Assembly: GCA_030041435.1 (NCBI GenBank)
Contig: JASHNW010000115.1
Span: 38,921 to 102,920, forward strand
Length of the DNA stretch: 64,000 nucleotides
From: Acidobacteriaceae bacterium
GTDB lineage: Bacteria > Acidobacteriota > Terriglobia > Terriglobales > Acidobacteriaceae
Direction: 5' to 3'
Below are positions 1 to 64,000 of the stretch, one piece after another. The notes below the pieces were generated by a model. The model worked only from the letters and a program-made list of their open reading frames with translations. It was not told where the DNA came from and ran no database searches. The translations under genes were made by a program, and so were the position numbers. The first letter of the stretch is position 1. Every line of letters starts with the position of its first letter.

Positions 1-333
1 CTCAAAATGGACGCCTTCACCGAGTCCGTTATCACGAACCCAGAGATCCTCGCCGTCGATCAGTACTCTGAGAACAATCGCCCGGTGATCCAGCAGCCGG
101 ACACCGTCGTTTGGATGGCCGCAGCCGCCGAGCATCACGGCGACTACATCGCCATCTTCAACCTCGCGGACAAACCGCAGACCCTCACGTACACCTGGCA
201 GGACCTGGGCATCACCTATGGCAAATGTCCCGTGCGCGACCTGTGGGCCCGCCAGGACCTCGGCATCAGCAACCAGATCTCCGTCACGCTGCCGCCGCAT
301 GGCTCCGGCCTCTACCAGGCGGAGCATCGCTGA
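1..333 (+). CDS. alpha-galactosidase (GH27-like), C-terminal fragment; 5' end lies outside the window
   Basis: Frame 1 is open from base 1 to the stop at 331-333. The tail (..NPEILAVDQYSENNRPV..VWMAAAAEHHGDYIAIFNLADKPQTLTYTWQDLGI..VRDLWARQDLG..VTLPPHGSGLYQ) resembles the C-terminal beta-sandwich of GH27 enzymes, by recall only. Confidence 0.6.
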   Translation, partial: LKMDAFTESVITNPEILAVDQYSENNRPVIQQPDTVVWMAAAAEHHGDYIAIFNLADKPQTLTYTWQDLGITYGKCPVRDLWARQDLGISNQISVTLPPHGSGLYQAEHR

Positions 334-594
334 AGACAACCTGTGGAAAACTTTCTGTTACCCATTGCAAAATAATGAGTTAATGCCCCCAAAAAATTAT
401 TTGCGAATTGTCGGCCGCGGCAGCCAACCTTCGCCCGCTCGCTGCATCTATATAGGCAACACAAGAGGCAACTTCAGGCATTTCCGAACCTACCTGAGCT
501 GTTGAGCATCACTTCCTGTTGGAACTCTTGCGGCAACCTCGTCGCAGGACCCTCACACGACTCCCTGGTTTCTCCTCCCCACTGCCTCTGAAGC

Positions 595-625
595 GGGCCC
601 GCTGGAAAGCGGGCCCTTTGCTTTT
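595..625 (+). terminator. intrinsic terminator ~260 nt downstream of the nearest + strand stop codon
   Basis: Perfect 9-bp stem GGGCCCGCT / AGCGGGCCC with a GGAA loop, followed by TTTGCTTTT. Confidence 0.6.
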
Positions 626-817
626 CGTGGCGCAGTCGCCTGTCGCCCAGATTGTTCCGCAACAGGCTGGTCTGCCAACGTGAGATCCACCTGTGACGAT
701 CGGTCAGGATCTGGCCGAGGCGCTCCTCTCAGTTCCAGTTGAGCGCCCGCACCCTTACAACTCGTCGCGTCGCGCGATCTCTGCACGCTGCAGCCTGAAC
801 GCTGTACCCTGTACCCC

Positions 818-1870
818 ATGAAGATGCTCGCCGCCGCCCTGCTCCTGCTCCCCCTGACCGTTGCCGCACAGCAGGGGACCACCGCCGCGCAGGCGCCCAA
901 CACCGACACCAGCTACATCGACGCCAATGGCACCGCGCACATCACTCGCGTCATCCCCATCCCGCCCGACCTCAGCCCGGAAGCGAAGAAACACCTCGCG
1001 CGGCCCGCCTCCGACGCTGCCTATCCGCAGACGCTGGCCCAGCGCCGCAGCGGAACCGACGCCTGGCAGAGCCGCGCCGGGGAGTTCTCGCGCAGCCTCT
1101 ATCCCGCCAACGTGGCCGAAAGCACGATCGCCGGCGTTCCCGTCCGCATCGTCACGCCGATCTCCGATATGGACCCTGACAACGTGCTCATCAACCTGCA
1201 CGGCGGCGGCTTCAACTCCGACTCCGGCTCGCTCACTGAGACCATCCCCATCGCCAATCTCACGAAAATGAAGGTCGTCGCCGTCCTCTACCGCCTCGCG
1301 CCCGAGCATCCCTTCCCCGCCGGACTCGATGACGCTGTGGCCGTCTATAAAGAGCTGCTGAAGACCTACCAGCCGGCCCACATCGCCATCTACGGCACGT
1401 CGGCCGGCGCCATTCTCACCGGCGAAGTGGCCGTCGACCTCAGGAAACTCGGCCTGCCGCTGCCCGGCGCGCTCGGCATCTTCTCCGGCCACGGCGACTT
1501 CTCCCGCTACGGCGACTCCTGGGCCATGTACTCCCTCGACGGCCTCTCCGGCCATCTCGACCCGCCTGGCGCCACCTCCGACGCGCCCGCTTACGTCGGC
1601 TCGACGGACCCCCGCGACCCCGTCCTCTCGCCCCTTTTTGCCGACCTCAGCAACATGCCGCCCACGCTCTTCATCACCAGCGGCCGCGACATCCTGCTCA
1701 GCGGCACCACCATCCTCGACCGCGCCTTCCTCCGCGCAGGCAACGATAACGACCAGCTCATCGTCTTCGAAGGGTTGTCGCATGCCTTCTGGAACGACGC
1801 CAGCCTGCCCGAGTCAAAGGAAGCCTGCGGCTATATGGCACACTTTTTTATCAGGAACCTACGGCATTAA
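818..1870 (+). CDS. secreted alpha/beta hydrolase (esterase/lipase, HSL family IV-like)
   Basis: N-terminal signal peptide (MKMLAAALLLLPLTVAAQ), oxyanion motif HGGGF (INLHGGGFNSD) and nucleophile elbow GTSAG. Confidence 0.8.
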   Translation: MKMLAAALLLLPLTVAAQQGTTAAQAPNTDTSYIDANGTAHITRVIPIPPDLSPEAKKHLARPASDAAYPQTLAQRRSGTDAWQSRAGEFSRSLYPANVAESTIAGVPVRIVTPISDMDPDNVLINLHGGGFNSDSGSLTETIPIANLTKMKVVAVLYRLAPEHPFPAGLDDAVAVYKELLKTYQPAHIAIYGTSAGAILTGEVAVDLRKLGLPLPGALGIFSGHGDFSRYGDSWAMYSLDGLSGHLDPPGATSDAPAYVGSTDPRDPVLSPLFADLSNMPPTLFITSGRDILLSGTTILDRAFLRAGNDNDQLIVFEGLSHAFWNDASLPESKEACGYMAHFFIRNLRH

Positions 1871-1901
1871 ATTCATAAGTCTGCAACGATAATCGGAGCC
1901 C

Positions 1902-3770
1902 ATGCAGATCACCGACCTGCTCTTTGGACGACCGCTGGCATCCTCGGAGGAGCGCGCCGAGTGCATCGGCCCCGCGGCCGGCATTCCCATCTTCGGCCTC
2001 GACGCCCTCAGCTCCGCCGCCTACGGCCCGGAAGCCGCGCTGACGCTGCTTATTCCCCTCGGCCTCGCCGGCATTCACTACATCGTGCCGGTCACGGCGG
2101 CCATCCTCGCGCTGCTCATCATCCTCTACTTCTCCTATTCGCAGACCATCGAGGCGTATCCGCACGGCGGCGGCTCCTTCACCGTCGCCGGCGAAAACCT
2201 CGGCGATCGCGCCGGTTTGCTCGCTGCCGCAGCGCTGATGATCGACTACGTGCTCACCGCCGCGGTCGGCATCTCCGCCGGAGTGGGCGCGCTCATCTCT
2301 GCCGTGCCCTCGCTGCAGCCGCACACGCTCGGCATCTGTCTCGCCATCCTGGCCCTGCTCACGCTGGTGAACATGCGCGGCGTGCGCGACACCGGCGTGG
2401 CGTTCCTGCTGCCCACCTATCTCTTTCTCGCTACGCTCCTCGTCGTCATCGGCGTCGGCCTCTTTCATACCATCGCCAGCGGCGGACATCCCACCGCGGT
2501 GGTTGCGCCGCCCCGCCTGCCGAATATTGCCCCCATGGTCAGCCTCTGGCTGCTGCTGAAAGTCTTCTCCAGCGGCTGCACCGCCATGACCGGCGTGGAG
2601 GCGGTCAGCAACGGCGTCATGGCCTTTCGCGAGCCCACCACCAAAAATGCCCGGCGCTCGCTGACCGTCATCATCGCCCTGCTCATCGTTCTGCTGGCCG
2701 GCATCGCGCTGCTCTGCCACTTCTACCAGATCGGCGCTACCAATCCCGACGGCTCTGGCTATCAGAGTGTGCTCTCCCAGCTCACCAACGCGGTCATGGG
2801 CCACAACTGGTTCTACTTCGTCACCATTGCCTCCATCCTGCTGGTGCTGGCGCTCTCCGCCAACACCGCCTTCGCCGATTTTCCCCGCCTCACCCGCGCC
2901 ATCGCCCTCAAAGGCTATCTGCCCCACGTCTTCACCTTCCGCGGACGCCGCCTGCTCTACTCCTGGGGCATCTACGTCCTCGTCTTCCTCACCGGCAGCC
3001 TGCTCATCCTCTTTGGCGGCGTCACCGACCGGCTCATCCCGCTCTATGCCATCGGCGCATTCATGGCCTTCACGCTCTCGCAGGCGGGCATGGTCGTGCA
3101 CTGGAAGAAGCAGGGTGGCGCAACCGGGCGCATGCTGGTCAATGGCATCGGTGCTGTCGCCACCGGCATCACCACCTGCGTGGTGCTGGTGACGAAGTTC
3201 GTCGCAGGCGCCTGGGTCACCGCGCTGCTCATTCCCTGCATCATCCTGGTGATGGTCGCCGTGAATCGCCACTACCGCCGCGTCGGCCGCGAAACCGCGA
3301 ACCCGCATCCGCTGCGCACCACGAATATCCAGCCGCCCGTGGTCATCATTCCCATGGACCGCTGGAGCCGCATCACCGAAAAGGCCTTCCGCTTCGCCAT
3401 GTCCATCTCGCCTGACCTGCAGGTGGTCCACGTGGATACCCCCGATATCGACCACGGAGAGGACGAGCTCGTCAAAATGTGGATGGAGAAGATCGTCCTG
3501 CCGCTGCGCGCGGCCGGCCTGCCCGAACCCAGGCTGATGCGCCTGCAGTCGCCCTACCGCTACGTTCTTGTGCCGCTGCTGGACTACGTTCTCTCTGAAG
3601 AGAAAAAGAATGGCGACCGGCATATCGCCGTCCTCGTGCCGGAGCTGGTCGTCCGCCACTGGTGGGAAGCACTGCTGCACAACCAGCGCTCCAGCCTGCT
3701 GAAGCTGCTGCTGCTGGTGCGCGGCAATCAGCGCATCGTGGTGATCAATATTCCGTGGTACCAGGAATGA
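1902..3770 (+). CDS. APC-superfamily amino acid/polyamine permease with a cytoplasmic C-terminal domain
   Basis: GGAG lies 4 nt upstream of the ATG. About 12 hydrophobic helices; the N-terminus (LLFGRPLASSEE..GLDALSSAAYGPEA) is typical of ~620-aa APC permeases. Confidence 0.75.
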   Translation: MQITDLLFGRPLASSEERAECIGPAAGIPIFGLDALSSAAYGPEAALTLLIPLGLAGIHYIVPVTAAILALLIILYFSYSQTIEAYPHGGGSFTVAGENLGDRAGLLAAAALMIDYVLTAAVGISAGVGALISAVPSLQPHTLGICLAILALLTLVNMRGVRDTGVAFLLPTYLFLATLLVVIGVGLFHTIASGGHPTAVVAPPRLPNIAPMVSLWLLLKVFSSGCTAMTGVEAVSNGVMAFREPTTKNARRSLTVIIALLIVLLAGIALLCHFYQIGATNPDGSGYQSVLSQLTNAVMGHNWFYFVTIASILLVLALSANTAFADFPRLTRAIALKGYLPHVFTFRGRRLLYSWGIYVLVFLTGSLLILFGGVTDRLIPLYAIGAFMAFTLSQAGMVVHWKKQGGATGRMLVNGIGAVATGITTCVVLVTKFVAGAWVTALLIPCIILVMVAVNRHYRRVGRETANPHPLRTTNIQPPVVIIPMDRWSRITEKAFRFAMSISPDLQVVHVDTPDIDHGEDELVKMWMEKIVLPLRAAGLPEPRLMRLQSPYRYVLVPLLDYVLSEEKKNGDRHIAVLVPELVVRHWWEALLHNQRSSLLKLLLLVRGNQRIVVINIPWYQE

Positions 3771-3777
3771 TATCGCC

Positions 3778-3809
3778 GCAAAAATAAGAGGCGGCCTCGC
3801 GGCTGCCTC
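3778..3809 (-). terminator. intrinsic terminator downstream of the Crp/Fnr gene
   Basis: Minus strand reads GAGGCAGCC-GCGA-GGCCGCCTC (one mismatch) followed by TTATTTTTG. It lies between convergent genes. Confidence 0.5.
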
Positions 3810-3856
3810 AAGGGATTACAGGACAACAAGTAACTTCGCAGTTATGGAGGAGGACC

Positions 3857-4555
3857 TTACACAGCCAGCCGCTCCAGCGCCTGTGGTTGCAGGACGGTGA
3901 GCGCCGCGCCCCGAATCTGAATCAGGTTGTCGCGTTTCAGCTGTCCCAGAACCCGGGTGACCGTCTCGCGCGTGGTCGCCGTCATCGAGGCGATCTCTTC
4001 GTGCGTGAGCGTCATCATGCAGCGCCCCTGCGGCGCATTCGCCGGAGCCTGATCGCGGCTCCAGTCCAGCAGCAGCCCGGCTACGCGGCCGGACGCTGTG
4101 GCGGGGAGGGCTAACCGGCGCACTTCAGAGAAAGCAGCTTTGTATTCCTGGGCGACGGTGCGGGCCGCGCGCATGCTGGCATCGGGGTTGCGATCCAGAA
4201 AGTCGAGCAGCGCCTGGCGGCGGATGGTTTTCAGCCGGCAGGGTTCCACCGTTTCGGCAGTTACTTCGTAAGGCTGGCCCGCCAGCGCCGCGGACAACCC
4301 CAAAACTTCACCGGCGCGGGCAATCTTCAAAATCAGCGTCCGCCCTTCGCGGCTGGTCGCCGACAGCTTCACGCGCCCCGAGCAGAGCACGTGCACCGAT
4401 CCGCAGGAGTCGCCTTCGCGGAAGATGATCGCACCGCGGGTAAACTGCACCGGCGTTCCGATGTTGTCGAACTTCTCGATCGCGGAATCTTCCATCTTGC
4501 AGAAGAGGTGCTGGCCGCGTACTGGGCAGTTCATACATCCCTGGCTACGTTCCAT
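3857..4555 (-). CDS. Crp/Fnr family transcriptional regulator with an N-terminal Cys cluster (FNR-like)
   Basis: Start chosen at MERSQGC.. because AGGAG lies 8 nt upstream (the ORF track extends to 4618). cNMP-binding-like fold (GAIIFREGDSCGSVHVLCSGRVKL) and C-terminal HTH (THEEIASMTATTRETVTRVLGQL). Cys pattern C-x2-C-x8-C near the N-terminus. Confidence 0.85.
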   Translation of the reverse strand: MERSQGCMNCPVRGQHLFCKMEDSAIEKFDNIGTPVQFTRGAIIFREGDSCGSVHVLCSGRVKLSATSREGRTLILKIARAGEVLGLSAALAGQPYEVTAETVEPCRLKTIRRQALLDFLDRNPDASMRAARTVAQEYKAAFSEVRRLALPATASGRVAGLLLDWSRDQAPANAPQGRCMMTLTHEEIASMTATTRETVTRVLGQLKRDNLIQIRGAALTVLQPQALERLAV

Positions 4556-4590
4556 TGGCTTATCTCCTGGGGACTGACGCCAGGGAATAG

Positions 4591-4607
4591 AGCACGGCGC
4601 GTGCCAA
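4591..4607 (-). promoter_or_regulatory. candidate sigma54 (-24/-12) promoter upstream of the Crp/Fnr gene
   Basis: Minus strand reads TTGGCACGCGCCGTGCT. GG-N10-GC spacing is correct and the -24 half is a perfect TTGGCACG. It ends ~36 nt upstream of the ATG at 4555. Confidence 0.3.
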
Positions 4608-4750
4608 ACTTTCGTCACACTGCCATGTGATTGAAATCACAATTCTTGCGGTTTTGTCCTCATTCGGCACAGCTTGCGTGAGACTGTGCGCGCTGCGTCA
4701 CCACACATGGTGCAACTGCGCGCTTTGGCGCAGGCGCGGGCTGCGGCGAT

Positions 4751-6220
4751 TCAATGCGCCCCTGCCATCCGCCTCTCCGCTGCGTGCGTCCGTGTGCTCT
4801 CCGCTGGCAGCAGCGCCGCCAGAACGTCGGCCGCGCTGTAGCTCATGCCGCCTGCCGGCAAAAACCGCGCAATCTCCGCCAGGTCGTCGCCCGCCGTCAC
4901 CAGCGGCGGCTCCACGCGATGGCTGCAGCGCACCTGCTGCTGGCCGATATTTGCCACCAGCGCGTTGCACAGGCACTTGCGCCCCGTTGCGTCTTCGGCC
5001 TTTCCGCCTTTCGACAAATAAACCGGCAGCGGCTCCGCCGGGCAGCGATACGCAACGCGCCCGTCCTCGCCGCGATAGAGTTCGCGCAAAAAGCCGAGAT
5101 CGCAGATGCGCGGGCGCGCCGCGCACACGTTCTCTTCTGAAGCGGTCCCTTCGAGCCGCGCCACCTTGAACGGAAATCCCGCCGGCGATGCCAGCGGATC
5201 CGTGAACACTCGCGCCTCGTGCCGCCGCGCCCGTTCCAGCAGCGCCTGCTTCAGGTCCTCGCGCAGCGCCGATTCCCGCGTGAACGCGAAGGCCGTCCCC
5301 ACCTGCACACCGGCCGCGCCTGCCTCCACAGCTTCGCGCAGCTTCTCCGGCCGGCCGTATCCGCCCGCCAGCCAGAACGGCGCTCCCAGCTCGCGGATCT
5401 TCTCGAGGTCCACGGCATCGCGCTCCCCGTAGATCGGCTCACCCTGCGCGTCCAGTTGCAGCTTGCCGCGTGGCGGCGCGTTGTGCCCGCCCGCCGTCCT
5501 CGTCTCGATCACCAGCCCGTCCACTTTGCCGTTGGCCTTGCGCAGCATGGTGGCCGCGAGCGTGTTCGACGAAACAATCGCCAGAAAATTCGGCCGCTGC
5601 AGCGCAGGCAGATCGCGCTCCATCCACTCCCGCGGATCGAAGCTTAGCGTGAAGTCGTCGCCTTGCTGCGCACCGCTCACATGCAGTGCATACTCTGCGG
5701 GCTTGTGCTCGGACAGCGCGTCCAGCACACCCGGCACGTGCAGCGGAATCCCCGCGCCCATCAGCACAGAACCCACGCCCGCCAGCATCGCTCCGTACAT
5801 CGAAGGCAGATGCGGAATCTGGATCTTCTCGAGGTAATTGATGCCCACCGGGTGCGCGTGGCCCTCGCGCGCCAGCCACACTTCGACGAAGTTGCTCACC
5901 ATGCACAGCTCCGTCAGTTCGCGCGGCTCCTCGTGCGCGTGCATCGGCAGGGTGCGATACGCGGCGTTCGCAGGTTTGCCGCCGCACAGGTAATACGTAT
6001 TCCAGATGCGTTCCGCCATCGCCGGAAAAGGAAACGCATCGAGCCCGCGCCGCATGTGCCCGCCCGGATCGCCGTCCTCCAGCCGCCGGACGAAGATCGC
6101 GTCCAGCGCCGTGCCGGAAACCACCCCCAGTTGCCCCAGCCGCGATACCGCCTGCGCCAGGCGCCAGCCGGACACACCCGCGCCCATGCCGCCCTGAATC
6201 ACCCTCGGATATGGATGCAT
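4751..6220 (-). CDS. nitronate monooxygenase / NAD(P)H-dependent flavin oxidoreductase family protein (long form)
   Basis: MHPYPRVIQGGMGAGVSGWRLAQAVSRLGQLGVVSG.. matches the NMO (2-nitropropane dioxygenase-like) N-terminus. Start taken at the internal ATG at 6220 (track: 6301). Confidence 0.7.
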   Translation of the reverse strand: MHPYPRVIQGGMGAGVSGWRLAQAVSRLGQLGVVSGTALDAIFVRRLEDGDPGGHMRRGLDAFPFPAMAERIWNTYYLCGGKPANAAYRTLPMHAHEEPRELTELCMVSNFVEVWLAREGHAHPVGINYLEKIQIPHLPSMYGAMLAGVGSVLMGAGIPLHVPGVLDALSEHKPAEYALHVSGAQQGDDFTLSFDPREWMERDLPALQRPNFLAIVSSNTLAATMLRKANGKVDGLVIETRTAGGHNAPPRGKLQLDAQGEPIYGERDAVDLEKIRELGAPFWLAGGYGRPEKLREAVEAGAAGVQVGTAFAFTRESALREDLKQALLERARRHEARVFTDPLASPAGFPFKVARLEGTASEENVCAARPRICDLGFLRELYRGEDGRVAYRCPAEPLPVYLSKGGKAEDATGRKCLCNALVANIGQQQVRCSHRVEPPLVTAGDDLAEIARFLPAGGMSYSAADVLAALLPAESTRTHAAERRMAGAH

Positions 6221-6640
6221 GTTGCTCTGATCGTTGCACCGGCGCCGGGAGCTGAATGTCGCAGTTTTGTAATCGCCCGGCTTACGATGCCAATTTCCCA
6301 AACCTTAGTAACGTGCGAGCCAGCCACGAAGGGGAAGCCTCGGCGGATTTTCCCGCGAGAGGGTCCTGCATTCAGAAAGGCGCAGGGCGGTCACCCCATC
6401 CCCGCCTGGCGCTCCCGCACTCACAGCGCCACCGGGCTGGTTTCCATGATGCTTCGGTAGCATGCCCGAATGTTGGCGGCGGCTGCGGCTGTTGGATGCG
6501 ACATAAGTCACAACTAACCGAACCACTAATAACTCGATAACTGCCGTAACTCTGTGGTATCGCGCGACCGGCCGGAATAATCGCAACAAACTTGCTTCCG
6601 ATAGCCCCCGGTGAACCAGACTCCCGCCGGATCGATTCTC

Positions 6641-9295
6641 TTATTCCTCTCGCAAGGTGCGTGCCGGGTCGATAGCTGCGATGCGCAGAGTAGGGACGAA
6701 GGCAGCCAGTACGATCACCGATCCAAGGGTGCAAACAACGAAGAGGATCGTGGGAACGTCATAGACACCCACTCCATAGATCACGCTGTGCATGGCTCGC
6801 AGCACGCCTGCACATAACATCAGGCCGAGGACGAGTCCCAAAGCCGAGGCTCGCACGCCCGGCACGCCAATCTGGATCATGGCCTGGCGCACGGTCGAGC
6901 CCAGTGCGATGCGGATCCCGATTTCGCGAGTTTTCTGCGCCACGATATTGGCCACCAGAGAGAAGATTCCAACCGCACTCAGCAGCAGAGCCAGAGCCGC
7001 CATCACGCCGAGCAGCGCCACTTCGACGCGCTGCGTCGCGAGGGTTTTCGTCAGCAGGTCGCGCATGCTGTAAAAGCCGGAGAAGGGCAGCCCGGGGTCG
7101 ATGCCGGCGAGGGCACGCTGCATCTGCGCGGTGAGCCCTTCAACCGGGCCGGCGGTGCGGACGATCCAGCTGGGCTGGACCCAAACGTGCACCACGGTGA
7201 GTTGGGGCGCCTCGATTTGAGCGGCGGGAACATAGAGGGTAGCCTCGCCGCTCAGGGGCGCGATGGGGTCGATACCGGGCTCCATGGGAACGTCGCCCAC
7301 CACGCCCACGATGCGCGTGTCTTTGTTCAGCATGCGGCCGATGGGATTGGCGCCCTGGAAGTACTGTTGAACAAACAGATGGTTGACGATGGCGACGCGC
7401 TGCGTTTTGAGGCCGTCTCCGCCGGTGAAGGAGCGGCCGGCGAGAACGGGGATTTGCAGGGCGTCGAAGTAATCGGGGGTGACGTAGACCTCGTCGGCGG
7501 TGGCGGCGTGCCCCGAGTCTTTGCCATCGAGAATGATGCCGCCCATGATGATGGAGCGCTCATAGGGCAGACTGAGGCCGACCGCGGCCTGCTCGACTCC
7601 GGGAATCCTGCGCATCGCGGCGGTGCTCTCGTCGAGCAGCGTCTGGAAGGCCGCGGGGTCGTGATAGCGAACGGTGTCGAGAGAAGCCTTAGCGGTCATG
7701 ACGCCGTTGGGGCTGAAGCCAGGCGGCAGATTCTCCAGATGGATGAGGGTGCGGATGAGCAGGCCGGATGCAGCCAGCAGAACCACGGTGAGGGCGACCT
7801 CGCCGCCGATCAGCATCTGGCGGAGACGAAGGTGGTCGCCTCCGGTGGCGGAGCGGGTTCCCATCGCCGAGCGCAGATCGAATCGGCGCGTGATGAGAGC
7901 CGGAAGCATTCCGAAAAGCACGCTGGTGAGCAGCGAGACGAGCAGGGTGAAGGCCAGAACGCGGCTATCGAGGGGAATGCTGGCCACCGGCAGAAGTTGC
8001 TCGGGCAGCAGACGCAGCAGACCGCGCAGTGCCAGGAAACCGACGCCGATGCCGGCTGCTCCGCCGGCGGTTGCGAGCAGCAGATTCTCCATCCAGAGCT
8101 GCTTTTCAATTTGCCATCGCGATGCGCCCAGGGCCAGGCGTGTGGCGATTTCCGGAGTGCGGCGCAGAACCCGAACCAGAGTGAGGCCGGCCAGATTGGC
8201 ACAGGCAATCAGCAGAATAAGCGCCGCCGCCAGCATCAGCGCCAGCACCTGCGGACGCAGCGGAGCCGTTTCTCCCCTTTTGAGCGGCACGGTGTAGTAG
8301 CTGACCTGCGCATTGGGATTATCTGCGAGCTCGTAACGGTTGGTGCGCAGAGACCACGCGCGGTTGATCTGGGCATCGGCCTGCTGCCAGGTGGCGCCAT
8401 CACGCAGCCGAACGATATCGACGAAATTCGTTCCCCCGCCCTCGCCCGTGCGGCCGGCCTGCAGCGGCGTATAGAGCGCGGCGTTCTGAGGAGTGACGGC
8501 TCCCTGGGGAAGCACCCCAACCACCGTGTAAGGCTCGCCTTTGATCAGAATCGCCTGGCCGAGGATGTCCGGATTCGCGCCCAGAATGGAGTGCCACAGA
8601 CCGTAGCTCAGGATCGCGGCCCTGGGTCCGTGAGGACGATCTTCGGCCTCGGTGAAATTGCGTCCGAAAAGGGGATGGATCTCCAGGACATCGAAATAGT
8701 GAGCGGAGACGCGGGCAGCCTGGAGATACGCGACATGCGATCCGGCCTGCAGATCGACACCGGCGCCGCGGATGCTGGAGATACCGGAAAGGAGAGCGGG
8801 AACCTGGTCGCGCAGCAACTCCCATTGCTCGCCGTTGATGTGGTGCCGTTCGCCGGTGAGGCCGGTACCGGAGATGCGTGTGAAGATGGTGCCCAGCCGT
8901 TCCGGATGCGCATAGGGCAGACCGGTAAGCATGAGCGCATTCACAATCGAAAAAATTGCCGTGTTTGCGCCGATAGCCAGAGCCAGAGTGACGACGACCG
9001 TGAGGGCAAACCCGGGATTGCGACGCATTTGCCGCCAGCCGTAGCGCGCGTCTTGCCACAAGAGCTCCACACCGGCGCCGGCTCGGCGGTCGCGCACCGC
9101 CTGCTTCACCTGCTCCATGCCCCCGATTTCCGCGAGAGCGGTGCGCCGGGCCTCCGCCGCCGGCATACCCCCGGCCACGCGTTCGTCGGTCATCATGTCC
9201 ACACAGGCACTCACCTCGTCGTCGAGTTGAGCCTCAACTTCCTGCTTACGGACGAGATTGCGGAGAGCACTTCTGAGGCGGTTCCAGAGTTGCAT
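6641..9295 (-). CDS. ADOP family duplicated permease (two MacB_PCD/FtsX modules), no adjacent ATPase
   Basis: 884 aa. The N-terminal cytoplasmic 'permease prefix' helix region is followed by two repeats of TM + large periplasmic domain + 3 TM (FtsX-like). Starts 9 nt after the stop of the upstream PadR gene. Confidence 0.85.
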   Translation of the reverse strand: MQLWNRLRSALRNLVRKQEVEAQLDDEVSACVDMMTDERVAGGMPAAEARRTALAEIGGMEQVKQAVRDRRAGAGVELLWQDARYGWRQMRRNPGFALTVVVTLALAIGANTAIFSIVNALMLTGLPYAHPERLGTIFTRISGTGLTGERHHINGEQWELLRDQVPALLSGISSIRGAGVDLQAGSHVAYLQAARVSAHYFDVLEIHPLFGRNFTEAEDRPHGPRAAILSYGLWHSILGANPDILGQAILIKGEPYTVVGVLPQGAVTPQNAALYTPLQAGRTGEGGGTNFVDIVRLRDGATWQQADAQINRAWSLRTNRYELADNPNAQVSYYTVPLKRGETAPLRPQVLALMLAAALILLIACANLAGLTLVRVLRRTPEIATRLALGASRWQIEKQLWMENLLLATAGGAAGIGVGFLALRGLLRLLPEQLLPVASIPLDSRVLAFTLLVSLLTSVLFGMLPALITRRFDLRSAMGTRSATGGDHLRLRQMLIGGEVALTVVLLAASGLLIRTLIHLENLPPGFSPNGVMTAKASLDTVRYHDPAAFQTLLDESTAAMRRIPGVEQAAVGLSLPYERSIIMGGIILDGKDSGHAATADEVYVTPDYFDALQIPVLAGRSFTGGDGLKTQRVAIVNHLFVQQYFQGANPIGRMLNKDTRIVGVVGDVPMEPGIDPIAPLSGEATLYVPAAQIEAPQLTVVHVWVQPSWIVRTAGPVEGLTAQMQRALAGIDPGLPFSGFYSMRDLLTKTLATQRVEVALLGVMAALALLLSAVGIFSLVANIVAQKTREIGIRIALGSTVRQAMIQIGVPGVRASALGLVLGLMLCAGVLRAMHSVIYGVGVYDVPTILFVVCTLGSVIVLAAFVPTLRIAAIDPARTLREE

Positions 9296-9304
9296 GGATT
9301 ACCT

Positions 9305-9637
9305 CTAAACTGCCTTCAATGCATTGGCCATCGCCAGAGCGACTCTTGCCCATTGCTCCCTCTCGACTTCCAGCTGGGCCTTTCCGGCTTTTGTGATCCG
9401 GTAGTATTTGGCGCGGCGATTATTTTCAGATTCGCCCCAGAAGGAGCTCAGCCACCCTGCCTCCTCCAGACGGTGCAGTGCGGGGAAGAGCGAGCCTGGT
9501 TTCACAAGGAATGTCCCCTGAGTGATTTGCTCGATGCGGCGCGAGACCCCCAGGCCGTGCAGTTCTCCCGTGCTGAGCGACTTGAGGATGAGCAGATCGA
9601 GCGTGCCCTGCAGCAGACTGGTTGGTTCGGCGCTCAC
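9305..9637 (-). CDS. PadR family transcriptional regulator (acidobacterial type, paired with ADOP)
   Basis: 110 aa with a winged-helix PadR signature (LQGTLDLLILKSLSTGELHGLGVSRRIEQITQG..PGSLFPALHRLEEAGWL). GTG start with GGGGAG upstream. Confidence 0.9.
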   Translation of the reverse strand: MSAEPTSLLQGTLDLLILKSLSTGELHGLGVSRRIEQITQGTFLVKPGSLFPALHRLEEAGWLSSFWGESENNRRAKYYRITKAGKAQLEVEREQWARVALAMANALKAV

Positions 9638-9881
9638 GGAATCTCCCCTATCGAATCTCTATAGGAACTGTGGACCTCTTCCTGCAGATTGTCAATAGGA
9701 GAGAGACTGCGCCTGCACGAACAACCCTGGTCCGAAGCGAGGAACGCAGCGGGGCTTGCGGCTGATCCTGTTTTGCGTCGTATACTGGCGTCGCCTCAAA
9801 ACACGGGCCCCGCGATATCAGCAAACCAATGCCAGTACCCTGCTCGCCGGACTGGGTCCGGTAATCGTTTCAGGAGGAGAA

Positions 9882-12872
9882 ATGAAACCGGTATCACGCC
9901 GCACCGTTCTCAAGTCCAGCCTCATCGCTCCCGCCGTTGCCGCTGCCGCCGCCCACGGCATGGTGCCCATGAGCGCCGCCATCTCTACCCTGAATCCCGC
10001 ATCGGATCCTGAACCCGAGCCTTTCTCCCCCGGCTCCGGCGCCTCTCCCCTGCCCGGCGCGGGGCGCGAGCGCCTGCTCCTCGACTTCGGCTGGCGCTTC
10101 CACTTCGGCAATGCCAACGACTCCGCTCAGGACTTCGATTACGGCAGCGGCCGCGCCGGCAACTTTCAGAAGACCGGCAATTTTCTCCCCGCCTGTTCCC
10201 TCGCCTTCGACGATGGCGACTGGCGCGCCCTCGACCTGCCTCACGACTGGGCGATCGAGCTGCCCTTCACCAACGACCCGGCGCTGATGAGCAAAGGCTA
10301 CTATCCTCTCGGCCGCAATTACCCCGACAGCAGCGTCGGCTGGTATCGCCGCATCTTCGACGTGCCAGCAGAAGACGCAGGCAAGCGCATCACCATCGAG
10401 TTCGACGGCGCCTACCGCGAGACCATGGTGGTGTGCAACGGCTTCTACATCGGCCGCCACAGCGGCGGATACGACCCCTTCAGTTTCGATCTCACCGACT
10501 TCCTCAACCCCGGCGGCGCCAACGTTCTCCTTGTCCGCGTCGATGCCACGCTCAGCGACGGCTGGTTCTACGAGGGCGCCGGCATCTACCGCCATGTCTG
10601 GCTGGTCAAAACGCACCCGGTGCACGTGAGGAAGTGGGGCGCCTTCGTCTCCGCCACGGTCAGCAATGGCGACGCCGCGCTTGCCATCCGCACCGAAGTC
10701 AGCAACCACAGCAAAGACGCGCAGACCGTGCGCGTCACCTCCACCATCCTCGATCCCTCCGGCAGCGCAGTGGGCAAATCCACCAGCACGGCTGCGGCGA
10801 TTCCCGAAGGCGAAGAAAACACCTTCACCCAGCAGATCTCGGTTCGCCAGCCGCTGCTGTGGTCGCTCGAAGAACGGCACCTCTACAAGCTGGTGACGGA
10901 AGTGAGCGCGGGGGGCGCTGTCCTCGACCGCTGCGAGACTCCTTTCGGCATCCGCACCATCGCGATTGACCCGCAGCAGGGCCTCTTCCTCAACGGCAAA
11001 CACGTCAAGGTCAAAGGCACCTGCAATCATCAGGACCACGCGGGCATTGGGGCGGCTCTCCCCGACGCCGTGCAGTACTACCGCGTTCGCAAGCTGCAGG
11101 AGATGGGCTGCAACGCGCTCCGCACCTCGCACAATCCGCCCACGCCGGAGCTGCTCGACGCATGCGATCGGCTCGGCATGCTGGTCTTCGACGAAACCCG
11201 CATGATGTCCTCCAATCCCGAGGGCATGAGCCAGTTCGCCGATCTGGTTCGCCGCGACCGCAACCGCCCCAGCGTCTTCATGTGGTCCATGGGCAATGAG
11301 GAGCCGGTGGCGAATACCGAGCGCGGCGTCGCGATCCTCTCCGCCATGAAGGCCCTCGCCACCGAACTCGACGGCTCGCGGCCCGTCTCCATCGCGCCCA
11401 CCGGCGCCATCGGCAGCGGCGGCCTCGCCGAGTGCGACGTGGTCGGCTACAACTACATGGACCCCGGCGCGCTCGCATACCACAAAGCCCATCCTGAGAA
11501 ACCGGTCATCGGCACGGAAACGGTGAGCGCCGTCGGCACCCGCGGCATCTACGTCACCGACTACGAGGAGGGCTACGTCGCGTCCTACGACCCCTACACC
11601 ACTACCGGCCGCGCCTCCGCCGAGGGCTGGTGGCGCTTCTGCGACGCGCAGCCGTGGCTCGCCGGGGGCTTTATCTGGACTGGATTCGACTACCGCGGCG
11701 AGCCCTCGCCCGATGAATGGCCCAACATCAGCTCGCAGTACGGCATCATCGACACCTGCGGCTTTCCCAAAGACTCCTTCTTCTACTATCAGTCCTGGTG
11801 GACGCCCAATCCGGTCCTCCACCTCTTCCCGCACTGGAACTGGTCGGGCCTCGAAGGCAAAGAGATCGCCGTCTGGGTCTTCTCCAATCTCGATAAGGTC
11901 GAGCTCTTCGTCAACGGCCAAAGCCTCGGCGCCAAAGACGTCCCCAAAAACTCGCATGTTGCCTGGAACGTGCCGTACGCTCCGGGCGCGATCGAAGCCC
12001 GCGGCTTCAAAGACGGCAAGCTCGCCATGACCACGCGCCGCGAAACCACCGGCTCTCCCTCCAAACTCGTCATGTCCGCCGACCGTACCACCGTTTCCGC
12101 CGACGGCGAAGACGTCGCCATGTTCGCCGTTGCCGTGCAGGATGCCCAGGGCCGTGTCGTCCCCATCACCGACAACCGGGTCACCTTCCGCGTCAGCGGC
12201 GAGGGCAAGCTCATCGGCGTTGGCAACGGCGATCCCACCGACCACGACTCCGACCGAGGCGCGGTGCGCAAGGCCTTCTCCGGATATTGCATGGCCGTCG
12301 TTCAGTCCACGAAGAATGCCGGCAGGCTGACCGTCGAAGCCAATGCGCCCGGTCTCACCTCCGCGACCGTCACCATTCCTTCGAGCGCTGTCACCCTGCG
12401 CCCCCAGATCGCCGCCTGGGAACGTCCTGTCCCTGCCGGGTCCGGCCTCACCGGGCTGTGGCGGCCCGTCTCCATCGCGAGCGAGGCGAACGGCATGCTG
12501 GCGTATTTCATGGGCAATGGCAACTCCGTCTTCACCCTGCATCAGTCGGGCAATACTCTCACCGGAACCATGGAAGGCGGCGGCGGGTACTTCGGCAGCG
12601 ATCAGCCCGTGCCCATTGAGGATGGCCAGGTCAACGGCGCCAACGTCACCTTCAAGGTGGGCAACAGCACGTACTCAGGAAGTATCGAAGGCGGCCAGAT
12701 CGAGCTGCAGCGATCGTTCAATCTCCCCGCGCGCTTCTTCTCCCATCCTGAAGAGCCGGCCGGCCCGCATCCCGCCGTCGGACCGGCGCCGGATGGATCC
12801 GATCCGTCGCGCAACCCGAACTTCCACATGCCGGGGAGCATCCCGGTGGTTCTGCGTCGGGTCCAGCGCTGA
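9882..12872 (+). CDS. glycoside hydrolase family 2 (beta-galactosidase-like) with Tat-type signal and a C-terminal extra domain
   Basis: Start at the ATG at 9882 (AGGAGGAG upstream; the track ORF starts at 9756). Signal MKPVSRRTVLKSSLIAPAVAAAAAHG. GH2 motifs present (..WYRR.F..; NHQDHAG; SHNPPTPELLDACDRLGMLVFDE; WSMGNEE). Confidence 0.85.
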   Translation: MKPVSRRTVLKSSLIAPAVAAAAAHGMVPMSAAISTLNPASDPEPEPFSPGSGASPLPGAGRERLLLDFGWRFHFGNANDSAQDFDYGSGRAGNFQKTGNFLPACSLAFDDGDWRALDLPHDWAIELPFTNDPALMSKGYYPLGRNYPDSSVGWYRRIFDVPAEDAGKRITIEFDGAYRETMVVCNGFYIGRHSGGYDPFSFDLTDFLNPGGANVLLVRVDATLSDGWFYEGAGIYRHVWLVKTHPVHVRKWGAFVSATVSNGDAALAIRTEVSNHSKDAQTVRVTSTILDPSGSAVGKSTSTAAAIPEGEENTFTQQISVRQPLLWSLEERHLYKLVTEVSAGGAVLDRCETPFGIRTIAIDPQQGLFLNGKHVKVKGTCNHQDHAGIGAALPDAVQYYRVRKLQEMGCNALRTSHNPPTPELLDACDRLGMLVFDETRMMSSNPEGMSQFADLVRRDRNRPSVFMWSMGNEEPVANTERGVAILSAMKALATELDGSRPVSIAPTGAIGSGGLAECDVVGYNYMDPGALAYHKAHPEKPVIGTETVSAVGTRGIYVTDYEEGYVASYDPYTTTGRASAEGWWRFCDAQPWLAGGFIWTGFDYRGEPSPDEWPNISSQYGIIDTCGFPKDSFFYYQSWWTPNPVLHLFPHWNWSGLEGKEIAVWVFSNLDKVELFVNGQSLGAKDVPKNSHVAWNVPYAPGAIEARGFKDGKLAMTTRRETTGSPSKLVMSADRTTVSADGEDVAMFAVAVQDAQGRVVPITDNRVTFRVSGEGKLIGVGNGDPTDHDSDRGAVRKAFSGYCMAVVQSTKNAGRLTVEANAPGLTSATVTIPSSAVTLRPQIAAWERPVPAGSGLTGLWRPVSIASEANGMLAYFMGNGNSVFTLHQSGNTLTGTMEGGGGYFGSDQPVPIEDGQVNGANVTFKVGNSTYSGSIEGGQIELQRSFNLPARFFSHPEEPAGPHPAVGPAPDGSDPSRNPNFHMPGSIPVVLRRVQR

Positions 12873-12947
12873 AGCCGTGACGCTTCCACGTCCGCACTGC
12901 TGTTACGATTTCGGAGAGCCGTTCCCAGCGCTGTTTCCCGGCACTCT

Positions 12948-14297
12948 ATGGACCTTTCCATCGTCATTGTGGACGACAATCCCGGCAGCCTCGAGCTGCT
13001 CTCCACGGCGCTCTCCCGCGAGGGCGTCACCATCCATATCGCTTCGCGGCCTGGCGCCGCGCTCGAGCTGGTGCGGCAGGTTCGCCCGGCGCTGGTGCTC
13101 ACCGATCTGGTAATGCCGGAGATGACCGGCCTCGAACTGCTCAGCCGCATCATGGAATTCGCGCCCGCCACCGACGTCGTTCTGATGACCGCGCATTACA
13201 CGACGGAGACCGCCGTCGAAGCCATCCGCAAAGGCGCAGCCGATTATCTCGAAAAGCCGATCCGCCTGCCGGTCCTGCGCGAGCGCATCGGCCGCCTGCT
13301 CGAAGACGCGCGCCGCCGCCAGACGCTCACCGCCGACGATGCCGCCGAGTTCGAAGGCCTCATCGGCCAAAGCCAGCGCATGGCGGAGATGTTCGCGCGC
13401 ATCCGCCGCATCGCGCCCCACTACCGCTCCGCGCTCATCCAGGGCGCCACCGGCACCGGCAAGGATCTCGTCGCGCGCGCCCTGCACGCGCGCAGCGGAG
13501 TCAAAGGCCGCTACGTCGTGCTCAACTGTTCCGCCGTCGTCGAGACCCTCTTCGAGAGCGAGCTCTTCGGCCACGTGCGCGGCGCATTCACCGGCGCCGA
13601 CCGCGACAAGCCAGGCATGTTCGAGGCCGCCAGCGAAGGCACCCTCTTCCTCGACGAAATCGGCGATATGCCCCTGGCCACCCAGGCCAAGCTGCTGCGC
13701 GCCCTGCAGAACCAGGAAATCCAGCGCGTTGGCTCGCTCGAGTCGCGCAAGGTCAACGTGCGCGTCATCGCCGCCACCCACCGCAACCTGCGCCAGGCCG
13801 TCGCCGACCGCCATTTTCGCGAGGACCTCTATTACCGCCTCGCCATGGTTGAGATTCCCGTCCCCACGCTCGCCGAGCACAAAGAAGATCTGCCCCTGCT
13901 CATCCGTCACTTCATCGAGAAATTCGCGCTGCAGTACGGCAAGACGGTTCGCGGCCTCACCCCGCGCGCGCGCCTCGTGCTGGAGCGGCACACCTGGCCC
14001 GGCAACGTGCGCGAACTCGAAAACGCCATCGGCCACGCCTGCATGATGACCGAATCCGAAGAGATCGACGTGGCCGACCTGCCCTCGATGCTCTTCGGCG
14101 AACCCGCGCCGGATGCGCCTGTCGCCCTGGCATCTCCTGGAGCCCCCGAGTCCGACGCCTCGTTCGCCGAGCACGAGCGCCAGCTCGTGTCGAACGCTCT
14201 GGAGCGCGCCAAAGGCAACCAGTCCCAGGCCGCGCGCGCCCTCGGCATCGGCCGCGACGCCCTGCGCTACAAGATGAAGAAGTACGGCTTGCTGTAG
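12948..14297 (+). CDS. sigma54-dependent Fis-family response regulator (NtrC-like enhancer-binding protein)
   Basis: REC domain (IVIVDDNPGS..LVLTDLVMPEMTG), AAA+ sigma54-interaction domain with Walker A GATGTGK and a GAFTGA loop, and a C-terminal Fis HTH (GNQSQAARALGIGRDALRYKMKKYGL). No adjacent sensor kinase. Confidence 0.9.
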   Translation: MDLSIVIVDDNPGSLELLSTALSREGVTIHIASRPGAALELVRQVRPALVLTDLVMPEMTGLELLSRIMEFAPATDVVLMTAHYTTETAVEAIRKGAADYLEKPIRLPVLRERIGRLLEDARRRQTLTADDAAEFEGLIGQSQRMAEMFARIRRIAPHYRSALIQGATGTGKDLVARALHARSGVKGRYVVLNCSAVVETLFESELFGHVRGAFTGADRDKPGMFEAASEGTLFLDEIGDMPLATQAKLLRALQNQEIQRVGSLESRKVNVRVIAATHRNLRQAVADRHFREDLYYRLAMVEIPVPTLAEHKEDLPLLIRHFIEKFALQYGKTVRGLTPRARLVLERHTWPGNVRELENAIGHACMMTESEEIDVADLPSMLFGEPAPDAPVALASPGAPESDASFAEHERQLVSNALERAKGNQSQAARALGIGRDALRYKMKKYGLL

Positions 14298-14569
14298 GGT
14301 GTGTCGATCTGCGGAAGCGCGCAGCGTCGAAACCTCCGAAGAACGTTCTCGATCTTCCCATGGAGGACTGCGCTCTGGTGGTCTTTTGTTCGGCCGTCAG
14401 AAAGGCCAGAGCCAAACATCGGCTGTTTTGTAACCTATTTCAGATGTGGAAGATCGCTCGCATTGTTGATCTTTGAGCTGAAAAGTTCCACCGACGGAAT
14501 CACGGCAAGACAGCTCGTTGCGCCGGCCCTCGAACACCTTCACCCTCTCCGATGAAAACATCTCGATTG

Positions 14570-14584
14570 TCACCATAATGGTGA
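14570..14584. promoter_or_regulatory. 15-bp palindrome upstream of vapB (candidate autoregulatory operator)
   Basis: TCACCAT-A-ATGGTGA is a perfect inverted repeat ending 24 nt before the vapB start. Confidence 0.35.
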
Positions 14585-14608
14585 TAGAATTGGTGTCTGG
14601 AGGGATCT

Positions 14609-14806
14609 ATGAGAGCAACCGTTTCCCTCGACGACGATCTGCTGCGGACTGCCCAGGAATACAGCGGCGTGTCGGAGAGGACAGCTCTTCTTCGGGAAGC
14701 ACTGAAGGCTCTGATTGAGCGTGAGGCCGGCCGCAGGCTCCTGGCTCTGGCCGGAACCATGCCCAATCTCGAGGACGTGCGCCGCCTGCGCGTGGACGAG
14801 CTGTGA
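14609..14806 (+). CDS. vapB: type II antitoxin, VapB-like
   Basis: 65 aa (MRATVSLDDDLLRTAQEYSGVSERTALLREALKALIERE..). Its stop overlaps the start of the downstream PIN gene by 4 nt. Confidence 0.75.
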   Translation: MRATVSLDDDLLRTAQEYSGVSERTALLREALKALIEREAGRRLLALAGTMPNLEDVRRLRVDEL

Positions 14807-15177
14807 TCCTGGCCGATGCGACCATCTGGATTGATTTCTTTCGTCGCGCCGCACACAAAGCGGAGATGGAAAAGCTGATTCACACCCGGCAGCTGGTCAT
14901 GCACCCGTATCTGATTGCCGAGCTTGCCCTCGGATCTCTGCAGGACCGGCTTCGGACGCTCGCCGATTTGGAAAAGCTCCCGCAGGCGCGGGTCGTCACC
15001 CTGAGGGATGTGCGTCACATGATCGAAGCGCGCACCCTGTACTCCAGAGGGATTGGCCTGACCGACGCGCACCTCGCTGCATCCTGCCTGGCAACACCCG
15101 GCACTCTGCTGTGGACTCACGATGTACGGCTGGATAAGGTCGCGGCTGCGCTGGGCATTCGCGCCAACCTGCCCTGA
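14803..15177 (+). CDS. vapC: type II toxin, PIN-domain ribonuclease VapC
   Basis: 124 aa. Conserved acidic residues in PIN context (ILADATIWIDFFR.., ..LTDAHLA..). GTG start overlaps the vapB stop. Confidence 0.85.
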   Translation: MILADATIWIDFFRRAAHKAEMEKLIHTRQLVMHPYLIAELALGSLQDRLRTLADLEKLPQARVVTLRDVRHMIEARTLYSRGIGLTDAHLAASCLATPGTLLWTHDVRLDKVAAALGIRANLP

Positions 15178-15250
15178 CATCGTACATTACCGCGTCATGC
15201 AGCAGTGCTCACCGCCGCGCAGCGCATGCGCGAGCATCGCGCGGTCCCTG

Positions 15251-15655
15251 TCAGTCAGGCTGATCGGCGCCGCTGTTCCCCAGCAGCCGCGCCACCGCCG
15301 CCCGCAGCAAATCCGGCCCCGCCGGTTTCGACAGGTAGTCCGTAAATCCCGCTGCCATGATCTTTTCGCGGTCCCCGCGCATGGCGCTGGCGGTCAGCGC
15401 CAGCACCGGCAGATCGCGAAAGCGCGGATCCACACGCAGCTGCGCCATGACGCCGTAGCCATCCAGCCGCGGCATCTGCAGGTCGAGCAAAATCAGATCG
15501 GGATTTCCGCTGCGCGCCTGCTCCAGCGCGGCCTCGCCGTCTTCGGCTTCGATCACATCGTACCCTGCGCGCTCCAGCACCGTGCGCAACAGCTCGCGGC
15601 TGCTTGGCCGGTCGTCCGCAATCAGGATCAATGCTTTCCGCGGAGGTTTGGACAT
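15251..15655 (-). CDS. single-domain response regulator (REC only)
   Basis: ALILIADDRPSSRELL..PDLILLDLQMPRLDG..ALTASAM..AGFTDYLSKP. Start taken at MSKPPRK (track: 15718). Lies downstream of the histidine kinase on the same strand. Confidence 0.85.
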   Translation of the reverse strand: MSKPPRKALILIADDRPSSRELLRTVLERAGYDVIEAEDGEAALEQARSGNPDLILLDLQMPRLDGYGVMAQLRVDPRFRDLPVLALTASAMRGDREKIMAAGFTDYLSKPAGPDLLRAAVARLLGNSGADQPD

Positions 15656-15741
15656 GCGCGTGTTCCGTTCCGTCGCCTCTGGAAATGCCACTGCTCGCTG
15701 TTCTTCTGCGACTGCCACTGGGTCTGGGGGGAAATCTTCGG

Positions 15742-18471
15742 TTATGGTAGTCCTTCGGCTTGCGGTGTGGGAAGCGTAAAAGCAAACTGGCTTCCCTGCC
15801 CGGGCTTACTCACTACTTCCATCCATCCGCCGTGCATCTGCACCAGCTCCTTGGTAATGGAAAGCCCCAGCCCCGTGCCTTCGCGCACGCCGCTGGTGGT
15901 ATTGCCCACCTGATAGAACTTGTCGAAGATGTTCTCCTGCTCGTCGGCCGAAATGCCGATCCCCGTATCCCCCACCGTGATGCGCACAAAGCCGCTCTGC
16001 TCCAGGGCTTCGATCCACACCTTTCCGCCCTGCGGCGTGAACTTCACTGCGTTGCTCAGCAGGTTGTACAGCATCTCCTTCACGCGCAGCGGATCGGCAT
16101 CCACTTCCACGTCCGCGTTGCCCCGCTCCTCCACCGCAATCCCTTTCAGCGCCGCGCCCGGACGAATGCTGTTCAGCGCCTCCTCGATACTGCGCCGCAG
16201 TGGGTACGTCTCCCGCTTCAGCACCATCTGCCCGGCTTCAATCCTGCTCAGATCCAGAACGTCGTTGATCAGCTCCAGCAAATGTTCTGAGTCGCGATGG
16301 ATATGCCCCAGGAACCGCCGCTGCGCCTCGTTGAGCGGCCCCTCGTGCCCCTCCTGCAGCAGCTCTGCGAAGCCGATGATGGTGTGCAGCGGAGTCCGCA
16401 GCTCGTGGCTCATGCTGGCCAGAAACTCGCTCTTCAGCCGGTTGGCGCGCTCGATCTCGCGGTTCCGCGCCTCCAGTTCCGCGGTGTAAATCTGCTGCAT
16501 CCGGCGCACTTCCTGCTCCGCGCGCTTGCGCTCCGTCACGTCGCGGATCACCGCCGTCACGTGGATTTTGCCTTCCGTCTGGATCGGGCTCAGGCTGATC
16601 TCCACCGGAAACAGCGCCCCGTCGCGCCGCCGAGCGTGCAGTTCGAGGCCGCTGCCCATCGGCCGCGTGCGCGGATGCTCGAGATAGTGGTCGCGGTGCC
16701 GATAATGATCCCGTCGCAATGCGTCAGGCACCAAAACGTCCACGGACTGCCCCAGCAGCTCGTCGCGCGTATAGCCGAACATCTCTTCGGCGATGCGATT
16801 CGCCATCACGATCTCGCCTTCCGCAGAGACCTCCACAATCGCGTCCGGCGCCGCCTCCAGCAACTGGCGGAAGCGCCGCTCCAGACGCGTCTGTTCTTCC
16901 AGCGCCAGCCGCTGCTGCCGTTCCGACAGATCCACGTTCGTCTCCAGCACGTGCGACTGCGCCACCCCCAGCTCGCGAATCCACCGGCTCAGCACCGTCA
17001 CCCGCTGCCCGCTGCGCGTCCCATGCACCAGCTCGCCTTCCCAGTGGCCGTCTGTCTCCAGCCGCCGGGTCACCTCTTCCGGCGGCTCGGAGAAGACTGT
17101 CCCCAGCAGCTCGTGGCTGACGCGACCCTGCGCCTCCGCCGCCGTCCAGCCGTACAGCCGCTCCGCGCCTTTGTTCCAGTAGACGATGCGATCCTGGTGA
17201 TCGCGGACGATGATCGGCTCGTACGCCTGGTCCAGCAGCCGGGCCTGGCGCTGCGACAGCTCCTCACGCTCCTTCTGCTGCGTGATGTCGCGGGCGATCT
17301 TCGATATCCCGATCAGCTTCCCTTCCCCGTCGCGCACCGGCGACAGCGTCACAGACACCACCAGCCGCCGCCCGTCCTTGTGCCGGCGCATCGTCTCGTG
17401 ATGCTCAACCGTTTCTTCGTTGCGCAGCCGCCGCAGCAGCTCGCGCATATCGTCTTCGTAGCCCGGCCACGCCAGCATTACGATCGGCTTCCCGATCGTC
17501 TCCTCCGCCGTGTACCCGAAGATCGCTTCCGCGCCGCGGTTCCACGTTGTAATCAGGCCGTCCAGCGTTTCGCTGATGATGGCGTCGTGCGAAAACTCGA
17601 CGATGGCCGCCAGCCGCAGCCGCGTCTCCTCGGCCTGGCGCCGCGCCGAAATGTCGCGGCTCACGCTGGCAATGCCCAGCAGCTGCCCATACGCCCCAAA
17701 GATCCCGAAGGCGCGCATGTCCACCGTGATCAGCGCGCCGCCGCGCGTGCGCAGGCGAAACTCCCCAATCCACGGATCGCCGCGCAACAGCGCCGGCAAT
17801 ATCTCTGCTCCCACCAGCTCCCGCTGATCCTGGAAGTCGGTTTCAAACACTGGATAGCCGCGCGCCTCCTCGCGCTCGCCCAGTCCCAGCATTTCCCGCC
17901 CGGCGCGATTGATGAAGACTGTCTTCAGCGACGCATCCGTCAGGCTCACGCAGTCGGGCGTGTTCTCCACGATGGCCAGCAGGCGCCGCTGGCTTTCCGC
18001 CGTCTGCTTTTCTTCGGAGATGTCGTGCCAGGCCAGCAGCGCTCCCGCCGGCCGGCCCTCGGCGTCGTGCAGCGGACGCGCCCGCACCGCGATCCAGTAC
18101 CCTTCCTTCGATCCCGGCGGACATACATATTGTTCCGTCTCAACCGTCTGCCCGCGCAGCGCCGCCGCTCCCGGCAGGTCCTTCGCCGGCCACAGCGTGC
18201 GGCGATCCGGCATGTAGATCCCGTACGCGTCGCTCCAGCCCGCCAGCGCCGGCCCAGTCTGCGAGATGCCGTACATCCGCTCCGCCGACGCGTTCACAAA
18301 CTGCACCGATCCGTCCTGCCCCAGCATCACCACAGCCTCGTCGAGGTTGTCGACCAGCGACCGCACGGTGCCCTCGGCGACCGGCGGGCGCGCAGGCCCC
18401 GGTGTCCCACTCACCGGCACAGCAGCCGAGGCTGCCGCCGGCTGCGCCGTCTCGTCCGGACGTCGCTTCAT
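15742..18471 (-). CDS. multi-PAS sensor histidine kinase
   Basis: 909 aa. About five PAS/PAC repeats, then HisKA (FLASMSHELRTPLHTIIGFAELL) and HATPase_c (N, G1 DTGIGI, G2 GTGLGL boxes). Confidence 0.9.
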   Translation of the reverse strand: MKRRPDETAQPAAASAAVPVSGTPGPARPPVAEGTVRSLVDNLDEAVVMLGQDGSVQFVNASAERMYGISQTGPALAGWSDAYGIYMPDRRTLWPAKDLPGAAALRGQTVETEQYVCPPGSKEGYWIAVRARPLHDAEGRPAGALLAWHDISEEKQTAESQRRLLAIVENTPDCVSLTDASLKTVFINRAGREMLGLGEREEARGYPVFETDFQDQRELVGAEILPALLRGDPWIGEFRLRTRGGALITVDMRAFGIFGAYGQLLGIASVSRDISARRQAEETRLRLAAIVEFSHDAIISETLDGLITTWNRGAEAIFGYTAEETIGKPIVMLAWPGYEDDMRELLRRLRNEETVEHHETMRRHKDGRRLVVSVTLSPVRDGEGKLIGISKIARDITQQKEREELSQRQARLLDQAYEPIIVRDHQDRIVYWNKGAERLYGWTAAEAQGRVSHELLGTVFSEPPEEVTRRLETDGHWEGELVHGTRSGQRVTVLSRWIRELGVAQSHVLETNVDLSERQQRLALEEQTRLERRFRQLLEAAPDAIVEVSAEGEIVMANRIAEEMFGYTRDELLGQSVDVLVPDALRRDHYRHRDHYLEHPRTRPMGSGLELHARRRDGALFPVEISLSPIQTEGKIHVTAVIRDVTERKRAEQEVRRMQQIYTAELEARNREIERANRLKSEFLASMSHELRTPLHTIIGFAELLQEGHEGPLNEAQRRFLGHIHRDSEHLLELINDVLDLSRIEAGQMVLKRETYPLRRSIEEALNSIRPGAALKGIAVEERGNADVEVDADPLRVKEMLYNLLSNAVKFTPQGGKVWIEALEQSGFVRITVGDTGIGISADEQENIFDKFYQVGNTTSGVREGTGLGLSITKELVQMHGGWMEVVSKPGQGSQFAFTLPTPQAEGLP

Positions 18472-18748
18472 CGCAATCCTGCCCTTGCGTCGTCAAAATG
18501 CATGGGGTAACAGGATGGGATTGTAACTGCTGTCCGCCCACAAAGCCACCACCGCCCTGGCGCAGGTAACACACGAAAGGGGGCGTACTTTCGCGCAGCT
18601 GCGCCATTTGGCGCAGTCTTTGCGCGACGTTCCCAGCTTTCGGAACCCCTTGAAGTACCAGCAGATTACGTCAGATTGCGCCAAATCGCGGAAATGACGC
18701 AGCTGCACGCCGGCTCCGTCGAGTTGGCAGCCGACGTGCTTTCACAGG

Positions 18749-19183
18749 GTGTTCCCTGAGGTCGTTCAAGTGGAAATCACCCTGCAGCATGTGGAAGGCG
18801 CCCAGTTTGTCGCCGAGGCTCGCCAGCACCGCGTCCTGGTCGACCAGCCGGCTGAAGACGGGGCTACCGACCACGGTATGACTCCCGCTGAGCTTCTGCT
18901 GGTGGCGCTGGGCAGCTGCGTCGGCCAGTACGTTGCCCAGTATCTGAGCCTGCGCGAGCTTCCCACCGAGGGCCTGCTGGTCCGCGTGGAAGCGGAGCGC
19001 ACGGCGCGGCCCCTGCGCCTGAGCGGCTTTCATATTGCCATCATCGCCCCCGGCCTCACCGAGCGCCAGTTGCGCGCCCTCGAGAAGACGCTGCCCTCCG
19101 GCCTCGTCCAGAACGCCGTCCTGCGCGACAATCCCCTCAGCGTCTCCGCCACATCCATGTACAGCGGCGACCTCGCGCCCTGA
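18749..19183 (+). CDS. OsmC/Ohr family protein
   Basis: 144 aa (..GMTPAELLLVALGSCVGQYV.. and the C-terminal half) typical of the OsmC fold. Non-ATG start as in the ORF track. Confidence 0.75.
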   Translation: MFPEVVQVEITLQHVEGAQFVAEARQHRVLVDQPAEDGATDHGMTPAELLLVALGSCVGQYVAQYLSLRELPTEGLLVRVEAERTARPLRLSGFHIAIIAPGLTERQLRALEKTLPSGLVQNAVLRDNPLSVSATSMYSGDLAP

Positions 19184-19212
19184 CCGACCGCCGGTTCTCT
19201 TTCTGCACTGCG

Positions 19213-20127
19213 GTGACACCGGTCACCATCCACCGTGCTATCCATCACCGGCTTCCGTGCACCTTGCCCCTATGCTCCCAACATGGCCGGAAAGAGCCAT
19301 CGCGCTTAGTGTCGTCCGATTCTCCCAACTCGGCCGCTGAAATCCTTTTTGCCACTGACTTTGCCGAGCCTTCCCGGCGCGCTCTCTCCTGCGCCAAACA
19401 AATCGCTCGCCTGCGCAACGCGTCGGTGCGCGTCTTCCACGTCATCGACGTCGCCGGCGCCGACCAGCACTCGTTCTCCGCCGCCCGCGACTCGGCCGAG
19501 CGCCGCCTGCGCGACGTGCGCCGCGAGCTGCGCCTGGCCGGCATCGCCAACACCGCCACGCTCATCACCGGAGGCACCCCAGTCCTGGCCATACAGGCCG
19601 CAGCCGTCAAATACAAGCCCGAGCTGCTCGTCCTCGGTCTCCACGGCGAACGCATGATCCTGGGGCCGTCGCTCGGCGCCACCGTGCTCGGCATCCTGCG
19701 CAAGTCGCGCCTTCCCGTCCTCACCGTCGGAACCAGATCTCCTGAGCACGTTCCCTCCTCGGATCAGGCCGCAGCAGATTTCGCGCGCGTGCTGTTCGTC
19801 ACCGACGTGCTGCGTCCAAGTCTCACCGCCGCGCTGCGAGCCTGGCCCGTCGCCGAGGGGCAACGCGCCCCGCTGCTGGCCGCGCTCCCGCCCAGCCGCG
19901 TCAATCCCAACTTTTCCCTCGGACTGCGCAGGCAGTTTGCTTCGGTCCGCCTGCTGCCCCATGATGAGGCCGCGGAGACCATCCTGAGCGAAATCGCCTC
20001 CGCCCCGTTTCACCTCCTCGTCCTCAGCATCCGCGCCGGCCGCTATCTGGACTCGCTCCTCGCCGGCAGCGTCATCCACACCCTGATCACGCATGCCCCC
20101 TGCCCGGTCCTGACGGTGCGAACGTAG
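19213..20127 (+). CDS. tandem universal stress protein (UspA-like) domains
   Basis: Two Usp-like halves (ILFATDFAEPSRRAL..VRVFHVIDV.. and VLFVTDVLRPS..HAPCPVLTV). The true start is uncertain; an in-frame GTG at 19309 is plausible. Confidence 0.65.
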   Translation: MTPVTIHRAIHHRLPCTLPLCSQHGRKEPSRLVSSDSPNSAAEILFATDFAEPSRRALSCAKQIARLRNASVRVFHVIDVAGADQHSFSAARDSAERRLRDVRRELRLAGIANTATLITGGTPVLAIQAAAVKYKPELLVLGLHGERMILGPSLGATVLGILRKSRLPVLTVGTRSPEHVPSSDQAAADFARVLFVTDVLRPSLTAALRAWPVAEGQRAPLLAALPPSRVNPNFSLGLRRQFASVRLLPHDEAAETILSEIASAPFHLLVLSIRAGRYLDSLLAGSVIHTLITHAPCPVLTVRT

Positions 20128-20191
20128 CGCCGAGGCGGGCGGACAGGGCGCGAAGGAGCGCCGATAAGGTGTCGGGGAACGTGGGAGGGAT

Positions 20192-20215
20192 TGGCAGGCG
20201 AGGCGGGAATCGAAC
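20192..20215 (-). repeat. duplicated 3' end of tRNA-Arg (T-loop to CCA), att-like
   Basis: TGGCAGGCGAGGCGGGAATCGAAC matches 20303-20326 at 23 of 24 positions. There is no T-stem or 5' half, so it is not a tRNA. Confidence 0.6.
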
Positions 20216-20302
20216 TTGAGCCGTCTTGCGGGTGTCTGAGCCCGCAGGCGAAATCCCGAGCACAGCGAGGGACCTCGCTGCGTAGACTCCCGGAGAAGTG
20301 AA

Positions 20303-20379
20303 TGGTAGGCGAGGCGGGAATCGAACCCACAACCCCCGGCTTAGAAGGCCGGTGCTCTATCCGATTGAGCTACTCGCCC
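20303..20379 (-). tRNA. tRNA-Arg (anticodon TCT), CCA encoded
   Basis: Hand-folded cloverleaf: GGGCGAG-TA-GCTC-AATCGGATA-GAGC-A-CCGGC-CTTCTAA-GCCGG-GGGTT-GTGGG-TTCGATT-CCCGC-CTCGCCT-A-CCA. Confidence 0.95.
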
Positions 20380-20932
20380 GTGGTGTCTGCGCCTCACTCA
20401 TTGTAACGGCGACCGCTGCCCGCAGGATCGCTTCCCACGCGGCTTCCGCGGCGGCGGCATCGGCCCCGCAACCGGTGGCGTACAGCGTGATGCCGAAGCC
20501 GCCGCTCTCCTCGCCCAGGGCTGCCCGAATCACCAGATCGGCGCGTCCCCTGGCGAGCGGCAGCGCGCGCAGGCGCAGCACCGCCTGGCGCGCCCACGCT
20601 TCGTGGCCGTCGAAGGAGGCAAACAGCTCCGGATCCCGCGCCACAATGTCCACATAGCTGGCCGCCCCCACGCGCGCCGTCTCGCGGCTCGCCTCCAGCT
20701 CGTACGGATCCAGCTCCTCGGCCGGCACCGCCCACCGGTCGCACTTGCAGGTCAGCACCGGCGACTCCGGAGCGTTCAGCGCCGCCAGCGCCGCGTGCAG
20801 CGCTGAGCCCGGCGCGGCTTCCGCAATCCCCCCGATTGCCCCCGGGTCCGCGCGCAGATCGATGAACCCCGGCCAGTCCATACAAATCCGGTCGAGGCGC
20901 GGCCCGATCTCCGCGGCCCAGTCAGCTTCCAT
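20357..20932 (-). CDS. hypothetical protein; 3' end runs 23 nt into tRNA-Arg
   Basis: 191-aa ORF with plausible composition, overlapping the upstream hydrolase gene by 11 nt. No family recognised. The last 8 codons (..PRASSSIG) are tRNA sequence. Confidence 0.45.
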   Translation of the reverse strand: MEADWAAEIGPRLDRICMDWPGFIDLRADPGAIGGIAEAAPGSALHAALAALNAPESPVLTCKCDRWAVPAEELDPYELEASRETARVGAASYVDIVARDPELFASFDGHEAWARQAVLRLRALPLARGRADLVIRAALGEESGGFGITLYATGCGADAAAAEAAWEAILRAAVAVTMSEAQTPRASSSIG

Positions 20933-22001
20933 GGCTCAATTCCCTCTCGAGGACGTCGGCGCGCACCGGCCGCAGCAGAAACGCGAGCAGCGTCTTCTCC
21001 GCCCAGCGCCCGTCGTCCACGCCCCTGGCGGGATGCGACAGAAATGCGCAGTGCCCTCCCTGCTGCGTCTCGACAAAGGTGACGTGCGGATTCGCCTTGA
21101 GCGCCGCGCGCGTCGGCTCCAGCATGCGAATGAACGGATCGTCGGCAGAGTGCACGATCAGCGTCGGCCTCTCCAGCAGCGCGGCGTACTTCGAGCTGGC
21201 TACCGCATAGTAATAGTCGTCCGCGCCGCCGAACCCCCCGTAGCGCGCCACGATCTCCTCGTCGAAATCGCGCAGGGATCGGATCCCACTCACCCGCGCA
21301 TCGCCGTAAATGCGCGGATACAGCGCCTTCCGCCGCCGCACCCGCGCCAGCATATTCCTTAAAAAGTGCCACTCATAGATACGATTTTGCGGCTCATGCA
21401 GCGCCGCCGACGAAACCGCCAGATCCATGAGCGGCGAGACCCCCACCACCGCCTTCAGCTCCGCCGGCGCGGCGCTTCCCTGCTCGCCGGCGTACTTCAG
21501 CACCAGATTGCCGCCCATCGAGTAGCCCACCAGCGCCACCGCGTCCAGCTGCTGCCGGGCGACAATCGCCTCCAGCACGCGCCCCACATCGCCCGACCGC
21601 CCCGAGTGATAGATCGTTGGCGACAGCTCATCTGTCCCACCGCACGAGCGCATATTCATCCGCACCACGTTCAGCCCCGCCCGCAGCGCGCGCGCCGTAT
21701 TGCCCAGAATGTACTGCGAGCTCGACGAGCCTTCCAGCCCATGCACCAGCACCACCGTCAGCCGCTCCCGCCGCACTTCCGGCGGCTGCCAGTGACAGTG
21801 GCACAGCACCTGCGTCGTCCCATAGCCCGCCACCGGCCCCTCCACTTCCACCAGCAGCGGCTCCGGCTCGGGAATTTGTAACCGTCGCGGCAGAAAATTC
21901 CCCGCCAGCGTCTGCAGATGCCCGCTGCGCAGCCAGCGCCGCGGCACAAAGGCTTCCGGCCAATCCTGAATGGCTTCCGCCGAACGCGCAGTTTCCGTCA
22001 C
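20922..22001 (-). CDS. alpha/beta hydrolase, YheT/ABHD1-3-like
   Basis: VVLVHGLEGSSSSQYI..NMRSCGG..GYSMGGN nucleophile elbow. Length and order of motifs are typical of the YheT family. Confidence 0.8.
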   Translation of the reverse strand: MTETARSAEAIQDWPEAFVPRRWLRSGHLQTLAGNFLPRRLQIPEPEPLLVEVEGPVAGYGTTQVLCHCHWQPPEVRRERLTVVLVHGLEGSSSSQYILGNTARALRAGLNVVRMNMRSCGGTDELSPTIYHSGRSGDVGRVLEAIVARQQLDAVALVGYSMGGNLVLKYAGEQGSAAPAELKAVVGVSPLMDLAVSSAALHEPQNRIYEWHFLRNMLARVRRRKALYPRIYGDARVSGIRSLRDFDEEIVARYGGFGGADDYYYAVASSKYAALLERPTLIVHSADDPFIRMLEPTRAALKANPHVTFVETQQGGHCAFLSHPARGVDDGRWAEKTLLAFLLRPVRADVLERELSHGS

Positions 22002-22747
22002 GACGCGCGCCCCCGCACCCGCTCCAGCACCGCCGCCGCCCGCAGCGCCCCCGTCGGCTCATCCTCATGCTTGAAATAGGCGAACGCATCGCCGCGTTTC
22101 GCCTGCTTCGTTAGCAAGTCGGCGACCTCCGTCAGCCGCGCCTTCGAATATCTGCTCTTCCGCAGCCGATAGCAGCTGAACGGAGCGGTCGCCACATCCG
22201 GCGTCTCCAGCTCATCGCTCTCCGCCACGCACAGTGCCGCCTTGCTCCGCTCCAGCAGCTTGTAAATCTCCGCATCGAACCACGACGCATGCCGAAATTC
22301 AAACGCCAGCCGCAGCCCCAGCGTCTTCGCATCGTCCAGGAATGCCGCCAGCCGCTCCGCATCGGCCTTCATATTCGGAGGCAGCTGAAACAGCACGAGC
22401 CCCAGCCGCCCCGCCTGCGCCACCGGGCGAATCGCCTCGGCAAACTCCGCCAGCGCCGCGCCGCACTCCTTCAATCGGCGAATATGCGTGATCCGCTGCG
22501 GCGCCTTAAAGCTGAATCGGAAGCCGTCGCCGGTCTGCGCCAGCCACGCATCCACCGTCGAACGGCTCGGCAGCGAGCGAAAGGTATAGTTCACCTCAAC
22601 GGAGTTGAGCCGCGTCGCGTAGTGTTCCAGAAATTTTTTCGAAGAGACGCTGGCCGGATAGAACCCCGGCTTCCAGCTTGGATACGCCCACCCTGAGCAC
22701 CCCACGTACGCGGCGCCGCCGGATGTCCTGCCTGTCGGTCGTTTCAC
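21998..22747 (-). CDS. DUF72 (YecE-like) domain protein
   Basis: GCSGWAYPSWKPGFYP..FLEHYATRLNSVEVNYTFRSLP.. is the DUF72 signature. The ORF-track start (22915) would overlap tRNA-His, so the in-frame GTG at 22747 is used. Confidence 0.8.
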   Translation of the reverse strand: MKRPTGRTSGGAAYVGCSGWAYPSWKPGFYPASVSSKKFLEHYATRLNSVEVNYTFRSLPSRSTVDAWLAQTGDGFRFSFKAPQRITHIRRLKECGAALAEFAEAIRPVAQAGRLGLVLFQLPPNMKADAERLAAFLDDAKTLGLRLAFEFRHASWFDAEIYKLLERSKAALCVAESDELETPDVATAPFSCYRLRKSRYSKARLTEVADLLTKQAKRGDAFAYFKHEDEPTGALRAAAVLERVRGRAS

Positions 22748-22785
22748 TGGAGTGTGCGGATTGCCGGGGCTGCGAAGATCTGGTT

Positions 22786-22861
22786 TGGGGCGGCTAGTGG
22801 GGATCGAACCCACGACATCCTGAGCCACAGTCAGGCGTTCTGCCGCTGAACTATAGCCGCC
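22786..22861 (-). tRNA. tRNA-His (anticodon GTG) with encoded G-1 and CCA
   Basis: G-GCGGCTA-TA-GTTC-AGCGGCA-GAAC-G-CCTGA-CTGTGGC-TCAGG-ATGTC-GTGGG-TTCGATC-CCCAC-TAGCCGC-C-CCA. Confidence 0.95.
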
Positions 22862-22926
22862 ATTCCCACCTCGATTGTAGCATTGGCAGCACAGCGATCC
22901 CGCGCCCCGCCGCATCGCGTTCTCTC

Positions 22927-23454
22927 GTGGCCGACCGTCCCAATCCGGAGATTCTGCCCCCGCCGCGCCGCTTCGGCCCAGGCTTGCGCGCGCGCGCCGA
23001 GCAGCTCTTCTCCGACGAAAATCTCGACCTGCTCGCGCATCTGCTCGACGACTGGTTCCGCATCCCCGGCACCTCCATCCGCCTCGGGCTCGACGGCCTC
23101 GTTGGCCTCATCCCCGGCCTCGGCGACATGCTCGCCGGCATCGCCTCGTCCCTGCTCATTCTCGCTGCATGGATTCGCGGCGTCCCGTACGTCACGCTCG
23201 TCCGCATGGTCGTCAATCTCGGCCTCGACGTCGTCGTCGGAGCCATTCCCTTCTTCGGCGACATCTTCGACATCGCGTGGAAAGCCAACCGCCGCAACTA
23301 CCGCCTCATGATCCGCCACCTGCAGCAGCCGCATCGCCACACCTGGCGCGATTATGTCTTCCTCCTCTGCCTCGCCGGAATCATCCTCGTCATCCTGGCC
23401 ACGCCCGTCATTGCGCTGCTGCTCATCCTCATCTGGCTGCTGCACCGGCTGTGA
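22927..23454 (+). CDS. DUF4112 domain membrane protein
   Basis: LLDDWFRIPGTSIRLGLDGLVGLIPGLGD..GAIPFFGDIFDIAWKANRRN is the DUF4112 signature, by recall. Confidence 0.75.
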   Translation: MADRPNPEILPPPRRFGPGLRARAEQLFSDENLDLLAHLLDDWFRIPGTSIRLGLDGLVGLIPGLGDMLAGIASSLLILAAWIRGVPYVTLVRMVVNLGLDVVVGAIPFFGDIFDIAWKANRRNYRLMIRHLQQPHRHTWRDYVFLLCLAGIILVILATPVIALLLILIWLLHRL

Positions 23455-23557
23455 ACCGGTTCCATCGGCGCAGATGCTCGTGTCCCCCATCCGACGCGAT
23501 ACAATCGCTCCTTCGGGCGCGGATTGATTCGCCTCTCTCCGTCCCGCCTTTTGCCCT

Positions 23558-24343
23558 ATGGATCTCGGCCTCAAAGACAGTGTCATCATGGTCACCGGCG
23601 GCGGCGCAGGCATTGGCGCGGCCATCTCGCGCGCCTGCCTCGACGAGGGCGCTACCGTTGTAGTCGTCAGCCGCGCCTCCGACAACGTCAAAAGATTCCT
23701 CGCCGAGATGCGCGACGCCGGGCGCACGTGCGACTTCGTCGAAGCTCATCTCGCCGACGTCGCTCAGTGCCGGGACGCCGTCGACTACGTTCGCGGCAAA
23801 TACGGCCGCATGCTCGGCCTGGTGAACAACGCGGGCGCCAACGACGGTGTCGGCCTCGAGTCCGGCTCGCCCGACCGCTTTATCGAGAGCCTGAAGCAGA
23901 ATCTGCTGCACTATTACGCCATCGCGCACTACGCTCTGCCCATGCTGAAGGCCTCGCGCGGCTCCATCGTCAACATCAGTTCCAAGGTCGCGCTCACCGG
24001 CCAGGGCGGAACCTCCGCCTACGCCGCCGCCAAGGGCGCGCAGCTCGCTCTCACCCGTGAATGGGCCGCCGAGCTCGCCCCCTTCGGCCTGCGCGCCAAT
24101 GCGGTCCTTCCTGCCGAAGTCATGACGCCCCTCTACGCGCGCTGGATTTCCAGCCGCCCCGACCCCGAGCAGGCCCTGGCGGAAATCGCGCGCCGCATCC
24201 CGCTCGGCCATCGCATGACGGAAGCCTCCGAAATCGCCGCCATGACCGTCTTCCTGCTGTCGCCCACGCAGAGCGCCCACACCACCGGCCAGCTCATGGT
24301 GGTCGATGGCGGCTACACCCACCTCGATCGCGCGCTCACCTGA
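23558..24343 (+). CDS. SDR family oxidoreductase
   Basis: TGGGAGIG cofactor motif, NNAG, and the catalytic S..Y-x3-K (SAYAAAK). Confidence 0.9.
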   Translation: MDLGLKDSVIMVTGGGAGIGAAISRACLDEGATVVVVSRASDNVKRFLAEMRDAGRTCDFVEAHLADVAQCRDAVDYVRGKYGRMLGLVNNAGANDGVGLESGSPDRFIESLKQNLLHYYAIAHYALPMLKASRGSIVNISSKVALTGQGGTSAYAAAKGAQLALTREWAAELAPFGLRANAVLPAEVMTPLYARWISSRPDPEQALAEIARRIPLGHRMTEASEIAAMTVFLLSPTQSAHTTGQLMVVDGGYTHLDRALT

Positions 24344-24444
24344 GGCGAACCCGCATCGGCACGGCTCGAAAACCGATCCCCTGCGATACAATCGCACCAT
24401 CGGGACCCTCACCACGCCGCTGTCGGCAAGGTGGGGTCATGAGT

Positions 24445-24521
24445 CGGGGCGTAGCGCAGTCTGGTAGCGCATCTGCTTTGGGAGCAGAGGGTCGGGGGTT
24501 CAAATCCCTCCGCCCCGACCA
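24445..24521 (+). tRNA. tRNA-Pro (anticodon TGG), CCA encoded
   Basis: CGGGGCG-TA-GCGC-AGTCTGGTA-GCGC-A-TCTGC-TTTGGGA-GCAGA-GGGTC-GGGGG-TTCAAAT-CCCTC-CGCCCCG-A-CCA. Confidence 0.95.
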
Positions 24522-24644
24522 TTGGAAGCCTCTGCTTATCCGACGGAACGCTGCCATTCCGCCAGCGCATTTGTTTTTTTCCGCTGCAAAGGACGAGTGG
24601 GCCCTGCAAGCCCTCGATTGCCTTGCCTGGGCGCATGCCCTCGG

Positions 24645-26429
24645 TCAGCGCACCAGCGGATTCGCCGTCCCCGCTCCCGGCTGGATCACCGCCGAGCAAG
24701 TCTGCTGCGGAGCCGCCGGTGGGTTCGCTGCATGTACCGCTTTGCTGCGAGCTTCCACGCCCGCGCGCTTCACGGGTTCCACCGGGCCTCCCGTAATCGA
24801 CAGCGTCAGCGTGGTCTTGCACGTCTCCACGCTGTTCGTTACGCTCACGGTGGCGCTCGAGATCCCGGCGGTGGTGGGCGTTCCCGAGATCAGGCCGGTC
24901 GCGGCATTGATTGACAAGCCGGGCGGTAATCCCGTCGCCGCAAAGGTGGTGGCCGAAGACCCCGTCTCCAGTACTTTGCTTCCCGGCGCAGGCAGCCCGG
25001 CCGCGTCGTCGTCCAGCACCAGCACCCAGTCATTCGAGTCCGGCGGCGTGAAATTCTGGCTCCCGCTGCTGCTGAAGGTTCCCAGATTGGTCGCAGCGCC
25101 CGTCTGCGGATTGAACCACCAGGCCTGCGCCGTGCCGGCGTTGCTCACGATGCCCGCCATGTTGATCGTGACGGATGTCGCGTTCCCGTTGGGGATGTAG
25201 GCGATCATCGTTTGTCCATCCGAGCTGCGGGATAACACGGAGATGCTTGTCCCGGAGCCGTAACCACCCGTCAGATAGTTATTGTTGACGTCGGCCTGCA
25301 TCTTCCAGAACTCGCGAGAACGCAGCAGAGCCCCTTCCCACGCCTGATCCACCGAGCCCTGCGAACTGAGCTGGCTCTGCCACGTTGCTCCCATCGTGTC
25401 GGAAGGGCCGCCCATCGTCCAGATTGCATTGTTGCCGAACAAATTCCCCAGCGGACACCCGGAAAGGATTCCCCAGTAACCTTCCTCGCGGACCTGTAAC
25501 TCCGACAGGCCGTGCTCGCCCTCGTACCACGTTTCCCCCAGCAGATTGGGCAGCGGATAAGTCGCAGCGTTATAACCGCATCCGAACTGAACGCTCTGGT
25601 ACTGGTTGTAAGTCCAGTCCACGTTGAGCCACGAAGCGCAGGTGGACGTGCAGTAGGCGTACCCGCTGGACGATTCTGTCGGGCCGTCGTCGGCCTGCGG
25701 CGTGCCTTCCATGGTGATCAAATGCACTGCGTCCACCGATCGGATGCCCGTGGCGATGTCTGCTACCTTCGCATAGAACGGGGGCAATGTATCTCCGCCC
25801 AGGGTCCAGACAATATTCGGGTAGCTTTGATACCGGCTGCCAAGCCATGCGCCATAGGCAATCAGGGTCGCGTCCGAGCTGTTCTCGTAGGACGTGTAAT
25901 AGCCGCCGTTGGGACTGTCCCCAACGAAAGCCGGCGACGCAAATGCAGTCAGTCCATACGTTGCCATGCGGCCCAACACGTAATCTACGTGCGCCCAGTA
26001 GGTCGCATCCTCGTTCGTAAAGTCCGCCCCGTCAAACGGCGAATTTCCGTAGTAATCCTCCGGCGCGTTTGTCTGATATGTGTTGTCCGCCAACGCCACC
26101 CAGATACAGTTATAGCCGCGCGAGGCTCGGTCGGAGAGATACGTTTCCAGGTCGGCGTTCGATAACTCGACGATCAGATCCCACGCGTCCTCGCCCGCGC
26201 AGAATTGCGGCCGATCGGTCGCTGTATTCATCAGGTACGTATGGGTCGGGTCGAGCCCAATGTATTGCTCGCCCGCCACTGTCACCTGATAGTAGAAGCC
26301 CGTTCCCACCGTTCCGTTTGCAGTGGGCACGCTGGTGATTTCCGGTCGCGTTGCAGCCACTGCTGCGATGGGAAACAAAAAAAAGATCGCGGCAAGAATC
26401 TCTTTGTTTTTCGCAGATTTTTGTATCAA
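24645..26429 (-). CDS. secreted DUF4038 / GH140-like glycoside hydrolase with C-terminal Ig-like (He_PIG-type) repeat
   Basis: ..YLSDRASRGYNCIWVALADN..YYGNSPF..WAHVDYVL..GAWLGSRYQSYPNIVWTLGGD.. resembles the apiosidase-like DUF4038 catalytic domain. C-terminal TGLPPGLSINAATGLISGTPT. A TTG start at 26429 gives the signal peptide MIQKSAKNKEILAAIFFLFPIAAVAA (track start: 26498). Confidence 0.6.
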   Translation of the reverse strand: MIQKSAKNKEILAAIFFLFPIAAVAATRPEITSVPTANGTVGTGFYYQVTVAGEQYIGLDPTHTYLMNTATDRPQFCAGEDAWDLIVELSNADLETYLSDRASRGYNCIWVALADNTYQTNAPEDYYGNSPFDGADFTNEDATYWAHVDYVLGRMATYGLTAFASPAFVGDSPNGGYYTSYENSSDATLIAYGAWLGSRYQSYPNIVWTLGGDTLPPFYAKVADIATGIRSVDAVHLITMEGTPQADDGPTESSSGYAYCTSTCASWLNVDWTYNQYQSVQFGCGYNAATYPLPNLLGETWYEGEHGLSELQVREEGYWGILSGCPLGNLFGNNAIWTMGGPSDTMGATWQSQLSSQGSVDQAWEGALLRSREFWKMQADVNNNYLTGGYGSGTSISVLSRSSDGQTMIAYIPNGNATSVTINMAGIVSNAGTAQAWWFNPQTGAATNLGTFSSSGSQNFTPPDSNDWVLVLDDDAAGLPAPGSKVLETGSSATTFAATGLPPGLSINAATGLISGTPTTAGISSATVSVTNSVETCKTTLTLSITGGPVEPVKRAGVEARSKAVHAANPPAAPQQTCSAVIQPGAGTANPLVR

Positions 26430-26809
26430 GATGCGTCGCCTCAAGCCAACTGAGAGATGTGGCCCCTCTTGCGCGCGTTGCCTCGTGGGCGGGAACAATT
26501 GAGCTGAACGGCGACTGATGGATTCTCTCAGTCAGCAAACCTGGGGGAACCATTTTTCAGCGTAGAGCGGACCGATCTGGCGGGCAAGCTAACTTTAGTA
26601 CTCAGGCATTCTTGACGTTACCCCTCTTTTTGCAACAAGGTAACGAACCGGCCGCATGCCTCCGCATCTCTCGGACTACAGCAGTTTCCCAGCCGGCAAT
26701 TTTCGGAGGGAAGGACAGGTCCGCCATGCGGTATGATCCGGCGGGCGCCGAATCGCGTCACGGATTGCTGCAGGCTCCCCTGCAGCCGCTCGTTGCCGAG
26801 GCGAGGCCT

Positions 26810-27655
26810 CTACCGACGATGTTCCAGTTCCCCCCGCTGCTCCACCACCCACCGCACAAACTCATGCCCCGCCGCGTACTGGTCGTAGATCGCCGGCAGC
26901 TTCTTCCCGTCGGTGTACTCGTTATAGAGCCACGGATCCGTCACCGCGACCACCAGCCCGCGCCCATACCGCGCATCGGCCATCAGCGTATCGCCCTTCC
27001 ACACCAGCAGCGCCGTCGCACCCTTTGACAAGGTGAGTGAGCACGTGTCCTTCATATAGATCGTGTGCGGATGCGTGAACGGCGGCACAGCCGCGACGTC
27101 GATGCGCCCCGCCGGAAAATCGTCCCCCACCACGTGGTGCACCAGCACGTTGTTGAAGTGCAGCCCAAACCGGTCCGCCAGCACATCGAAATGCACAATG
27201 TCCGCGTTCCCAGGATCGTTTTCCATCGTCAGCAGCACTCCGCCGCGCCGCACCCACTTCTCAATCTGCCTCGCATCCTTCTGCGTCATGAAATGTGGAT
27301 GCGGATTCCGGGCCAGGTTATCCGGTGACACGATCATGTAATACTGCGCACCCTTCAGATTGTCGAGCGTCGGCGCGGTAGTCAGTGTCTTCGTTGTGAC
27401 TCCCTCGCCGCGCCATATCTCCCCAAACAGCGAATACCCCGAGTTCGTCGTGTCATCCCACTTATAGTGGTATAACTCTATCTCCCCCGCCGCATTCTTC
27501 CGCGTCTGGCTGTTGAACCACGCGTCCAGCAGGATTGTCCCGTGCGATGCGTAGAGCGACGGCGGCTGCTCCTGCGCCCTCGCCGCGCACGCCGTCCACG
27601 CCCCGCACACGACCGCCGCCACGACTGTGGCGCGCCATTTTGCTCTGCTACGCAA
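26810..27655 (-). CDS. secreted protein of unknown function (DUF4350-like, my recollection)
   Basis: A TTG start at 27655 (GGAGGGGA upstream) gives the signal peptide MRSRAKWRATVVAAVVCGAWTACAARAQE. The longer track ORF (to 27913) would read through the palindromic element at 27720-27987. Confidence 0.5.
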   Translation of the reverse strand: MRSRAKWRATVVAAVVCGAWTACAARAQEQPPSLYASHGTILLDAWFNSQTRKNAAGEIELYHYKWDDTTNSGYSLFGEIWRGEGVTTKTLTTAPTLDNLKGAQYYMIVSPDNLARNPHPHFMTQKDARQIEKWVRRGGVLLTMENDPGNADIVHFDVLADRFGLHFNNVLVHHVVGDDFPAGRIDVAAVPPFTHPHTIYMKDTCSLTLSKGATALLVWKGDTLMADARYGRGLVVAVTDPWLYNEYTDGKKLPAIYDQYAAGHEFVRWVVEQRGELEHRR

Positions 27656-27719
27656 TCCCCTCCAACCCGCCAGAACCTCTGGCCCCGATCTCCGCTCGCT
27701 CAAGTCTGTACGCTCCCTG

Positions 27720-27987
27720 GAGGCTGTTATTAACTTTCGCACGACCGGCGCTGAGAGCCCATTTTCCTCAGTTCGAGGAGCGAGGAGCGACAGATACCGA
27801 GTGTATCTTAGCGACGAGCGACGACGAAATGGGGAAAATGGGCCCCAGCCCTGCGGGTTGCGGGGGAAAATCGGGCCATACTTCATTCTCGCCCTCGACA
27901 GTGGACCCGCCACAGCCTTCGGGCTCGGCTTCGTCTGGCCCGATTTTCCCTCGCAACGCCGGCCGCGGGAAAGTTAATAACAGCCTC
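27720..27987. repeat. 268-bp MITE-like / highly structured palindromic element
   Basis: Perfect 19-bp terminal inverted repeats GAGGCTGTTATTAACTTTC (27720-27738) and GAAAGTTAATAACAGCCTC (27969-27987). Inside are four copies of GGGAAAAT(C)GGGCC arranged as two nested hairpins. Confidence 0.55.
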
Positions 27988-30776
27988 TAGCGGTCCGCCT
28001 TCTCCGGCAACCCCGCCGTGATCATCGGCAGCCCCGTCACCGGCCAGTGGCTCACCTCCGCGTCCACGTTCGCCGCCAGCGCGCAGTCTGCGTTCACCAC
28101 CGGATCCACGTCGACGTTCCAGCCATCCACCACCACCACCGGTTCGCCGCCCTGCAAATCGCTCAGCGCCGCATCGATGTGGATCGTTCTGCTCTCTCCC
28201 GGCGCCAGCGAAACGTAGTTATCCGAATAGAACACCGGCAGCACCCGCGGCGCCCCCAGCGCCTGATCCTCGAGCCCCGCCGCGGTCACCTCCGCGCCCG
28301 CGCTCAGCCGCCGCAGCTGCACGTGCGCCAGCAGCGCCATGTTCCGCCCCGGATTCGTCAGCGTCACGTCCAGCCCCAGCCTTCCGTTGGCATCCTGCCG
28401 CGTAATCGCCGCCGTCAGCTTTTCCGGCGGCATCCAGTCCATCCGCGTCAGGTCCTGCCCCGCCGCGGGACTCGGCTTCCAGTACAGATTCCGCGACACC
28501 ACCTTCCCCTGCGCATCCTTCAGCTGCAGATCCACAAAATAAACCGACGGCACGTACCGCGGCATCGGCACGCCCCCCAGATCGATGGCCGTATCCGCCG
28601 GCCCGCTCACCGGAATGTCCTTCTGCACCATCGCCTGCGCCGAGTCGCTCCAGTAGCTCAGGCCCCACACCGTCACGTGCGCTGTGTCTCCCTCAATCGC
28701 CACCGGCAGGTTGTTAATCACCTGCAGCTCGTCGTTCGCCTCGTCCATCTGAATGTGCACCGGCTCCGCCGCCTCTTTCACCGCAAACAGCGACGCATTC
28801 GGCTCCAGATCGTACGCGTAGAGCTGCCACACAAAGCTCGGCTGCGCCGGATTGCTCATCCACGTAATGATCCCCGTGTCCGGCCTGAACAGATACGCAT
28901 TCCGCCCCTCGTACATGGCGCGATACGCCTCGTAGTTCATCATCTGCGCCTTGCGCACAAAGTCCGCCAGGTTTGCCACCCTCCCGTATCGCGCCCGCAG
29001 CGCATACGGATACCGGTCGCCCTCCGACGCGCCCTTGGCCAGATCGTGCGCGCCCCAGTCGTCGTCGATCGTCTCCCAGTCCTTCTCCGGCATCATGGCG
29101 TGGATCGACTCGATCGTCGGCACGCTCACGCTCCCCGTCTCCGTCTTGAACGGCGCATCCTGCGCGTAGTACGCCTCCGGATCGCGCCAGTCGTACGGCC
29201 CGCCGCTCATCACCCCGCGCCCCGCCGTCGAGCTCGGCTGGTAGAGCCGCGCCGGATCCAGCTCCGGAATCATCTTCGACAGCGCATCGTGAATCGCCGG
29301 CGGCGGATATCCCTCGTTCCGCGCGCACCACAGCGCAATCGACGGATGATTCCTGTAGCGCAGAATCTTGTCCTTCACGTTTGCCAGATAAATATCCAGA
29401 TCGTCCGGATTCGGCCCGTCGCTCGGGTTCGGCTGGAAAAATTCATCCCAGATCAATATCCCGTACTGGTCGCACAGCTCGTAGAAATCCTCGCTCGTGC
29501 TCTGCCCCACCCAGTTGCGGATCATGTTCATGTTCGCCAGCGCGTGCATGTGGATCTCCGCGTCCAGCCGCGCCCGCGGAATCCGCTTCAGCGCCTCGTC
29601 CAGCCCCCAGTCGCCGCCGCGGATGAACACCTTCACACCGTTCACGCTGATGGTCAGCGCATCCATCCCGCCATAGGTAATCTTCCTGATGCCAAATTGC
29701 GTCTCCGTCGCGTCCGAATCCCGCCCATGCTCGACGAAATGTAAGTGCAGCTGATACAAATTCTGCGGCCCGTACCCGTTCGGCCACCACAGCTTCGGAT
29801 TCTCCACGTGCAGCGCTGCCGCCGTCTTCGCATCGAAGCTCACCGCCAGCGTGCTCACCGGCTTCAGCGTCACCGGCTGCCGAAACACAATCCCCGGCGT
29901 CCCCGGTTGCGACGGCAGCGGCTCGATCTCCCCCACCACCTCGCCCTTCACCTCTTTGCCCGACGTGTTCTCCAGCGTCGCCTTCACCGTCAAATCCGCT
30001 GAGTCCGTCCGCGGCAGCGGCAAATCGGTAATCACCAGCGGATCCTCCACCAGCACCGGCCCGCTCGCGCTCAGCCACACCTTCTGCCACAGCCCGGTAT
30101 CGCGGTCCCGCACCGCGTTCAGCCAGTCCCACCCAATCGTCGAGAGAAACGTCGGCCCGTCAATCGCCGTAATCCCGCCGTTCTTCCCCAGCCCGTTCGC
30201 AATGTCGTGCTCGTGCGGCACGCCCGGATGCGGCTGCGGGCTCACCTTCACCGCCACCACCGCCGTCTCCCCCGCCCGCACCAGCTTGGTAATGTCGAAC
30301 CGGCCGCGGATAAACGCGCCCTGGATCGTTCCCACCTGGGTCCCGTTCACCCACACCTCGCTCGTAAAATTGGCCCCGTCAAAGTGCAGCCACACCTGCC
30401 GGTGCCCGTACGCCCGCGGCACCGTCACCGTCGTCCGATACCACCAAGCCGTCTTGTTCAGGCTCTCCGGTATCGAGCGGTTGTTCTCGCCGTACAGCGG
30501 CTCCGGATACACCCCGTCCGCCACCAGATTGGCCTCCACTGTCCCCGGCACCGTCGCCGCATACCACCCCTCGGGCGTGAACGCCGCCGTCGACACCACC
30601 GACGGAGCCGCGCTCACCTTCGCGCTGTCCTGCAGTTGCCACCCCGACCCCATCTCCACCACTGCCGGCAACGCGCCCCTGGACGTATCGTGCGCCGACC
30701 CGACCTGCGCCCACGCCCCGCTCGCCGCCGCCAGCAAAACCGCCAGCCCCGCCCAAGTTCTCTTTCCTGTGAACAC
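27987..30776 (-). CDS. glycoside hydrolase family 2 (exo-beta-D-glucosaminidase / beta-mannosidase-like), secreted
   Basis: GH2 sugar-binding, Ig-like and TIM-barrel order (..WVNGTQVG..; ..WCARNEGYPP..; ..ITWMSNPAQPSFVWQLY..). A GTG start at 30776 gives VFTGKRTWAGLAVLLAAASGAWAQ. The track start 30971 lies inside REP repeats. Confidence 0.8.
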   Translation of the reverse strand: MFTGKRTWAGLAVLLAAASGAWAQVGSAHDTSRGALPAVVEMGSGWQLQDSAKVSAAPSVVSTAAFTPEGWYAATVPGTVEANLVADGVYPEPLYGENNRSIPESLNKTAWWYRTTVTVPRAYGHRQVWLHFDGANFTSEVWVNGTQVGTIQGAFIRGRFDITKLVRAGETAVVAVKVSPQPHPGVPHEHDIANGLGKNGGITAIDGPTFLSTIGWDWLNAVRDRDTGLWQKVWLSASGPVLVEDPLVITDLPLPRTDSADLTVKATLENTSGKEVKGEVVGEIEPLPSQPGTPGIVFRQPVTLKPVSTLAVSFDAKTAAALHVENPKLWWPNGYGPQNLYQLHLHFVEHGRDSDATETQFGIRKITYGGMDALTISVNGVKVFIRGGDWGLDEALKRIPRARLDAEIHMHALANMNMIRNWVGQSTSEDFYELCDQYGILIWDEFFQPNPSDGPNPDDLDIYLANVKDKILRYRNHPSIALWCARNEGYPPPAIHDALSKMIPELDPARLYQPSSTAGRGVMSGGPYDWRDPEAYYAQDAPFKTETGSVSVPTIESIHAMMPEKDWETIDDDWGAHDLAKGASEGDRYPYALRARYGRVANLADFVRKAQMMNYEAYRAMYEGRNAYLFRPDTGIITWMSNPAQPSFVWQLYAYDLEPNASLFAVKEAAEPVHIQMDEANDELQVINNLPVAIEGDTAHVTVWGLSYWSDSAQAMVQKDIPVSGPADTAIDLGGVPMPRYVPSVYFVDLQLKDAQGKVVSRNLYWKPSPAAGQDLTRMDWMPPEKLTAAITRQDANGRLGLDVTLTNPGRNMALLAHVQLRRLSAGAEVTAAGLEDQALGAPRVLPVFYSDNYVSLAPGESRTIHIDAALSDLQGGEPVVVVDGWNVDVDPVVNADCALAANVDAEVSHWPVTGLPMITAGLPEKADR

Positions 30777-30838
30777 TCGCCCTCTTTTCCGAAACCAAAA
30801 GATTCCCTGCCACAGCAGGGCGTAAGTCGCTTTAAAAC

Positions 30839-30992
30839 GGCACGACTTCAATCCGGTGTCCCCGACGAGCATCCTCGTTGGGGTGGTAGTCGTGCCGCAA
30901 CGTCGTACCGCGCTTTGAAAGGGCACGGTTTCAGTCGTGCCGTAACGTCGTACCGCGTTTTGAAAGGGCACGGCTTCAGCCGTGCCGTAACC
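30839..30992. repeat. REP-like hairpin cluster with 2.3 tandem copies of a 45-nt unit
   Basis: Long hairpin GGCACGACT..AGTCGTGCC (30839-30896). 45-nt units at 30889-30933 and 30934-30978 match at 42 of 45 positions, each ending in a GGCACGG(T/C)TTCAG(T/C)CGTGCC hairpin, plus a partial third unit. Confidence 0.7.
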
Positions 30993-31142
30993 GCCGCCCC
31001 AGTCACTCGGGCTTTAGCCCCTGAGGGATGGTTTTCAGCCATTCCCGACTTTGCGCAAGCTGGATATAGACCCCATCCAGTATTCACATCCAGACGCGAA
31101 ACAACAACCACGCGGCGCCGCAAACAGCACGCAGCGGGTGCC

Positions 31143-31171
31143 CCATTCAAGCCTTCCGTTGGCTTGAGTGG
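31143..31171. repeat. REP-type palindrome, family CCAYTCAAGCC-N7-GGCTTGARYGG (copy 1)
   Basis: CCATTCAAGCC-TTCCGTT-GGCTTGAGTGG. Confidence 0.6.
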
Positions 31172-31201
31172 ACCTGCTTCCGCGGTTTTCCAGATAGAGC
31201 C

Positions 31202-31404
31202 ACTGATCGCTGATCGCTGAGCTCTGAGCTCTGAGCCCTGAGCCCTGAGCTCTGAACGCTGAACGCTGAACGCTGATCGCTGATCGCTGTTCCCTGATCG
31301 CTGATCGCTGTTCCCTGAACGCTGAACGCTGATCGCTGAGCCCTGCGCTCTGCGCCCTGCGCTCTGCGCCCTGAGCCCTGCGCTCTGCGCCCTGATCGCT
31401 GGTC
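31202..31404. repeat. array of 29 tandem degenerate heptamers (N-CTG-NN-C)
   Basis: Read directly: ACTGATC GCTGATC GCTGAGC TCTGAGC ... CCTGATC GCTGGTC. CTG and the final C are invariant in all 29 units. Higher-order 21-nt (x2) and 14-nt (x2-3) sub-repeats are present. Confidence 0.95.
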
Positions 31405-31408
31405 CAGC

Positions 31409-31987
31409 CTACGGCGTCCCAGCTCCCGTCGCCGGCTTTCGGTTCTGCAGGAACTTCGCCAGCGCGTTCACCAGGTCCTGGCCCTGCTTCCTCTCCGCAT
31501 CGCCCTGGTTCTGCACCGCGCCCGTTGCGCCGCTCGCGCCCCAGAACGAGGGCTGGCTCTTGATCTGCTTCGTCCACACCGCCGCTCCCGTAGCATCGTG
31601 CAGCGTGTACTCCATCACCAGGTGCGCGCGGCCTGCGCCCCAGCCCACCAGCGTACGCGCCGCCGCGCTGCCGCCGCCGAAGTCGATCTCTTTCGCGTTG
31701 AGCGTCCACGCGCCCGCCGGCGCCGCCGGTACGGTCGCAAACGACGTCACCCCGGCGAACAGATTCGCATACTCGAGCGCATTCAGGTCCGCCTGCTGCG
31801 CCATCGCCACCGCCTGTGCGGCCTTCGTGTCGCACTCGAATTTCGCGATCCAGAGGTTATTCGTAACGGTTGCCGTTGCCTGATCGGCGCTTTTCGCGCC
31901 CCCGGCGCCTGCCGGATTCTGCGCCCCCACGGCAGCTCCACTCAACACAAGGATTCCAGACAGAAATAACTTTCCAATTCGGCCCAT
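31409..31987 (-). CDS. secreted hypothetical protein
   Basis: 192 aa with signal peptide MGRIGKLFLSGILVLSGAAVGAQ and balanced composition. No family recognised. Confidence 0.55.
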   Translation of the reverse strand: MGRIGKLFLSGILVLSGAAVGAQNPAGAGGAKSADQATATVTNNLWIAKFECDTKAAQAVAMAQQADLNALEYANLFAGVTSFATVPAAPAGAWTLNAKEIDFGGGSAAARTLVGWGAGRAHLVMEYTLHDATGAAVWTKQIKSQPSFWGASGATGAVQNQGDAERKQGQDLVNALAKFLQNRKPATGAGTP

Positions 31988-32268
31988 CGTTCTCTCGTTC
32001 CCGGCTCAGGATCGAGCCCAGCCAGTGATTTTCGGCTTCCGCTCAGAAGACGGATGAAGTTCGAGGTTAGTTCCCTGCCGCAGCGACCGAAGAACACCGG
32101 TCCGGGTTCCCCACCCTCGTCCGCGGTTGTCTCGCAGACATCAGAACGTCACAAAGTGACGGGATTCCTGATAGCGAACTAGTCCCCAGGGCACAAGCCA
32201 GCTTAGACGCCGAGGCCACGCCACCCCACGACCATGCGATCCCGGCCGGACACGATGGTAACGCGCTC

Positions 32269-32298
32269 CCACTCAAGCCAACAATAGGCTTGAACGGG
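32269..32298. repeat. REP-type palindrome, same family (copy 2)
   Basis: CCACTCAAGCC-AACAATA-GGCTTGAACGGG, immediately upstream of the low-G+C ORF. Confidence 0.55.
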
Positions 32299-32351
32299 AC
32301 ACCCGCACGTATGTCAACAGGAAGATATCCGAGCCCTCTGCTTTACGTAAG

Positions 32352-33335
32352 GTGAGAGCAAGTGAGAGTATTTCGGGTATGGGAACGCGCTCGCGCAAAG
32401 GTAAAACTCGGAAGCCTTTGGCTTGGAAAACTGAAAGATTACTCACGGTATCTGGCCTTGGACTTGGCACCTCTCTTGCTCTGGTTGGAACGCTAGATAT
32501 ATTTCCCATCTATGTCAACTTGGTGGTTTATGCAGCATCTTTAATCTCCATCCTTTTCGGGTTTTGGAAGTGGGAGTGGATTGCGCACTGGGGGAAGCTA
32601 CAAAAGACTGTGACCCTGTTTATCGTATCTCTCGCATCCGCATGGGTGCTGTCATATCCAGTTAGGGAGCAATATGAGCGGGAAATAATGACGAATCTGG
32701 AATTCAAAGAGTCCAGCGAGCTTAGTTTTTGGAGGCAACAAATTATCCGGTATGATCTTGGTGGTTTCAGAGCTTATCTCACCTCTTTAGGGATTGCTGT
32801 TCCTTCTGACCTTCCCCCGTTTTCAATTTCTGGGCAAGGAATTGTAGGGACCCACACGCCCCCCGAAATGCCGATCTATCGAGGCGATCTGACGATAGGC
32901 AAACAGCAATTGGGAGACCGAACGGCCCCGACGATGGTTTACGGGAGCTTTGTTATAGAGAAGCTCTTTGAACATTCTCAAATTGCCCGAGGCGGCCCAT
33001 CATGGTTCCATCATTTCCTATTTGGCACGCAGATCGAGATGGCCACGAATCTCTATTTCAATTGGAGTTATTGGGGCAAGCGATCGCCCGCAATACCCAA
33101 TCCAGAAACGGGAATTTTGTGGGAGGTCCGCCAACAACTTGGCCAGGAGTATACGGACAAATTGATAGCCTCATTGTTGCTTGTAACCGCGGATACTCCA
33201 GATGAAGGGATCGCGACCGTGGGAGAGAACTTTTCAGTGGAGTTCAAAAGAAAGTTGGCCATAGCAGATAGCTTGGTTGAAAGTGATAAAGCGAATTGGC
33301 CCGTTATTCAAAAACTAGCGGAGCCGCTTCAGTAA
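32352..33335 (+). CDS. orphan membrane-associated hypothetical protein in a low-G+C patch
   Basis: 327-aa ORF with 2-3 N-terminal hydrophobic helices (..LGLGTSLALVGTLDIFPIYVNLVVYAASLISILFGFW..TVTLFIVSLASAWVL..). A/T-rich codon choice differs from every neighbour. Start uncertain; no family recognised. Confidence 0.5.
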   Translation: MRASESISGMGTRSRKGKTRKPLAWKTERLLTVSGLGLGTSLALVGTLDIFPIYVNLVVYAASLISILFGFWKWEWIAHWGKLQKTVTLFIVSLASAWVLSYPVREQYEREIMTNLEFKESSELSFWRQQIIRYDLGGFRAYLTSLGIAVPSDLPPFSISGQGIVGTHTPPEMPIYRGDLTIGKQQLGDRTAPTMVYGSFVIEKLFEHSQIARGGPSWFHHFLFGTQIEMATNLYFNWSYWGKRSPAIPNPETGILWEVRQQLGQEYTDKLIASLLLVTADTPDEGIATVGENFSVEFKRKLAIADSLVESDKANWPVIQKLAEPLQ

Positions 33336-33581
33336 GTATCATCCGGCAAAGCCGAAACCTTTACGGTTGCTGGCCCCTCAAAGGGGCCTGATCGCAACCG
33401 CTAAAAGCAAAAACAACGGCAAACGATTGAACGCAACTGAAGATCGAAACTGCAAAGACAAAAAGCAACTCCAGGAAGCGTCAAACATCTGCTGCCCCCC
33501 GGCAGAGCCGGGGGGCCTCCCCGCTTCGCTAGAGCCCGCTATTAACTTTGAGCGAGCATCCTGAACAGAGTGGCCGAGCGG

Positions 33582-33612
33582 CCCATGCAAGCCCTCCTTT
33601 GGCCTGAGCGGG
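33582..33612. repeat. REP-type palindrome, same family (copy 3, degenerate)
   Basis: CCCATGCAAGCC-CTCCTTT-GGCCTGAGCGGG. Confidence 0.45.
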
Positions 33613-33764
33613 CACGCCAAGCCCATTAACCTTCGTAGCCCCGCGCCCGCACAGTTCCCCGCGCCCGCACCCCTCCCGTCTCACCAGACTCAGACTCCTG
33701 GGGGATTGTCCGCCTGGCGGAGAATCCCCCTTCGCATTTCCGGGCGCAGTGAGTCCAACCGCGG

Positions 33765-33795
33765 CCCACGCAAGCCCTCTGCGGGCTTCAGTGGG
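33765..33795. repeat. REP-type palindrome, same family (copy 4)
   Basis: CCCACGCAAGCCC-TCTGC-GGGCTTCAGTGGG. Confidence 0.5.
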
Positions 33796-33945
33796 CTCCC
33801 GCCCCCAAAAACTGTCAACCCCCACACCTCTTCACCAAAGTAACCCCTCCTCATAACACAACACTTACACGCCAATAACCCCCAAAATAGTTGGCATACT
33901 TACTCGCTGGATCTGATATTCTGAACTTATAGAGTAGAAATTGAG

Positions 33946-33976
33946 AAAAGGACCGTCGCCGCGGTCCTTTTTCTTT
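33946..33976 (+). terminator. intrinsic-terminator-like hairpin placed directly before the RBS of the next gene
   Basis: AAAGGACCG-TCGCCG-CGGTCCTTT followed by TTCTTT. GGGAG (33980-33984) and the ATG at 33991 follow at once. A possible -35/-10 pair (TTGGCA 33891, GATATT 33915) lies upstream. Confidence 0.55.
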
Positions 33977-33990
33977 GCCGGGAGCTTCCC

Positions 33991-34458
33991 ATGGTCGCTG
34001 AATGCGCCTTCTTCTATCCCGACGGCCGCAGGTGCCGCCGCCTCCCCCGCCGCGGCGAAAGGTTATGCCGCGACCATCGCCATCTCACCTCGGCCCGTCC
34101 CAAAAACGACGAAGAAACCTTCGATCGGGAAATGACCCAGGCGGCCGGCGAGATCGCCGCCATGCCCCTCGACCAAATGCTCGATCACCTTCAGCAAGGC
34201 CTCATCTCCCTCCACTGGCTCATCGAAAGCCGCGCCTCCACCGCCGAGCGCAACGCCTACACCCGCGCCACCATCGCCGTCTCGGCCGCGATCGACTGTG
34301 TCCTCGAGCATCCACGCGTTCTCGCCAGCGTTCTGCCCAGCGCCCCACCCGAACACATCGAGTACCTCCTCCATCTGCTCCGTTTCGCCGAGCCCCAGGT
34401 CCCGCCCGATCCCCGGCTGCCCGATGAATCCGCCGGTCCGGCGGAGGAAACGCCGTAA
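33991..34458 (+). CDS. hypothetical protein with Cys/His-rich N-terminus
   Basis: 155 aa with GGGAG 7 nt upstream of the ATG. N-terminus CAFFYPDGRRCRRLPRRGERLCRDHRH, then a helical-looking remainder. No family recognised. Confidence 0.55.
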   Translation: MVAECAFFYPDGRRCRRLPRRGERLCRDHRHLTSARPKNDEETFDREMTQAAGEIAAMPLDQMLDHLQQGLISLHWLIESRASTAERNAYTRATIAVSAAIDCVLEHPRVLASVLPSAPPEHIEYLLHLLRFAEPQVPPDPRLPDESAGPAEETP

Positions 34459-34548
34459 GCAATTCAAAACAAAGTGCATGCGCCAAGCACTGAAGAATCA
34501 AATGCTTACGGCGAAATCCTTCCAGTCAGATCTCATAGAATCAACTGC

Positions 34549-35352
34549 TTACACAACCCGACCCACCAGCCGCAGGATCTCGTCCGCCGCGACCCTGGTG
34601 TCGGGCCGGAACCCCCGGTAGCACCGCGCCCCCGCCACCGCGCGGCCGAAGACCCCCAGCAACTCCGGCGACTCGGCCAGCACATGCGGGGTGTTGCGCA
34701 GCAGCGTCAGCAGCCCCTCGCTCTGCGGCACCGCGGCCACGTCCCACTCGCTCTCCGACCGATAGGCGAGCGCCAGGATCCACCCCACCGCCGCCGGCGC
34801 CTTCCCCGTCGCCGCGCCGCACGCCTCGGCCGTTACCGCCACCTGCTCCGGGCTCCCGTCCCGCAGCAGCAGCGGCCGCGGATAGGCATGCAGCCGTCCT
34901 TCCCCGTCGATCAGCGCATACTCATCGGAGTAGTAAGTCGCTCCCCGCCGCAGCAGCTCCGCCACCAGCGACGACTTCCCCGCATGCGTCCCGCCCGGCA
35001 GCAGCAGCCCTCGACCCGCCCACCCCACCGCGCCCGCATGGACCGCCCGCAGCCCCGTCAGCCGCCCGATCACCGCCTCATCCACCGCCCGGACGATCTC
35101 CGGCACGAGAAAATTCGGGTCCGCCGCCGACGCGACCACCCTCTCCCCCACCAACAGCCGCACCCGGCCCCCGCTCTGCTCCGCGCGCAGCACCACATCC
35201 GGCTCGCCATTGGTGGGGCTTCTGGTGAAGGAAGGAAAGATGCTCCTGTCGAGCAGATCGCAGCACTCGCGGCAGTCGGCCGCCGCTCGAATGCTGCATC
35301 CGAAGGCCTGCACTTCAAACGTGTAGGTGTCAGACATAGGGGGAGGCGCCAT
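34549..35352 (-). CDS. HPr-kinase-related P-loop protein (HprK-related kinase, RiPP-accessory type)
   Basis: Walker A GGTHAGKSS followed by ..LLRRGATYYSDEYALIDGEGRLHAYPRPLLL.., resembling the HprK C-terminal domain-like kinases seen next to PqqD genes. An alternative start lies at MSDTY (35337). Confidence 0.7.
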   Translation of the reverse strand: MAPPPMSDTYTFEVQAFGCSIRAAADCRECCDLLDRSIFPSFTRSPTNGEPDVVLRAEQSGGRVRLLVGERVVASAADPNFLVPEIVRAVDEAVIGRLTGLRAVHAGAVGWAGRGLLLPGGTHAGKSSLVAELLRRGATYYSDEYALIDGEGRLHAYPRPLLLRDGSPEQVAVTAEACGAATGKAPAAVGWILALAYRSESEWDVAAVPQSEGLLTLLRNTPHVLAESPELLGVFGRAVAGARCYRGFRPDTRVAADEILRLVGRVV

Positions 35353-35367
35353 TCCAGCCCGGAATGG
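35349..35367 (-). promoter_or_regulatory. hairpin sequestering the kinase start codon
   Basis: Minus strand reads CCATTCC-GGGCT-GGAATGG (perfect 7-bp stem). The ATG at 35352-35350 lies in the 3' arm. Located 13 nt after the stop of the small ORF. Confidence 0.5.
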
Positions 35368-35379
35368 CAGTGTCTCAGT

Positions 35380-35463
35380 TTACACGCATCTCCAGCCGTC
35401 GCCGCAGTTGCGGTTCACACAGACACAGGCATCAGGCCTGGCACAGCCCGCGCCGATACTCAT
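35380..35463 (-). CDS. speculative 27-codon Cys-rich small ORF (candidate precursor/substrate peptide)
   Basis: Hand translation gives MSIGAGCARPDACVCVNRNCGDGWRCV then TAA. AGGAA ends 4 nt before the ATG. It sits in the 134-nt gap between the PqqD-like and kinase genes (a 23-nt spacer upstream, 27 nt downstream) and is absent from the ORF track, whose shortest listed ORF is 60 aa. Confidence 0.35.
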   Translation of the reverse strand: MSIGAGCARPDACVCVNRNCGDGWRCV

Positions 35464-35486
35464 CCAGTTCCTGACTTATGCCGCGA

Positions 35487-35942
35487 TCAATAAGAAGCGT
35501 GTGGAGGGGCCGGATCCTGTGGAGGCTGCGGCAGGTGCTCCACGGGCGGCTGCGCGCACGAAACGGACTGCACCGCGTAGGCCCGCTGTTCCGTCATGGT
35601 CAGCGAGACGACCAGCGGCAGAGCCGCCGCCGCGCTCAGCTTCCCGATGAACGCACGCCGCGAAGACTGCGGCGCCGCTCCGGAAGTCTTCACCAGGTTC
35701 TGGTCGCGCAGTTGCCGAATCGCCTCCTCGGCGAGTTCGGTCTCGATGCTCGGGTCCAGCGACCGCCGCATTGTTTCCGTCACTCCGGAGAGAGTCGTCG
35801 GATCGCTGCACGCCTCCCAGGCCGCGCCAGCGGTTGCGTTCATGGCAACGATCGTCTCGTTGCGTTCATCGACAAGGATTCTCGATCCGTCGGGCAGCTT
35901 GCTCTCTACAAGTCCATCCATCGGCACGCGCTCAACATCCAT
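35487..35942 (-). CDS. PqqD-family (RiPP recognition element-like) protein with hydrophobic/Tat-like and Pro-rich C-terminal extension
   Basis: GGAGG lies 6 nt upstream of the ATG. Residues ~10-85 (..SRILVDERNETIVAMNATAGAAWEACSDPTTLSGVTETMRRSL..AEEAIRQLRDQNLV) resemble PqqD. The tail is SSRRAFIGKLSAAAALPLVVSL..CAQPPVEHLPQPPQDPAPPHASY. Confidence 0.7.
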   Translation of the reverse strand: MDVERVPMDGLVESKLPDGSRILVDERNETIVAMNATAGAAWEACSDPTTLSGVTETMRRSLDPSIETELAEEAIRQLRDQNLVKTSGAAPQSSRRAFIGKLSAAAALPLVVSLTMTEQRAYAVQSVSCAQPPVEHLPQPPQDPAPPHASY

Positions 35943-36341
35943 CGCTACCTCCCACTATCGTGGCCCTGACGCTGGGTCATGCGACGCGAGCTGGGGTTTG
36001 CTCACCTCGTGCCTGCATGGTAATCGTCAGTCTAGCTTCCCGGCTCCCCGCGTGGATATGAGCCGATGGTAATAAAAATGGCTTTCTGGTAACCGTGATT
36101 ACTGGGTACCTATGTGCAACTTTCTTCACCTCTGCTCCCGGAGACATTTCTGGATGCACATGCAGCGGTAAGCTAACATCCGCGCGGCGGACCCACTTTC
36201 GTGGGATAGCCACCGTATCGTTACTAAAGTCAAAATGACGCGGAATCGCCCTGTGCAGTTCTCGAGGGCTAACACTGGAACGATGACTCCACTCCCCCCA
36301 TTGCCCGCTCGCTGCCTGCCGCAAGCCATCGCAGCCGCACG

Positions 36342-37523
36342 GTGGCTGTTCTGATGCCTGCCGATCGCGACTGCTGCGCGCTGTTGCTGGCGGTTGCCCG
36401 CTATTCCGCTCGCGGAGACTCCGCGCAGGTCCGCACTCTGGCCGCAAAGGTCTCCGACTGGGACGCTCTTCTCAATCTGGCCCAATGGCATCGCGTGATG
36501 CCGATGCTATACCGCGTTTTCGCGGAGACAGACGCTGTGGTACCGGCCGCCGTGCAGGATCGCCTGCTGGCCGAGCACCGGCGGAATGTCTGTCAGAACC
36601 TGGCCAATGCGGCAGAACTTATCGCCGTACTCCACGCGTTCGACCGGGAAGATATCCGGGCTATGCCCTTCAAGGGCGTTGTGCTGGCAGCATCCGCATA
36701 CAAGGACCTCATGGCGCGCCCGGGCGGCGATCTGGACATCCTGATCCGCCTGGAGGACTTCTCGCGAGCCATGCCGCTTCTCCTCGCTCGCGGCTATCAG
36801 CCGATGCGGGAGTCCGGTGTGGAAGGAATGACGGCCCCGCCCGACTGGTGCGAATATCCTTTCGTCCGCCCGCGCGACGGTATGATGCTCGAACTTCGCT
36901 GGCGACTCAGCCTGGTTCCGGGAAGGTACTCACGCGCTCTCGGCCTCGACTGGGCATGGCGCCACCGCCGCACGGCTGTGCTGGCGGGCGCAGAAGTTCC
37001 GGACATGAGCCCCGAAACAACGCTGTTGATGCTCTGCATGCATGGCAGCAAGCACATCGTCCAGGGCAGCAAACATATGTGGTCCCGGCTCATCTGGATC
37101 TGCGATGTCGCGCAGTTGCTGGCTGCCTGCCCCGGCCTCGACTGGAAGCACGCAATAGCGGAAGCCAGGCGCCAGGGGTTAGGTCGCTCTCTGGCTCTTG
37201 GGGTGCTGCTGGCCCATCGCGTCGCCGGCGCCGAGATCCCCCGGAAAGTTCTCCGTTCCTTTGAGCGCGATGCAGCCGCGACCGGGCTGGCCACCCACTT
37301 CGAGAAGAACCTGTTCGAAATGCCCGGCGCGGTACCTGCCGGCCGCGTACCGTACAGCATCCAGTTACTTGCCTGGCGCGACCGCCTGAAGATCTTCCTG
37401 TCGCGGGATTTCCTGCGTCCCAACGAGCGAGACCTTGCAGCGCTCAGGCTGCCGGCCCCGCTCTACCCTCTCTACTATCTCGTCCGTCCGCTGCGTATCT
37501 TCCGCGATCGCTCGGCGCGATAG
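36342..37523 (+). CDS. nucleotidyltransferase family protein (PF14907-like 'uncharacterised nucleotidyltransferase')
   Basis: ..CCALLLAVARYSARGD..DWDALLNLAQWHRVMPMLYRV..FKGVVLAASAY..RPGGDLDILI..ELRWRL..YYLVRPLRIF.. follows the family pattern as I recall it. Start is the GTG at 36342 or the ATG at 36354. Confidence 0.7.
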   Translation: MAVLMPADRDCCALLLAVARYSARGDSAQVRTLAAKVSDWDALLNLAQWHRVMPMLYRVFAETDAVVPAAVQDRLLAEHRRNVCQNLANAAELIAVLHAFDREDIRAMPFKGVVLAASAYKDLMARPGGDLDILIRLEDFSRAMPLLLARGYQPMRESGVEGMTAPPDWCEYPFVRPRDGMMLELRWRLSLVPGRYSRALGLDWAWRHRRTAVLAGAEVPDMSPETTLLMLCMHGSKHIVQGSKHMWSRLIWICDVAQLLAACPGLDWKHAIAEARRQGLGRSLALGVLLAHRVAGAEIPRKVLRSFERDAAATGLATHFEKNLFEMPGAVPAGRVPYSIQLLAWRDRLKIFLSRDFLRPNERDLAALRLPAPLYPLYYLVRPLRIFRDRSAR

Positions 37524-39101
37524 GCGCGCGATAGCCTCTGGCCCCATCCCGGACGTAAATCCGGTAACCAAACGGCGGCGCCGGCTTGCCCATCCACTCC
37601 GCCGGGAGGGGCGGAATGCGGTCGGCGTATAACGAGTAGTTATTCGCGAGAAAGCCATCGAATGCCGGCCACTGATGCAGCTCGCAGTATTGATAGTTCA
37701 TTGGCGAAGTACCGCACTGGTGACTGGTGACGACAAAGACACGAGGGGGATGTTCCGTAATCTCGGCCCAGAACCTGTTGCGCAGCTTTTCCACCGCCGG
37801 GTCGTCCACCGGCATAAAGAAGTAACAATCGTACAGAACGCCGGTCGCCTGTTCCAGCTGCATGCGATAGAGAACATTCAGGCAGCCCGCAGCCATATCG
37901 AGGCATTGCACCTGGCCGTCCAGGCGCTGTCCTCCCAGCTGCTGCAAATCGGCCTGCAGCATTGTGTCGAAGGCATCGTCGCGCCAGTCAAAGCGAATTG
38001 CCTTCGCCGCTGAGCCGATGCCAATCACGAAGACTCCATAACACAGCGCGGTGGCCGCAAACAGACGCGCTGTTCCCGGCCAGCGAGAATCCGCGGATTT
38101 CAATGCAGCCGTGCAATCGATACCCACGATGAGGAGCAGCAGCACCTCGGACGGATATCGGTGATAGGCATATCCCTTGCCCTGCAGAAAGAACGAAGCA
38201 AATCCCGCGAGCACGCCGATGCACAAGGCCGCTCCCTTCCAGGTTCGCCAAAACCCGGTTGAAAGCGCCACCGGAATCCATATCGCAATCATCGGCAACA
38301 GTACGGAAGATATGCAATGAGAGAGGAGATACGAGCTCGACTGACGCCGGAGCTGGGCGTGTTGTGAATCCAGATGGAGAAGGATGGTGAAGAACGCCGA
38401 TGCCGCATGTTCGTGCAGCAGGTAACCCATGGCAATGCCCCACGGCAGCGCCAGCGACACGGCACCCGCCACCAGAAGCCACACCACTGGAAGGCCCTTT
38501 TTCATCCGATGAAGGCATGCCAGCGCCAGCAAAGCAGGCCCGAGTGGCAATATGGTGGGCTTGACCGCCGCGGCAGCTCCGATACACACGCCAAAGAGCA
38601 CGACGGCCCCTATACATTCGCGGCCCTCCTCGGTCGCGCGAAAGTACCGGAACAGGAAGATATAAGCTGCGAGAACCAGGACCGCGACAAAAAGATCGCG
38701 CTGGCCCAGGTCGATTAGTCCGTCGCGGCCATGGATCAGCGTGAACAGTATCCCTGCAAACGCCCCCCCCGCAAACCGCCCAAGGGCCGGGCGAGCACCA
38801 TCATCGCCGCCGTGGCCAGTCCGCACAAACTCAGGTCGAACAGGCGCCAGGCCAGCGCGCCGCCGCCGAAAAGGTGAATCACCAGCCCCTCGATCGCATA
38901 CGTGCCCGGCATATTGATGTCCACAATATCCCGGTACGGAACCAGGCCGCGGCCGATCAGAAATACGACGTAATGCATGAGGGGAGCATCGCCCACCAGC
39001 GGCCAATGCCATGTGCGCACCACAAAAACAATGACGCTGCACGCAAGGACGCCAAGAAGGCTGGTCAGCAGCCAACTGCTGAAGTTCTGCCTGGAAGGCA
39101 T
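37444..39101 (-). pseudogene. GT-C-fold membrane glycosyltransferase-like gene (ArnT/PMT/GT87-like) interrupted by a frameshift at a G8 tract
   Basis: The N-terminal piece (39101->38736) and the long piece (frame of 37444..39075) join at C8 on the + strand (38763-38770). One extra G restores a single ~550-aa polytopic protein. The first-loop motif GDAPLMHYV..GLVPYRDIVDINMPG is GT-C-like. Confidence 0.6.
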
Positions 39102-39226
39102 TTGCTGCAGTCTAAGGCATAAGTCCGAAGTTTGACAGAGAAATTTCTATGAAGCGCAGGTAAGTAACCCTATAACTGCAGGACGCCGGGGTATCTGCTG
39201 ACTCAGCCTTCCTAACTCGGCCTTCC

Positions 39227-41935
39227 TTACTCAGCCTTCAGCACTTCCGCGGGATCGACTCCCGCCGCTCGGCAAGCCGGCAGATAGCTGGCCACTGCCG
39301 CCGCCGCCGCGAGGACCAGCGGGATCGTCACATAGGTCAGCGGATCGAATGGGCTGATGCCAAACAGCAGCGACTTCATCATCCGCATCACTCCCGCTGC
39401 GGTGCACAGGCCGATGACCACGCCGATTCCGGTGAGCACCAGCGCAGAGCGGACGATCATCCAGCGCAGTTCGGCCTTTTGCGCGCCCAGTGCCAGGCGA
39501 ATGCCGATTTCGCGCCGCCGCTGCGAGACTGTATACGAGATGACACCGTAGATGCCGACCACCCCGAGCAGAAGCGCCATCGATCCCGCAATCGCCAGCA
39601 TCACCAGCGTGAACGAGGTGCGGGCCATGGAACGGTTGCTGAGATCCTGCATCGTGTACACCGACGCCAGGGGCAGGTCTCCGTTCACGGACCAGACCGC
39701 CTGTTGCAGACGGTCGATGAAGTCCTGCTGACCGGCGCGGCTGCTGCGAACGGCGAAGGTGGCGGAGTTCGGTCCGTCGACGGCCGGTGTCGGCGAGTAC
39801 GGATCCTTCAGCATCGCTGGCCAGTAGATGACGGCAGGCGCTTTTTCATCCACACCGTGGACGCGCACGTCTTCGACCACGCCGATAACCTCCAGCCACG
39901 GCGTGCTGGAGAACTGGCGAACCCGTTTTCCGACAGCGGCGGCAGCCGAACCCCACGATTCGCGCGCAAAGTTCTCCGATACCATCACCATCGGCCGCAG
40001 GCCGTAGATGTCGGCCCAGGTGAAGTCGCGGCCCGCCACCAGGCGCGTGCCCATGGCGCGGAAATAACCGGGTGAGACGTAGTTGAACAGGCGCAGGGGT
40101 GGTTCGCCCCCGTCGTAGGTCTTCCCTTCCACGCGAACCTCGTCCCAGTTGGGGTCGTCGCCATCCATGGGCACGGCCGCTGCGAAGCCCACCGCGGTCA
40201 CTCCGGGGATGGCTGCGATTTGAGCGGCGATGTTGTTCTGCGTGTGGGTCACCAGCAATGGATCGGCGATGAGCGTGTTCGGAATCGAGATCGTCATCGT
40301 CTGAAGGTGGGCTGGGTCGGAGAAGCCAGGCTCGACGCTGCGCAATGCGGCAAAGGTTCGGATCATGAGCAGCGCGCTCACCAGCAGCACCAGCGCCATC
40401 GCCGTCTGCGCGATGACCAGCAGGTTGCGGGACCGCTGGGGCGCGCGGCCCACGGTGGCCGTCCGGCTGCTGCCGCCCATGGCCAGCGTGGCGCCGCCCC
40501 TTGCGTACTTCCATACCGGGATGGAGCCAAAGAACAGCCCGCAGAAAACGGAAAGCAGAAGGGTGAAGAGGAGCGAGCGGGCGTCGAGCGAAACCTCGCT
40601 GAGGCGAGGAAGGCTGGCGGGGCCGGAAGCCACGAGGAAGCGCAATCCCGCATCGGCAACGCCAACCGCGAGTGCGCCGCCGGCAATCCCGAGCGCGACG
40701 CTCTCCAGCAGCAGTTCGCGGGCGATGCGCGCCCGCCCTGCGCCCAATGCTGCGCGGATGGACAACTCATGCTGCCGCGACTCCGCGCGGACCAGCAGGA
40801 GGTTCGCAATGTTCGTGCACGCGATCAGCAGAACGATGCCAACCGTGGCCATGACCACCCACAGCACGCTGCTCACGTTCCCGATCACCTGCTGCCGCAG
40901 CGAGAGAAAATTCGGACGAATCCTCCAGACCCTGTAGAAGTGCGGATTGGTGCCTGGGCCGTTCGTCCAGGAGTCCATCCAGACAGGAATGAGGCGCGCG
41001 ATGTCGGCATCGGCCTGCGCCAGCGAGACGCCCGGTTTGAGCCGCCCGATGCCGTCATAGCCGAAGGGGGCGAGCTTCTGATGGACCCGATCCAGGGCCA
41101 TCGGAAGGAGGAGATCGAAATCCCGGTCGGCCACGCGGAAGCCGCGCGGCATGACGCCCACGATCTCGCGCGACTGCGCATCGACGTGGAGGATGCGTCC
41201 TATCACGCCCGGATCGCCGCCAAACCGGCGCTGCCAGTAGCCGTAGCTGAGCATGACCGTTTTGGCGCCGCGCGGATCCTGCTCGCTCTGCGAAAACCAA
41301 TGGCCCAGCTGGGGCGGAACCTCAAGGGTCTGCAGGATGCCGTCGCTGACGAGGTCGGTGCGCACCTGTTCGGGGTGGGCCACACCGGTGACATTGGCTG
41401 TGCCGGGCGCCCAGATACCCATGGACTGGAAGGTCTGGTTGTGCTCGGAAAACGTGATGTACATCGATGGTGAAAGCTGAAGACCGTTGGAAAAATTCGC
41501 CAGCCCTCCGGCGCCGGGAGCATCGAGCCAGAGAGCGGCGATTCGGTCGGAGTGCGGATATTGCAGCGGCCTCAGAACAACGCGATTGAGCACGGCGAAG
41601 ATGGCCGTGTTCGCGCCGATACCGATCGCCAGCGTAATCAGGATGGTCGCCGTGAGGCCCGGAGACCTTCCCATGCGGCGAAGGGTCAGCTTCAGGTCGG
41701 TCAGGAGAGACTCGAGCGCAGACCACTGCCACGCTTCGCGGCTGCGCTGCTCAATCAGGGTGACGTTGCCGAACGCGCGGCGCGCGGCCTGCTCCGCCTG
41801 AGCCCGCGGCATGCCCTCTTCCATCAGCTCTTCGGTTTTCTCCGCGATGTGCTCCTCGATGGAGATGGAGAGATCGTCGTAGCGCCGGCGGCGCGAGAAG
41901 GAGCGGCTTACGCGGGAAAAGTTGAAACGGGGCAT
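39227..41935 (-). CDS. ADOP family duplicated permease (second copy)
   Basis: 902 aa with the same architecture as 6641-9295 (prefix helix region, 2 x [TM + periplasmic domain + FtsX 3TM]). Starts 9 nt after its PadR partner. Confidence 0.85.
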   Translation of the reverse strand: MPRFNFSRVSRSFSRRRRYDDLSISIEEHIAEKTEELMEEGMPRAQAEQAARRAFGNVTLIEQRSREAWQWSALESLLTDLKLTLRRMGRSPGLTATILITLAIGIGANTAIFAVLNRVVLRPLQYPHSDRIAALWLDAPGAGGLANFSNGLQLSPSMYITFSEHNQTFQSMGIWAPGTANVTGVAHPEQVRTDLVSDGILQTLEVPPQLGHWFSQSEQDPRGAKTVMLSYGYWQRRFGGDPGVIGRILHVDAQSREIVGVMPRGFRVADRDFDLLLPMALDRVHQKLAPFGYDGIGRLKPGVSLAQADADIARLIPVWMDSWTNGPGTNPHFYRVWRIRPNFLSLRQQVIGNVSSVLWVVMATVGIVLLIACTNIANLLLVRAESRQHELSIRAALGAGRARIARELLLESVALGIAGGALAVGVADAGLRFLVASGPASLPRLSEVSLDARSLLFTLLLSVFCGLFFGSIPVWKYARGGATLAMGGSSRTATVGRAPQRSRNLLVIAQTAMALVLLVSALLMIRTFAALRSVEPGFSDPAHLQTMTISIPNTLIADPLLVTHTQNNIAAQIAAIPGVTAVGFAAAVPMDGDDPNWDEVRVEGKTYDGGEPPLRLFNYVSPGYFRAMGTRLVAGRDFTWADIYGLRPMVMVSENFARESWGSAAAAVGKRVRQFSSTPWLEVIGVVEDVRVHGVDEKAPAVIYWPAMLKDPYSPTPAVDGPNSATFAVRSSRAGQQDFIDRLQQAVWSVNGDLPLASVYTMQDLSNRSMARTSFTLVMLAIAGSMALLLGVVGIYGVISYTVSQRRREIGIRLALGAQKAELRWMIVRSALVLTGIGVVIGLCTAAGVMRMMKSLLFGISPFDPLTYVTIPLVLAAAAAVASYLPACRAAGVDPAEVLKAE

Positions 41936-41944
41936 GGCGGGCTC

Positions 41945-42289
41945 CTACGTTCTCGCAAACGCTAAGACGCGGCTGATGCCGGTTGTCATCTGTTCGAAGC
42001 TGGACAGCTCCTGCTCCAGATGGCGGAGTCCGGCGCTGGTCAGCCGGTAGATTCGGGTGGGGCGTCCCTTGGCAGAGATCCCTGTCTCCGCCTCGAGCCA
42101 TCGCTCCCGCAACATCCGCTGCAGGGCCGGATACAACGAGCCCTCCTCGATCTGGAGCAGATCGTCAGACACCTGCTGGATGTGTTTCACCAGCGCATAG
42201 CCGTGCATAGGCGCGAGGCGGAGCGACTGGAGGATCATCATCTCCAGCGCGCCGGGAAAGAGGTCGCGGCGTTCGGATTTATTTGCCAT
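41945..42289 (-). CDS. PadR family transcriptional regulator (second copy)
   Basis: 114 aa (..FPGALEMMILQSLRLAPMHGYALVKHIQQVSDD..EGSLYPALQRMLRERWL..). Confidence 0.9.
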   Translation of the reverse strand: MANKSERRDLFPGALEMMILQSLRLAPMHGYALVKHIQQVSDDLLQIEEGSLYPALQRMLRERWLEAETGISAKGRPTRIYRLTSAGLRHLEQELSSFEQMTTGISRVLAFART

Positions 42290-42304
42290 GCCAGGGAGGT
42301 TAGC

Positions 42305-42320
42305 ACAAATAGCTATTTGT
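42305..42320. promoter_or_regulatory. perfect 16-bp palindrome 16 nt upstream of padR (candidate PadR operator)
   Basis: ACAAATAG|CTATTTGT, followed by a partial third half-site AAATAGC. TTGCAA lies 17 nt further upstream on the minus strand. Confidence 0.45.
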
Positions 42321-42557
42321 AAAATAGCCTTTTTGCAAAATTAATCGGGGGAGGATCCGAGCACCGCCGAGGTCCGGATGGTCCACGTTTCTCGTCCCAA
42401 GTCGCGACTGGCGGTGTCGAAAGCGCGACAGGCAGGCAAGCGCTAGTGTCAAGAGAACAGATGCTAGATATACGCTGTAATATCAATAAACTACACGCTT
42501 TTCCTCAACATTTACATGAAGCTTGCTGAGTCGACAACTCAAGCCAGATTTCATGCA

Positions 42558-42676
42558 GATTCAATAAGATGGAGAAATCTCCGAAGGTTTTCCTTCGCTG
42601 GAAACGTGTAAATCGCTGACCCTACACACCGTACTGTCTATACTGCGCACGCTGGCAAGCCTTGATTCAATAAGAT
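42558..42676. repeat. 13-nt perfect direct repeat (GATTCAATAAGAT) x2, 106 nt apart, in an AT-rich 430-bp leader
   Basis: Copies at 42558-42570 and 42664-42676. Adjacent small hairpins GGAGA-AA-TCTCC and CGAAGG-TTTT-CCTTCG. Confidence 0.6.
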
Positions 42677-42718
42677 CGCCTAGTTTCTGCAAGCGTTACT
42701 TCAGGAATGCCGCGTATC

Positions 42719-43240
42719 CTACTGAAGCCAACCGCTCATTTTGTCCAGCTTTTCGCGGACAAAAGCCAGCCCATGCATACACCGCTCGAACTCCTCCGAC
42801 AGCCGGGCAAACAGCGGCGCCTCCAGCTTGTACTCGAACAGGTCGAACTGCGAGACGATGTAGTAGCTCTCTTTCCCGGTCTCCACCATCTCCAGGAAGC
42901 TCGATTCCCCGCTGTGCCGCCACAGCTGCATCGACTCCGGATACATACCGGTGGCAAACAGGGCGTAGTCGCCGATGTGCCGCCGCACCTCCCGCTCCTC
43001 GTCGAACGAGGCCGCCGCACCAAAGATCGGGTCCGATGCCGCCACCATCTCCCTGACCGCCTTCACCGGCCTGCCATCGGCATCCCGGATCCGGTACAGC
43101 TTGTCTGCCGCCGCGAATTCGGTCAAGAGATCGCCCACGTAGCTAGTTAGCTCTGGATCGTCAATCTCACAGTGGGTGGCATAGCAACCGGCAACAATCT
43201 CATGGAAAAGCTGGCGCAAAGGGTGGCGTTCGGGAATCAT
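42719..43240 (-). CDS. conserved-looking hypothetical protein
   Basis: Start at MIPERHP (GGAGG 9 nt upstream; track: 43333). 173 aa, acidic and helical-looking. No family recognised. Confidence 0.55.
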   Translation of the reverse strand: MIPERHPLRQLFHEIVAGCYATHCEIDDPELTSYVGDLLTEFAAADKLYRIRDADGRPVKAVREMVAASDPIFGAAASFDEEREVRRHIGDYALFATGMYPESMQLWRHSGESSFLEMVETGKESYYIVSQFDLFEYKLEAPLFARLSEEFERCMHGLAFVREKLDKMSGWLQ

Positions 43241-43348
43241 GGGTCTTTCCTCCGCGCTTCCTCCCGCGCCGGTCGGAGAGATTGGATCGTGCGCTTCTCC
43301 CTCGTCCGGCGGAAGAAGCTGTCTATATGACACGGAAATCTACAGCAT

Positions 43349-44305
43349 TTGTTGCACCAAACAAGAGCCTCTCTGGATACCGGCGCACCTTTCCTGGCAG
43401 TCTCCGCGCCCCTGTGCCAAAGCTTGCTCCCACTGCCGCCGCCACGAACCTGCGCTCCTGCCTTCCTTGACAAGGCGCAAAGCGGGCCGATATTTTTGAG
43501 CTACCGGAAAGCTGTCCAACGCACATCCCTGCAACGCTTTCTCCCTCTCAAGGCAGGCTCCTTGCGCATTCTTCCAACCGGTCTCTCCCGCTCTGCTCCA
43601 CGGCGCAGATCATGCTGTTGCCGTCTCCCATTCCTCCGGACCCTTCCCGTCCTGGCAGTGTTGCTCCTCGGGGCCTTGACCGCACGCTCCCAGGAGGATC
43701 CTCCTGTCACGGTCAGCCGTCCCCTTCCACCCCATGAGCCGGTAGCCAGCGCCGTTGTTTTCGAAGGACTGGCTTCCTTCGGCAACTACAATCTCTTCGC
43801 CAGCGGCAGCGGCTGCAAACTCTACACCGGCGGTGTCGAATACGACCGCAACTCCTGGGGACGCTTTCTGCGATCGCAGGTGGATTACGTTGCCGAAGCG
43901 CTGCCCCTGGTGCTGCTGCAGGAGCCGACCCAGTCCGATTACCACGGCTATCCAACCACTACCCGGCGCAGGATCGTTCCCGGACTCGGCTTCAGCCCCG
44001 TTGGCTTTCGCATGCTGTGGCGGCAGGGCCAGTTGCTGCAGCCGTATCTGGAGGAGAAGGGCGGCATCCTGGTTTTTGACCGCAAGGTCATCAATTCCAA
44101 CGCCACCTATGAAGATTTCAGCCTGCACTCATCGTTCGGCCTGCTGGTGAAGGCTTCGCCCAGCTACGATGTGCGGGTCAGCCTCTATAGCGACTTCCAT
44201 ATGTCGAACGCGTTCATTGTCCCCGTCAATCCGGGCCTTGATGTGATGAACGTGAGTTTTGGCCTAAGCTACAACCTCGGCCGGCATCACCCCGTCTCGC
44301 GATAG
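43349..44305 (+). CDS. outer-membrane acyloxyacyl hydrolase (PagL-like lipid A deacylase family)
   Basis: The C-terminal H-x-S-N catalytic motif in a beta-barrel context (SLYSDFHMSNAFIVPVNPGLDVMNVSFGLSYNL) is PagL-like. The true start is probably well downstream, near the signal peptide LPVLAVLLLGALTARSQ, but no clear start codon was found. Confidence 0.55.
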   Translation: MLHQTRASLDTGAPFLAVSAPLCQSLLPLPPPRTCAPAFLDKAQSGPIFLSYRKAVQRTSLQRFLPLKAGSLRILPTGLSRSAPRRRSCCCRLPFLRTLPVLAVLLLGALTARSQEDPPVTVSRPLPPHEPVASAVVFEGLASFGNYNLFASGSGCKLYTGGVEYDRNSWGRFLRSQVDYVAEALPLVLLQEPTQSDYHGYPTTTRRRIVPGLGFSPVGFRMLWRQGQLLQPYLEEKGGILVFDRKVINSNATYEDFSLHSSFGLLVKASPSYDVRVSLYSDFHMSNAFIVPVNPGLDVMNVSFGLSYNLGRHHPVSR

Positions 44306-44441
44306 TGGAGCTGCCGAAATCGGCAGATTGTACAGACGGCCAGCCGACAGTGGTTAGGTCAGTACTCCCCATAGTGGTTATGGCAACCTGCCACCCGACT
44401 GCGCCAAACTCCTGCAGAGAGTTTTCCAGAGAGGTATCCCT

Positions 44442-45200
44442 ATGCGGAAATCCCAGCTGGCCGCTGCTCTTATTCTCGCCCTGGCAGGAATGCTCGTTTG
44501 CCCGGCTCATCGTGCCCAGGCTGCCTCCGCGTCACAAACTTCCCCGGATGTGACCCTGGCCTCCATGGCGCCGGAGCAGCGAGGCGACCTGCTGATGGCG
44601 CGCGGCCAATATCTGGCGGCGATTACCGCCTATCGCGAGGCTCCGCAGGACGCTCAGGTTCTGAACAAGATGGGCATCGCCTACCATCACCTGGAAGCGA
44701 TCGACCTGGCGAAAAAGGACTACGAGAAGGCGCTGCTCATCCGGCCGAATTACCCAGAAGCCATCAACAACCTCGGCGCAGCCTATTTTGCCCAGCGCAA
44801 CTACAAGAAGGCGATTCGCCTCTACCGGCGCGCGCTGGTGCTGCTGCCCGACTCCGCGGTGATCGCAGCCAATCTGGGAACAGCCTACTTTGCGCGGGGC
44901 AAATACAAGCCCGGCCTCGAAGCCTACCGAAAAGCCTTTGCGCTCGATCCGGATGTCTTCAACAACACCTCTCAGATGACCGTGGGGGCCCTGAGCACAG
45001 CCGACCGCGCTCGCCAGGACTACTGCATCGCTGAACTGTTCGCCCAGGCCGGCATGCAGGACCGTGCCATTGAGTATTTGCGCAAAGCTTTCGGGGAGGG
45101 CTTCAGCGATCGCAATAAGCTAATGGAGGACGCAGTCTTCGCCAAGCTGCGCCAAACCGCGCAGTTCGCGCAGCTGATGGCCGAGCAGAAGCTGCACTGA
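44442..45200 (+). CDS. secreted tetratricopeptide-repeat protein
   Basis: Signal peptide MRKSQLAAALILALAGMLVCPAHRAQA, then 4-5 TPR units (..YEKALLIRPNYPEAINNLGAAYFAQRNYKKAIRLYRRAL..). Confidence 0.8.
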   Translation: MRKSQLAAALILALAGMLVCPAHRAQAASASQTSPDVTLASMAPEQRGDLLMARGQYLAAITAYREAPQDAQVLNKMGIAYHHLEAIDLAKKDYEKALLIRPNYPEAINNLGAAYFAQRNYKKAIRLYRRALVLLPDSAVIAANLGTAYFARGKYKPGLEAYRKAFALDPDVFNNTSQMTVGALSTADRARQDYCIAELFAQAGMQDRAIEYLRKAFGEGFSDRNKLMEDAVFAKLRQTAQFAQLMAEQKLH

Positions 45201-45352
45201 TACCCCCAGTGGACGAGCCGAGCCTTTTCTCCGCAGATGATCCTACCGTTCCGGCCCGGAGTCGCGGTGCGCAGAAGTTCCAGCCGCACTCCGGCCGCTT
45301 TTTCTCTGCGGCGACTTCCCTCGCTTGGCCCGAGCAGTCTTCTTCCGGCACA

Positions 45353-46126
45353 ATGACCTTCCTCCGGCTGGGCCGCCTGTTTGTAGGTGTTTCCATGGTG
45401 GCATTCGGAATCCAGGAACTGCAGACCTCCGGGCACATCGGCGATCTGGGGCTGTTGGCGGACTGGATGCCGGCGCATGCCGCCCTGGCGTGGCTGGCAG
45501 CGGGGATTTTTCTCATTGCGGGCCTCGCGACGCTGACCAGCATTGGCCTGCGCAGTGTTGCAACCGTGATGGGCGTGGTCTTCGCCGTGGCCGCGGTGCT
45601 GCGGTTTGCGGCGCTGATTCCGCAGATGGGACATGTTTGGCCCTACCGGGGCGTGATGTCGGAGCTGTTCGCGTGTGGCGCGGGGATGTGGATGCTGGCG
45701 GCGCAAGTGGAAGGCGCGTGGCCCGGCGACGCGGTGGTGCGGCGTTTGGCGGCGGTGGGGCTGGCGGTGTTTGGCGTGACGGATGTGGTGTTCGGGTCGA
45801 TCCATTTTCAGGTGGCCGCGTTCATCGCATCGTTGATTCCGCACTGGATGCCGGCGCGGCTGTTTCTGACGTACTTTACGGGCACGGCTCTGGTCGCGGC
45901 GGGCTTGGCATTTCTGGCGCGGCGGTGGGTGCGAGCGGCGGGATTGTGGCTGGGCCTGATGTTCTTCCTGTGGGTGGTGCTGCTGCATGCGCTGCGCATC
46001 GCCCATGCGCTGCACGACAGCGATGAGTGGAACAGCGGGTTTGTGTGCCTGTGCATGGCGGGCTGCGCGTTGCTCGCCGCAGCCCTCCCCCTGCGTGCCG
46101 CGCGGCGAAAACCCGCGGACGCCTGA
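45353..46126 (+). CDS. polytopic integral membrane protein (possibly DoxX-like)
   Basis: Start at MTFLRLG (track: 45209). About 8 hydrophobic helices. Family assignment is weak. Confidence 0.45.
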   Translation: MTFLRLGRLFVGVSMVAFGIQELQTSGHIGDLGLLADWMPAHAALAWLAAGIFLIAGLATLTSIGLRSVATVMGVVFAVAAVLRFAALIPQMGHVWPYRGVMSELFACGAGMWMLAAQVEGAWPGDAVVRRLAAVGLAVFGVTDVVFGSIHFQVAAFIASLIPHWMPARLFLTYFTGTALVAAGLAFLARRWVRAAGLWLGLMFFLWVVLLHALRIAHALHDSDEWNSGFVCLCMAGCALLAAALPLRAARRKPADA

Positions 46127-46297
46127 GAGAATCGCGGCGCGCCCCGCCGACACGGCGCCCGCGATCTTTCAGATCCTGGCGCTGTTCTCGCTCCTCCGTA
46201 ACCTTCGCCGGTACTCGCGTACCCCTTTTCCTCATTCCCGCGTCCAACGCTGTGAAATGATGCTTCCCATTTACCCTTTTGGATGGTACAGGTAGGT

Positions 46298-47092
46298 ATG
46301 AATTCGGTCTCAGCCTCCGCAATACAGGCCGGCCAACCCGGAACCCCGGGATCCAATCCCGCGTGGCAGCCTGCTGCGAGTCCTTTGCACCCCCCTGGCC
46401 ATCCAATTGTTGTCAGCGTCAGGAGTCTCCGCAAAGAGTATCTGACGGGCAGGGGGCGTCTGGTCCTTTTTGACGATCTGGACCTGGACGTTGCCGAGGG
46501 CGAAATGCTCGCCATTGTGGGCCAGTCCGGGGCTGGAAAAAGCACACTCCTGCACATGCTGGGCGCGCTTGATACCCCCTCAGGGGGTGACGTATACTGC
46601 GCCTCAATTCAATTGCGTTCTCTAAGCCCCCGGCAGGCCGCCTCCTTTCGCAATCGCGAGGTCGGCTATGTCTGGCAGTTTCATTATCTTCTGCCGGAAT
46701 TTACGGCGCTGGAGAACGTGGCTATGCCTCTGCTGGCGAGGGGCGAAACGAAGGCCGAAGCATTCAGAAGTGCGGAGCAGTGGTTGAACGAGGTCGAACT
46801 GGGGGATCGGGTCGGGCACCGGGCCGGAGAGCTCTCCGGGGGCGAACAGCAGCGGGTTTCGCTGGCCCGCGCCCTGGTCACGGGTCCTCGCGTGCTTCTG
46901 GCCGACGAGCCGACAGGAGACCTGGACAACCGTACCGCTGAAATGGTGTTTAGTTTGATCGAACGAATGCATACAACGCATCACCTCACCTCGGTCATCG
47001 TTACGCACAACACGGCGCTGGCGCGCCGGTGCGGCAGGGTCATGCGGCTGGAAAAGGGCCGCCTGGAAGAAGTTTCTCCGCAGGTGGTTTGA
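46298..47092 (+). CDS. lolD: LolD/MacB-type ABC transporter ATP-binding protein, no adjacent permease
   Basis: Walker [10 protein letters not shown], LolD-type motif [19 protein letters not shown], signature LSGGEQQR, Walker [12 protein letters not shown]. Both neighbours are unrelated genes. Confidence 0.8.
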
Positions 47093-47362
47093 AAGCGGAG
47101 GTTGGCAGCAGGTTTGCAGGATACGAAGCGGGCGCCGCAGGCGAGGAAGTTCGCGGCGCCGGTCCTCGGGAAATGGGATGGATGCGGACGTTTGCACCAG
47201 CCTCAGGGGCCGCCCACATTTGCCCTCGATTTCAGGCACGGGTGGCAGTCAGAGCCTGAGCAGTTGTCAGGCTCACACGAACGAAGGGGCCCGATTCCAC
47301 CGGCAACGCCCGGCACGCATGACCGGCGTTTCCAGCGGCAAGCGGAGTCTCTCAGAGGGAAC

Positions 47363-49816
<2,454 letters not shown>

Positions 49817-49837
49817 GCGGCGGACTGAACAAAAGCG

Positions 49838-49872
49838 AAGAGGCTGCGAGCGATCGCAGCCTCTTTTGTTTT
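49838..49872. terminator. bidirectional intrinsic terminator between convergent clpC and FKBP genes
   Basis: AGAGGCTGCGA-GCGA-TCGCAGCCTCT followed by TTTTGTTTT on the + strand. A T-rich tail (CGCTTTTGTTC) is also present on the minus strand. Confidence 0.75.
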
Positions 49873-49888
49873 GCCAGCTGAATCTGCG

Positions 49889-50722
49889 CTACTGCGGCTT
49901 CGGCGCAGTGGACGAGGAGCCTGCGGGCGGATTGGCAGGCGGAGGCGTGGTCTGCGAGTTGGGCTTTGCCGCTTGCGGTGCGCTGGTTCCCTGCGGCGTT
50001 CCGGTTGGCGGATGCAGTGCGCCCGGAGGCACCGGACGTGGCATGGGCGCCGGACGCGGTGGAGGCGCGTCGCTCTGGCTTACCAGCTCCACGTCGAAGA
50101 TGAGCTCCGACTTGGCCGGAATCACCGGCGGCCGTCCTTCTTCTCCGTAGGCCAGCTGGTACGGAATATACAGGCGGCGCTTCCCGCCCACGCGCATCCC
50201 TTCAAATCCCGTATCCCATCCCGGAATGACGCGGTGCTCTCCGTGCGGAAACGTAATCGGCTCCGCATTCGGATGGTCGTACGATGAATCGAACTTCGTT
50301 CCCTGGTCCGCAAGGTACCCTGTGTAGCGCACCGTGTAGAACTTATGCGCCGCCGCCAGCTCGCCGTTGCCGATCTGCGTATCGACGTAATCCAGCGAAT
50401 AGGTTTCAGTTTTCGGGGCGAGATCTTCGCGCACAGATTCGCTCACCAGCGGCGACGCGTAGTCGAGGCGGGTGGTGGGAATCCGGGTGATGGTGTAAAG
50501 CGTCCTGATGCACGGCGCGCCCGCGGGAAGCGCGGGGATCTTCGGCGAAATTACCGGTGGGTGGAGGGCGCAGCCCGCTGCGTGCGGCACAGCATGGTGC
50601 GCCGCGGTTGCCGTCGCACGATGCTGCGCAGATGCGGTGGACGTGGAGGCTGTCTGCGCCGCAACGGGCACAGCGGCCAGAGCAAAGGCCAGAAAATAAC
50701 TGCAAAGTTTGGGCTGATTCAT
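49889..50722 (-). CDS. secreted FKBP-type peptidyl-prolyl cis-trans isomerase with Pro-rich C-terminal tail
   Basis: Signal peptide, FKBP core (..YTVRYTGYLADQGTKFDSSYD..ITFPHGEHRVIPGWDTGFEGMRVGGKRRLYIPYQLAYGE..), then ~58 aa of low-complexity P/A/T-rich tail. Confidence 0.85.
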   Translation of the reverse strand: MNQPKLCSYFLAFALAAVPVAAQTASTSTASAQHRATATAAHHAVPHAAGCALHPPVISPKIPALPAGAPCIRTLYTITRIPTTRLDYASPLVSESVREDLAPKTETYSLDYVDTQIGNGELAAAHKFYTVRYTGYLADQGTKFDSSYDHPNAEPITFPHGEHRVIPGWDTGFEGMRVGGKRRLYIPYQLAYGEEGRPPVIPAKSELIFDVELVSQSDAPPPRPAPMPRPVPPGALHPPTGTPQGTSAPQAAKPNSQTTPPPANPPAGSSSTAPKPQ

Positions 50723-50969
50723 ATCGCCCCCCAGTGTAAGCTACGCGCGCCAAATTTTTCCGCCCCCATCGGCCCAGCACCCGCCGGGGAGAGTTCCCTG
50801 CCCGCGTCCATCCCCGGATCGCTTGCTCTTTTGCTACAATCCAGATACGGAATGGTGACAGTTCCGCGCAGTAAAAATCGGTCGCGGTCGCCGCGCAGGC
50901 GCAGCCGCTGACCGGCAAAATAGCCGGCAAAGCGCAATGCTTTGCGGCTCGGTTTCGCAAAAGGGCATA

Positions 50970-51046
50970 GGGGACGTAGTTCAGTTGGTTAGAATGCTGC
51001 CCTGTCACGGCAGAGGTCGCGGGTTCGAGCCCCGTCGTCCCCGCCA
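50970..51046 (+). tRNA. tRNA-Asp (anticodon GTC), CCA encoded
   Basis: GGGGACG-TA-GTTC-AGTTGGTTA-GAAT-G-CTGCC-CTGTCAC-GGCAG-AGGTC-GCGGG-TTCGAGC-CCCGT-CGTCCCC-G-CCA. Confidence 0.95.
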
Positions 51047-51188
51047 GATTCTAAATCGTGGGCCTCGGTGGCAATCGCGCATGTCGGGGAAAAGAGACCC
51101 CAAGCCCCGGCCGCCAGGGCGCGAGATGCAGTTGAACGGATCGGCTAAAGCAACCGGCAGCTCATGCGCAGCTGATTCCCGATCCCCG

Positions 51189-52430
51189 ATGGATCATCAC
51201 CTCATTTCTGCACCACGTCGGCAGGCTCATCGAGCTCTCACGCGGGCTGCGCCATGGATGCTGGCACTGGCGCTGGCGCTGCTACTCGCCTGGTTGCCGC
51301 AGCGAGCGGCCGCTCAGAGCGATCCGCGCGCGGCGGCGTTCGCGCTGGAACAAGCAGGGAAAAACGCCGAAGCGGAGGCTGCCTGGCGAAAGCTGGCAGC
51401 GGAGTCTCCGTCGAGCGCGGAGCCCCTGGCTCATATCGGGCTTCTCGAGGCGCGCCAGGAGCACTACGCGACCGCTGTCGCTTTCTACCGCAAAGCTCTG
51501 GCGCTCGATCCGGCCATGCCTGGCCTGCGCCTGAACCTGGGGCTGGCGTACTTCAAAGGCGGCGAGTACCGGGAGACCATTCACATCTTCGAGCCGATGC
51601 TCAAGGCGCAGCCTGCCCATTCTGCCGAGACGGACCGGCTCACGCTGCTGCTGGGCATGTCGCACTACGGCCTGGGCGAATATGGAGCGGCAACGCCGTA
51701 CCTGATGCGGGCGTCCGCATCGGATCCGCAAAATCTGGAGCTGCTACTGACCCTGGCGCATAGCTGCCTGTTGTCCAGCCAGTTCCAGTGCGTGCTCGAC
51801 GCCTGGCATCGCATCGTCGCTCTCAATGCTGAATCGGCGGAGGCCGATATGCTGGCGGGCGAGGCGCTGGACGCCATGAAGGACAGCGACGGCGCGATCC
51901 GCGAGTTTCGCGCGGCGGCAGCGGCCAATCCCAAAGAGCCGAACGTGCATTTTGGACTTGGCTACCTGCTGTGGACGCGGAGCCAGTATGCGGAGGCCGC
52001 GCAGGAATTTCAGGCTGAGCTTGCCAATGATCCGGGTTACACCAACGCCATGCAGTACCTTGCGGATTGCGAATTGCAGATGGGCCAGCTTGATCCGGCA
52101 CAGTCGCTGCTGGAGAAGATCGTGAAGAGCGATCCTTCGGTTTTCATGGCGAGGCGGGACCTGGGCATTCTCTATGCGAAGAGAGACCGGCGCGAAGATG
52201 CGCTCCGGGAGCTGAAGGCGGCCGCGGCGATCAAGCCGAACGACGTCAGCGTCCACTGGCAACTGGCCAGGCTGTATCGGACCATGGGTGATATGACCGA
52301 GGCCAGGCGTGAATTCGAGAAGACGCGCAGCCTGAACCAGGCCGCCGATGCCGCTCTGGTGAACCTGATGTCGCATGCGCCGCGGAGCGGGGCTGCAGCT
52401 GCGGCCATGCCGGACGCCCCGCAAAAGTAA
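51189..52430 (+). CDS. secreted tetratricopeptide-repeat protein
   Basis: The track ORF (from 50937) overlaps tRNA-Asp, so a later ATG is used (51189; 51081 and 51126 are also possible). Signal-like WMLALALALLLAWLPQRAAAQ, then ~9 TPR units. Confidence 0.7.
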   Translation: MDHHLISAPRRQAHRALTRAAPWMLALALALLLAWLPQRAAAQSDPRAAAFALEQAGKNAEAEAAWRKLAAESPSSAEPLAHIGLLEARQEHYATAVAFYRKALALDPAMPGLRLNLGLAYFKGGEYRETIHIFEPMLKAQPAHSAETDRLTLLLGMSHYGLGEYGAATPYLMRASASDPQNLELLLTLAHSCLLSSQFQCVLDAWHRIVALNAESAEADMLAGEALDAMKDSDGAIREFRAAAAANPKEPNVHFGLGYLLWTRSQYAEAAQEFQAELANDPGYTNAMQYLADCELQMGQLDPAQSLLEKIVKSDPSVFMARRDLGILYAKRDRREDALRELKAAAAIKPNDVSVHWQLARLYRTMGDMTEARREFEKTRSLNQAADAALVNLMSHAPRSGAAAAAMPDAPQK

Positions 52431-52472
52431 AGGCCGGAGCTTACGCCCCGGCCTCTCGCTTCGCCGCAGCCT

Positions 52473-55400
52473 CTAGAAATACAGCTTGCTGCTGAACTGC
52501 ATGATTCTCGGCTCGTGCGCGCTGGTGTCCTGGCCAAACGTTCCATCGCCAAGGCCGTTGTCGACGCCGTTGAAGCTGGTGTGATTGAAAACGTTGAAGG
52601 CCTCTGCGCGCATCTGCAGATTGACCCGTTCGCCAAAGTTGAAGTTCTTCATCAGGCCCAGGTCGACCTTCTCCAGACCGGGCCCCAGAATGTTCCCAGC
52701 CGACTCGCTGCCAAAGTGCCCCACGGCCGGCGCGAAAGAGGAGGTGTCAAACCACATCCGTTGACTCTTCGTCTTCACCAGGCGAACGGGGCTCAGCTGA
52801 TCGGGCCGAGCCAGAATGTCGTAGTTGGGGCCGTCGATCCCCAGCCCGCCGGGATACGTTCCCGCCTGGCATCCGTTGGCAGTCGACGAATCGGGCACGC
52901 AGCCGAACGGATCCGGATACTGGAACGCGTTGAAGGACGATCCGGATTCGAAGGTCGTGATGCCGGAGAGTTCCCAGCCACCGAGCGTATGCCCCGCCAG
53001 GCCATGCTGCTCGCTGAAGAATGGCTCCTTGTAAACAAAGTTGGCAATGAAGATCTGCGGCTCATTCAGACCGGAGTTGCCATAGTCCAGATTCGGATCC
53101 CACGTATAGGTGTTGGCCACGCCGCGATCGTTGTACTGATCCGACAGGTTCCTGGACCACGTATAGGCTATGCCGGCCTGCAGATCGCGCGAGCGATGGT
53201 TCAGCGAGATCTGCAGCGAGTTGTAGTTGGCGGTAAAGACCGGAGTGCGAGTGTGGAAATCCGAATACCCCAGGTAATTGCGAATGTTGTTCAGCGGGGC
53301 CGATGGATTGGCTTCGCGCGTGGCCAGGGTGGGCATATTCAGATCCAGTTCGCCCAGCAGATGCCGCGATTGAGAGCCGACGTAGGCAATCTCGAGCGTA
53401 GTGTTGCGGTCCAGTTGTTGTTCGCCCGAGAGGTTGAAGTCCGCATACGAGGGAACCTTGAAGGTTGGGTCGCCGGTGGTGGTGAGCGGATTCGGCGCTA
53501 AATTGGGAGGCGCGGCGGACCCGGCGCCGAGAGGATTGTCGAACGACGTATTGACGATTGTGGTTGTCTGCACCAGCGGCGGGTCGCCGAAGGCATTCTG
53601 TTCCCAGATGCCGTCGAGAACTCGATCGTAGAAGACACCGAAGCCGCCGCGCAGCACCGTCTTGCCGTTGCCGAAGGGCGTCCAGGCGAACCCCACGCGA
53701 GGCCCGAAATTCAGGTTGCTGTTGGGGTTCACGAGCGCTCCGTAAGGCGAGCAGGTAACCTGGCTGGAGATTGCCTTGGCCGCGGAGCATGCCGCGCCCT
53801 GAGGAAAGATGAGCCCGTTGGCGTACGTGGCGGGCGTGAAGGCCTGGCCGGGGACGAAGTTTCCGTTCGCGTCCAGCGCCGGAGCCGCGCTCGCGCTGAA
53901 AACGAGAGGATCGAAGTTCGTCAGTGTGTTCTTCACGTCCCCTGGCGACGGAAAGCGCGACCAGCGCACGCCCAGACTAATGTTGAGGTTGTGACTGACC
54001 TTCCAGTTGTCCTCCGCATACGCTTCCGTATTCCAGAAGTGCAGATCGGGAACGATATCGCGGCTGGCCTGGCTGTACTGCACCGCATCGCCCAGCAGAA
54101 AATCGCCCCACGTGTTGAAGTCGAAGCCGGGGTTGCCTTCTGACGCGTCTTCGGTCTTCAGCATCTGCTGCGCCGTGAATCCGGCGCGCAGCGTGTGCTG
54201 CCCCACGGTGTAGGTGAAGTTGTCGAAGATGTTGCGATCGAGATTGCGCTCGAAGTACGGAGCGCTGCCCTGGGAAACGACGGTGACGGAGCCATCCAGA
54301 ACCGACACGCTGGGGATGCGCCCGTAGGGATCGGTGTAAGCATATTTGTTGGTCAGGGCGGAAAGCAGGCTGGGCGAGTTGGCGGGCCCGGAGAGCGCGC
54401 CCTTGATGGTTCCCTGAGAATAAGCAAACTCAACCTCGTTCACCATTTTTGGCGAAATGGTCCAGGTCAGGTTGGCGACCACGTTTTTCCCGGGCGCATT
54501 GATTGCCACGTTCACCACATCCGGATAGTTGGACCCGCCCCACAAGCCCGTGGGCAGGGTTTCCGGAACGTCGTCCTGCATCCCGCGCGCGAAGAAACGG
54601 AGCTTGTCGTTGAAGTAGTGATCCACGCGCACCAGGTCCTGGCGGAAGTTATTCAGTGTCGAGTAGCCGGCGAGGTTATAGCCGTAAGTGAAACCATTGT
54701 TCTGCGAGGTGAGGTTGGCCGGGTACTTGCTCACGATCTGGGCGACATAGACCTTGGAATTAGCGCTGTAGCAGGCAGGATTGGCGGTGGCATATCCGAC
54801 GGGACTGGCGCCAGTGGTCAATGGCGTATAGGCGCTCACGCACCCGGACCCCACCGCCGCCAGTGTGGCCGCGTAGTTGGTGGGGTTGGTGGCAAATGTG
54901 CCGGCCAGTTCGGCCGGCGTGGCCGCGGGCACGTCGTTGCTGGTCGGCTCCGACGTCTTGCGCCACTCCTCTGACCAGAAAAAGAAAGTTTTCTTTCTGT
55001 CGGTGTTGTAGGCGTGCGGGATCATGATGGGGCCGCCCAGCGTGAACCCGAAGTCGTTGTAGTGGTCGGGCGAGCGTGGCAGGCCCGCCACCCCGTTGAA
55101 GTAGAGATTGGCATTGGAGTTTTCGGTCCGCACGAATTCATAGGCGGTGCCGTGGAAATCGCGGGTGCCCGACCGCGTGGCTACTACAATCTGGCCGCCG
55201 CCGGACCGGCCGAAGCTGGCGTCGTAGGAGCTGCGCTCGAGCGTGAACTCCTGAATGGCATCGATCGACGGAATATTCAGCAGGGTCGCGTTCGAGCCGC
55301 TGTCGTTGATGTCTGCCCCGTCGACGGACCAGTTGTTGGCCGTTTCCCGCGCTCCGTTGACGGAGATGGACGACACGCTGTTGAGGCCGAACCCAGGCTC

Positions 55401-55982
55401 ATCCCCGAGATTGTTGACCACGCCGGGTTGCAGGGTGACCAGCTGCTGGAAATTGCGGTTGATCAGCTCCAGCTCGCGCACCTGGGTTCCGTCGATGGTC
55501 CCCGCCTGAGCGCTCGATGTGGTGTCAATGGCTACCGGGTTTTCCTGCACGACAACGGTCTGCGTTGCCGATCCCGGCTTGAGCACCACGTTGACTGCCC
55601 GCTGCTGCGCCACGTTGAGGACTACGTCCTGCTGCCTGACCGTCTCGAAGCCCTGGAACGCGACCGTGATGGTATAAGTGCCGGCCGGCAGATTCGTCGC
55701 CGTGTAGTTTCCGTCGGCATCGGTTTCCACCACGCGTGCCTGCGTGCCGACTCCGCTCAGAGTGAGAGTGACGGTGGCATGCGGAATGACTGCTCCGCTG
55801 GTGTCAGTGACCGTTCCTGTGAGCGTCCCCTGCAACTCCTGTGCTCGCACGCACAGCGGAGCGGTCAGCAGGGCGACCAGGGCGACGATCAGCGCAGCAA
55901 TCCGTCTCCCCCCGTGCCGTAAATGGAAATCCTTTTGTTGCGATTGGAGCGTTCCCTGCAAAATCGATTCGAGCAGCTTCAT
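52473..55982 (-). CDS. TonB-dependent-receptor-like outer membrane protein with N-terminal CarboxypepD_reg domain
   Basis: Start at MKLLESI (GGAGG 7 nt upstream). Signal peptide, GTLTGTVTDTSGAVIPHATVTL..DADGNYTATNLPAGTYTI (carboxypeptidase regulatory-like), plug-like region, long beta-barrel, C-terminal ..MQFSSKLYF. Confidence 0.8.
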   Translation of the reverse strand: MKLLESILQGTLQSQQKDFHLRHGGRRIAALIVALVALLTAPLCVRAQELQGTLTGTVTDTSGAVIPHATVTLTLSGVGTQARVVETDADGNYTATNLPAGTYTITVAFQGFETVRQQDVVLNVAQQRAVNVVLKPGSATQTVVVQENPVAIDTTSSAQAGTIDGTQVRELELINRNFQQLVTLQPGVVNNLGDEPGFGLNSVSSISVNGARETANNWSVDGADINDSGSNATLLNIPSIDAIQEFTLERSSYDASFGRSGGGQIVVATRSGTRDFHGTAYEFVRTENSNANLYFNGVAGLPRSPDHYNDFGFTLGGPIMIPHAYNTDRKKTFFFWSEEWRKTSEPTSNDVPAATPAELAGTFATNPTNYAATLAAVGSGCVSAYTPLTTGASPVGYATANPACYSANSKVYVAQIVSKYPANLTSQNNGFTYGYNLAGYSTLNNFRQDLVRVDHYFNDKLRFFARGMQDDVPETLPTGLWGGSNYPDVVNVAINAPGKNVVANLTWTISPKMVNEVEFAYSQGTIKGALSGPANSPSLLSALTNKYAYTDPYGRIPSVSVLDGSVTVVSQGSAPYFERNLDRNIFDNFTYTVGQHTLRAGFTAQQMLKTEDASEGNPGFDFNTWGDFLLGDAVQYSQASRDIVPDLHFWNTEAYAEDNWKVSHNLNISLGVRWSRFPSPGDVKNTLTNFDPLVFSASAAPALDANGNFVPGQAFTPATYANGLIFPQGAACSAAKAISSQVTCSPYGALVNPNSNLNFGPRVGFAWTPFGNGKTVLRGGFGVFYDRVLDGIWEQNAFGDPPLVQTTTIVNTSFDNPLGAGSAAPPNLAPNPLTTTGDPTFKVPSYADFNLSGEQQLDRNTTLEIAYVGSQSRHLLGELDLNMPTLATREANPSAPLNNIRNYLGYSDFHTRTPVFTANYNSLQISLNHRSRDLQAGIAYTWSRNLSDQYNDRGVANTYTWDPNLDYGNSGLNEPQIFIANFVYKEPFFSEQHGLAGHTLGGWELSGITTFESGSSFNAFQYPDPFGCVPDSSTANGCQAGTYPGGLGIDGPNYDILARPDQLSPVRLVKTKSQRMWFDTSSFAPAVGHFGSESAGNILGPGLEKVDLGLMKNFNFGERVNLQMRAEAFNVFNHTSFNGVDNGLGDGTFGQDTSAHEPRIMQFSSKLYF

Positions 55983-56269
55983 GGCGTAGCCTCCTGAAGA
56001 GAAAGTTGAACGAGCATCGCGCAGTTCCTTCTCAACCACAGTCGGAAGTGAATCGGCCCTGAATCAATCACGGGAGGCGTGAACCTCTTTTGGATCGGTT
56101 GACACGCCTGCGCCTGCTCAGTTTCACCTATGATCAGCAAGAATAGGACGGGGATGGAGGCACGGCAAGCGAAAAATGAACAAATCGGCCAAAAATGATC
56201 AGCTTGATGAGGAAAAACGGGCGATATCTTCGACCAGCACTCCGTCGCCGGACACGGATGCCTGTTCTT

Positions 56270-57055
56270 TCAGACTCTTACGATCCGGATGCCCTGGCGC
56301 TCGAAGGGCGCCAGCGCGTCGACCGGCGCACCGGTGTCGGTAATCAGGGTATGAACTTCGTTGATGGGGCAAATTAATGCCGGGCTGACCTTGCCGATTT
56401 TGCTGGAGTCGGCGACCACAATCACCTGCTTCGACTGCTTCAGCATTTTGCGATACACCGTCGCCTCGTCGGTCTCCAGTGTGGTGGCGCCGCGCTCGGC
56501 ATCGAGTCCGGTTACGCTGAGAAAAACCTCGTCCATGTACACATCGTCGAGGAACGCAAGCGCCGCGCTGCCGGTGAGGGAAAAGGACCATGCCCAGGGA
56601 ACAACCCCGCCGGTTACATAGGTGCGAATGCCGGGCTGATTGCACAGTTCCATGCCGATATTGATCGCATTCGTGATGACCTGAACCTTTTGCCGGTGAC
56701 GCAGGCTGCGTCCAATGTGCGTGGTCGTGGTCCCTGCACTCAGACCGATCGTATCTCCGGCCTGCACCATCTCGGCGGCTGCCAGGCCGATGCGGCGTTT
56801 CTCCGCCGCATGACGCTCCTCGCGAGCCAGGAAGGAGCTGTCGTAGCGAAAGGGCTCATACAGAAGAGGCTCAACCAGTTCGGCGCCGCCGTGCGTGCGG
56901 CGGATCAGCCCTCTGCCTTCCAGCCGGACCAGATCTCGGCGGATGCTGGGAGCGGAAGAACCCACGATCGCGAGGAGCTCTTCGATGGTGGCTGTCCCGG
57001 TGCGGAGAAGATGCTTGATGATCTGTTCGGATCGATGATTCAGGCCATCGTTCAT
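56270..57055 (-). CDS. DeoR/GlpR family transcriptional regulator
   Basis: Start at MNDGLNHRSEQI. HTH (TATIEELLAIVGSSAPSIRRDLVRLEGRGLIRRTHGGA) plus a DeoR C-terminal sensor domain. Confidence 0.85.
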   Translation of the reverse strand: MNDGLNHRSEQIIKHLLRTGTATIEELLAIVGSSAPSIRRDLVRLEGRGLIRRTHGGAELVEPLLYEPFRYDSSFLAREERHAAEKRRIGLAAAEMVQAGDTIGLSAGTTTTHIGRSLRHRQKVQVITNAINIGMELCNQPGIRTYVTGGVVPWAWSFSLTGSAALAFLDDVYMDEVFLSVTGLDAERGATTLETDEATVYRKMLKQSKQVIVVADSSKIGKVSPALICPINEVHTLITDTGAPVDALAPFERQGIRIVRV

Positions 57056-57274
57056 AGCGCGGCGTTCCGGTTCCGGCCCGGTCGATTCCCTGCGCCCAGC
57101 CATCGAAGAAGATCAATCACGAGTTTGGCGGGAATTGGCCAGGAAAGTCCGATAGTACACCCTTAGCTTGATCATTCGCCCATAAATTGATCAAGCATCG
57201 CCGAAGCCAAGTCATTGGCCGCTGAAGTTCGGCTGGGCTCTCGGCTGGTGCCAGCCCAGCCAACGCGTTGCGTG

Positions 57275-57317
57275 CTGTCACGGCCGTGGCCGCGGGTTCG
57301 AACCTCGTCGTCCCCGC
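57275..57317 (+). repeat. degenerate copy of the 3' part of tRNA-Asp (anticodon loop to discriminator+C), att-like
   Basis: Ungapped alignment with 51002-51044 gives 38 of 43 identical positions (CTGTCACGGC..GCGGGTTCGA..GTCGTCCCCGC). No 5' half is present. Confidence 0.7.
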
Positions 57318-57495
57318 ATAAACCACAAGAAATGCAAGGCTTATGGCTTCCCATCAAAAGAGCAGATTCCATCCCGCGGTACGCTGCGGCACGGAAAAGT
57401 TGAGCTGCGCCTGATGCCAGCAACGACTCCACTTGCCTGAGGCTCGCGCTCCGTTTTTCGGTGAGGGTCAGCGATCAGCGCAGATTGAGGGGTCT

Positions 57496-58362
57496 TTACA
57501 GTTCCGGATACCAGCGGATGCCGTCTCGCTGTTCCTTTTCTGCCTCCTTCAATCTGGCGAGCGTGCGATCGGTCCGATAGTTCGCGACAGCGCTCATGAT
57601 TGCATCCAGAAGAGCCATGGGAGCCACGTAGGATGTGAAAGAGGGCGTTTCAATGGGGACAATGAAGGCTTCGTCAGACGCTCTCGCAAGCGGGGAGATC
57701 GAGGTGTCGGTGATGGCGACGGCATAACTTCCGTTTGCCTTAGCCTGCAGAAGGCCCTCCATGGTCTGACGCAATCCCCTGCGGAAGCTGATGGCGACGA
57801 TCAAATCTCGTTTGGTGCTGTGGCGCATGAGATGGGTAATGTGACCGGCTCGGGTGGCGGCAATGGCGTCAAACCCAAGCAGGATGAGCAGGTAGTGGAG
57901 AAAGGACACCAGGCTCTCCGCCAGGTCCCCTCCCAGAATGAAAATCCGCTTCGCTTTGTAGAATCTGGCTGCCAGATTCCTGAGGCGATCGATCTCCAGG
58001 CTGTTCACCACCCTGTGGACATTGCTGTTGGCGCTGTCCAGTGTCTCTTTCACTCTGCTGGAGAACGTGCTTGTTTCTTTTATGGTCGCCTGCATCTGGT
58101 CGAGCGCCGTGGTATGCGCGATGGAAAGCTGATGCAGGTAGCGCCGGAAATCTCTGTAGCTGGGAAACCCCATGGCCAGAATGGTGCGGGATACTGTCGC
58201 GGCGTCTACCTGCCGCCTGGCCGCAAGCTCATGGATGCTGAGCAGCACATACTCCCGGGGCTCCTCCAGCACCGGACGTATCATGTCCTGGCGGCTCCGG
58301 TGAACGCGGCTCAGCATGGCATTCAGGCTGTTCGGCACGAACTCGGGCTGGCGTCTGGACAT
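57496..58362 (-). CDS. MurR/RpiR family transcriptional regulator (HTH_6 + SIS)
   Basis: ..LSIHELAARRQVDAATVSRTILAMGFPSYRDFRRYL.. and a SIS domain (..KRIFILGGDLAESL..DLIVAISFRRG..AVAITDTSISPLA..). Start uncertain (58362, or up to 58416). Confidence 0.8.
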   Translation of the reverse strand: MSRRQPEFVPNSLNAMLSRVHRSRQDMIRPVLEEPREYVLLSIHELAARRQVDAATVSRTILAMGFPSYRDFRRYLHQLSIAHTTALDQMQATIKETSTFSSRVKETLDSANSNVHRVVNSLEIDRLRNLAARFYKAKRIFILGGDLAESLVSFLHYLLILLGFDAIAATRAGHITHLMRHSTKRDLIVAISFRRGLRQTMEGLLQAKANGSYAVAITDTSISPLARASDEAFIVPIETPSFTSYVAPMALLDAIMSAVANYRTDRTLARLKEAEKEQRDGIRWYPEL

Positions 58363-58862
58363 AGGAACGAGGACGATTGGCATCCAGAACATAGCCGCAG
58401 ATTCAGGTGCCGTCAAGTCCGGCGCCTGCAGCTACTCTCCGATGCATTCGCCGGCAGATGCAATATCTGTTGTATTGCAGCATTGCCAATGCATCTCCTT
58501 GATAGGCATCATTAAACCCACAAACACAGCGTTGACAGCGGTTGAGGCGCAGGGCTATAGTGTCGCGATGTTGCATTTCCCCGCTGCCTGCGGCCGTTGA
58601 ATCCGCCCTATGCAACGACAATTGCAAGTCTGAATAAGACACTGGAATCAAGATTCCTGCTCGTTATCCGGTTTCCGAAGAGAGCGCATGCGAGACCGTA
58701 CTTGTGTCTTCTCATCGTGCCGGGGTACATCCGGGATGGTCCTCGTTTTTGCGTCCCGTCTGCAGATGCAGTTCGCGCTGAAGGAGTATTGATAGAACCG
58801 TCGGGTGCGCTCCGGGGAGCTTCCGACAAAGACGAAAGACATAGCTCGATTGGAGGCTGCGC

Positions 58863-61800
58863 ATGCGTCGGTGGTGGAGATGCAGGACAGGTGTTGTGGT
58901 GGTGACCGCCGCGTTTTTCGGCGTATGGATCGGTTTTCCCGATCCCACGCCCGCGCTGTTCGCGCAAACCGCGGTCACGGGCGGATTGAATGGCGTTGTC
59001 GTCGATTCGACAGGCGCGGTCGTAGTGGGCGCTACCGTCACGGTGGTTGAAATCCATACCGGCGATACGCGTGTACTGACTACGAATGACCGTGGCCTTT
59101 ACACCGCTCCATTCCTGAAGCCAGGCACCTACAGGGTTTCAGCCTCGGCCAGGGGACTTCAGTCAACGACAACGTCCGTTGAGGTTCTGGTCGGCCAGCC
59201 GTCCGAGGCTAATCTGACTGTCACGCCCTCTGCCAGTAAGCAAACCGTGACGGTAAGCGCCAACAATGCACAGTTGATCCAGACGCAGGACGCCACGCTC
59301 ACTACGACCTTTACCACCGAGCAGTTTGAAAACTTGCCCAACCCGGGTGGCGATATTACTACGTTCGCCTTTACCGTACCCGGCGTCGTGATGAACACAG
59401 GCACCGGTGGTAATGGCAACTTCAGCACCAGTGGGCTGCCCGGCATCTCGAATCTCGTTATTCTGAACGGGGCCGACCAAACGGACTCCTTTTTCAACGA
59501 CGCCACCACCGGCGCGTCCACGCTCAGCATCGGTGCGTCGGAAGTCGCGGAAGCCTCCTTCGTGCAGAACGGCTATAACCCGGAGTGGGGCCGCCAGGCA
59601 GCCGGCGTGGAAACCTACGTTACCAAAAGCGGCTCCAACCGGATCCATGGCCTGCTGGATTGGACGTATAACAGCGATGGGCTGAATGCTAACGACTTTT
59701 TCTATAACCTGAATGGCATACCGCGCCAGAAGGCGGTATCCAATCAATACGCGGCGCAGATCGGCGGGCCCATCATTCGCGACAGATTGTTCTTCTTCGC
59801 CGATACCGAGGGGATTCGCTACATCGAACCGTCGCTCAGCTACGTTAATTTCCCCACCCCCGCATTTCAGAACACGACCCTGAACACCGTTCCAACGGCC
59901 AGCGTTCCGTTGTACACAACGATGTTTAATCTGCTGGGTGGCTCGCCGTTGTATAAAACATCGGTGCCTGTCGCTAACGGAGGCGGTCCGCTTCAGGACG
60001 CTTCAGATACGCTCGGATGCGGCAGCTTCGCAGGTACCCCGGTCTATGGTCAGCCCAACGCATACTTCGGCGCTGTGCCGACCGGCGCCACCGGATCAGC
60101 CATCCCATGCATGACGGCGGCGGCAGGCGTGACGCGTGGCGCGGTGATTGAACACATGATTGTTGGCCGCGTCGACTGGAACCTGAGCGAAAGGCAAAAG
60201 GTCTTCGTCCGCATTAACGACGATCACGGATCCAAACCGACCTACGTCAGCCTTGTCAATCCGGTGCTGAACGTCGAGACCACGCAGCCAATTTGGAATG
60301 GCCAACTGAACCACACGTACGTAATCAAACCTAATCTGACCAATCAATTCATCGCCTCCGCTTTCTACTATTCGTGGCCTTTTGGCCCAGCCAATCTGCA
60401 GCAGACGCTGGCGGCCTCGCCCACGCAGTTCAACAATGGCTCCGATGGCGGCACCAACTTTTCAATCGGCCTGGGTCAGGAGGGCACGGTCGGTTTTAAC
60501 TGGGGTGGGAATCCTACAACCACCAATTCCGTTCAGTATCAGTTCGTGGACGATCTTTCCTGGCTGAAAGGCAATCACAACCTCAAATTCGGCGTCAACT
60601 TCAAGCGATACGACGTGACCGATGGCTATCCCACGGTGAACACCTACGGTGGCTTCTATACTTTCAACTCCCTGGGAGATCTGGCCGGCGGCGTGTTGCC
60701 AGGATCGGCCGGTTCGAACTTCCAGCAGACCTTCGACCAGGCAAAAAAGATTGCGATCGCCGGCTACAACTACGGCGTCTATGCGCAGGATGAATGGCGC
60801 GCCACTCCGCGGCTGGTGCTGGATTACGGTGTGCGCGTCGACCGCGATGGAAATATCACGTGCAAGACGAACTGCTTTTCGCGCCTTGTTGGCGGCTTTC
60901 CCCAGGCCAATGCCACTCTGGACAGCCCGTATAACCAGCTGCTGGCCACCGGGTATACACACGTCTTCTCCTCGCTTGAGACCGCAATTATTCAGCCGCG
61001 CTTCGGATTCAACTGGGATGTGAGAGGGAACGGGAAAACGGATCTTCGTGGAGGCTTTGGGCTCTTCGCAGACGCGTTTCCGGGGGCGCTGATCGAGAAC
61101 CAATACCTGACGTTCCCCGATAACTACGGCGCCTTTGTCGAGGCCGGCAACGTGGCCGAGGGAGCGGGCAGCGCGGCGGCCTTCGCGCAGGCATCCTACA
61201 ACGCTTTGACAGCCGGGTTCGCCAATGGGCAGAGCGCTAATCAGATTGCCGCGTCGCTGCCCGCCGGCTCACCATTCTTCGCGCCCGCCCACTACATTTC
61301 CCCGCAGCATATGATCACTGCGAAATATGCGGAGTGGAGCCTGCAGTTGCAGCAGCAGCTCCGCCCCACAGATGCTTTGATTCTTGCCTATGTGGGCAAT
61401 CGTGGCTACGACGGGATCAGCTACGACTACGGTATCAATGAGAGCCTGGCCGGCAACGCCTACACCGCTTCTTCGGCATACTCCAGTTTCGAAGACGTTC
61501 CCGTCAATCCGACCGACCCGCCATTCGGTCAAATGGGGATCATCAACGACGACGCAATCTCCAGCTATAACGGAGCTTACATTCAGTACAAACATATCGA
61601 CCGCCGCGGTCTGACGGCGGATATCTCGTACACCTGGTCGCACGCGCTCGACGATGTTTCGAATCAGGGCCAGGATGAGGTCTTCAACGGCAACAGTCTT
61701 CCTTTCCAGATCGTGCCGAACCATCCTTCACTGCTGATGTATTCGAACGCCGATTACGACATTCGCAGCAATTTCCTTGTCGATTTCACCTATGTTGAAC

Positions 61801-62384
61801 CGTATCGCTTCAAGAAAACATTCAAGGAGCTTGGAGCCGCCGGCTGGACCATCGCCGGCAAGACCTACTGGCGTTCCGGCCAGCCATTCAGCGTGTTCAA
61901 TAACGCAGCAGCGAACGATCTGTATAACGGCACGGGCAATTATTACGTCCTGGCCGATGTGCTGAACAGTCACTTCAGCCACCTCTGCAACTCGTTCTTC
62001 CATCCCTGTTTTCAGGGGCACGATTTTAACGGTTCCGGGGCATACCCCGGACCTAATGGCGATGCGGACGCCTATGGCGATCCGCCACAGACGGATTTTG
62101 GCAACATACCGCGCAACGCCTTTTACGGACCCCATTACGCAGACGTCGATCTGAGCCTCTACAAGAACCTCTTTCAGAACGAGAGAGGCATCCAGTTCAA
62201 GGTCGGCGCGCAGGCCTACAATCTGTTGAATCATCCTGCCTTCGGTGCGCCGCAAAACAACGCTTCCCAGTCCAACCTGGGTCTGATCGAGAGCGATGTG
62301 GTTCAGCCCACCGGCCCCTACGGCTCCTTCGGGTCCACCAGCTTTGGCCGCATCGTCGTGGTCACCGGCAGACTGGTCTTTTGA
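58863..62384 (+). CDS. TonB-dependent-receptor-like outer membrane protein with N-terminal CarboxypepD_reg domain (paralogue)
   Basis: GGAGG lies 7 nt upstream. ..GGLNGVVVDSTGAVVVGATVTVVEIHTGDTRVLTTNDRGLYTAPFLKPGTYRV.., a long beta-barrel, and C-terminal ..VVVTGRLVF. Confidence 0.8.
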   Translation: MRRWWRCRTGVVVVTAAFFGVWIGFPDPTPALFAQTAVTGGLNGVVVDSTGAVVVGATVTVVEIHTGDTRVLTTNDRGLYTAPFLKPGTYRVSASARGLQSTTTSVEVLVGQPSEANLTVTPSASKQTVTVSANNAQLIQTQDATLTTTFTTEQFENLPNPGGDITTFAFTVPGVVMNTGTGGNGNFSTSGLPGISNLVILNGADQTDSFFNDATTGASTLSIGASEVAEASFVQNGYNPEWGRQAAGVETYVTKSGSNRIHGLLDWTYNSDGLNANDFFYNLNGIPRQKAVSNQYAAQIGGPIIRDRLFFFADTEGIRYIEPSLSYVNFPTPAFQNTTLNTVPTASVPLYTTMFNLLGGSPLYKTSVPVANGGGPLQDASDTLGCGSFAGTPVYGQPNAYFGAVPTGATGSAIPCMTAAAGVTRGAVIEHMIVGRVDWNLSERQKVFVRINDDHGSKPTYVSLVNPVLNVETTQPIWNGQLNHTYVIKPNLTNQFIASAFYYSWPFGPANLQQTLAASPTQFNNGSDGGTNFSIGLGQEGTVGFNWGGNPTTTNSVQYQFVDDLSWLKGNHNLKFGVNFKRYDVTDGYPTVNTYGGFYTFNSLGDLAGGVLPGSAGSNFQQTFDQAKKIAIAGYNYGVYAQDEWRATPRLVLDYGVRVDRDGNITCKTNCFSRLVGGFPQANATLDSPYNQLLATGYTHVFSSLETAIIQPRFGFNWDVRGNGKTDLRGGFGLFADAFPGALIENQYLTFPDNYGAFVEAGNVAEGAGSAAAFAQASYNALTAGFANGQSANQIAASLPAGSPFFAPAHYISPQHMITAKYAEWSLQLQQQLRPTDALILAYVGNRGYDGISYDYGINESLAGNAYTASSAYSSFEDVPVNPTDPPFGQMGIINDDAISSYNGAYIQYKHIDRRGLTADISYTWSHALDDVSNQGQDEVFNGNSLPFQIVPNHPSLLMYSNADYDIRSNFLVDFTYVEPYRFKKTFKELGAAGWTIAGKTYWRSGQPFSVFNNAAANDLYNGTGNYYVLADVLNSHFSHLCNSFFHPCFQGHDFNGSGAYPGPNGDADAYGDPPQTDFGNIPRNAFYGPHYADVDLSLYKNLFQNERGIQFKVGAQAYNLLNHPAFGAPQNNASQSNLGLIESDVVQPTGPYGSFGSTSFGRIVVVTGRLVF

Positions 62385-62538
62385 GATCCTGTGACTGGCT
62401 TCGCGCGCCGATTTTTCGGGCGGCTCGTTCTGCCCGGTCCGTGGGCGAAAACCTGGTCGCGGATCTGAATTCCGGTACGGGCGGGCAATCCTCATGGAAG
62501 CTTTGTGTTGTCGAGCACGTTATTTCAGGATGGGACGC

Positions 62539-64000
62539 ATGAAACGATGGTTCTTACTTCTGGGCACTGTCGCTCTCGTGGCGTCCGCGTCCTGCGGCGG
62601 TCAAACGGATGCGAAGGGTCCGGCCGGCCCCGTTGCCTTAACGGTGCGATTACCCAATCCGCAACAACAAATTCTGTATGTGGATGAGGTGATGCCGGTC
62701 AGGCCGGGACCCCTGACGCTCTACTACCCGAAATTCATCCCCGGCGATCACGCGCCAGACGGGCCGGTCGGCGACATGATGGGCCTCGAGATCACAGCCG
62801 GCGGCAAACGGATCGCATGGCTCCGGGATGAAGTGGACATGTTCACGTTTCACCTGACGGTGCCGGCGGGCGTCGACCGGATCGACATCCGCTTCCAGTT
62901 TCCCGAGCGCGAGCGCGTCACACCGAATCTCATGGGTTTGGAGTGGAATGAGGTAGCGCTGTACCAGGCGGGTTATCCGACCAAAGTGCAGATGTATGAG
63001 CCGACACTCGTCATCCCCGCTGGCTGGCGTTACGCCAGCGCCCTGACGACAGAAGAGAGCAGTGGCGGGCGCATCACGTTCAAGTCCGTGCCGTTCAATA
63101 CTCTCGTCGATTCACCCGTCATTGCCGGGAGATATTTCCGGGAGCTTGATCTTACCCCGTCCGGCTCCTCGGTGAATCGTTATCTCGATATGGTGGGCGA
63201 CGATGCGGCGGCAGTTGATATTTCTGACGCACAGATCGCTGCCTATCGTCATCTGGTGGAGCAGGCACAGGCCCTGTTTCACGCCCATCATTACGATCGC
63301 TATCACTTCCTTCTGACCTTGAGCGACTACGTCTCGCGGGGCGGTCTGGAGCATCACCAGTCAAGCGACGACCGCGCGCGCAGCGGCGCGAAGACGTTTG
63401 CCGACGCTGACCGTTTCATGCTCGATGCCTCGCTCCTGCCGCATGAATACACGCACTCGTGGAACGGCAAATTCATGCGTCCGGCAGAACTGTGGCAGCC
63501 CGATTTCGAGAGCCCCGAACATGCCCGGATGTTATGGGTGTATGAGGGGCTCACGGTCTACCTCGGCGACATGCTGACGGCGCGAAGCGGGTTGTGGTCG
63601 CCGGAGACATGGCGTGACGTGGTCGCCTACCGGGCGGCGGCGATGGCGCATCAAACCGGCCGCGACTGGCGGCCGCTGATCGACACCACGGTCGGTGCGC
63701 AATTGGTCTATGGCTCGCCGAGCGCATGGTCGAACTGGCGGCGCCAAACCGACTTCTATCGCGAAGGCCAGCTGCTCTGGCTCGCCGTCGACATGAAAAT
63801 TCGGACGTTAAGCCATGATCGAGATTCGATTGACGATTTCGCCCGGCATTTTTTCGGCGACGACAACGGCAGTTTCATCACGCACACCTACACCTTCAGC
63901 GACGTCGTCGCCGCGCTCAATGCGGTGCAGCCGTACGACTGGGCCAGCTTCCTGCGCAACTGGCTGGACGGGGTGGGCCAGCAGGTGCCGCTGCTCTCCG
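62539..64000 (+). CDS. M61 family (glycyl aminopeptidase-like) metallopeptidase, lipoprotein-type signal; 3' end lies outside the window
   Basis: Hand-translated; not in the ORF track because no stop is reached. MKRWFLLLGTVALVASASCGG.., HExxH as LLPHEYTHSWNGKFMRP, then ..MLWVYEGLTVYLGDML... An alternative ATG lies at 62530. Confidence 0.8.
   Translation, partial: MKRWFLLLGTVALVASASCGGQTDAKGPAGPVALTVRLPNPQQQILYVDEVMPVRPGPLTLYYPKFIPGDHAPDGPVGDMMGLEITAGGKRIAWLRDEVDMFTFHLTVPAGVDRIDIRFQFPERERVTPNLMGLEWNEVALYQAGYPTKVQMYEPTLVIPAGWRYASALTTEESSGGRITFKSVPFNTLVDSPVIAGRYFRELDLTPSGSSVNRYLDMVGDDAAAVDISDAQIAAYRHLVEQAQALFHAHHYDRYHFLLTLSDYVSRGGLEHHQSSDDRARSGAKTFADADRFMLDASLLPHEYTHSWNGKFMRPAELWQPDFESPEHARMLWVYEGLTVYLGDMLTARSGLWSPETWRDVVAYRAAAMAHQTGRDWRPLIDTTVGAQLVYGSPSAWSNWRRQTDFYREGQLLWLAVDMKIRTLSHDRDSIDDFARHFFGDDNGSFITHTYTFSDVVAALNAVQPYDWASFLRNWLDGVGQQVPLLS

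Follow-up and report, generated by a model that had tools for sequence, protein, structure and literature searches.

How does a run of 29 contiguous seven-nucleotide units come to lie directly behind the stop codon of a bacterial gene, and does it serve the genes on either side? The run in question lies in the window, i.e., the whole analysed stretch of 64,000 nucleotides from the genome of an Acidobacteriaceae bacterium (source genome G000: 5.77 Mb, 134 contigs, 62.7% G+C, 99.7% complete). A sequence-only reading of this DNA had suggested a hypervariable minisatellite, a periodic protein-binding or methylation array, or a structural spacer.

Architecture and Setting of the Array

The features of the window that are needed for the following are:

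31203..31405, - strand: heptanucleotide tandem array of 29 units (sequence, period, stops, strain polymorphism, folding)
31409..31987, - strand: DUF4410-family gene, 192 aa, with a TAG stop 3-4 nt before the array (PF14366, E 4.6e-8)
27987..30776, - strand: GH2 glycoside hydrolase gene downstream of the array, true start near 30776, longest ORF to 30971 (GH2 domains)
30839..31171, no strand: REP-like hairpin cluster between the array and the GH2 start, not built of heptamers (TRF period 45)
781..816, + strand: second, short heptamer array with the same skeleton, about 5 units of the CTGAACG, CTGCACC and CTGTACC types (TRF periods 7 and 14)

The array comprises 203 bases, in which all 29 contiguous units read CTGNNCN on the + strand and are phase-locked; the absence of phase slips, noted earlier, was confirmed from the sequence and by TRF. 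The sequence-only reading was right about the repeat run itself and placed it one base too far to the left for the CTG phase. It had also counted CTGATCG nine times, which would give a total of 30 units; the counts are CTGATCG 8, CTGAACG 5, CTGAGCC 4, CTGAGCT 3, CTGCGCT 3, CTGCGCC 3, CTGTTCC 2, and CTGGTCC 1. On the - strand the units follow the pattern NGNNCAG and appear as CAGCGAT, CAGCGTT, CAGGGCT, CAGAGCT, CAGGGCG, CAGAGCG, and CAGGGAA. The higher-order periods of 14 and 21 nt that had been described within the array were recovered by TRF, and stop codons were found as stated, with TGA in all + frames (6-7 stops per frame); the - strand has none. Palindromic tetramers are regularly spaced along the + strand (8 GATC, several AGCT and GCGC). 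The array folded better than all 200 shuffled versions, with z -3.5 for DNA and z -4.8 for - strand RNA. It contains nine GGG runs with loops of up to 11 nt and no canonical G-quadruplex motif (regular expression: at least four G3 runs on one strand with loops of up to 7 nt). The Rfam scan of 29.5-33.5 kb gave sub-threshold chance matches only, and the promoter and terminator scan at the array locus gave nothing above shuffled sequences. A CRISPR array was rejected since the 7-nt units are contiguous and lack spacers, as opposed to repeats of 23-50 nt split by unique spacers.

Both distances to the neighbouring genes agree with those reported before: a gap of 3-4 nt separates the array from the TAG stop of the DUF4410 gene (31409-31411, - strand), and about 430 nt separate it from the GH2 gene downstream. 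Phase-variation contingency SSRs are placed in a coding region or a promoter spacer, where changes in unit number switch a gene on and off; the studied array is placed behind one stop and ahead of the next start, and the promoter scan detected no promoter-like site there. Its AG strand is the sense strand of the upstream DUF4410 gene, and the - strand is also the locally G-rich one. The REP-like cluster includes a 45-nt unit present in 2.3 copies (30888-30991; TRF). Behind the GH2 stop, positions 27715-27990 hold a multi-copy inverted-repeat element of 268 bp, copies of which (93-95% identity) were found on at least four other contigs of the same genome and in the congeners G002, G311, and G018. 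This element behaves like a MITE common to several species.

Polymorphism between Strains and Absence in Other Species

Two further public contigs encode a DUF4410 protein of exactly this sequence. One of them, L007, is 100% identical and ends at the array edge, a typical assembler break. The other, the ENA metagenome contig L006, is 96.8% identical overall (~97% in the flanks) and carries the same array at the same place. Past a degenerate junction unit, its first 16 CAG-phase units match those of the window except for one substitution; beyond these, L006 has a third copy of the 21-nt block, one CAGCGTT fewer, and two CAGRGCT fewer. The two arrays hence differ by whole-unit indels (+21, -7, and -14 nt) plus three substitutions, with a net difference of +7 nt, and all three BLAST gaps in 1.4 kb of alignment fall inside the array. 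The comparison of array length between strains that had been proposed earlier thus yielded a difference in whole units between two strains of about 97% identity, which bears out the hypervariable minisatellite among the earlier suggestions.

Whether the array could be an assembly artefact or a cryptic coding repeat was weighed with the same contigs. Short-read assemblers do break at such arrays (L007 stops at the edge of this one, and contig C6 of the source genome begins inside another), and the - strand is open in all three frames. However, an independent contig, L006, spans the array with the same flanks, so that two independent assemblies cover it and the artefact considered by the sequence-only reading did not materialise. 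With a net length change of 7 nt between the strains, the array preserves no reading frame, which rules out a coding or read-through extension of DUF4410; an ORF through the array would moreover overlap the DUF4410 gene out of frame. An artefact or a coding repeat is thus barely conceivable. The array is a real, non-coding, copy-number-variable minisatellite. The in-phase gain and loss of units between strains is the footprint that slipped-strand mispairing would be expected to leave.

Outside the species the locus looks different. No array was present downstream of the DUF4410 orthologues at 57-63% identity (L002, L004), nor in the upstream regions of GH2 orthologues at 77-81% nucleotide identity (G009, G006, G296, G302, G304).

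Three side observations were made on these contigs. In G302 a different heptamer array (CAGGGCT, CAGGGCA, and others; L012:3514-3563) follows the TAG stop of the GH2 orthologue at a distance of 3 nt and is an independent instance of the stop-abutting, AG-sense configuration. The 45-nt hairpin unit of the REP-like cluster, with 2.3 copies in the window and about three in strain L006 (L006:1430-1560), is itself copy-number polymorphic. The end of contig L006 (L006:1566-1598) is a Nextera transposase adapter that was left untrimmed in the public assembly.

The Array Family in the Source Genome and Its Distribution

TRF returned 210 period-7 rows for the source genome. With our own lag detector, 118-145 arrays of at least five units were found at lag 7 versus 0-3 at lags 5, 6, and 8-11 under the same thresholds, and the array is therefore far beyond chance. 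The 118 arrays, aligned by expectation maximisation, share a skeleton of A (0.90), G (0.97), and C (0.75), which reads (G)CT on the other strand and holds 5.09 bits of information compared to about 2.85 bits after column permutation within each array. Within arrays, the G of AG mismatches the neighbouring unit in 2.6% of cases against 11-33% at variable positions, i.e., 5-13 times less. The arrays are mosaics of unit types in constant phase, with 164 distinct units in 118 arrays, and the units of the studied array (AGCGATC, AGCGTTC, AGCTCAG, AGGGCTC, and others) are ordinary members of this family.

In 66 of the 118 arrays the main unit contains a four-nucleotide palindrome (AGCT, CCGG, GATC, or another), whereas 39.5 +/- 4.6 would be expected. 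The RNA of the AG strand folds with a median z of -1.8, and 45% of the arrays fall below -2 as compared to 17% of intergenic controls. Such hairpin-prone units fit growth driven by slippage and would also permit a role as RNA. The G-quadruplex expression was matched by 46 of the 118 other arrays. Some arrays at internal positions consist of AGGGTTT or AGGGTAT units, which correspond to the plant-type telomere repeat TTTAGGG (e.g., C40:31043-31095; C102:71269-71297; C118:19506-19535), and long arrays of GCTGGGA/GCTCCCA that are open in six frames lie inside long predicted ORFs (C6:12896-13114, C6:25726-25901, C127:108918-109094).

The distribution among genomes was determined using a probe of eight CT dinucleotides at 7-nt spacing. 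It matched 22 of 24 congeners and 6 of 16 sister-family genomes, with one same-genus contrast of 350 versus 0 matches, and in a spread sample of Acidobacteriota it matched 113 of 251 genomes, some of them more than 500 times. The uniqueness that the sequence-only reading had implied is thereby refuted, as the array is one of more than 100 heptamer arrays in its own genome; the search of genome and relatives which that reading had recommended succeeded at home (118-145 arrays) and among congeners (22/24), and the array is not unique. The same reading knew of no described equivalent in Acidobacteria. Our literature searches for heptamer arrays in Acidobacteria likewise returned no description, and yet the arrays themselves are common there.

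Loss of mismatch repair was rejected as a cause because MutS is present in all 41 relatives, whether array-rich or array-free. The mutS genes of two array-rich congeners look fragmented, with in-frame stops or split matches (G014:C16:17671-20379; G015:C1:464305-466980). Other array-rich genomes have an intact mutS, and there is therefore no general link to mutS damage.

Position Relative to Genes and Strand Composition

According to home-made gene calls, on which all gene-position figures rest, 19 of the 118 arrays share more than 21 nt with a confident ORF, and the other 99 do not. Array-gene junctions of at most 5 nt were found in 28 of 110 cases facing 3' ends versus 4 of 72 facing 5' ends. 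Arrays that abut a stop were AG-sense in the mRNA in 31 cases and CT-sense in 6, and this ratio was reversed at a distance of 51-200 nt (5 versus 22). The abutted stop was TAG in 21 of the 31 AG-sense cases as opposed to 29% genome-wide (p 8e-6) and often forms the first unit of the array.

In 95 of 111 arrays (86%; p 7.5e-15) the AG strand coincides with the strand that is locally richer in G, as it does in 50 of 53 where the absolute GC skew exceeds 0.15. Arrays also reside in regions of high skew, the median absolute value being 0.147 compared to 0.080 at random positions. Regional skew ranges from -0.26 to +0.20 in 20-kb windows, independent of gene strand (mean sense-strand skew 0.002). 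In this fragmented assembly the G-rich strand is presumably the leading strand. The studied array, with a TAG stop, AG-sense orientation, and the - strand locally G-rich, matches the commonest configuration of the family.

The sign of the GC skew changes over 40-60 kb (e.g., on contigs C110, C108, and C23), and rearrangements, islands, or mosaicism of the MAG are possible causes of the unusually strong regional skew. Two further readings found little favour. Primase sites (CTG or CTA template triplets) were rejected, as the CT strand lies on the C-rich strand and is the wrong template for lagging-strand priming. Chi-like or KOPS-like signals in the AGCGG and GCTGG units seem unlikely, given the great diversity of the units and the skew that every G-rich word shows in this genome.

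Association with PF05635 Cassettes

PF05635 is the 23S-rRNA-IVS/Avd-like family of four-helix-bundle proteins. Each of the six PF05635 genes of the source genome belongs to a small cassette in which a pair of inverted heptamer arrays encloses the gene, the left one always AG-type and the right one CT-type; arrays and cassettes are thus physically linked in this genome. Across 35 loci in the genus, left arms were AG in 24 and CT in 1 case and right arms CT in 18 and AG in 2, against a background of 18 out of 161 stretches of 350 nt (11%) that hold any array. Every array-bearing genome among the 41 relatives was PF05635-positive (29/0/5/7; Fisher 3.5e-5; Spearman 0.70). For the phylum sample, cross-tabulated by hand, PF05635 was found in 69 of 77 array-rich versus 63 of 174 other genomes (odds ratio 15, p 4e-16), where these genome counts, like those of the relatives, ignore kinship and genome size. 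At least two array-rich genomes (G210, G216) had no PF05635 match at E<=1e-8, and the cassette is thus not strictly required.

Units are also shared between arms and arrays that stand alone. Of the units in solo arrays, 47% recur unchanged in the arms of the six cassettes, versus 9.5% under a composition-matched null. The cassette on contig C28 is of a type that is syntenic in five species, with arms of AGCG[A/T/G]TC units and a left arm of about four units that begins a few bases past a TGA stop; in L028, a copy outside this synteny, identical units start at a TAG stop. The studied array is built of units of the C28 and C102 cassettes and, like left arms, follows a stop in AG-sense orientation. 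The 21-nt block of the array (two CAGCGAT plus CAGGGAA, the latter being CAGGAAA in L006) is similar to the inner end of the left arm in C28-type cassettes. No inverted partner arm is found near the array, and no similarity to PF05635 was detected within 1.2 kb of it or in the whole window, the adjacent ORF being without a match. Most arrays of the genome are likewise solo, with only five AG..CT pairs within 1 kb. Descent of the studied array from a cassette arm is plausible but unproven.

The idea that each PF05635 clade has one unit of its own was weakened, as units drift within one syntenic locus and equal units occur with two clades (L028). The loci L043 and L045 are syntenic with L019-L023 by their outer flanks and differ from them in PF05635 clade and in unit (AGAGCTC versus AGCGTTC), which may be due to cassette replacement at one site or to an artefact of flank clustering.

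Origin of the Array and Alternative Explanations

We consider it probable, at roughly 60%, that this non-coding and hypervariable heptanucleotide minisatellite is a solo member of a genome- and phylum-wide AG(C)/(G)CT array family which was most likely seeded by, or descended from, the arm of a PF05635 cassette and then expanded by slippage, and which for its neighbours is probably a neutral or selfish by-product. The array would have started from a cassette arm (order: 5' AG-arm, gene, CT-arm 3') and would then have expanded, gaining and losing whole 7-nt units or blocks of 14 and 21 nt through slipped-strand mispairing during replication or repair. Self-complementary unit cores (GATC, AGCT, GCGC) and poor repair of 7-nt loops may have aided the slippage. 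At present the array would be a hairpin-prone spacer in a 3' untranslated region.

The closest alternative invokes polymerase slippage alone: the array would be a plain heptanucleotide simple sequence repeat (SSR) without any causal tie to PF05635, and arms and solo arrays would both draw on one lineage-specific tendency to amplify 7-nt units. Heptanucleotide SSRs are indeed the commonest class of long SSR in many bacteria, and polymerase slippage has been named as their source (PMC4679880, in its summary of Mrazek et al., 2007; PMC4692102), loops of more than 3 nt escape mismatch repair (PMC4060949), and both the block structure and the unit indels agree with such an origin. It would also accommodate the predominance of solo arrays and the array-rich genomes without PF05635, and with MutS in all 41 relatives no repair defect is needed. 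It does not account for the bracketing of 6/6 PF05635 genes, and most of the 35 loci, by arms of fixed polarity against an 11% background, for the lack of arrays in every PF05635-negative relative, or for a sharing of units between arms and solo arrays that is five times the null expectation; nor is a conserved AG(C) skeleton with a G of low variability predicted by a slippage that is blind to the unit. We therefore hold this account to be possible but doubtful. An extension in the opposite direction would make heptanucleotide arrays in general the functional components and remnants of a hairpin cassette that is widespread and carries a PF05635 gene (encoding an Avd-like, nucleic-acid-binding four-helix-bundle protein), which inserts just after stops with a fixed AG-to-CT polarity of its arms; solo arrays would then be orphaned or seeded arms that are still expanding, perhaps because the PF05635 protein binds or acts on AG(C)-phased heptamers. 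If true, it would explain why a 7-nt unit is favoured and why arrays track replication-strand composition, and at present we regard it as speculative and rather unlikely.

Compared with descent from a cassette arm followed by slippage, the readings that give the array a function in its present place fare worse. As a REP-like RNA element at the 3' end, the array would be transcribed together with the DUF4410 gene, and its long, imperfect hairpins behind the stop would protect against exonucleases, terminate transcription, or stall terminating ribosomes, and the number of repeats would tune the effect. The distance of 3-4 nt from the stop, the excess of AG-sense over CT-sense arrays at stops (31 versus 6), the folding of the array RNA (z -4.8) and of AG-strand RNAs in general, and the similar stop-proximal bias of heptamer repeats in Xanthomonas and Nostoc (PMC4692102) would suit such an element. 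It is nevertheless unlikely, as conservation of the locus does not reach past the species, strains vary freely in unit number and order, many arrays are at 5' ends, between divergent genes, or within ORFs, and over half of the arrays show no excess folding; the locus itself has no terminator-like site and no Rfam family above threshold, and the enrichment of TAG suggests that arrays supply or overwrite stops rather than serve them. A dedicated function for the neighbouring genes is in this sense possible but unsupported, and it could be function, not origin, that accounts for the stop-codon bias and the conserved skeleton. The sequence-only reading had further proposed a periodic protein-binding or methylation array on double-stranded DNA, e.g., a Dam-type or nucleoid-protein landing pad with GATC, GAGCTC, or GCGC every 7-21 bp. 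The eight GATC and the several AGCT and GCGC sites with their regular spacing, and the enrichment of palindromic tetramers in the units of the family, are in line with this proposal. Against it, a search of the 99.7%-complete genome for PF02086 (D12/Dam), the sole methylase family searched, gave no match, GATC, AGCT, and GCGC are normally represented genome-wide (GATC observed/expected 0.89), GATC is found in 8 of the 29 units and is lacking from most arrays of the family, and the number and order of sites differ between strains. A methylation array thus found no backing, and a landing pad of this kind appears very improbable.

Comparison with Known Repeat Systems

The repeat class as such is known: heptanucleotides were reported among long SSRs (Mrazek et al., 2007, as summarised in PMC4679880), and heptameric SSRs of the units GGGAATC in Xanthomonas and GGGGAYT in Nostoc/Anabaena were described in detail (Rehm et al., 2015, PMC4692102). 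The latter occur at about 100-200 loci per genome, are about 90% intergenic and nearer to the upstream ORF, often lie 0-50 nt from a stop or overlap it when the G-rich strand is the coding strand, and vary in length and sequence among close relatives, for which slippage was proposed (PMC4692102). The arrays reported here share the tandem 7-nt organisation, the order of 100 or more loci, and the intergenic, stop-proximal, and strain-variable character. They differ in that many unit types share an AG(C) skeleton and form mosaic arrays, in that the units also make up the arms of PF05635 cassettes, and, for the studied array, in the lack of a canonical G-quadruplex motif. Array orientation follows the local GC skew in 86% of cases here, whereas no strand preference was reported for Xanthomonas (PMC4692102).

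The comparison with STRR sequences drawn by the sequence-only reading was apt, given tandem 7-nt units in many dispersed and mostly intergenic copies. Reports of STRRs date from 1990. In heterocystous cyanobacteria (Calothrix/Anabaena), STRRs are likewise intergenic tandem heptamers with several unit families and many copies, as far as they are cited in PMC4692102. Their units are few and fixed, of other sequence and from another phylum, as opposed to 164 distinct units in 118 arrays, and the array with its CTGNNCN units in a member of the Acidobacteriota is accordingly not an STRR in the strict sense. TAACTGA repeats of marine Beggiatoaceae and Microcystis (MacGregor, 2015, PMC4679880) are also intergenic direct heptamers with a CTGA and with stops in all forward frames. 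In these repeats a single fixed unit recurs 2-6 times, mostly a short distance ahead of a start codon, unlike the 29 heterogeneous units after a stop described here, and an identity with them was rejected since unit and position differ.

REP and BIME sequences of enterobacteria are likewise hairpin-prone intergenic repeats concentrated after stops. REPs are palindromic units of about 35 nt that are spread by a RAYT transposase, and their palindromic units do not form 7-nt tandem arrays. The cassettes carry the same protein family (PF05635) as the intervening sequence (IVS) with S23p in the 23S rRNA of Coxiella burnetii (PMC4990558) and as the Avd proteins of diversity-generating retroelements (PMC10053308), and they resemble the IVS in placing the gene in a long stem-loop. 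Unlike the IVS, they lie between protein-coding genes and not in rRNA, with stems made of tandem heptamers, and the studied array has neither a gene nor a partner arm.

Our literature searches point to no earlier description of this known class in Acidobacteriota, and the present case extends heptanucleotide repeats to this phylum and to nearly half of the sampled species genomes. Any model of such repeats must explain an AG(C) skeleton under free variation of the unit, strong co-orientation with local GC skew, and a preference for the positions directly behind TAG stops. The arrays are breakpoints of short-read assemblies and can serve as high-resolution markers to tell strains of uncultured soil bacteria apart. 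The link to PF05635, which sets them apart from the repeats of Xanthomonas and Nostoc, makes the question "why seven?" experimentally addressable through protein binding and cassette mobility.

Follow-up and report, generated by a model that had tools for sequence, protein, structure and literature searches.

Paeninodin and pseudomycoidin, two lasso peptides, provide the closest described parallel to the locus reported here. The kinases PadeK and PsmK phosphorylate a serine of the linear precursor, and PsmN adds one or more hexoses to the phosphate (PMC6993621, PMC9266682). Hexose addition to phospho-Ser is abolished in the D134A/D136A double mutant of PsmN (PMC6993621). Lasso loci of this kind share with ours the same trio of protein types, namely an HprK-superfamily kinase, a PqqD-fold RRE and an uncharacterised nucleotidyltransferase. 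A second point of reference is the HPr-rel-A system (TIGR04352 plus TIGR04353), likewise a pairing of an HprK-related kinase with a PqqD-type partner, to which no function is known to be assigned.

The window, which is the whole stretch of 64,000 nucleotides of Acidobacteriaceae DNA that was analysed, carries the PqqD-type gene and the kinase gene on one strand and the transferase gene on the other (Table 1). No sigma-70-like site was found in the divergent intergenic region. All ORFs described in an earlier, sequence-only reading of the window were recovered at the positions it had given, as were the strings GGTHAGKSS, YYSDEYALIDGEGRLHAYPRPL, CCALLLAVARYS, DWDALLNLAQWHRVMPMLY and GGDLDILI. 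The database copy of the kinase (P0001), which is 100% identical to the window protein, has 262 aa, in agreement with a start at 35337.

Table 1 Features of the cassette, with positions counted from the first nucleotide of the window.
Feature	Position	Strand	Remarks
HprK/PEPCK-fold P-loop kinase-like gene	34549..35337	-	262 aa; open frame reaches 35352
Structured non-coding spacer, precursor-like gene to kinase gene	35338..35486	-	RNA folding; no conserved ORF
27-codon Cys-rich ORF, MSIGAGCARPDACVCVNRNCGDGWRCV	35380-35463	-	27 aa; judged non-gene
PqqD-fold protein gene	35487-35942	-	151 aa; ORF located at this position
Predicted released peptide, residues 124-151, VQSVSCAQPPVEHLPQPPQDPAPPHASY	35490..35573	-	hypervariable tail = residues 129-151
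Ser128 codon, candidate phospho-acceptor	35559..35561	-	Ser five residues after AxA
Twin-arginine signal-like and recognition segment, residues 93-123, SSRRAFIGKLSAAAALPLVVSLTMTEQRAYA	35574..35666	-	conserved motif
PqqD/RRE-fold domain, residues 1-88 of the 151-aa protein	35679..35942	-	PF05402, TbiB1 fold match
Divergent intergenic region, PqqD-fusion/kinase operon versus transferase	35943..36341	.	presumed promoters
PF14907 nucleotidyltransferase-fold gene, PsmN-like	36342..37523	+	393 aa; divergent; PF14907 1.4e-55

We compared 82 loci seeded on the kinase, each with 10-kb flanks. Only three families recurred across them: the kinase (82 loci), the PqqD-type protein (80 loci, with 102 copies) and the PF14907 transferase (71 loci), these co-occurrence figures being conditional on the kinase because the loci were seeded on it. 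The PqqD-type gene lies directly 5′ of the kinase gene on the same strand in nearly all loci that hold it, and 74 of the 78 transferase ORFs from the 71 loci are on the opposite strand, the divergent layout being kept almost throughout. About 70 species-level genomes have all three genes in intact form and in synteny. This co-arrangement goes far beyond chance, and the gene order, which the sequence-only reading had proposed to compare among homologues, is kept in other genomes.

Among the 51 window ORFs that were scanned (at least 80 aa long and without low GC3), none gave a Pfam match to an Asn-synthetase-like lasso cyclase, and a transglutaminase-like B2 leader protease, a radical-SAM/SPASM enzyme, a YcaO enzyme and a lanthipeptide (Lan) enzyme were likewise absent from this set. 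None of these families recurred in the 82 loci, nor was a protease or transporter conserved near the cassette within the 10-kb flanks. The earlier view that the region is a self-contained module with no known RiPP core enzyme, rather than a piece of a lasso pathway or of another known RiPP route, is thus borne out. The locus is an autonomous three-gene cassette that is conserved across soil Acidobacteriota.

The PqqD-type protein has an architecture that the sequence-only reading had missed, in which a recognition domain, a signal-like segment, an invariant serine and a hypervariable tail follow one another in a single chain. The PqqD-like call itself holds for the N-terminal domain, which passes the gathering cut-off of PF05402 (25.4 bits against 23.4) and adopts a winged-helix RRE fold, modelled with a pLDDT of about 85-93. 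Among PDB entries, the one it matches best is 5v1v, the lasso RRE TbiB1 bound to its leader (TMt 0.69, rmsd 2.9 Å). The lasso model NF033536 (lasso_PqqD_Bac), scored on a paralogue of the window protein, reached 18.6 bits against a cut-off of 80, and no match to TIGR04353 or any other NCBIfam model was obtained for the 151-aa protein at E <= 0.1.

The segment behind this domain consists of an invariant RR, an uncharged stretch of 12-22 residues and an AxA site (SRRAFIGK...EQRAYA), with R95, R96, A107, P109, V111, Q119, A121 and A123 all invariant. The full motif occurs in 199 of 209 unique sequences; within these, the AxA is present in 187 and the median length of the uncharged stretch is 20 residues. 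The consensus of Tat signals comprises an S/T-R-R-x-F-L-K-like motif, a moderately hydrophobic h-region, a basic c-region and an AxA site. The corresponding features are found here as S-R-R-A-F-I-G-K, the uncharged stretch, and a basic residue followed by AxA (E-Q-R-A-Y-A). Classical Tat signals are located near the N-terminus, whereas the RR of this protein is at residues 95-96, behind a folded domain of 88 residues, which weakens the reading of the segment as an export signal. No internal start codon was found upstream of the RR.

The tail is less conserved (mean pairwise identity 18.6%) than the RRE domain (66.7%) and the RR..AxA segment (62.3%), a distribution that favors the protein being itself a substrate. 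The same is favored by the resemblance of the N-terminal domain to leader-bound TbiB1 and by residues 111-115 (VVSLT) being modelled as a β-strand, all other strands of the model lying within residues 2-87. Five models of the fusion were obtained, with pLDDT values of 80.5, 72.5, 72.3, 64.8 and 56.5, and the placement of the segment on the RRE is read from the secondary structure of the top-ranked one. The tails are about 27 residues long and Pro-rich (27.9% Pro), and they fall into recurring families (WLLGLLGL, 29; CxnC, 40; WW, 14; polyPro, 25; xAHVSRP, 26). Tandem copies range from one to four per locus, and 13 of 75 loci hold 2-4 copies with differing tails. Judged by their sequences, these recurring families and multi-copy loci with different tails appear to behave like products, and a conserved leader part joined to a variable core and syntenic with two enzymes is the make-up of a RiPP precursor. 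A serine at position +5 from the AxA is present in 198 of the 199 full-motif sequences, and Ser128 is invariant in A2; by analogy with PsmK and PadeK, it may be the phosphate acceptor (PMC6993621, PMC9266682). Taken together, the fused domain, the signal-like segment, the serine and the tail point to the PqqD-type protein as the likely substrate and provide a concrete candidate site.

The AlphaFold model of the kinase (pLDDT 91.8) was matched by Foldseek to PEPCK (TMq up to 0.59) and HprK/P (TMt about 0.53) with a probability of 1.00, and H100, H118, G120, K121, D138 and D144 are invariant. Its fold, its P-loop and its conserved acidic and His residues place it in the HprK/PEPCK-like superfamily. 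The earlier HPr-kinase-like call therefore stands at the level of fold, but the likeness is weak by sequence, the scores being below the cut-offs of PF07475 (Hpr_kinase_C; 15.6 bits against 33.3) and TIGR00679 (15.9 bits against 240). Of the curated models, TIGR04352 scores highest for this family of kinases, at 39.4 bits (3.6e-10) for the window kinase and 47-67 bits for its relatives against a cut-off of 200; with TIGR04353 giving no match, membership in the HPr-rel-A system does not hold. The kinase would transfer phosphate to a peptide. The divergent gene had been assigned to PF14907 (NTP_transf_5) on its sequence pattern, an assignment confirmed at 189 bits against a cut-off of 31.2 (1.4e-55). 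Its product has the catalytic carboxylates DxD...D, and across 69 orthologues G129, D130, D132 and D179 are each conserved to 95% or more.

In related clades, the kinase is accompanied or replaced by dedicated GT2/GT25 enzymes. L009, L010, L062, L086 and L089 have orthologous GT2/GT25 enzymes that either adjoin the kinase or are fused with it, while in L090 a GT2 alone lies beside the PqqD-fusion and the kinase is absent. These enzymes link the system to glycosylation. The distant PqqD-fusion members, which lie beside dedicated GT2 glycosyltransferases, carry SpaA/Cna-B-like, apparently IPT-like and Peptidase_S74 passengers behind poly-Thr linkers, and the surface-type character of these passengers favors export. 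Glycosyltransferases are also common neighbours of the cassette.

Our main reading, to which we assign a probability of roughly one half, is that the PqqD-type protein is its own substrate. Phosphorylation and phospho-glycosylation would take place in the cytoplasm, as by PsmK and PsmN on lasso peptides, with export and cleavage to follow. The cassette would make and tailor an exported ribosomal peptide whose leader is the whole recognition domain. The RRE-fold domain (residues 1-88) could hold its own segment 93-123, recruit the enzymes, or both. The HprK/PEPCK-fold kinase would phosphorylate a serine, most likely Ser128, and the PF14907 enzyme would add a hexose or a nucleotide-activated group to the phosphate, with the action of PsmN on pseudomycoidin phospho-Ser as the model. 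The twin-arginine/uncharged/AxA segment would direct export by the general Tat (or Sec) machinery, and signal peptidase would cut after AYA, giving a modified peptide of about 28 residues. In the related clades, this leader carries poly-Thr linkers and surface domains, with GT2/GT25 enzymes joining or replacing the kinase. The proposed chemistry is weakened by the fact that the lasso kinases modify a C-terminal Ser, which is not conserved here, and the scheme as a whole by PF14907 not being found in 11 of the 82 kinase-seeded loci and by the missing kinase of L090.

The fusion could also be the substrate with RR...AxA serving solely as a recognition sequence bound in cis, the product either remaining in the cytoplasm or being released and exported by an unlinked protease and transporter. 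This is suggested by the high conservation of the hydrophobic stretch, by the invariant A107/P109/V111 and Q119/A121/A123 with their period of two, and by residues 111-115 being modelled as a strand and not a helix. The segment is as conserved as the domain (62% against 67%), which is unusual among signal peptides, whose h-regions are usually far less conserved, and the RR lies 95 residues from the N-terminus. Nevertheless, we regard this explanation as unlikely: the invariant RR, the 12-22 uncharged residues, the basic residue before the AxA and the AxA itself jointly match a Tat signal, the passengers of the distant members are typical surface domains, and the 82 loci show no conserved protease or transporter beside the cassette.

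We find it distinctly improbable that the PqqD-type protein is instead an uncleaved single-pass membrane adaptor, with its N-terminus inside and its short tail outside, tethering both enzymes at the membrane for action on some other substrate, for instance an envelope glycan, an unlinked peptide or a lipid-linked sugar. The uncharged stretch of ~20 residues after the RR could indeed span a membrane, glycosyltransferases are frequent as neighbours, and enzymes with PF14907 and HprK-like folds need not act on peptides in this setting. Such an adaptor, however, would leave the tandem copies with differing tails, the tail families and the domain-sized tails unexplained, and the invariant serine at +5 and the RRE fold, a peptide-binding module, also speak against it.

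The sequence-only reading implied a free RRE that presents a separate precursor to the kinase and the transferase, encoded by the 27-codon ORF or an unlinked gene. The B1 proteins of lasso pathways work in this way (PMC9266682), and the Cys-rich ORF does lie between both genes in the window, 23 nt past the PqqD stop as had been described and 27 nt before the open frame of the kinase (34549-35352). It is not a conserved component, though. No related peptide was found in 74 other gaps, and in L088, the closest relative, this position is occupied by an unrelated frame of 27 aa, although identity in the proteins on either side reaches about 79% (kinase) and 86% (PqqD); the ORF was therefore rejected as a gene. 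The spacer behaves as structured RNA instead: the region 35330-35500, which includes it, folds with -69.5 kcal/mol (z = -2.66), and across 65 loci the mean z is -1.84, with 28 values below -2. As the spacer holds no conserved ORF, the operon contains no other substrate. A free RRE would in addition leave the conserved extension and variable tail of the PqqD-type protein unexplained, and we judge it very unlikely.

Finally, a decayed lasso cluster that has lost its cyclase and protease is effectively refuted, even though accessory genes of paeninodin/pseudomycoidin-type clusters encode these three protein types (PMC6993621). In about 70 species-level genomes the genes of the cassette are undamaged and keep their synteny, their catalytic residues are conserved, and neither a cyclase nor a B2 protease occurs among the scanned window ORFs or recurs within the 10-kb flanks of the 82 loci, where the decay scenario had homologues always beside them.

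Returning to the exported, self-modified PqqD-fusion, we tentatively consider, as a possibility somewhat likelier to fail than to hold, that such cassettes represent an undescribed class in Acidobacteriota of exported phospho-glycosylated peptides and surface proteins. Their leader would be an RRE fused in cis to a twin-arginine signal; the RRE would recruit the kinase, the transferase and the glycosyltransferases and mask the export signal until modification has been completed, and Tat and signal peptidase would replace a dedicated protease and transporter. The literature that we searched holds no description of a recognition domain, an export-signal-like segment and a hypervariable peptide in one chain beside a kinase and a transferase.

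Compared with the lasso systems, to whose RRE TbiB1 the N-terminal domain is structurally closest, the cassette is without a cyclase, a B2 protease and an ABC exporter. Its RRE is fused to the putative substrate and not stand-alone, its candidate serine is internal, five residues past the AxA, and not C-terminal, its leader contains a twin-arginine signal-like segment, and its proteins fall well short of the cut-offs of the lasso PqqD and HprK models. Further HprK-like proteins are ScmC (TIGR04249, PF27840) and HprK-related kinase B (TIGR04355), which match only weakly here (16-25 bits against cut-offs of 125-200). ScmC of the SynChlorMet cassette and the TIGR04355 kinases are presumably embedded in peptide-modification cassettes. 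Cassettes of this type are built around radical-SAM/SPASM enzymes, whereas no such enzyme is present among the 51 window ORFs.

The proposed export route resembles that of the MNIO-modified bufferins, which are modified in the cytoplasm and then undergo general secretion and signal-peptidase cleavage with no dedicated exporter or protease, their precursors using a general Sec signal peptide, a feature described as rare among RiPPs (PMC11626156). Bufferins differ in that the signal is N-terminal and of the Sec type, the precursor is without an RRE domain and the chemistry yields thiooxazoles.

In glycocins and serine-rich-repeat glycoproteins, GT2-type or dedicated glycosyltransferases attach O-linked sugars to Ser/Thr-rich ribosomal products while these are still in the cytoplasm, ahead of export. 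The N-terminal signal region of serine-rich-repeat proteins is unusually long, at about 90 residues. These systems rely on double-glycine leaders and ABC transporters or on an accessory Sec system and are not known to include an RRE domain, an HprK-like kinase or a PF14907 enzyme. Twin-arginine motifs away from the N-terminus can still drive Tat-dependent translocation, as in Rieske proteins, and chaperones of the TorD/DmsD type are cytoplasmic modules that bind a twin-arginine signal until maturation is complete. In the cassette, by contrast, the putative signal-binding module has an RRE fold and is fused in cis, and the proposed cargo is a short modified peptide and not a cofactor-bearing enzyme.

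The window cassette combines a PqqD-type fusion gene and a kinase-like gene on the minus strand with a divergent gene on the plus strand. All ORFs and sequence strings reported by the earlier sequence-only reading of this DNA were found in their places. Profile searches against Pfam bore out two of its family calls, a nucleotidyltransferase (PF14907, 189 bits against a cut-off of 31.2) and a PqqD-like protein (PF05402, 25.4 bits against a cut-off of 23.4). The third, an HPr-kinase-like protein, stood at the level of the fold, while the sequence match was weak and below curated cut-offs (PF07475, 15.6 bits against 33.3; TIGR04352 'HprK-related kinase A', 39.4 bits against 200). The AlphaFold model of the kinase (pLDDT 91.8) matched PEP carboxykinases and HprK/P, including the L. 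casei HprK/P-HPr complexes (Foldseek probability 1.00, TM ~0.53 on target), and six residues (Gly and Lys of the P-loop, a pair of His and a pair of Asp) are invariant in 37 kinase relatives. Together, the weak HprK scores, the confident fold match and the invariant residues identify the protein, as modelled, as a member of the HprK/PEPCK kinase superfamily outside every curated family. With all scores far under the cut-offs, membership in TIGR04352/TIGR04353, HprK/P, ScmC and HprK_rel_B was ruled out. Sequence searches of the PDB with the kinase profile and the transferase returned chance-level matches only (a KaiC P-loop, E 0.13; a metacaspase, E 0.9), and for the kinase it was the fold search that was informative. 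In the PF14907 protein, G129-D130-x-D132 and D179 are kept in at least 95% of 69 orthologues. A consensus scan found no sigma-70-like site within the intergenic regions of the cassette; the terminator-like sites numbered two, fewer than the 2.7 expected by chance, and both fall inside coding sequence.

Coordinates of the cassette ORFs and of the GT2/GT25 frames in related loci
Feature	Location	Strand	Basis or remark
PqqD-type protein, 151 aa	window 35487-35942	-	ORF call
Cys-rich small ORF, 27 codons	window 35380-35463	-	ORF call; judged no gene
Kinase-like ORF	window 34549-35352	-	database copy 262 aa, fitting start at 35337
Divergent ORF, 393 aa	window 36342-37523	+	PF14907 match
Long GT2 + GT25 open frame, Bryobacterales, ~700-820 aa	locus L009 6540-8633		Pfam-checked
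Long GT2 + GT25 open frame, Bryobacterales, ~700-820 aa	locus L010 8660-10780		Pfam-checked
Long GT2 + GT25 open frame, Bryobacterales, ~700-820 aa	locus L046 6556-8646		
Long GT2 + GT25 open frame, Bryobacterales, ~700-820 aa	locus L062 6522-8981		Pfam-checked

Relatives of the kinase number in the hundreds, at 45-80% identity. A kinase-seeded scan of species-representative genomes yielded loci from 79 species-level genomes of Acidobacteriaceae, Bryobacterales and other Terriglobia, in which ORFs were called, searched with profiles and clustered all against all. Only three families recur in the 82 loci, namely the kinase (82), the PqqD-type protein (80, with 102 copies) and the PF14907 protein (71), frequencies that are conditional on the presence of the kinase because the loci were seeded on it. 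In nearly all cases the PqqD-type gene immediately precedes the kinase in the same orientation; the PF14907 gene is usually divergent upstream, and downstream on the same strand in four loci. Transporters, proteases and Tat components were sought across the 82 loci, and clustering gave none beyond the three cassette families. What else clustered was either shadow ORFs or lineage-specific genes nearby, for example those for a DAO oxidoreductase and for chitobiase-like repeat proteins. This recurrence agrees with the proposal of a self-contained module and supports an autonomous, conserved cassette. In the window, 51 ORFs, essentially every credible gene, were compared with Pfam; none encoded an Asn-synthetase-like cyclase, transglutaminase-like protease, radical-SAM/SPASM, YcaO or lanthipeptide enzyme, as the sequence-only reading had maintained for RiPP core enzymes. 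Since three families recur while all else is lineage-specific, and given the window scans, a decayed lasso cluster is refuted. Beyond these loci, a profile search for the PqqD family gave 2127 matches at E <= 1e-3 and 226 clusters (50% identity) at E <= 1e-10. Cultured carriers include Edaphobacter aggregans, Tunturiibacter psychrotolerans, T. gelidiferens and Acidobacterium sp. S8.

The fusion protein was aligned with 120 database relatives and all locus copies. Residues 1-88 form an RRE fold with a mean pairwise identity of 66.7%, whose best structural match is the crystal of the lasso B1 protein TbiB1 with a leader peptide (5v1v, TM 0.69 on target, rmsd 2.9 Å). Residues 93-123 comprise S-R-R-A-F-I-G-K, an uncharged stretch (median 20 residues, range 12-22) and E-Q-R-A-Y-A, with RR, A107, P109, V111, Q119, A121 and A123 invariant. 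The AxA motif is present in 187 of the 199 sequences, and a Ser stands exactly five residues past it (residue 128) in all but one (198/199). The part following AxA has a median length of 27 residues, and the tail beyond Ser128 is rich in proline (27.9%), with a mean pairwise identity of only 18.6%. Tails fall into recurrent families: ...GILGWLLGLLGL (29 sequences), Cys-x(2-9)-Cys loops such as KPCATAVPCK (40), WW ends (14), polyPro with runs of up to about 40 residues (25) and the xAHVSRP type (26). Two to four tandem fusion copies with differing tail types occur in 13 of 75 loci, and among the compared loci the operon conserves no alternative substrate candidate. Such a combination of a constant leader with a diverse core, present in multiple copies beside enzyme genes, is the signature of a RiPP precursor, and by this pattern the fusion is the putative substrate that the first inspection had missed. 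The short tails may serve as signals, antimicrobials or surface decorations. Those of the database proteins P0129, P0133 and P0165 and of L030 9396-9842 include LVASSRPRPHPTPPPPPPPPPIRLPRLF and IVARSTPPKPTPPPPPKPAPAPILPLR, presumably reminiscent of proline-rich antimicrobial peptides of the apidaecin/oncocin type.

The 27-codon Cys-rich ORF, previously counted as a cassette component, was rejected as a precursor and is no conserved gene. The spacer between the PqqD-type and kinase genes has a median length of 187 nt, and the short ORFs readable in it are unrelated between loci, the window frame having no kin in 74 other spacers. In the closest non-identical relative, L088 (kinase 79% and PqqD protein about 86% identical), the equivalent frame reads as an unrelated peptide, MPAPAFHGPGAGLLLWPSLPSRVKCVN vs MSIGAGCARPDACVCVNRNCGDGWRCV in the window. 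The window stretch holding the spacer has a folding z of -2.66; across 65 loci the mean is -1.84, with 28 below -2. The spacer behaves as structured RNA, not as coding sequence, and stem-loops that separate a strongly expressed precursor gene from the genes of its enzymes are, we infer, common in RiPP operons. Window 35338-35379 and L088 4795-4813 share two identical blocks in an otherwise divergent spacer, GTGTAAACTGAG and, directly at the kinase start codon, CTCCCCCTATG, with no obvious Shine-Dalgarno sequence in these blocks.

The Tat consensus consists of an RR motif, an h-region, a basic c-region and AxA. By composition, residues 93-123 correspond to such a twin-arginine signal, with RR, a modestly hydrophobic h-region, a basic c-region residue and AxA. 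In distant relatives, RR...AxA....S is followed by poly-Thr linkers and then by SpaA/Cna-B-like, apparently IPT-like or Peptidase_S74 domains; such passengers are typical of surface proteins and support the predicted export. The main rival, which we consider unlikely, keeps the fusion protein as substrate but dispenses with export through the general secretion machinery. Against a plain signal, the segment sits behind an 88-residue domain and is as conserved as the RRE domain itself, with invariant residues at a period of two. Residues 111-115 form a β-strand in the AlphaFold model, and every other strand lies within the RRE domain, so that this strand would pair with the RRE as leader peptides do; the docking was read from the DSSP strand assignment in one of five models of uneven confidence. 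Position, conservation and the modelled strand together favour a dual role, in which the RRE would keep the signal and recognition strand of the same chain bound in cis until modification is complete, much as Tat signal-binding chaperones hold twin-arginine signals.

The PqqD-RR-AxA leader may also serve larger passenger domains. Two tandem genes at L087 335-1702 both encode products ending in a Peptidase_S74 (intramolecular chaperone) domain, the second of which (P0297) starts with this leader. At L068 12206-13090, a PqqD-RR-AxA-Ser protein continues into a poly-Thr linker of ~50 residues and a C-terminal domain of ~100 residues; its gene lies downstream, not upstream, of the kinase and PF14907 genes.

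The linear precursors of paeninodin and pseudomycoidin receive a phosphate on a Ser from a kinase of the HprK superfamily; attaching one or two hexoses to this phosphate requires PsmN, an 'uncharacterised nucleotidyltransferase' whose D134A/D136A double mutant is inactive (PMC6993621, PMC9266682). In L010 and L062, the GT2/GT25 frame also includes the kinase domain, while in L009 the kinase follows ~1.4 kb downstream; the Bryobacterales fusions adjoining these frames have Thr-rich tails. In L086 and L089 the fusion gene and the kinase are separated by an orthologous GT2, which in L090 is the sole partner of a fusion with a Thr/Pro-rich tail; the tails of all these clades are rich in Thr. These neighbours in related clades form, judged by domain content, an independent link to glycosylation. 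By analogy, the kinase would phosphorylate Ser128, the PF14907 enzyme would extend the phosphate, and the modified fusion protein would be exported and cleaved after AYA123, releasing the peptide VQSVSCAQPPVEHLPQPPQDPAPPHASY. We regard this as the most economical reading for the window and the best explanation, with a probability of about 50%.

The window neighbours are ordinary (glycoside hydrolases, ClpB, TPR proteins, TonB-type barrels, a two-component system). A PadR regulator with a large MacB_PCD/FtsX permease (884 and 902 aa) next in order forms a gene pair that occurs twice, at 6641-9637 and 39227-42289. On the minus strand, a gene at 37444-39075 that converges on the PF14907 gene and overlaps its 3' end by 80 nt encodes a multi-pass membrane protein of 543 aa with weak PMT_2/PMT (GT-C-like) matches. 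It was rejected as a conserved neighbour, being outside the 25 most widespread locus families; L004 and L005, whose kinase is identical to that of the window, carry a 522-aa gene at the corresponding position. Adjoining the cassette, GC falls to 0.533 at 32001-34000, vs about 0.62-0.67 on either side; this stretch, whose 327-aa ORF (32352-33335) had no Pfam or NCBIfam match, may represent inserted foreign DNA. Between a GH2 gene and a DUF4410 gene, positions 31203-31401 hold a tandem array of heptanucleotides (CTGATCG / CTGAGCG / CTGCGCC; ~28 units in 200 nt). At 30888-30991, a 45-nt direct repeat (2.3 copies, 93% identity) covers the 5' end of the long GH2 ORF (27987-30971, longest possible start GTG) and the sequence just upstream, so that peptide strings recur in more than one reading frame, in several of them.

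RRE domains are characteristic of RiPP pathways, where they are known either within enzymes or as free-standing chaperones to which a separate leader binds. If the proposed reading is true, an RRE fold built into the substrate ahead of a general-secretion signal would amount to a new organisation of leader-guided modification and would explain a RiPP-like pathway without its own protease and exporter. With Ser128 as candidate acceptor, the cassette also allows peptide kinases of the HprK type, and the PsmN/PF14907 enzymes, which are enigmatic, to be studied beyond lasso peptides, in a large family with hundreds of distinct short tails (Pro-rich, Cys-bridged, Trp-rich, hydrophobic). Acidobacteriota are a dominant yet poorly studied soil phylum, and since cultured strains carry the cassette, direct testing is possible.

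Full-text literature searches returned no account of a precursor that contains an RRE-fold domain, of a twin-arginine RiPP leader or of this Acidobacterial cassette, and source databases name the fusions only 'PqqD family protein' or 'hypothetical'. Precursors using general secretion are known but rare, as in the bufferins with their N-terminal Sec signal (PMC11626156). Membership in the HPr-rel-A system does not hold, as TIGR04352 is the nearest curated family to the kinase yet far below cut-off, and TIGR04353 does not match the PqqD protein. Unlike a lasso cluster, the locus has neither cyclase nor leader protease, while its kinase and PF14907 enzyme would, by analogy, act like the lasso-tailoring pair PsmK/PsmN. 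We therefore rate the cassette as a variant form of RRE-guided peptide tailoring by an HprK-type kinase and a PsmN-type enzyme, with a real chance that it represents a distinct class.
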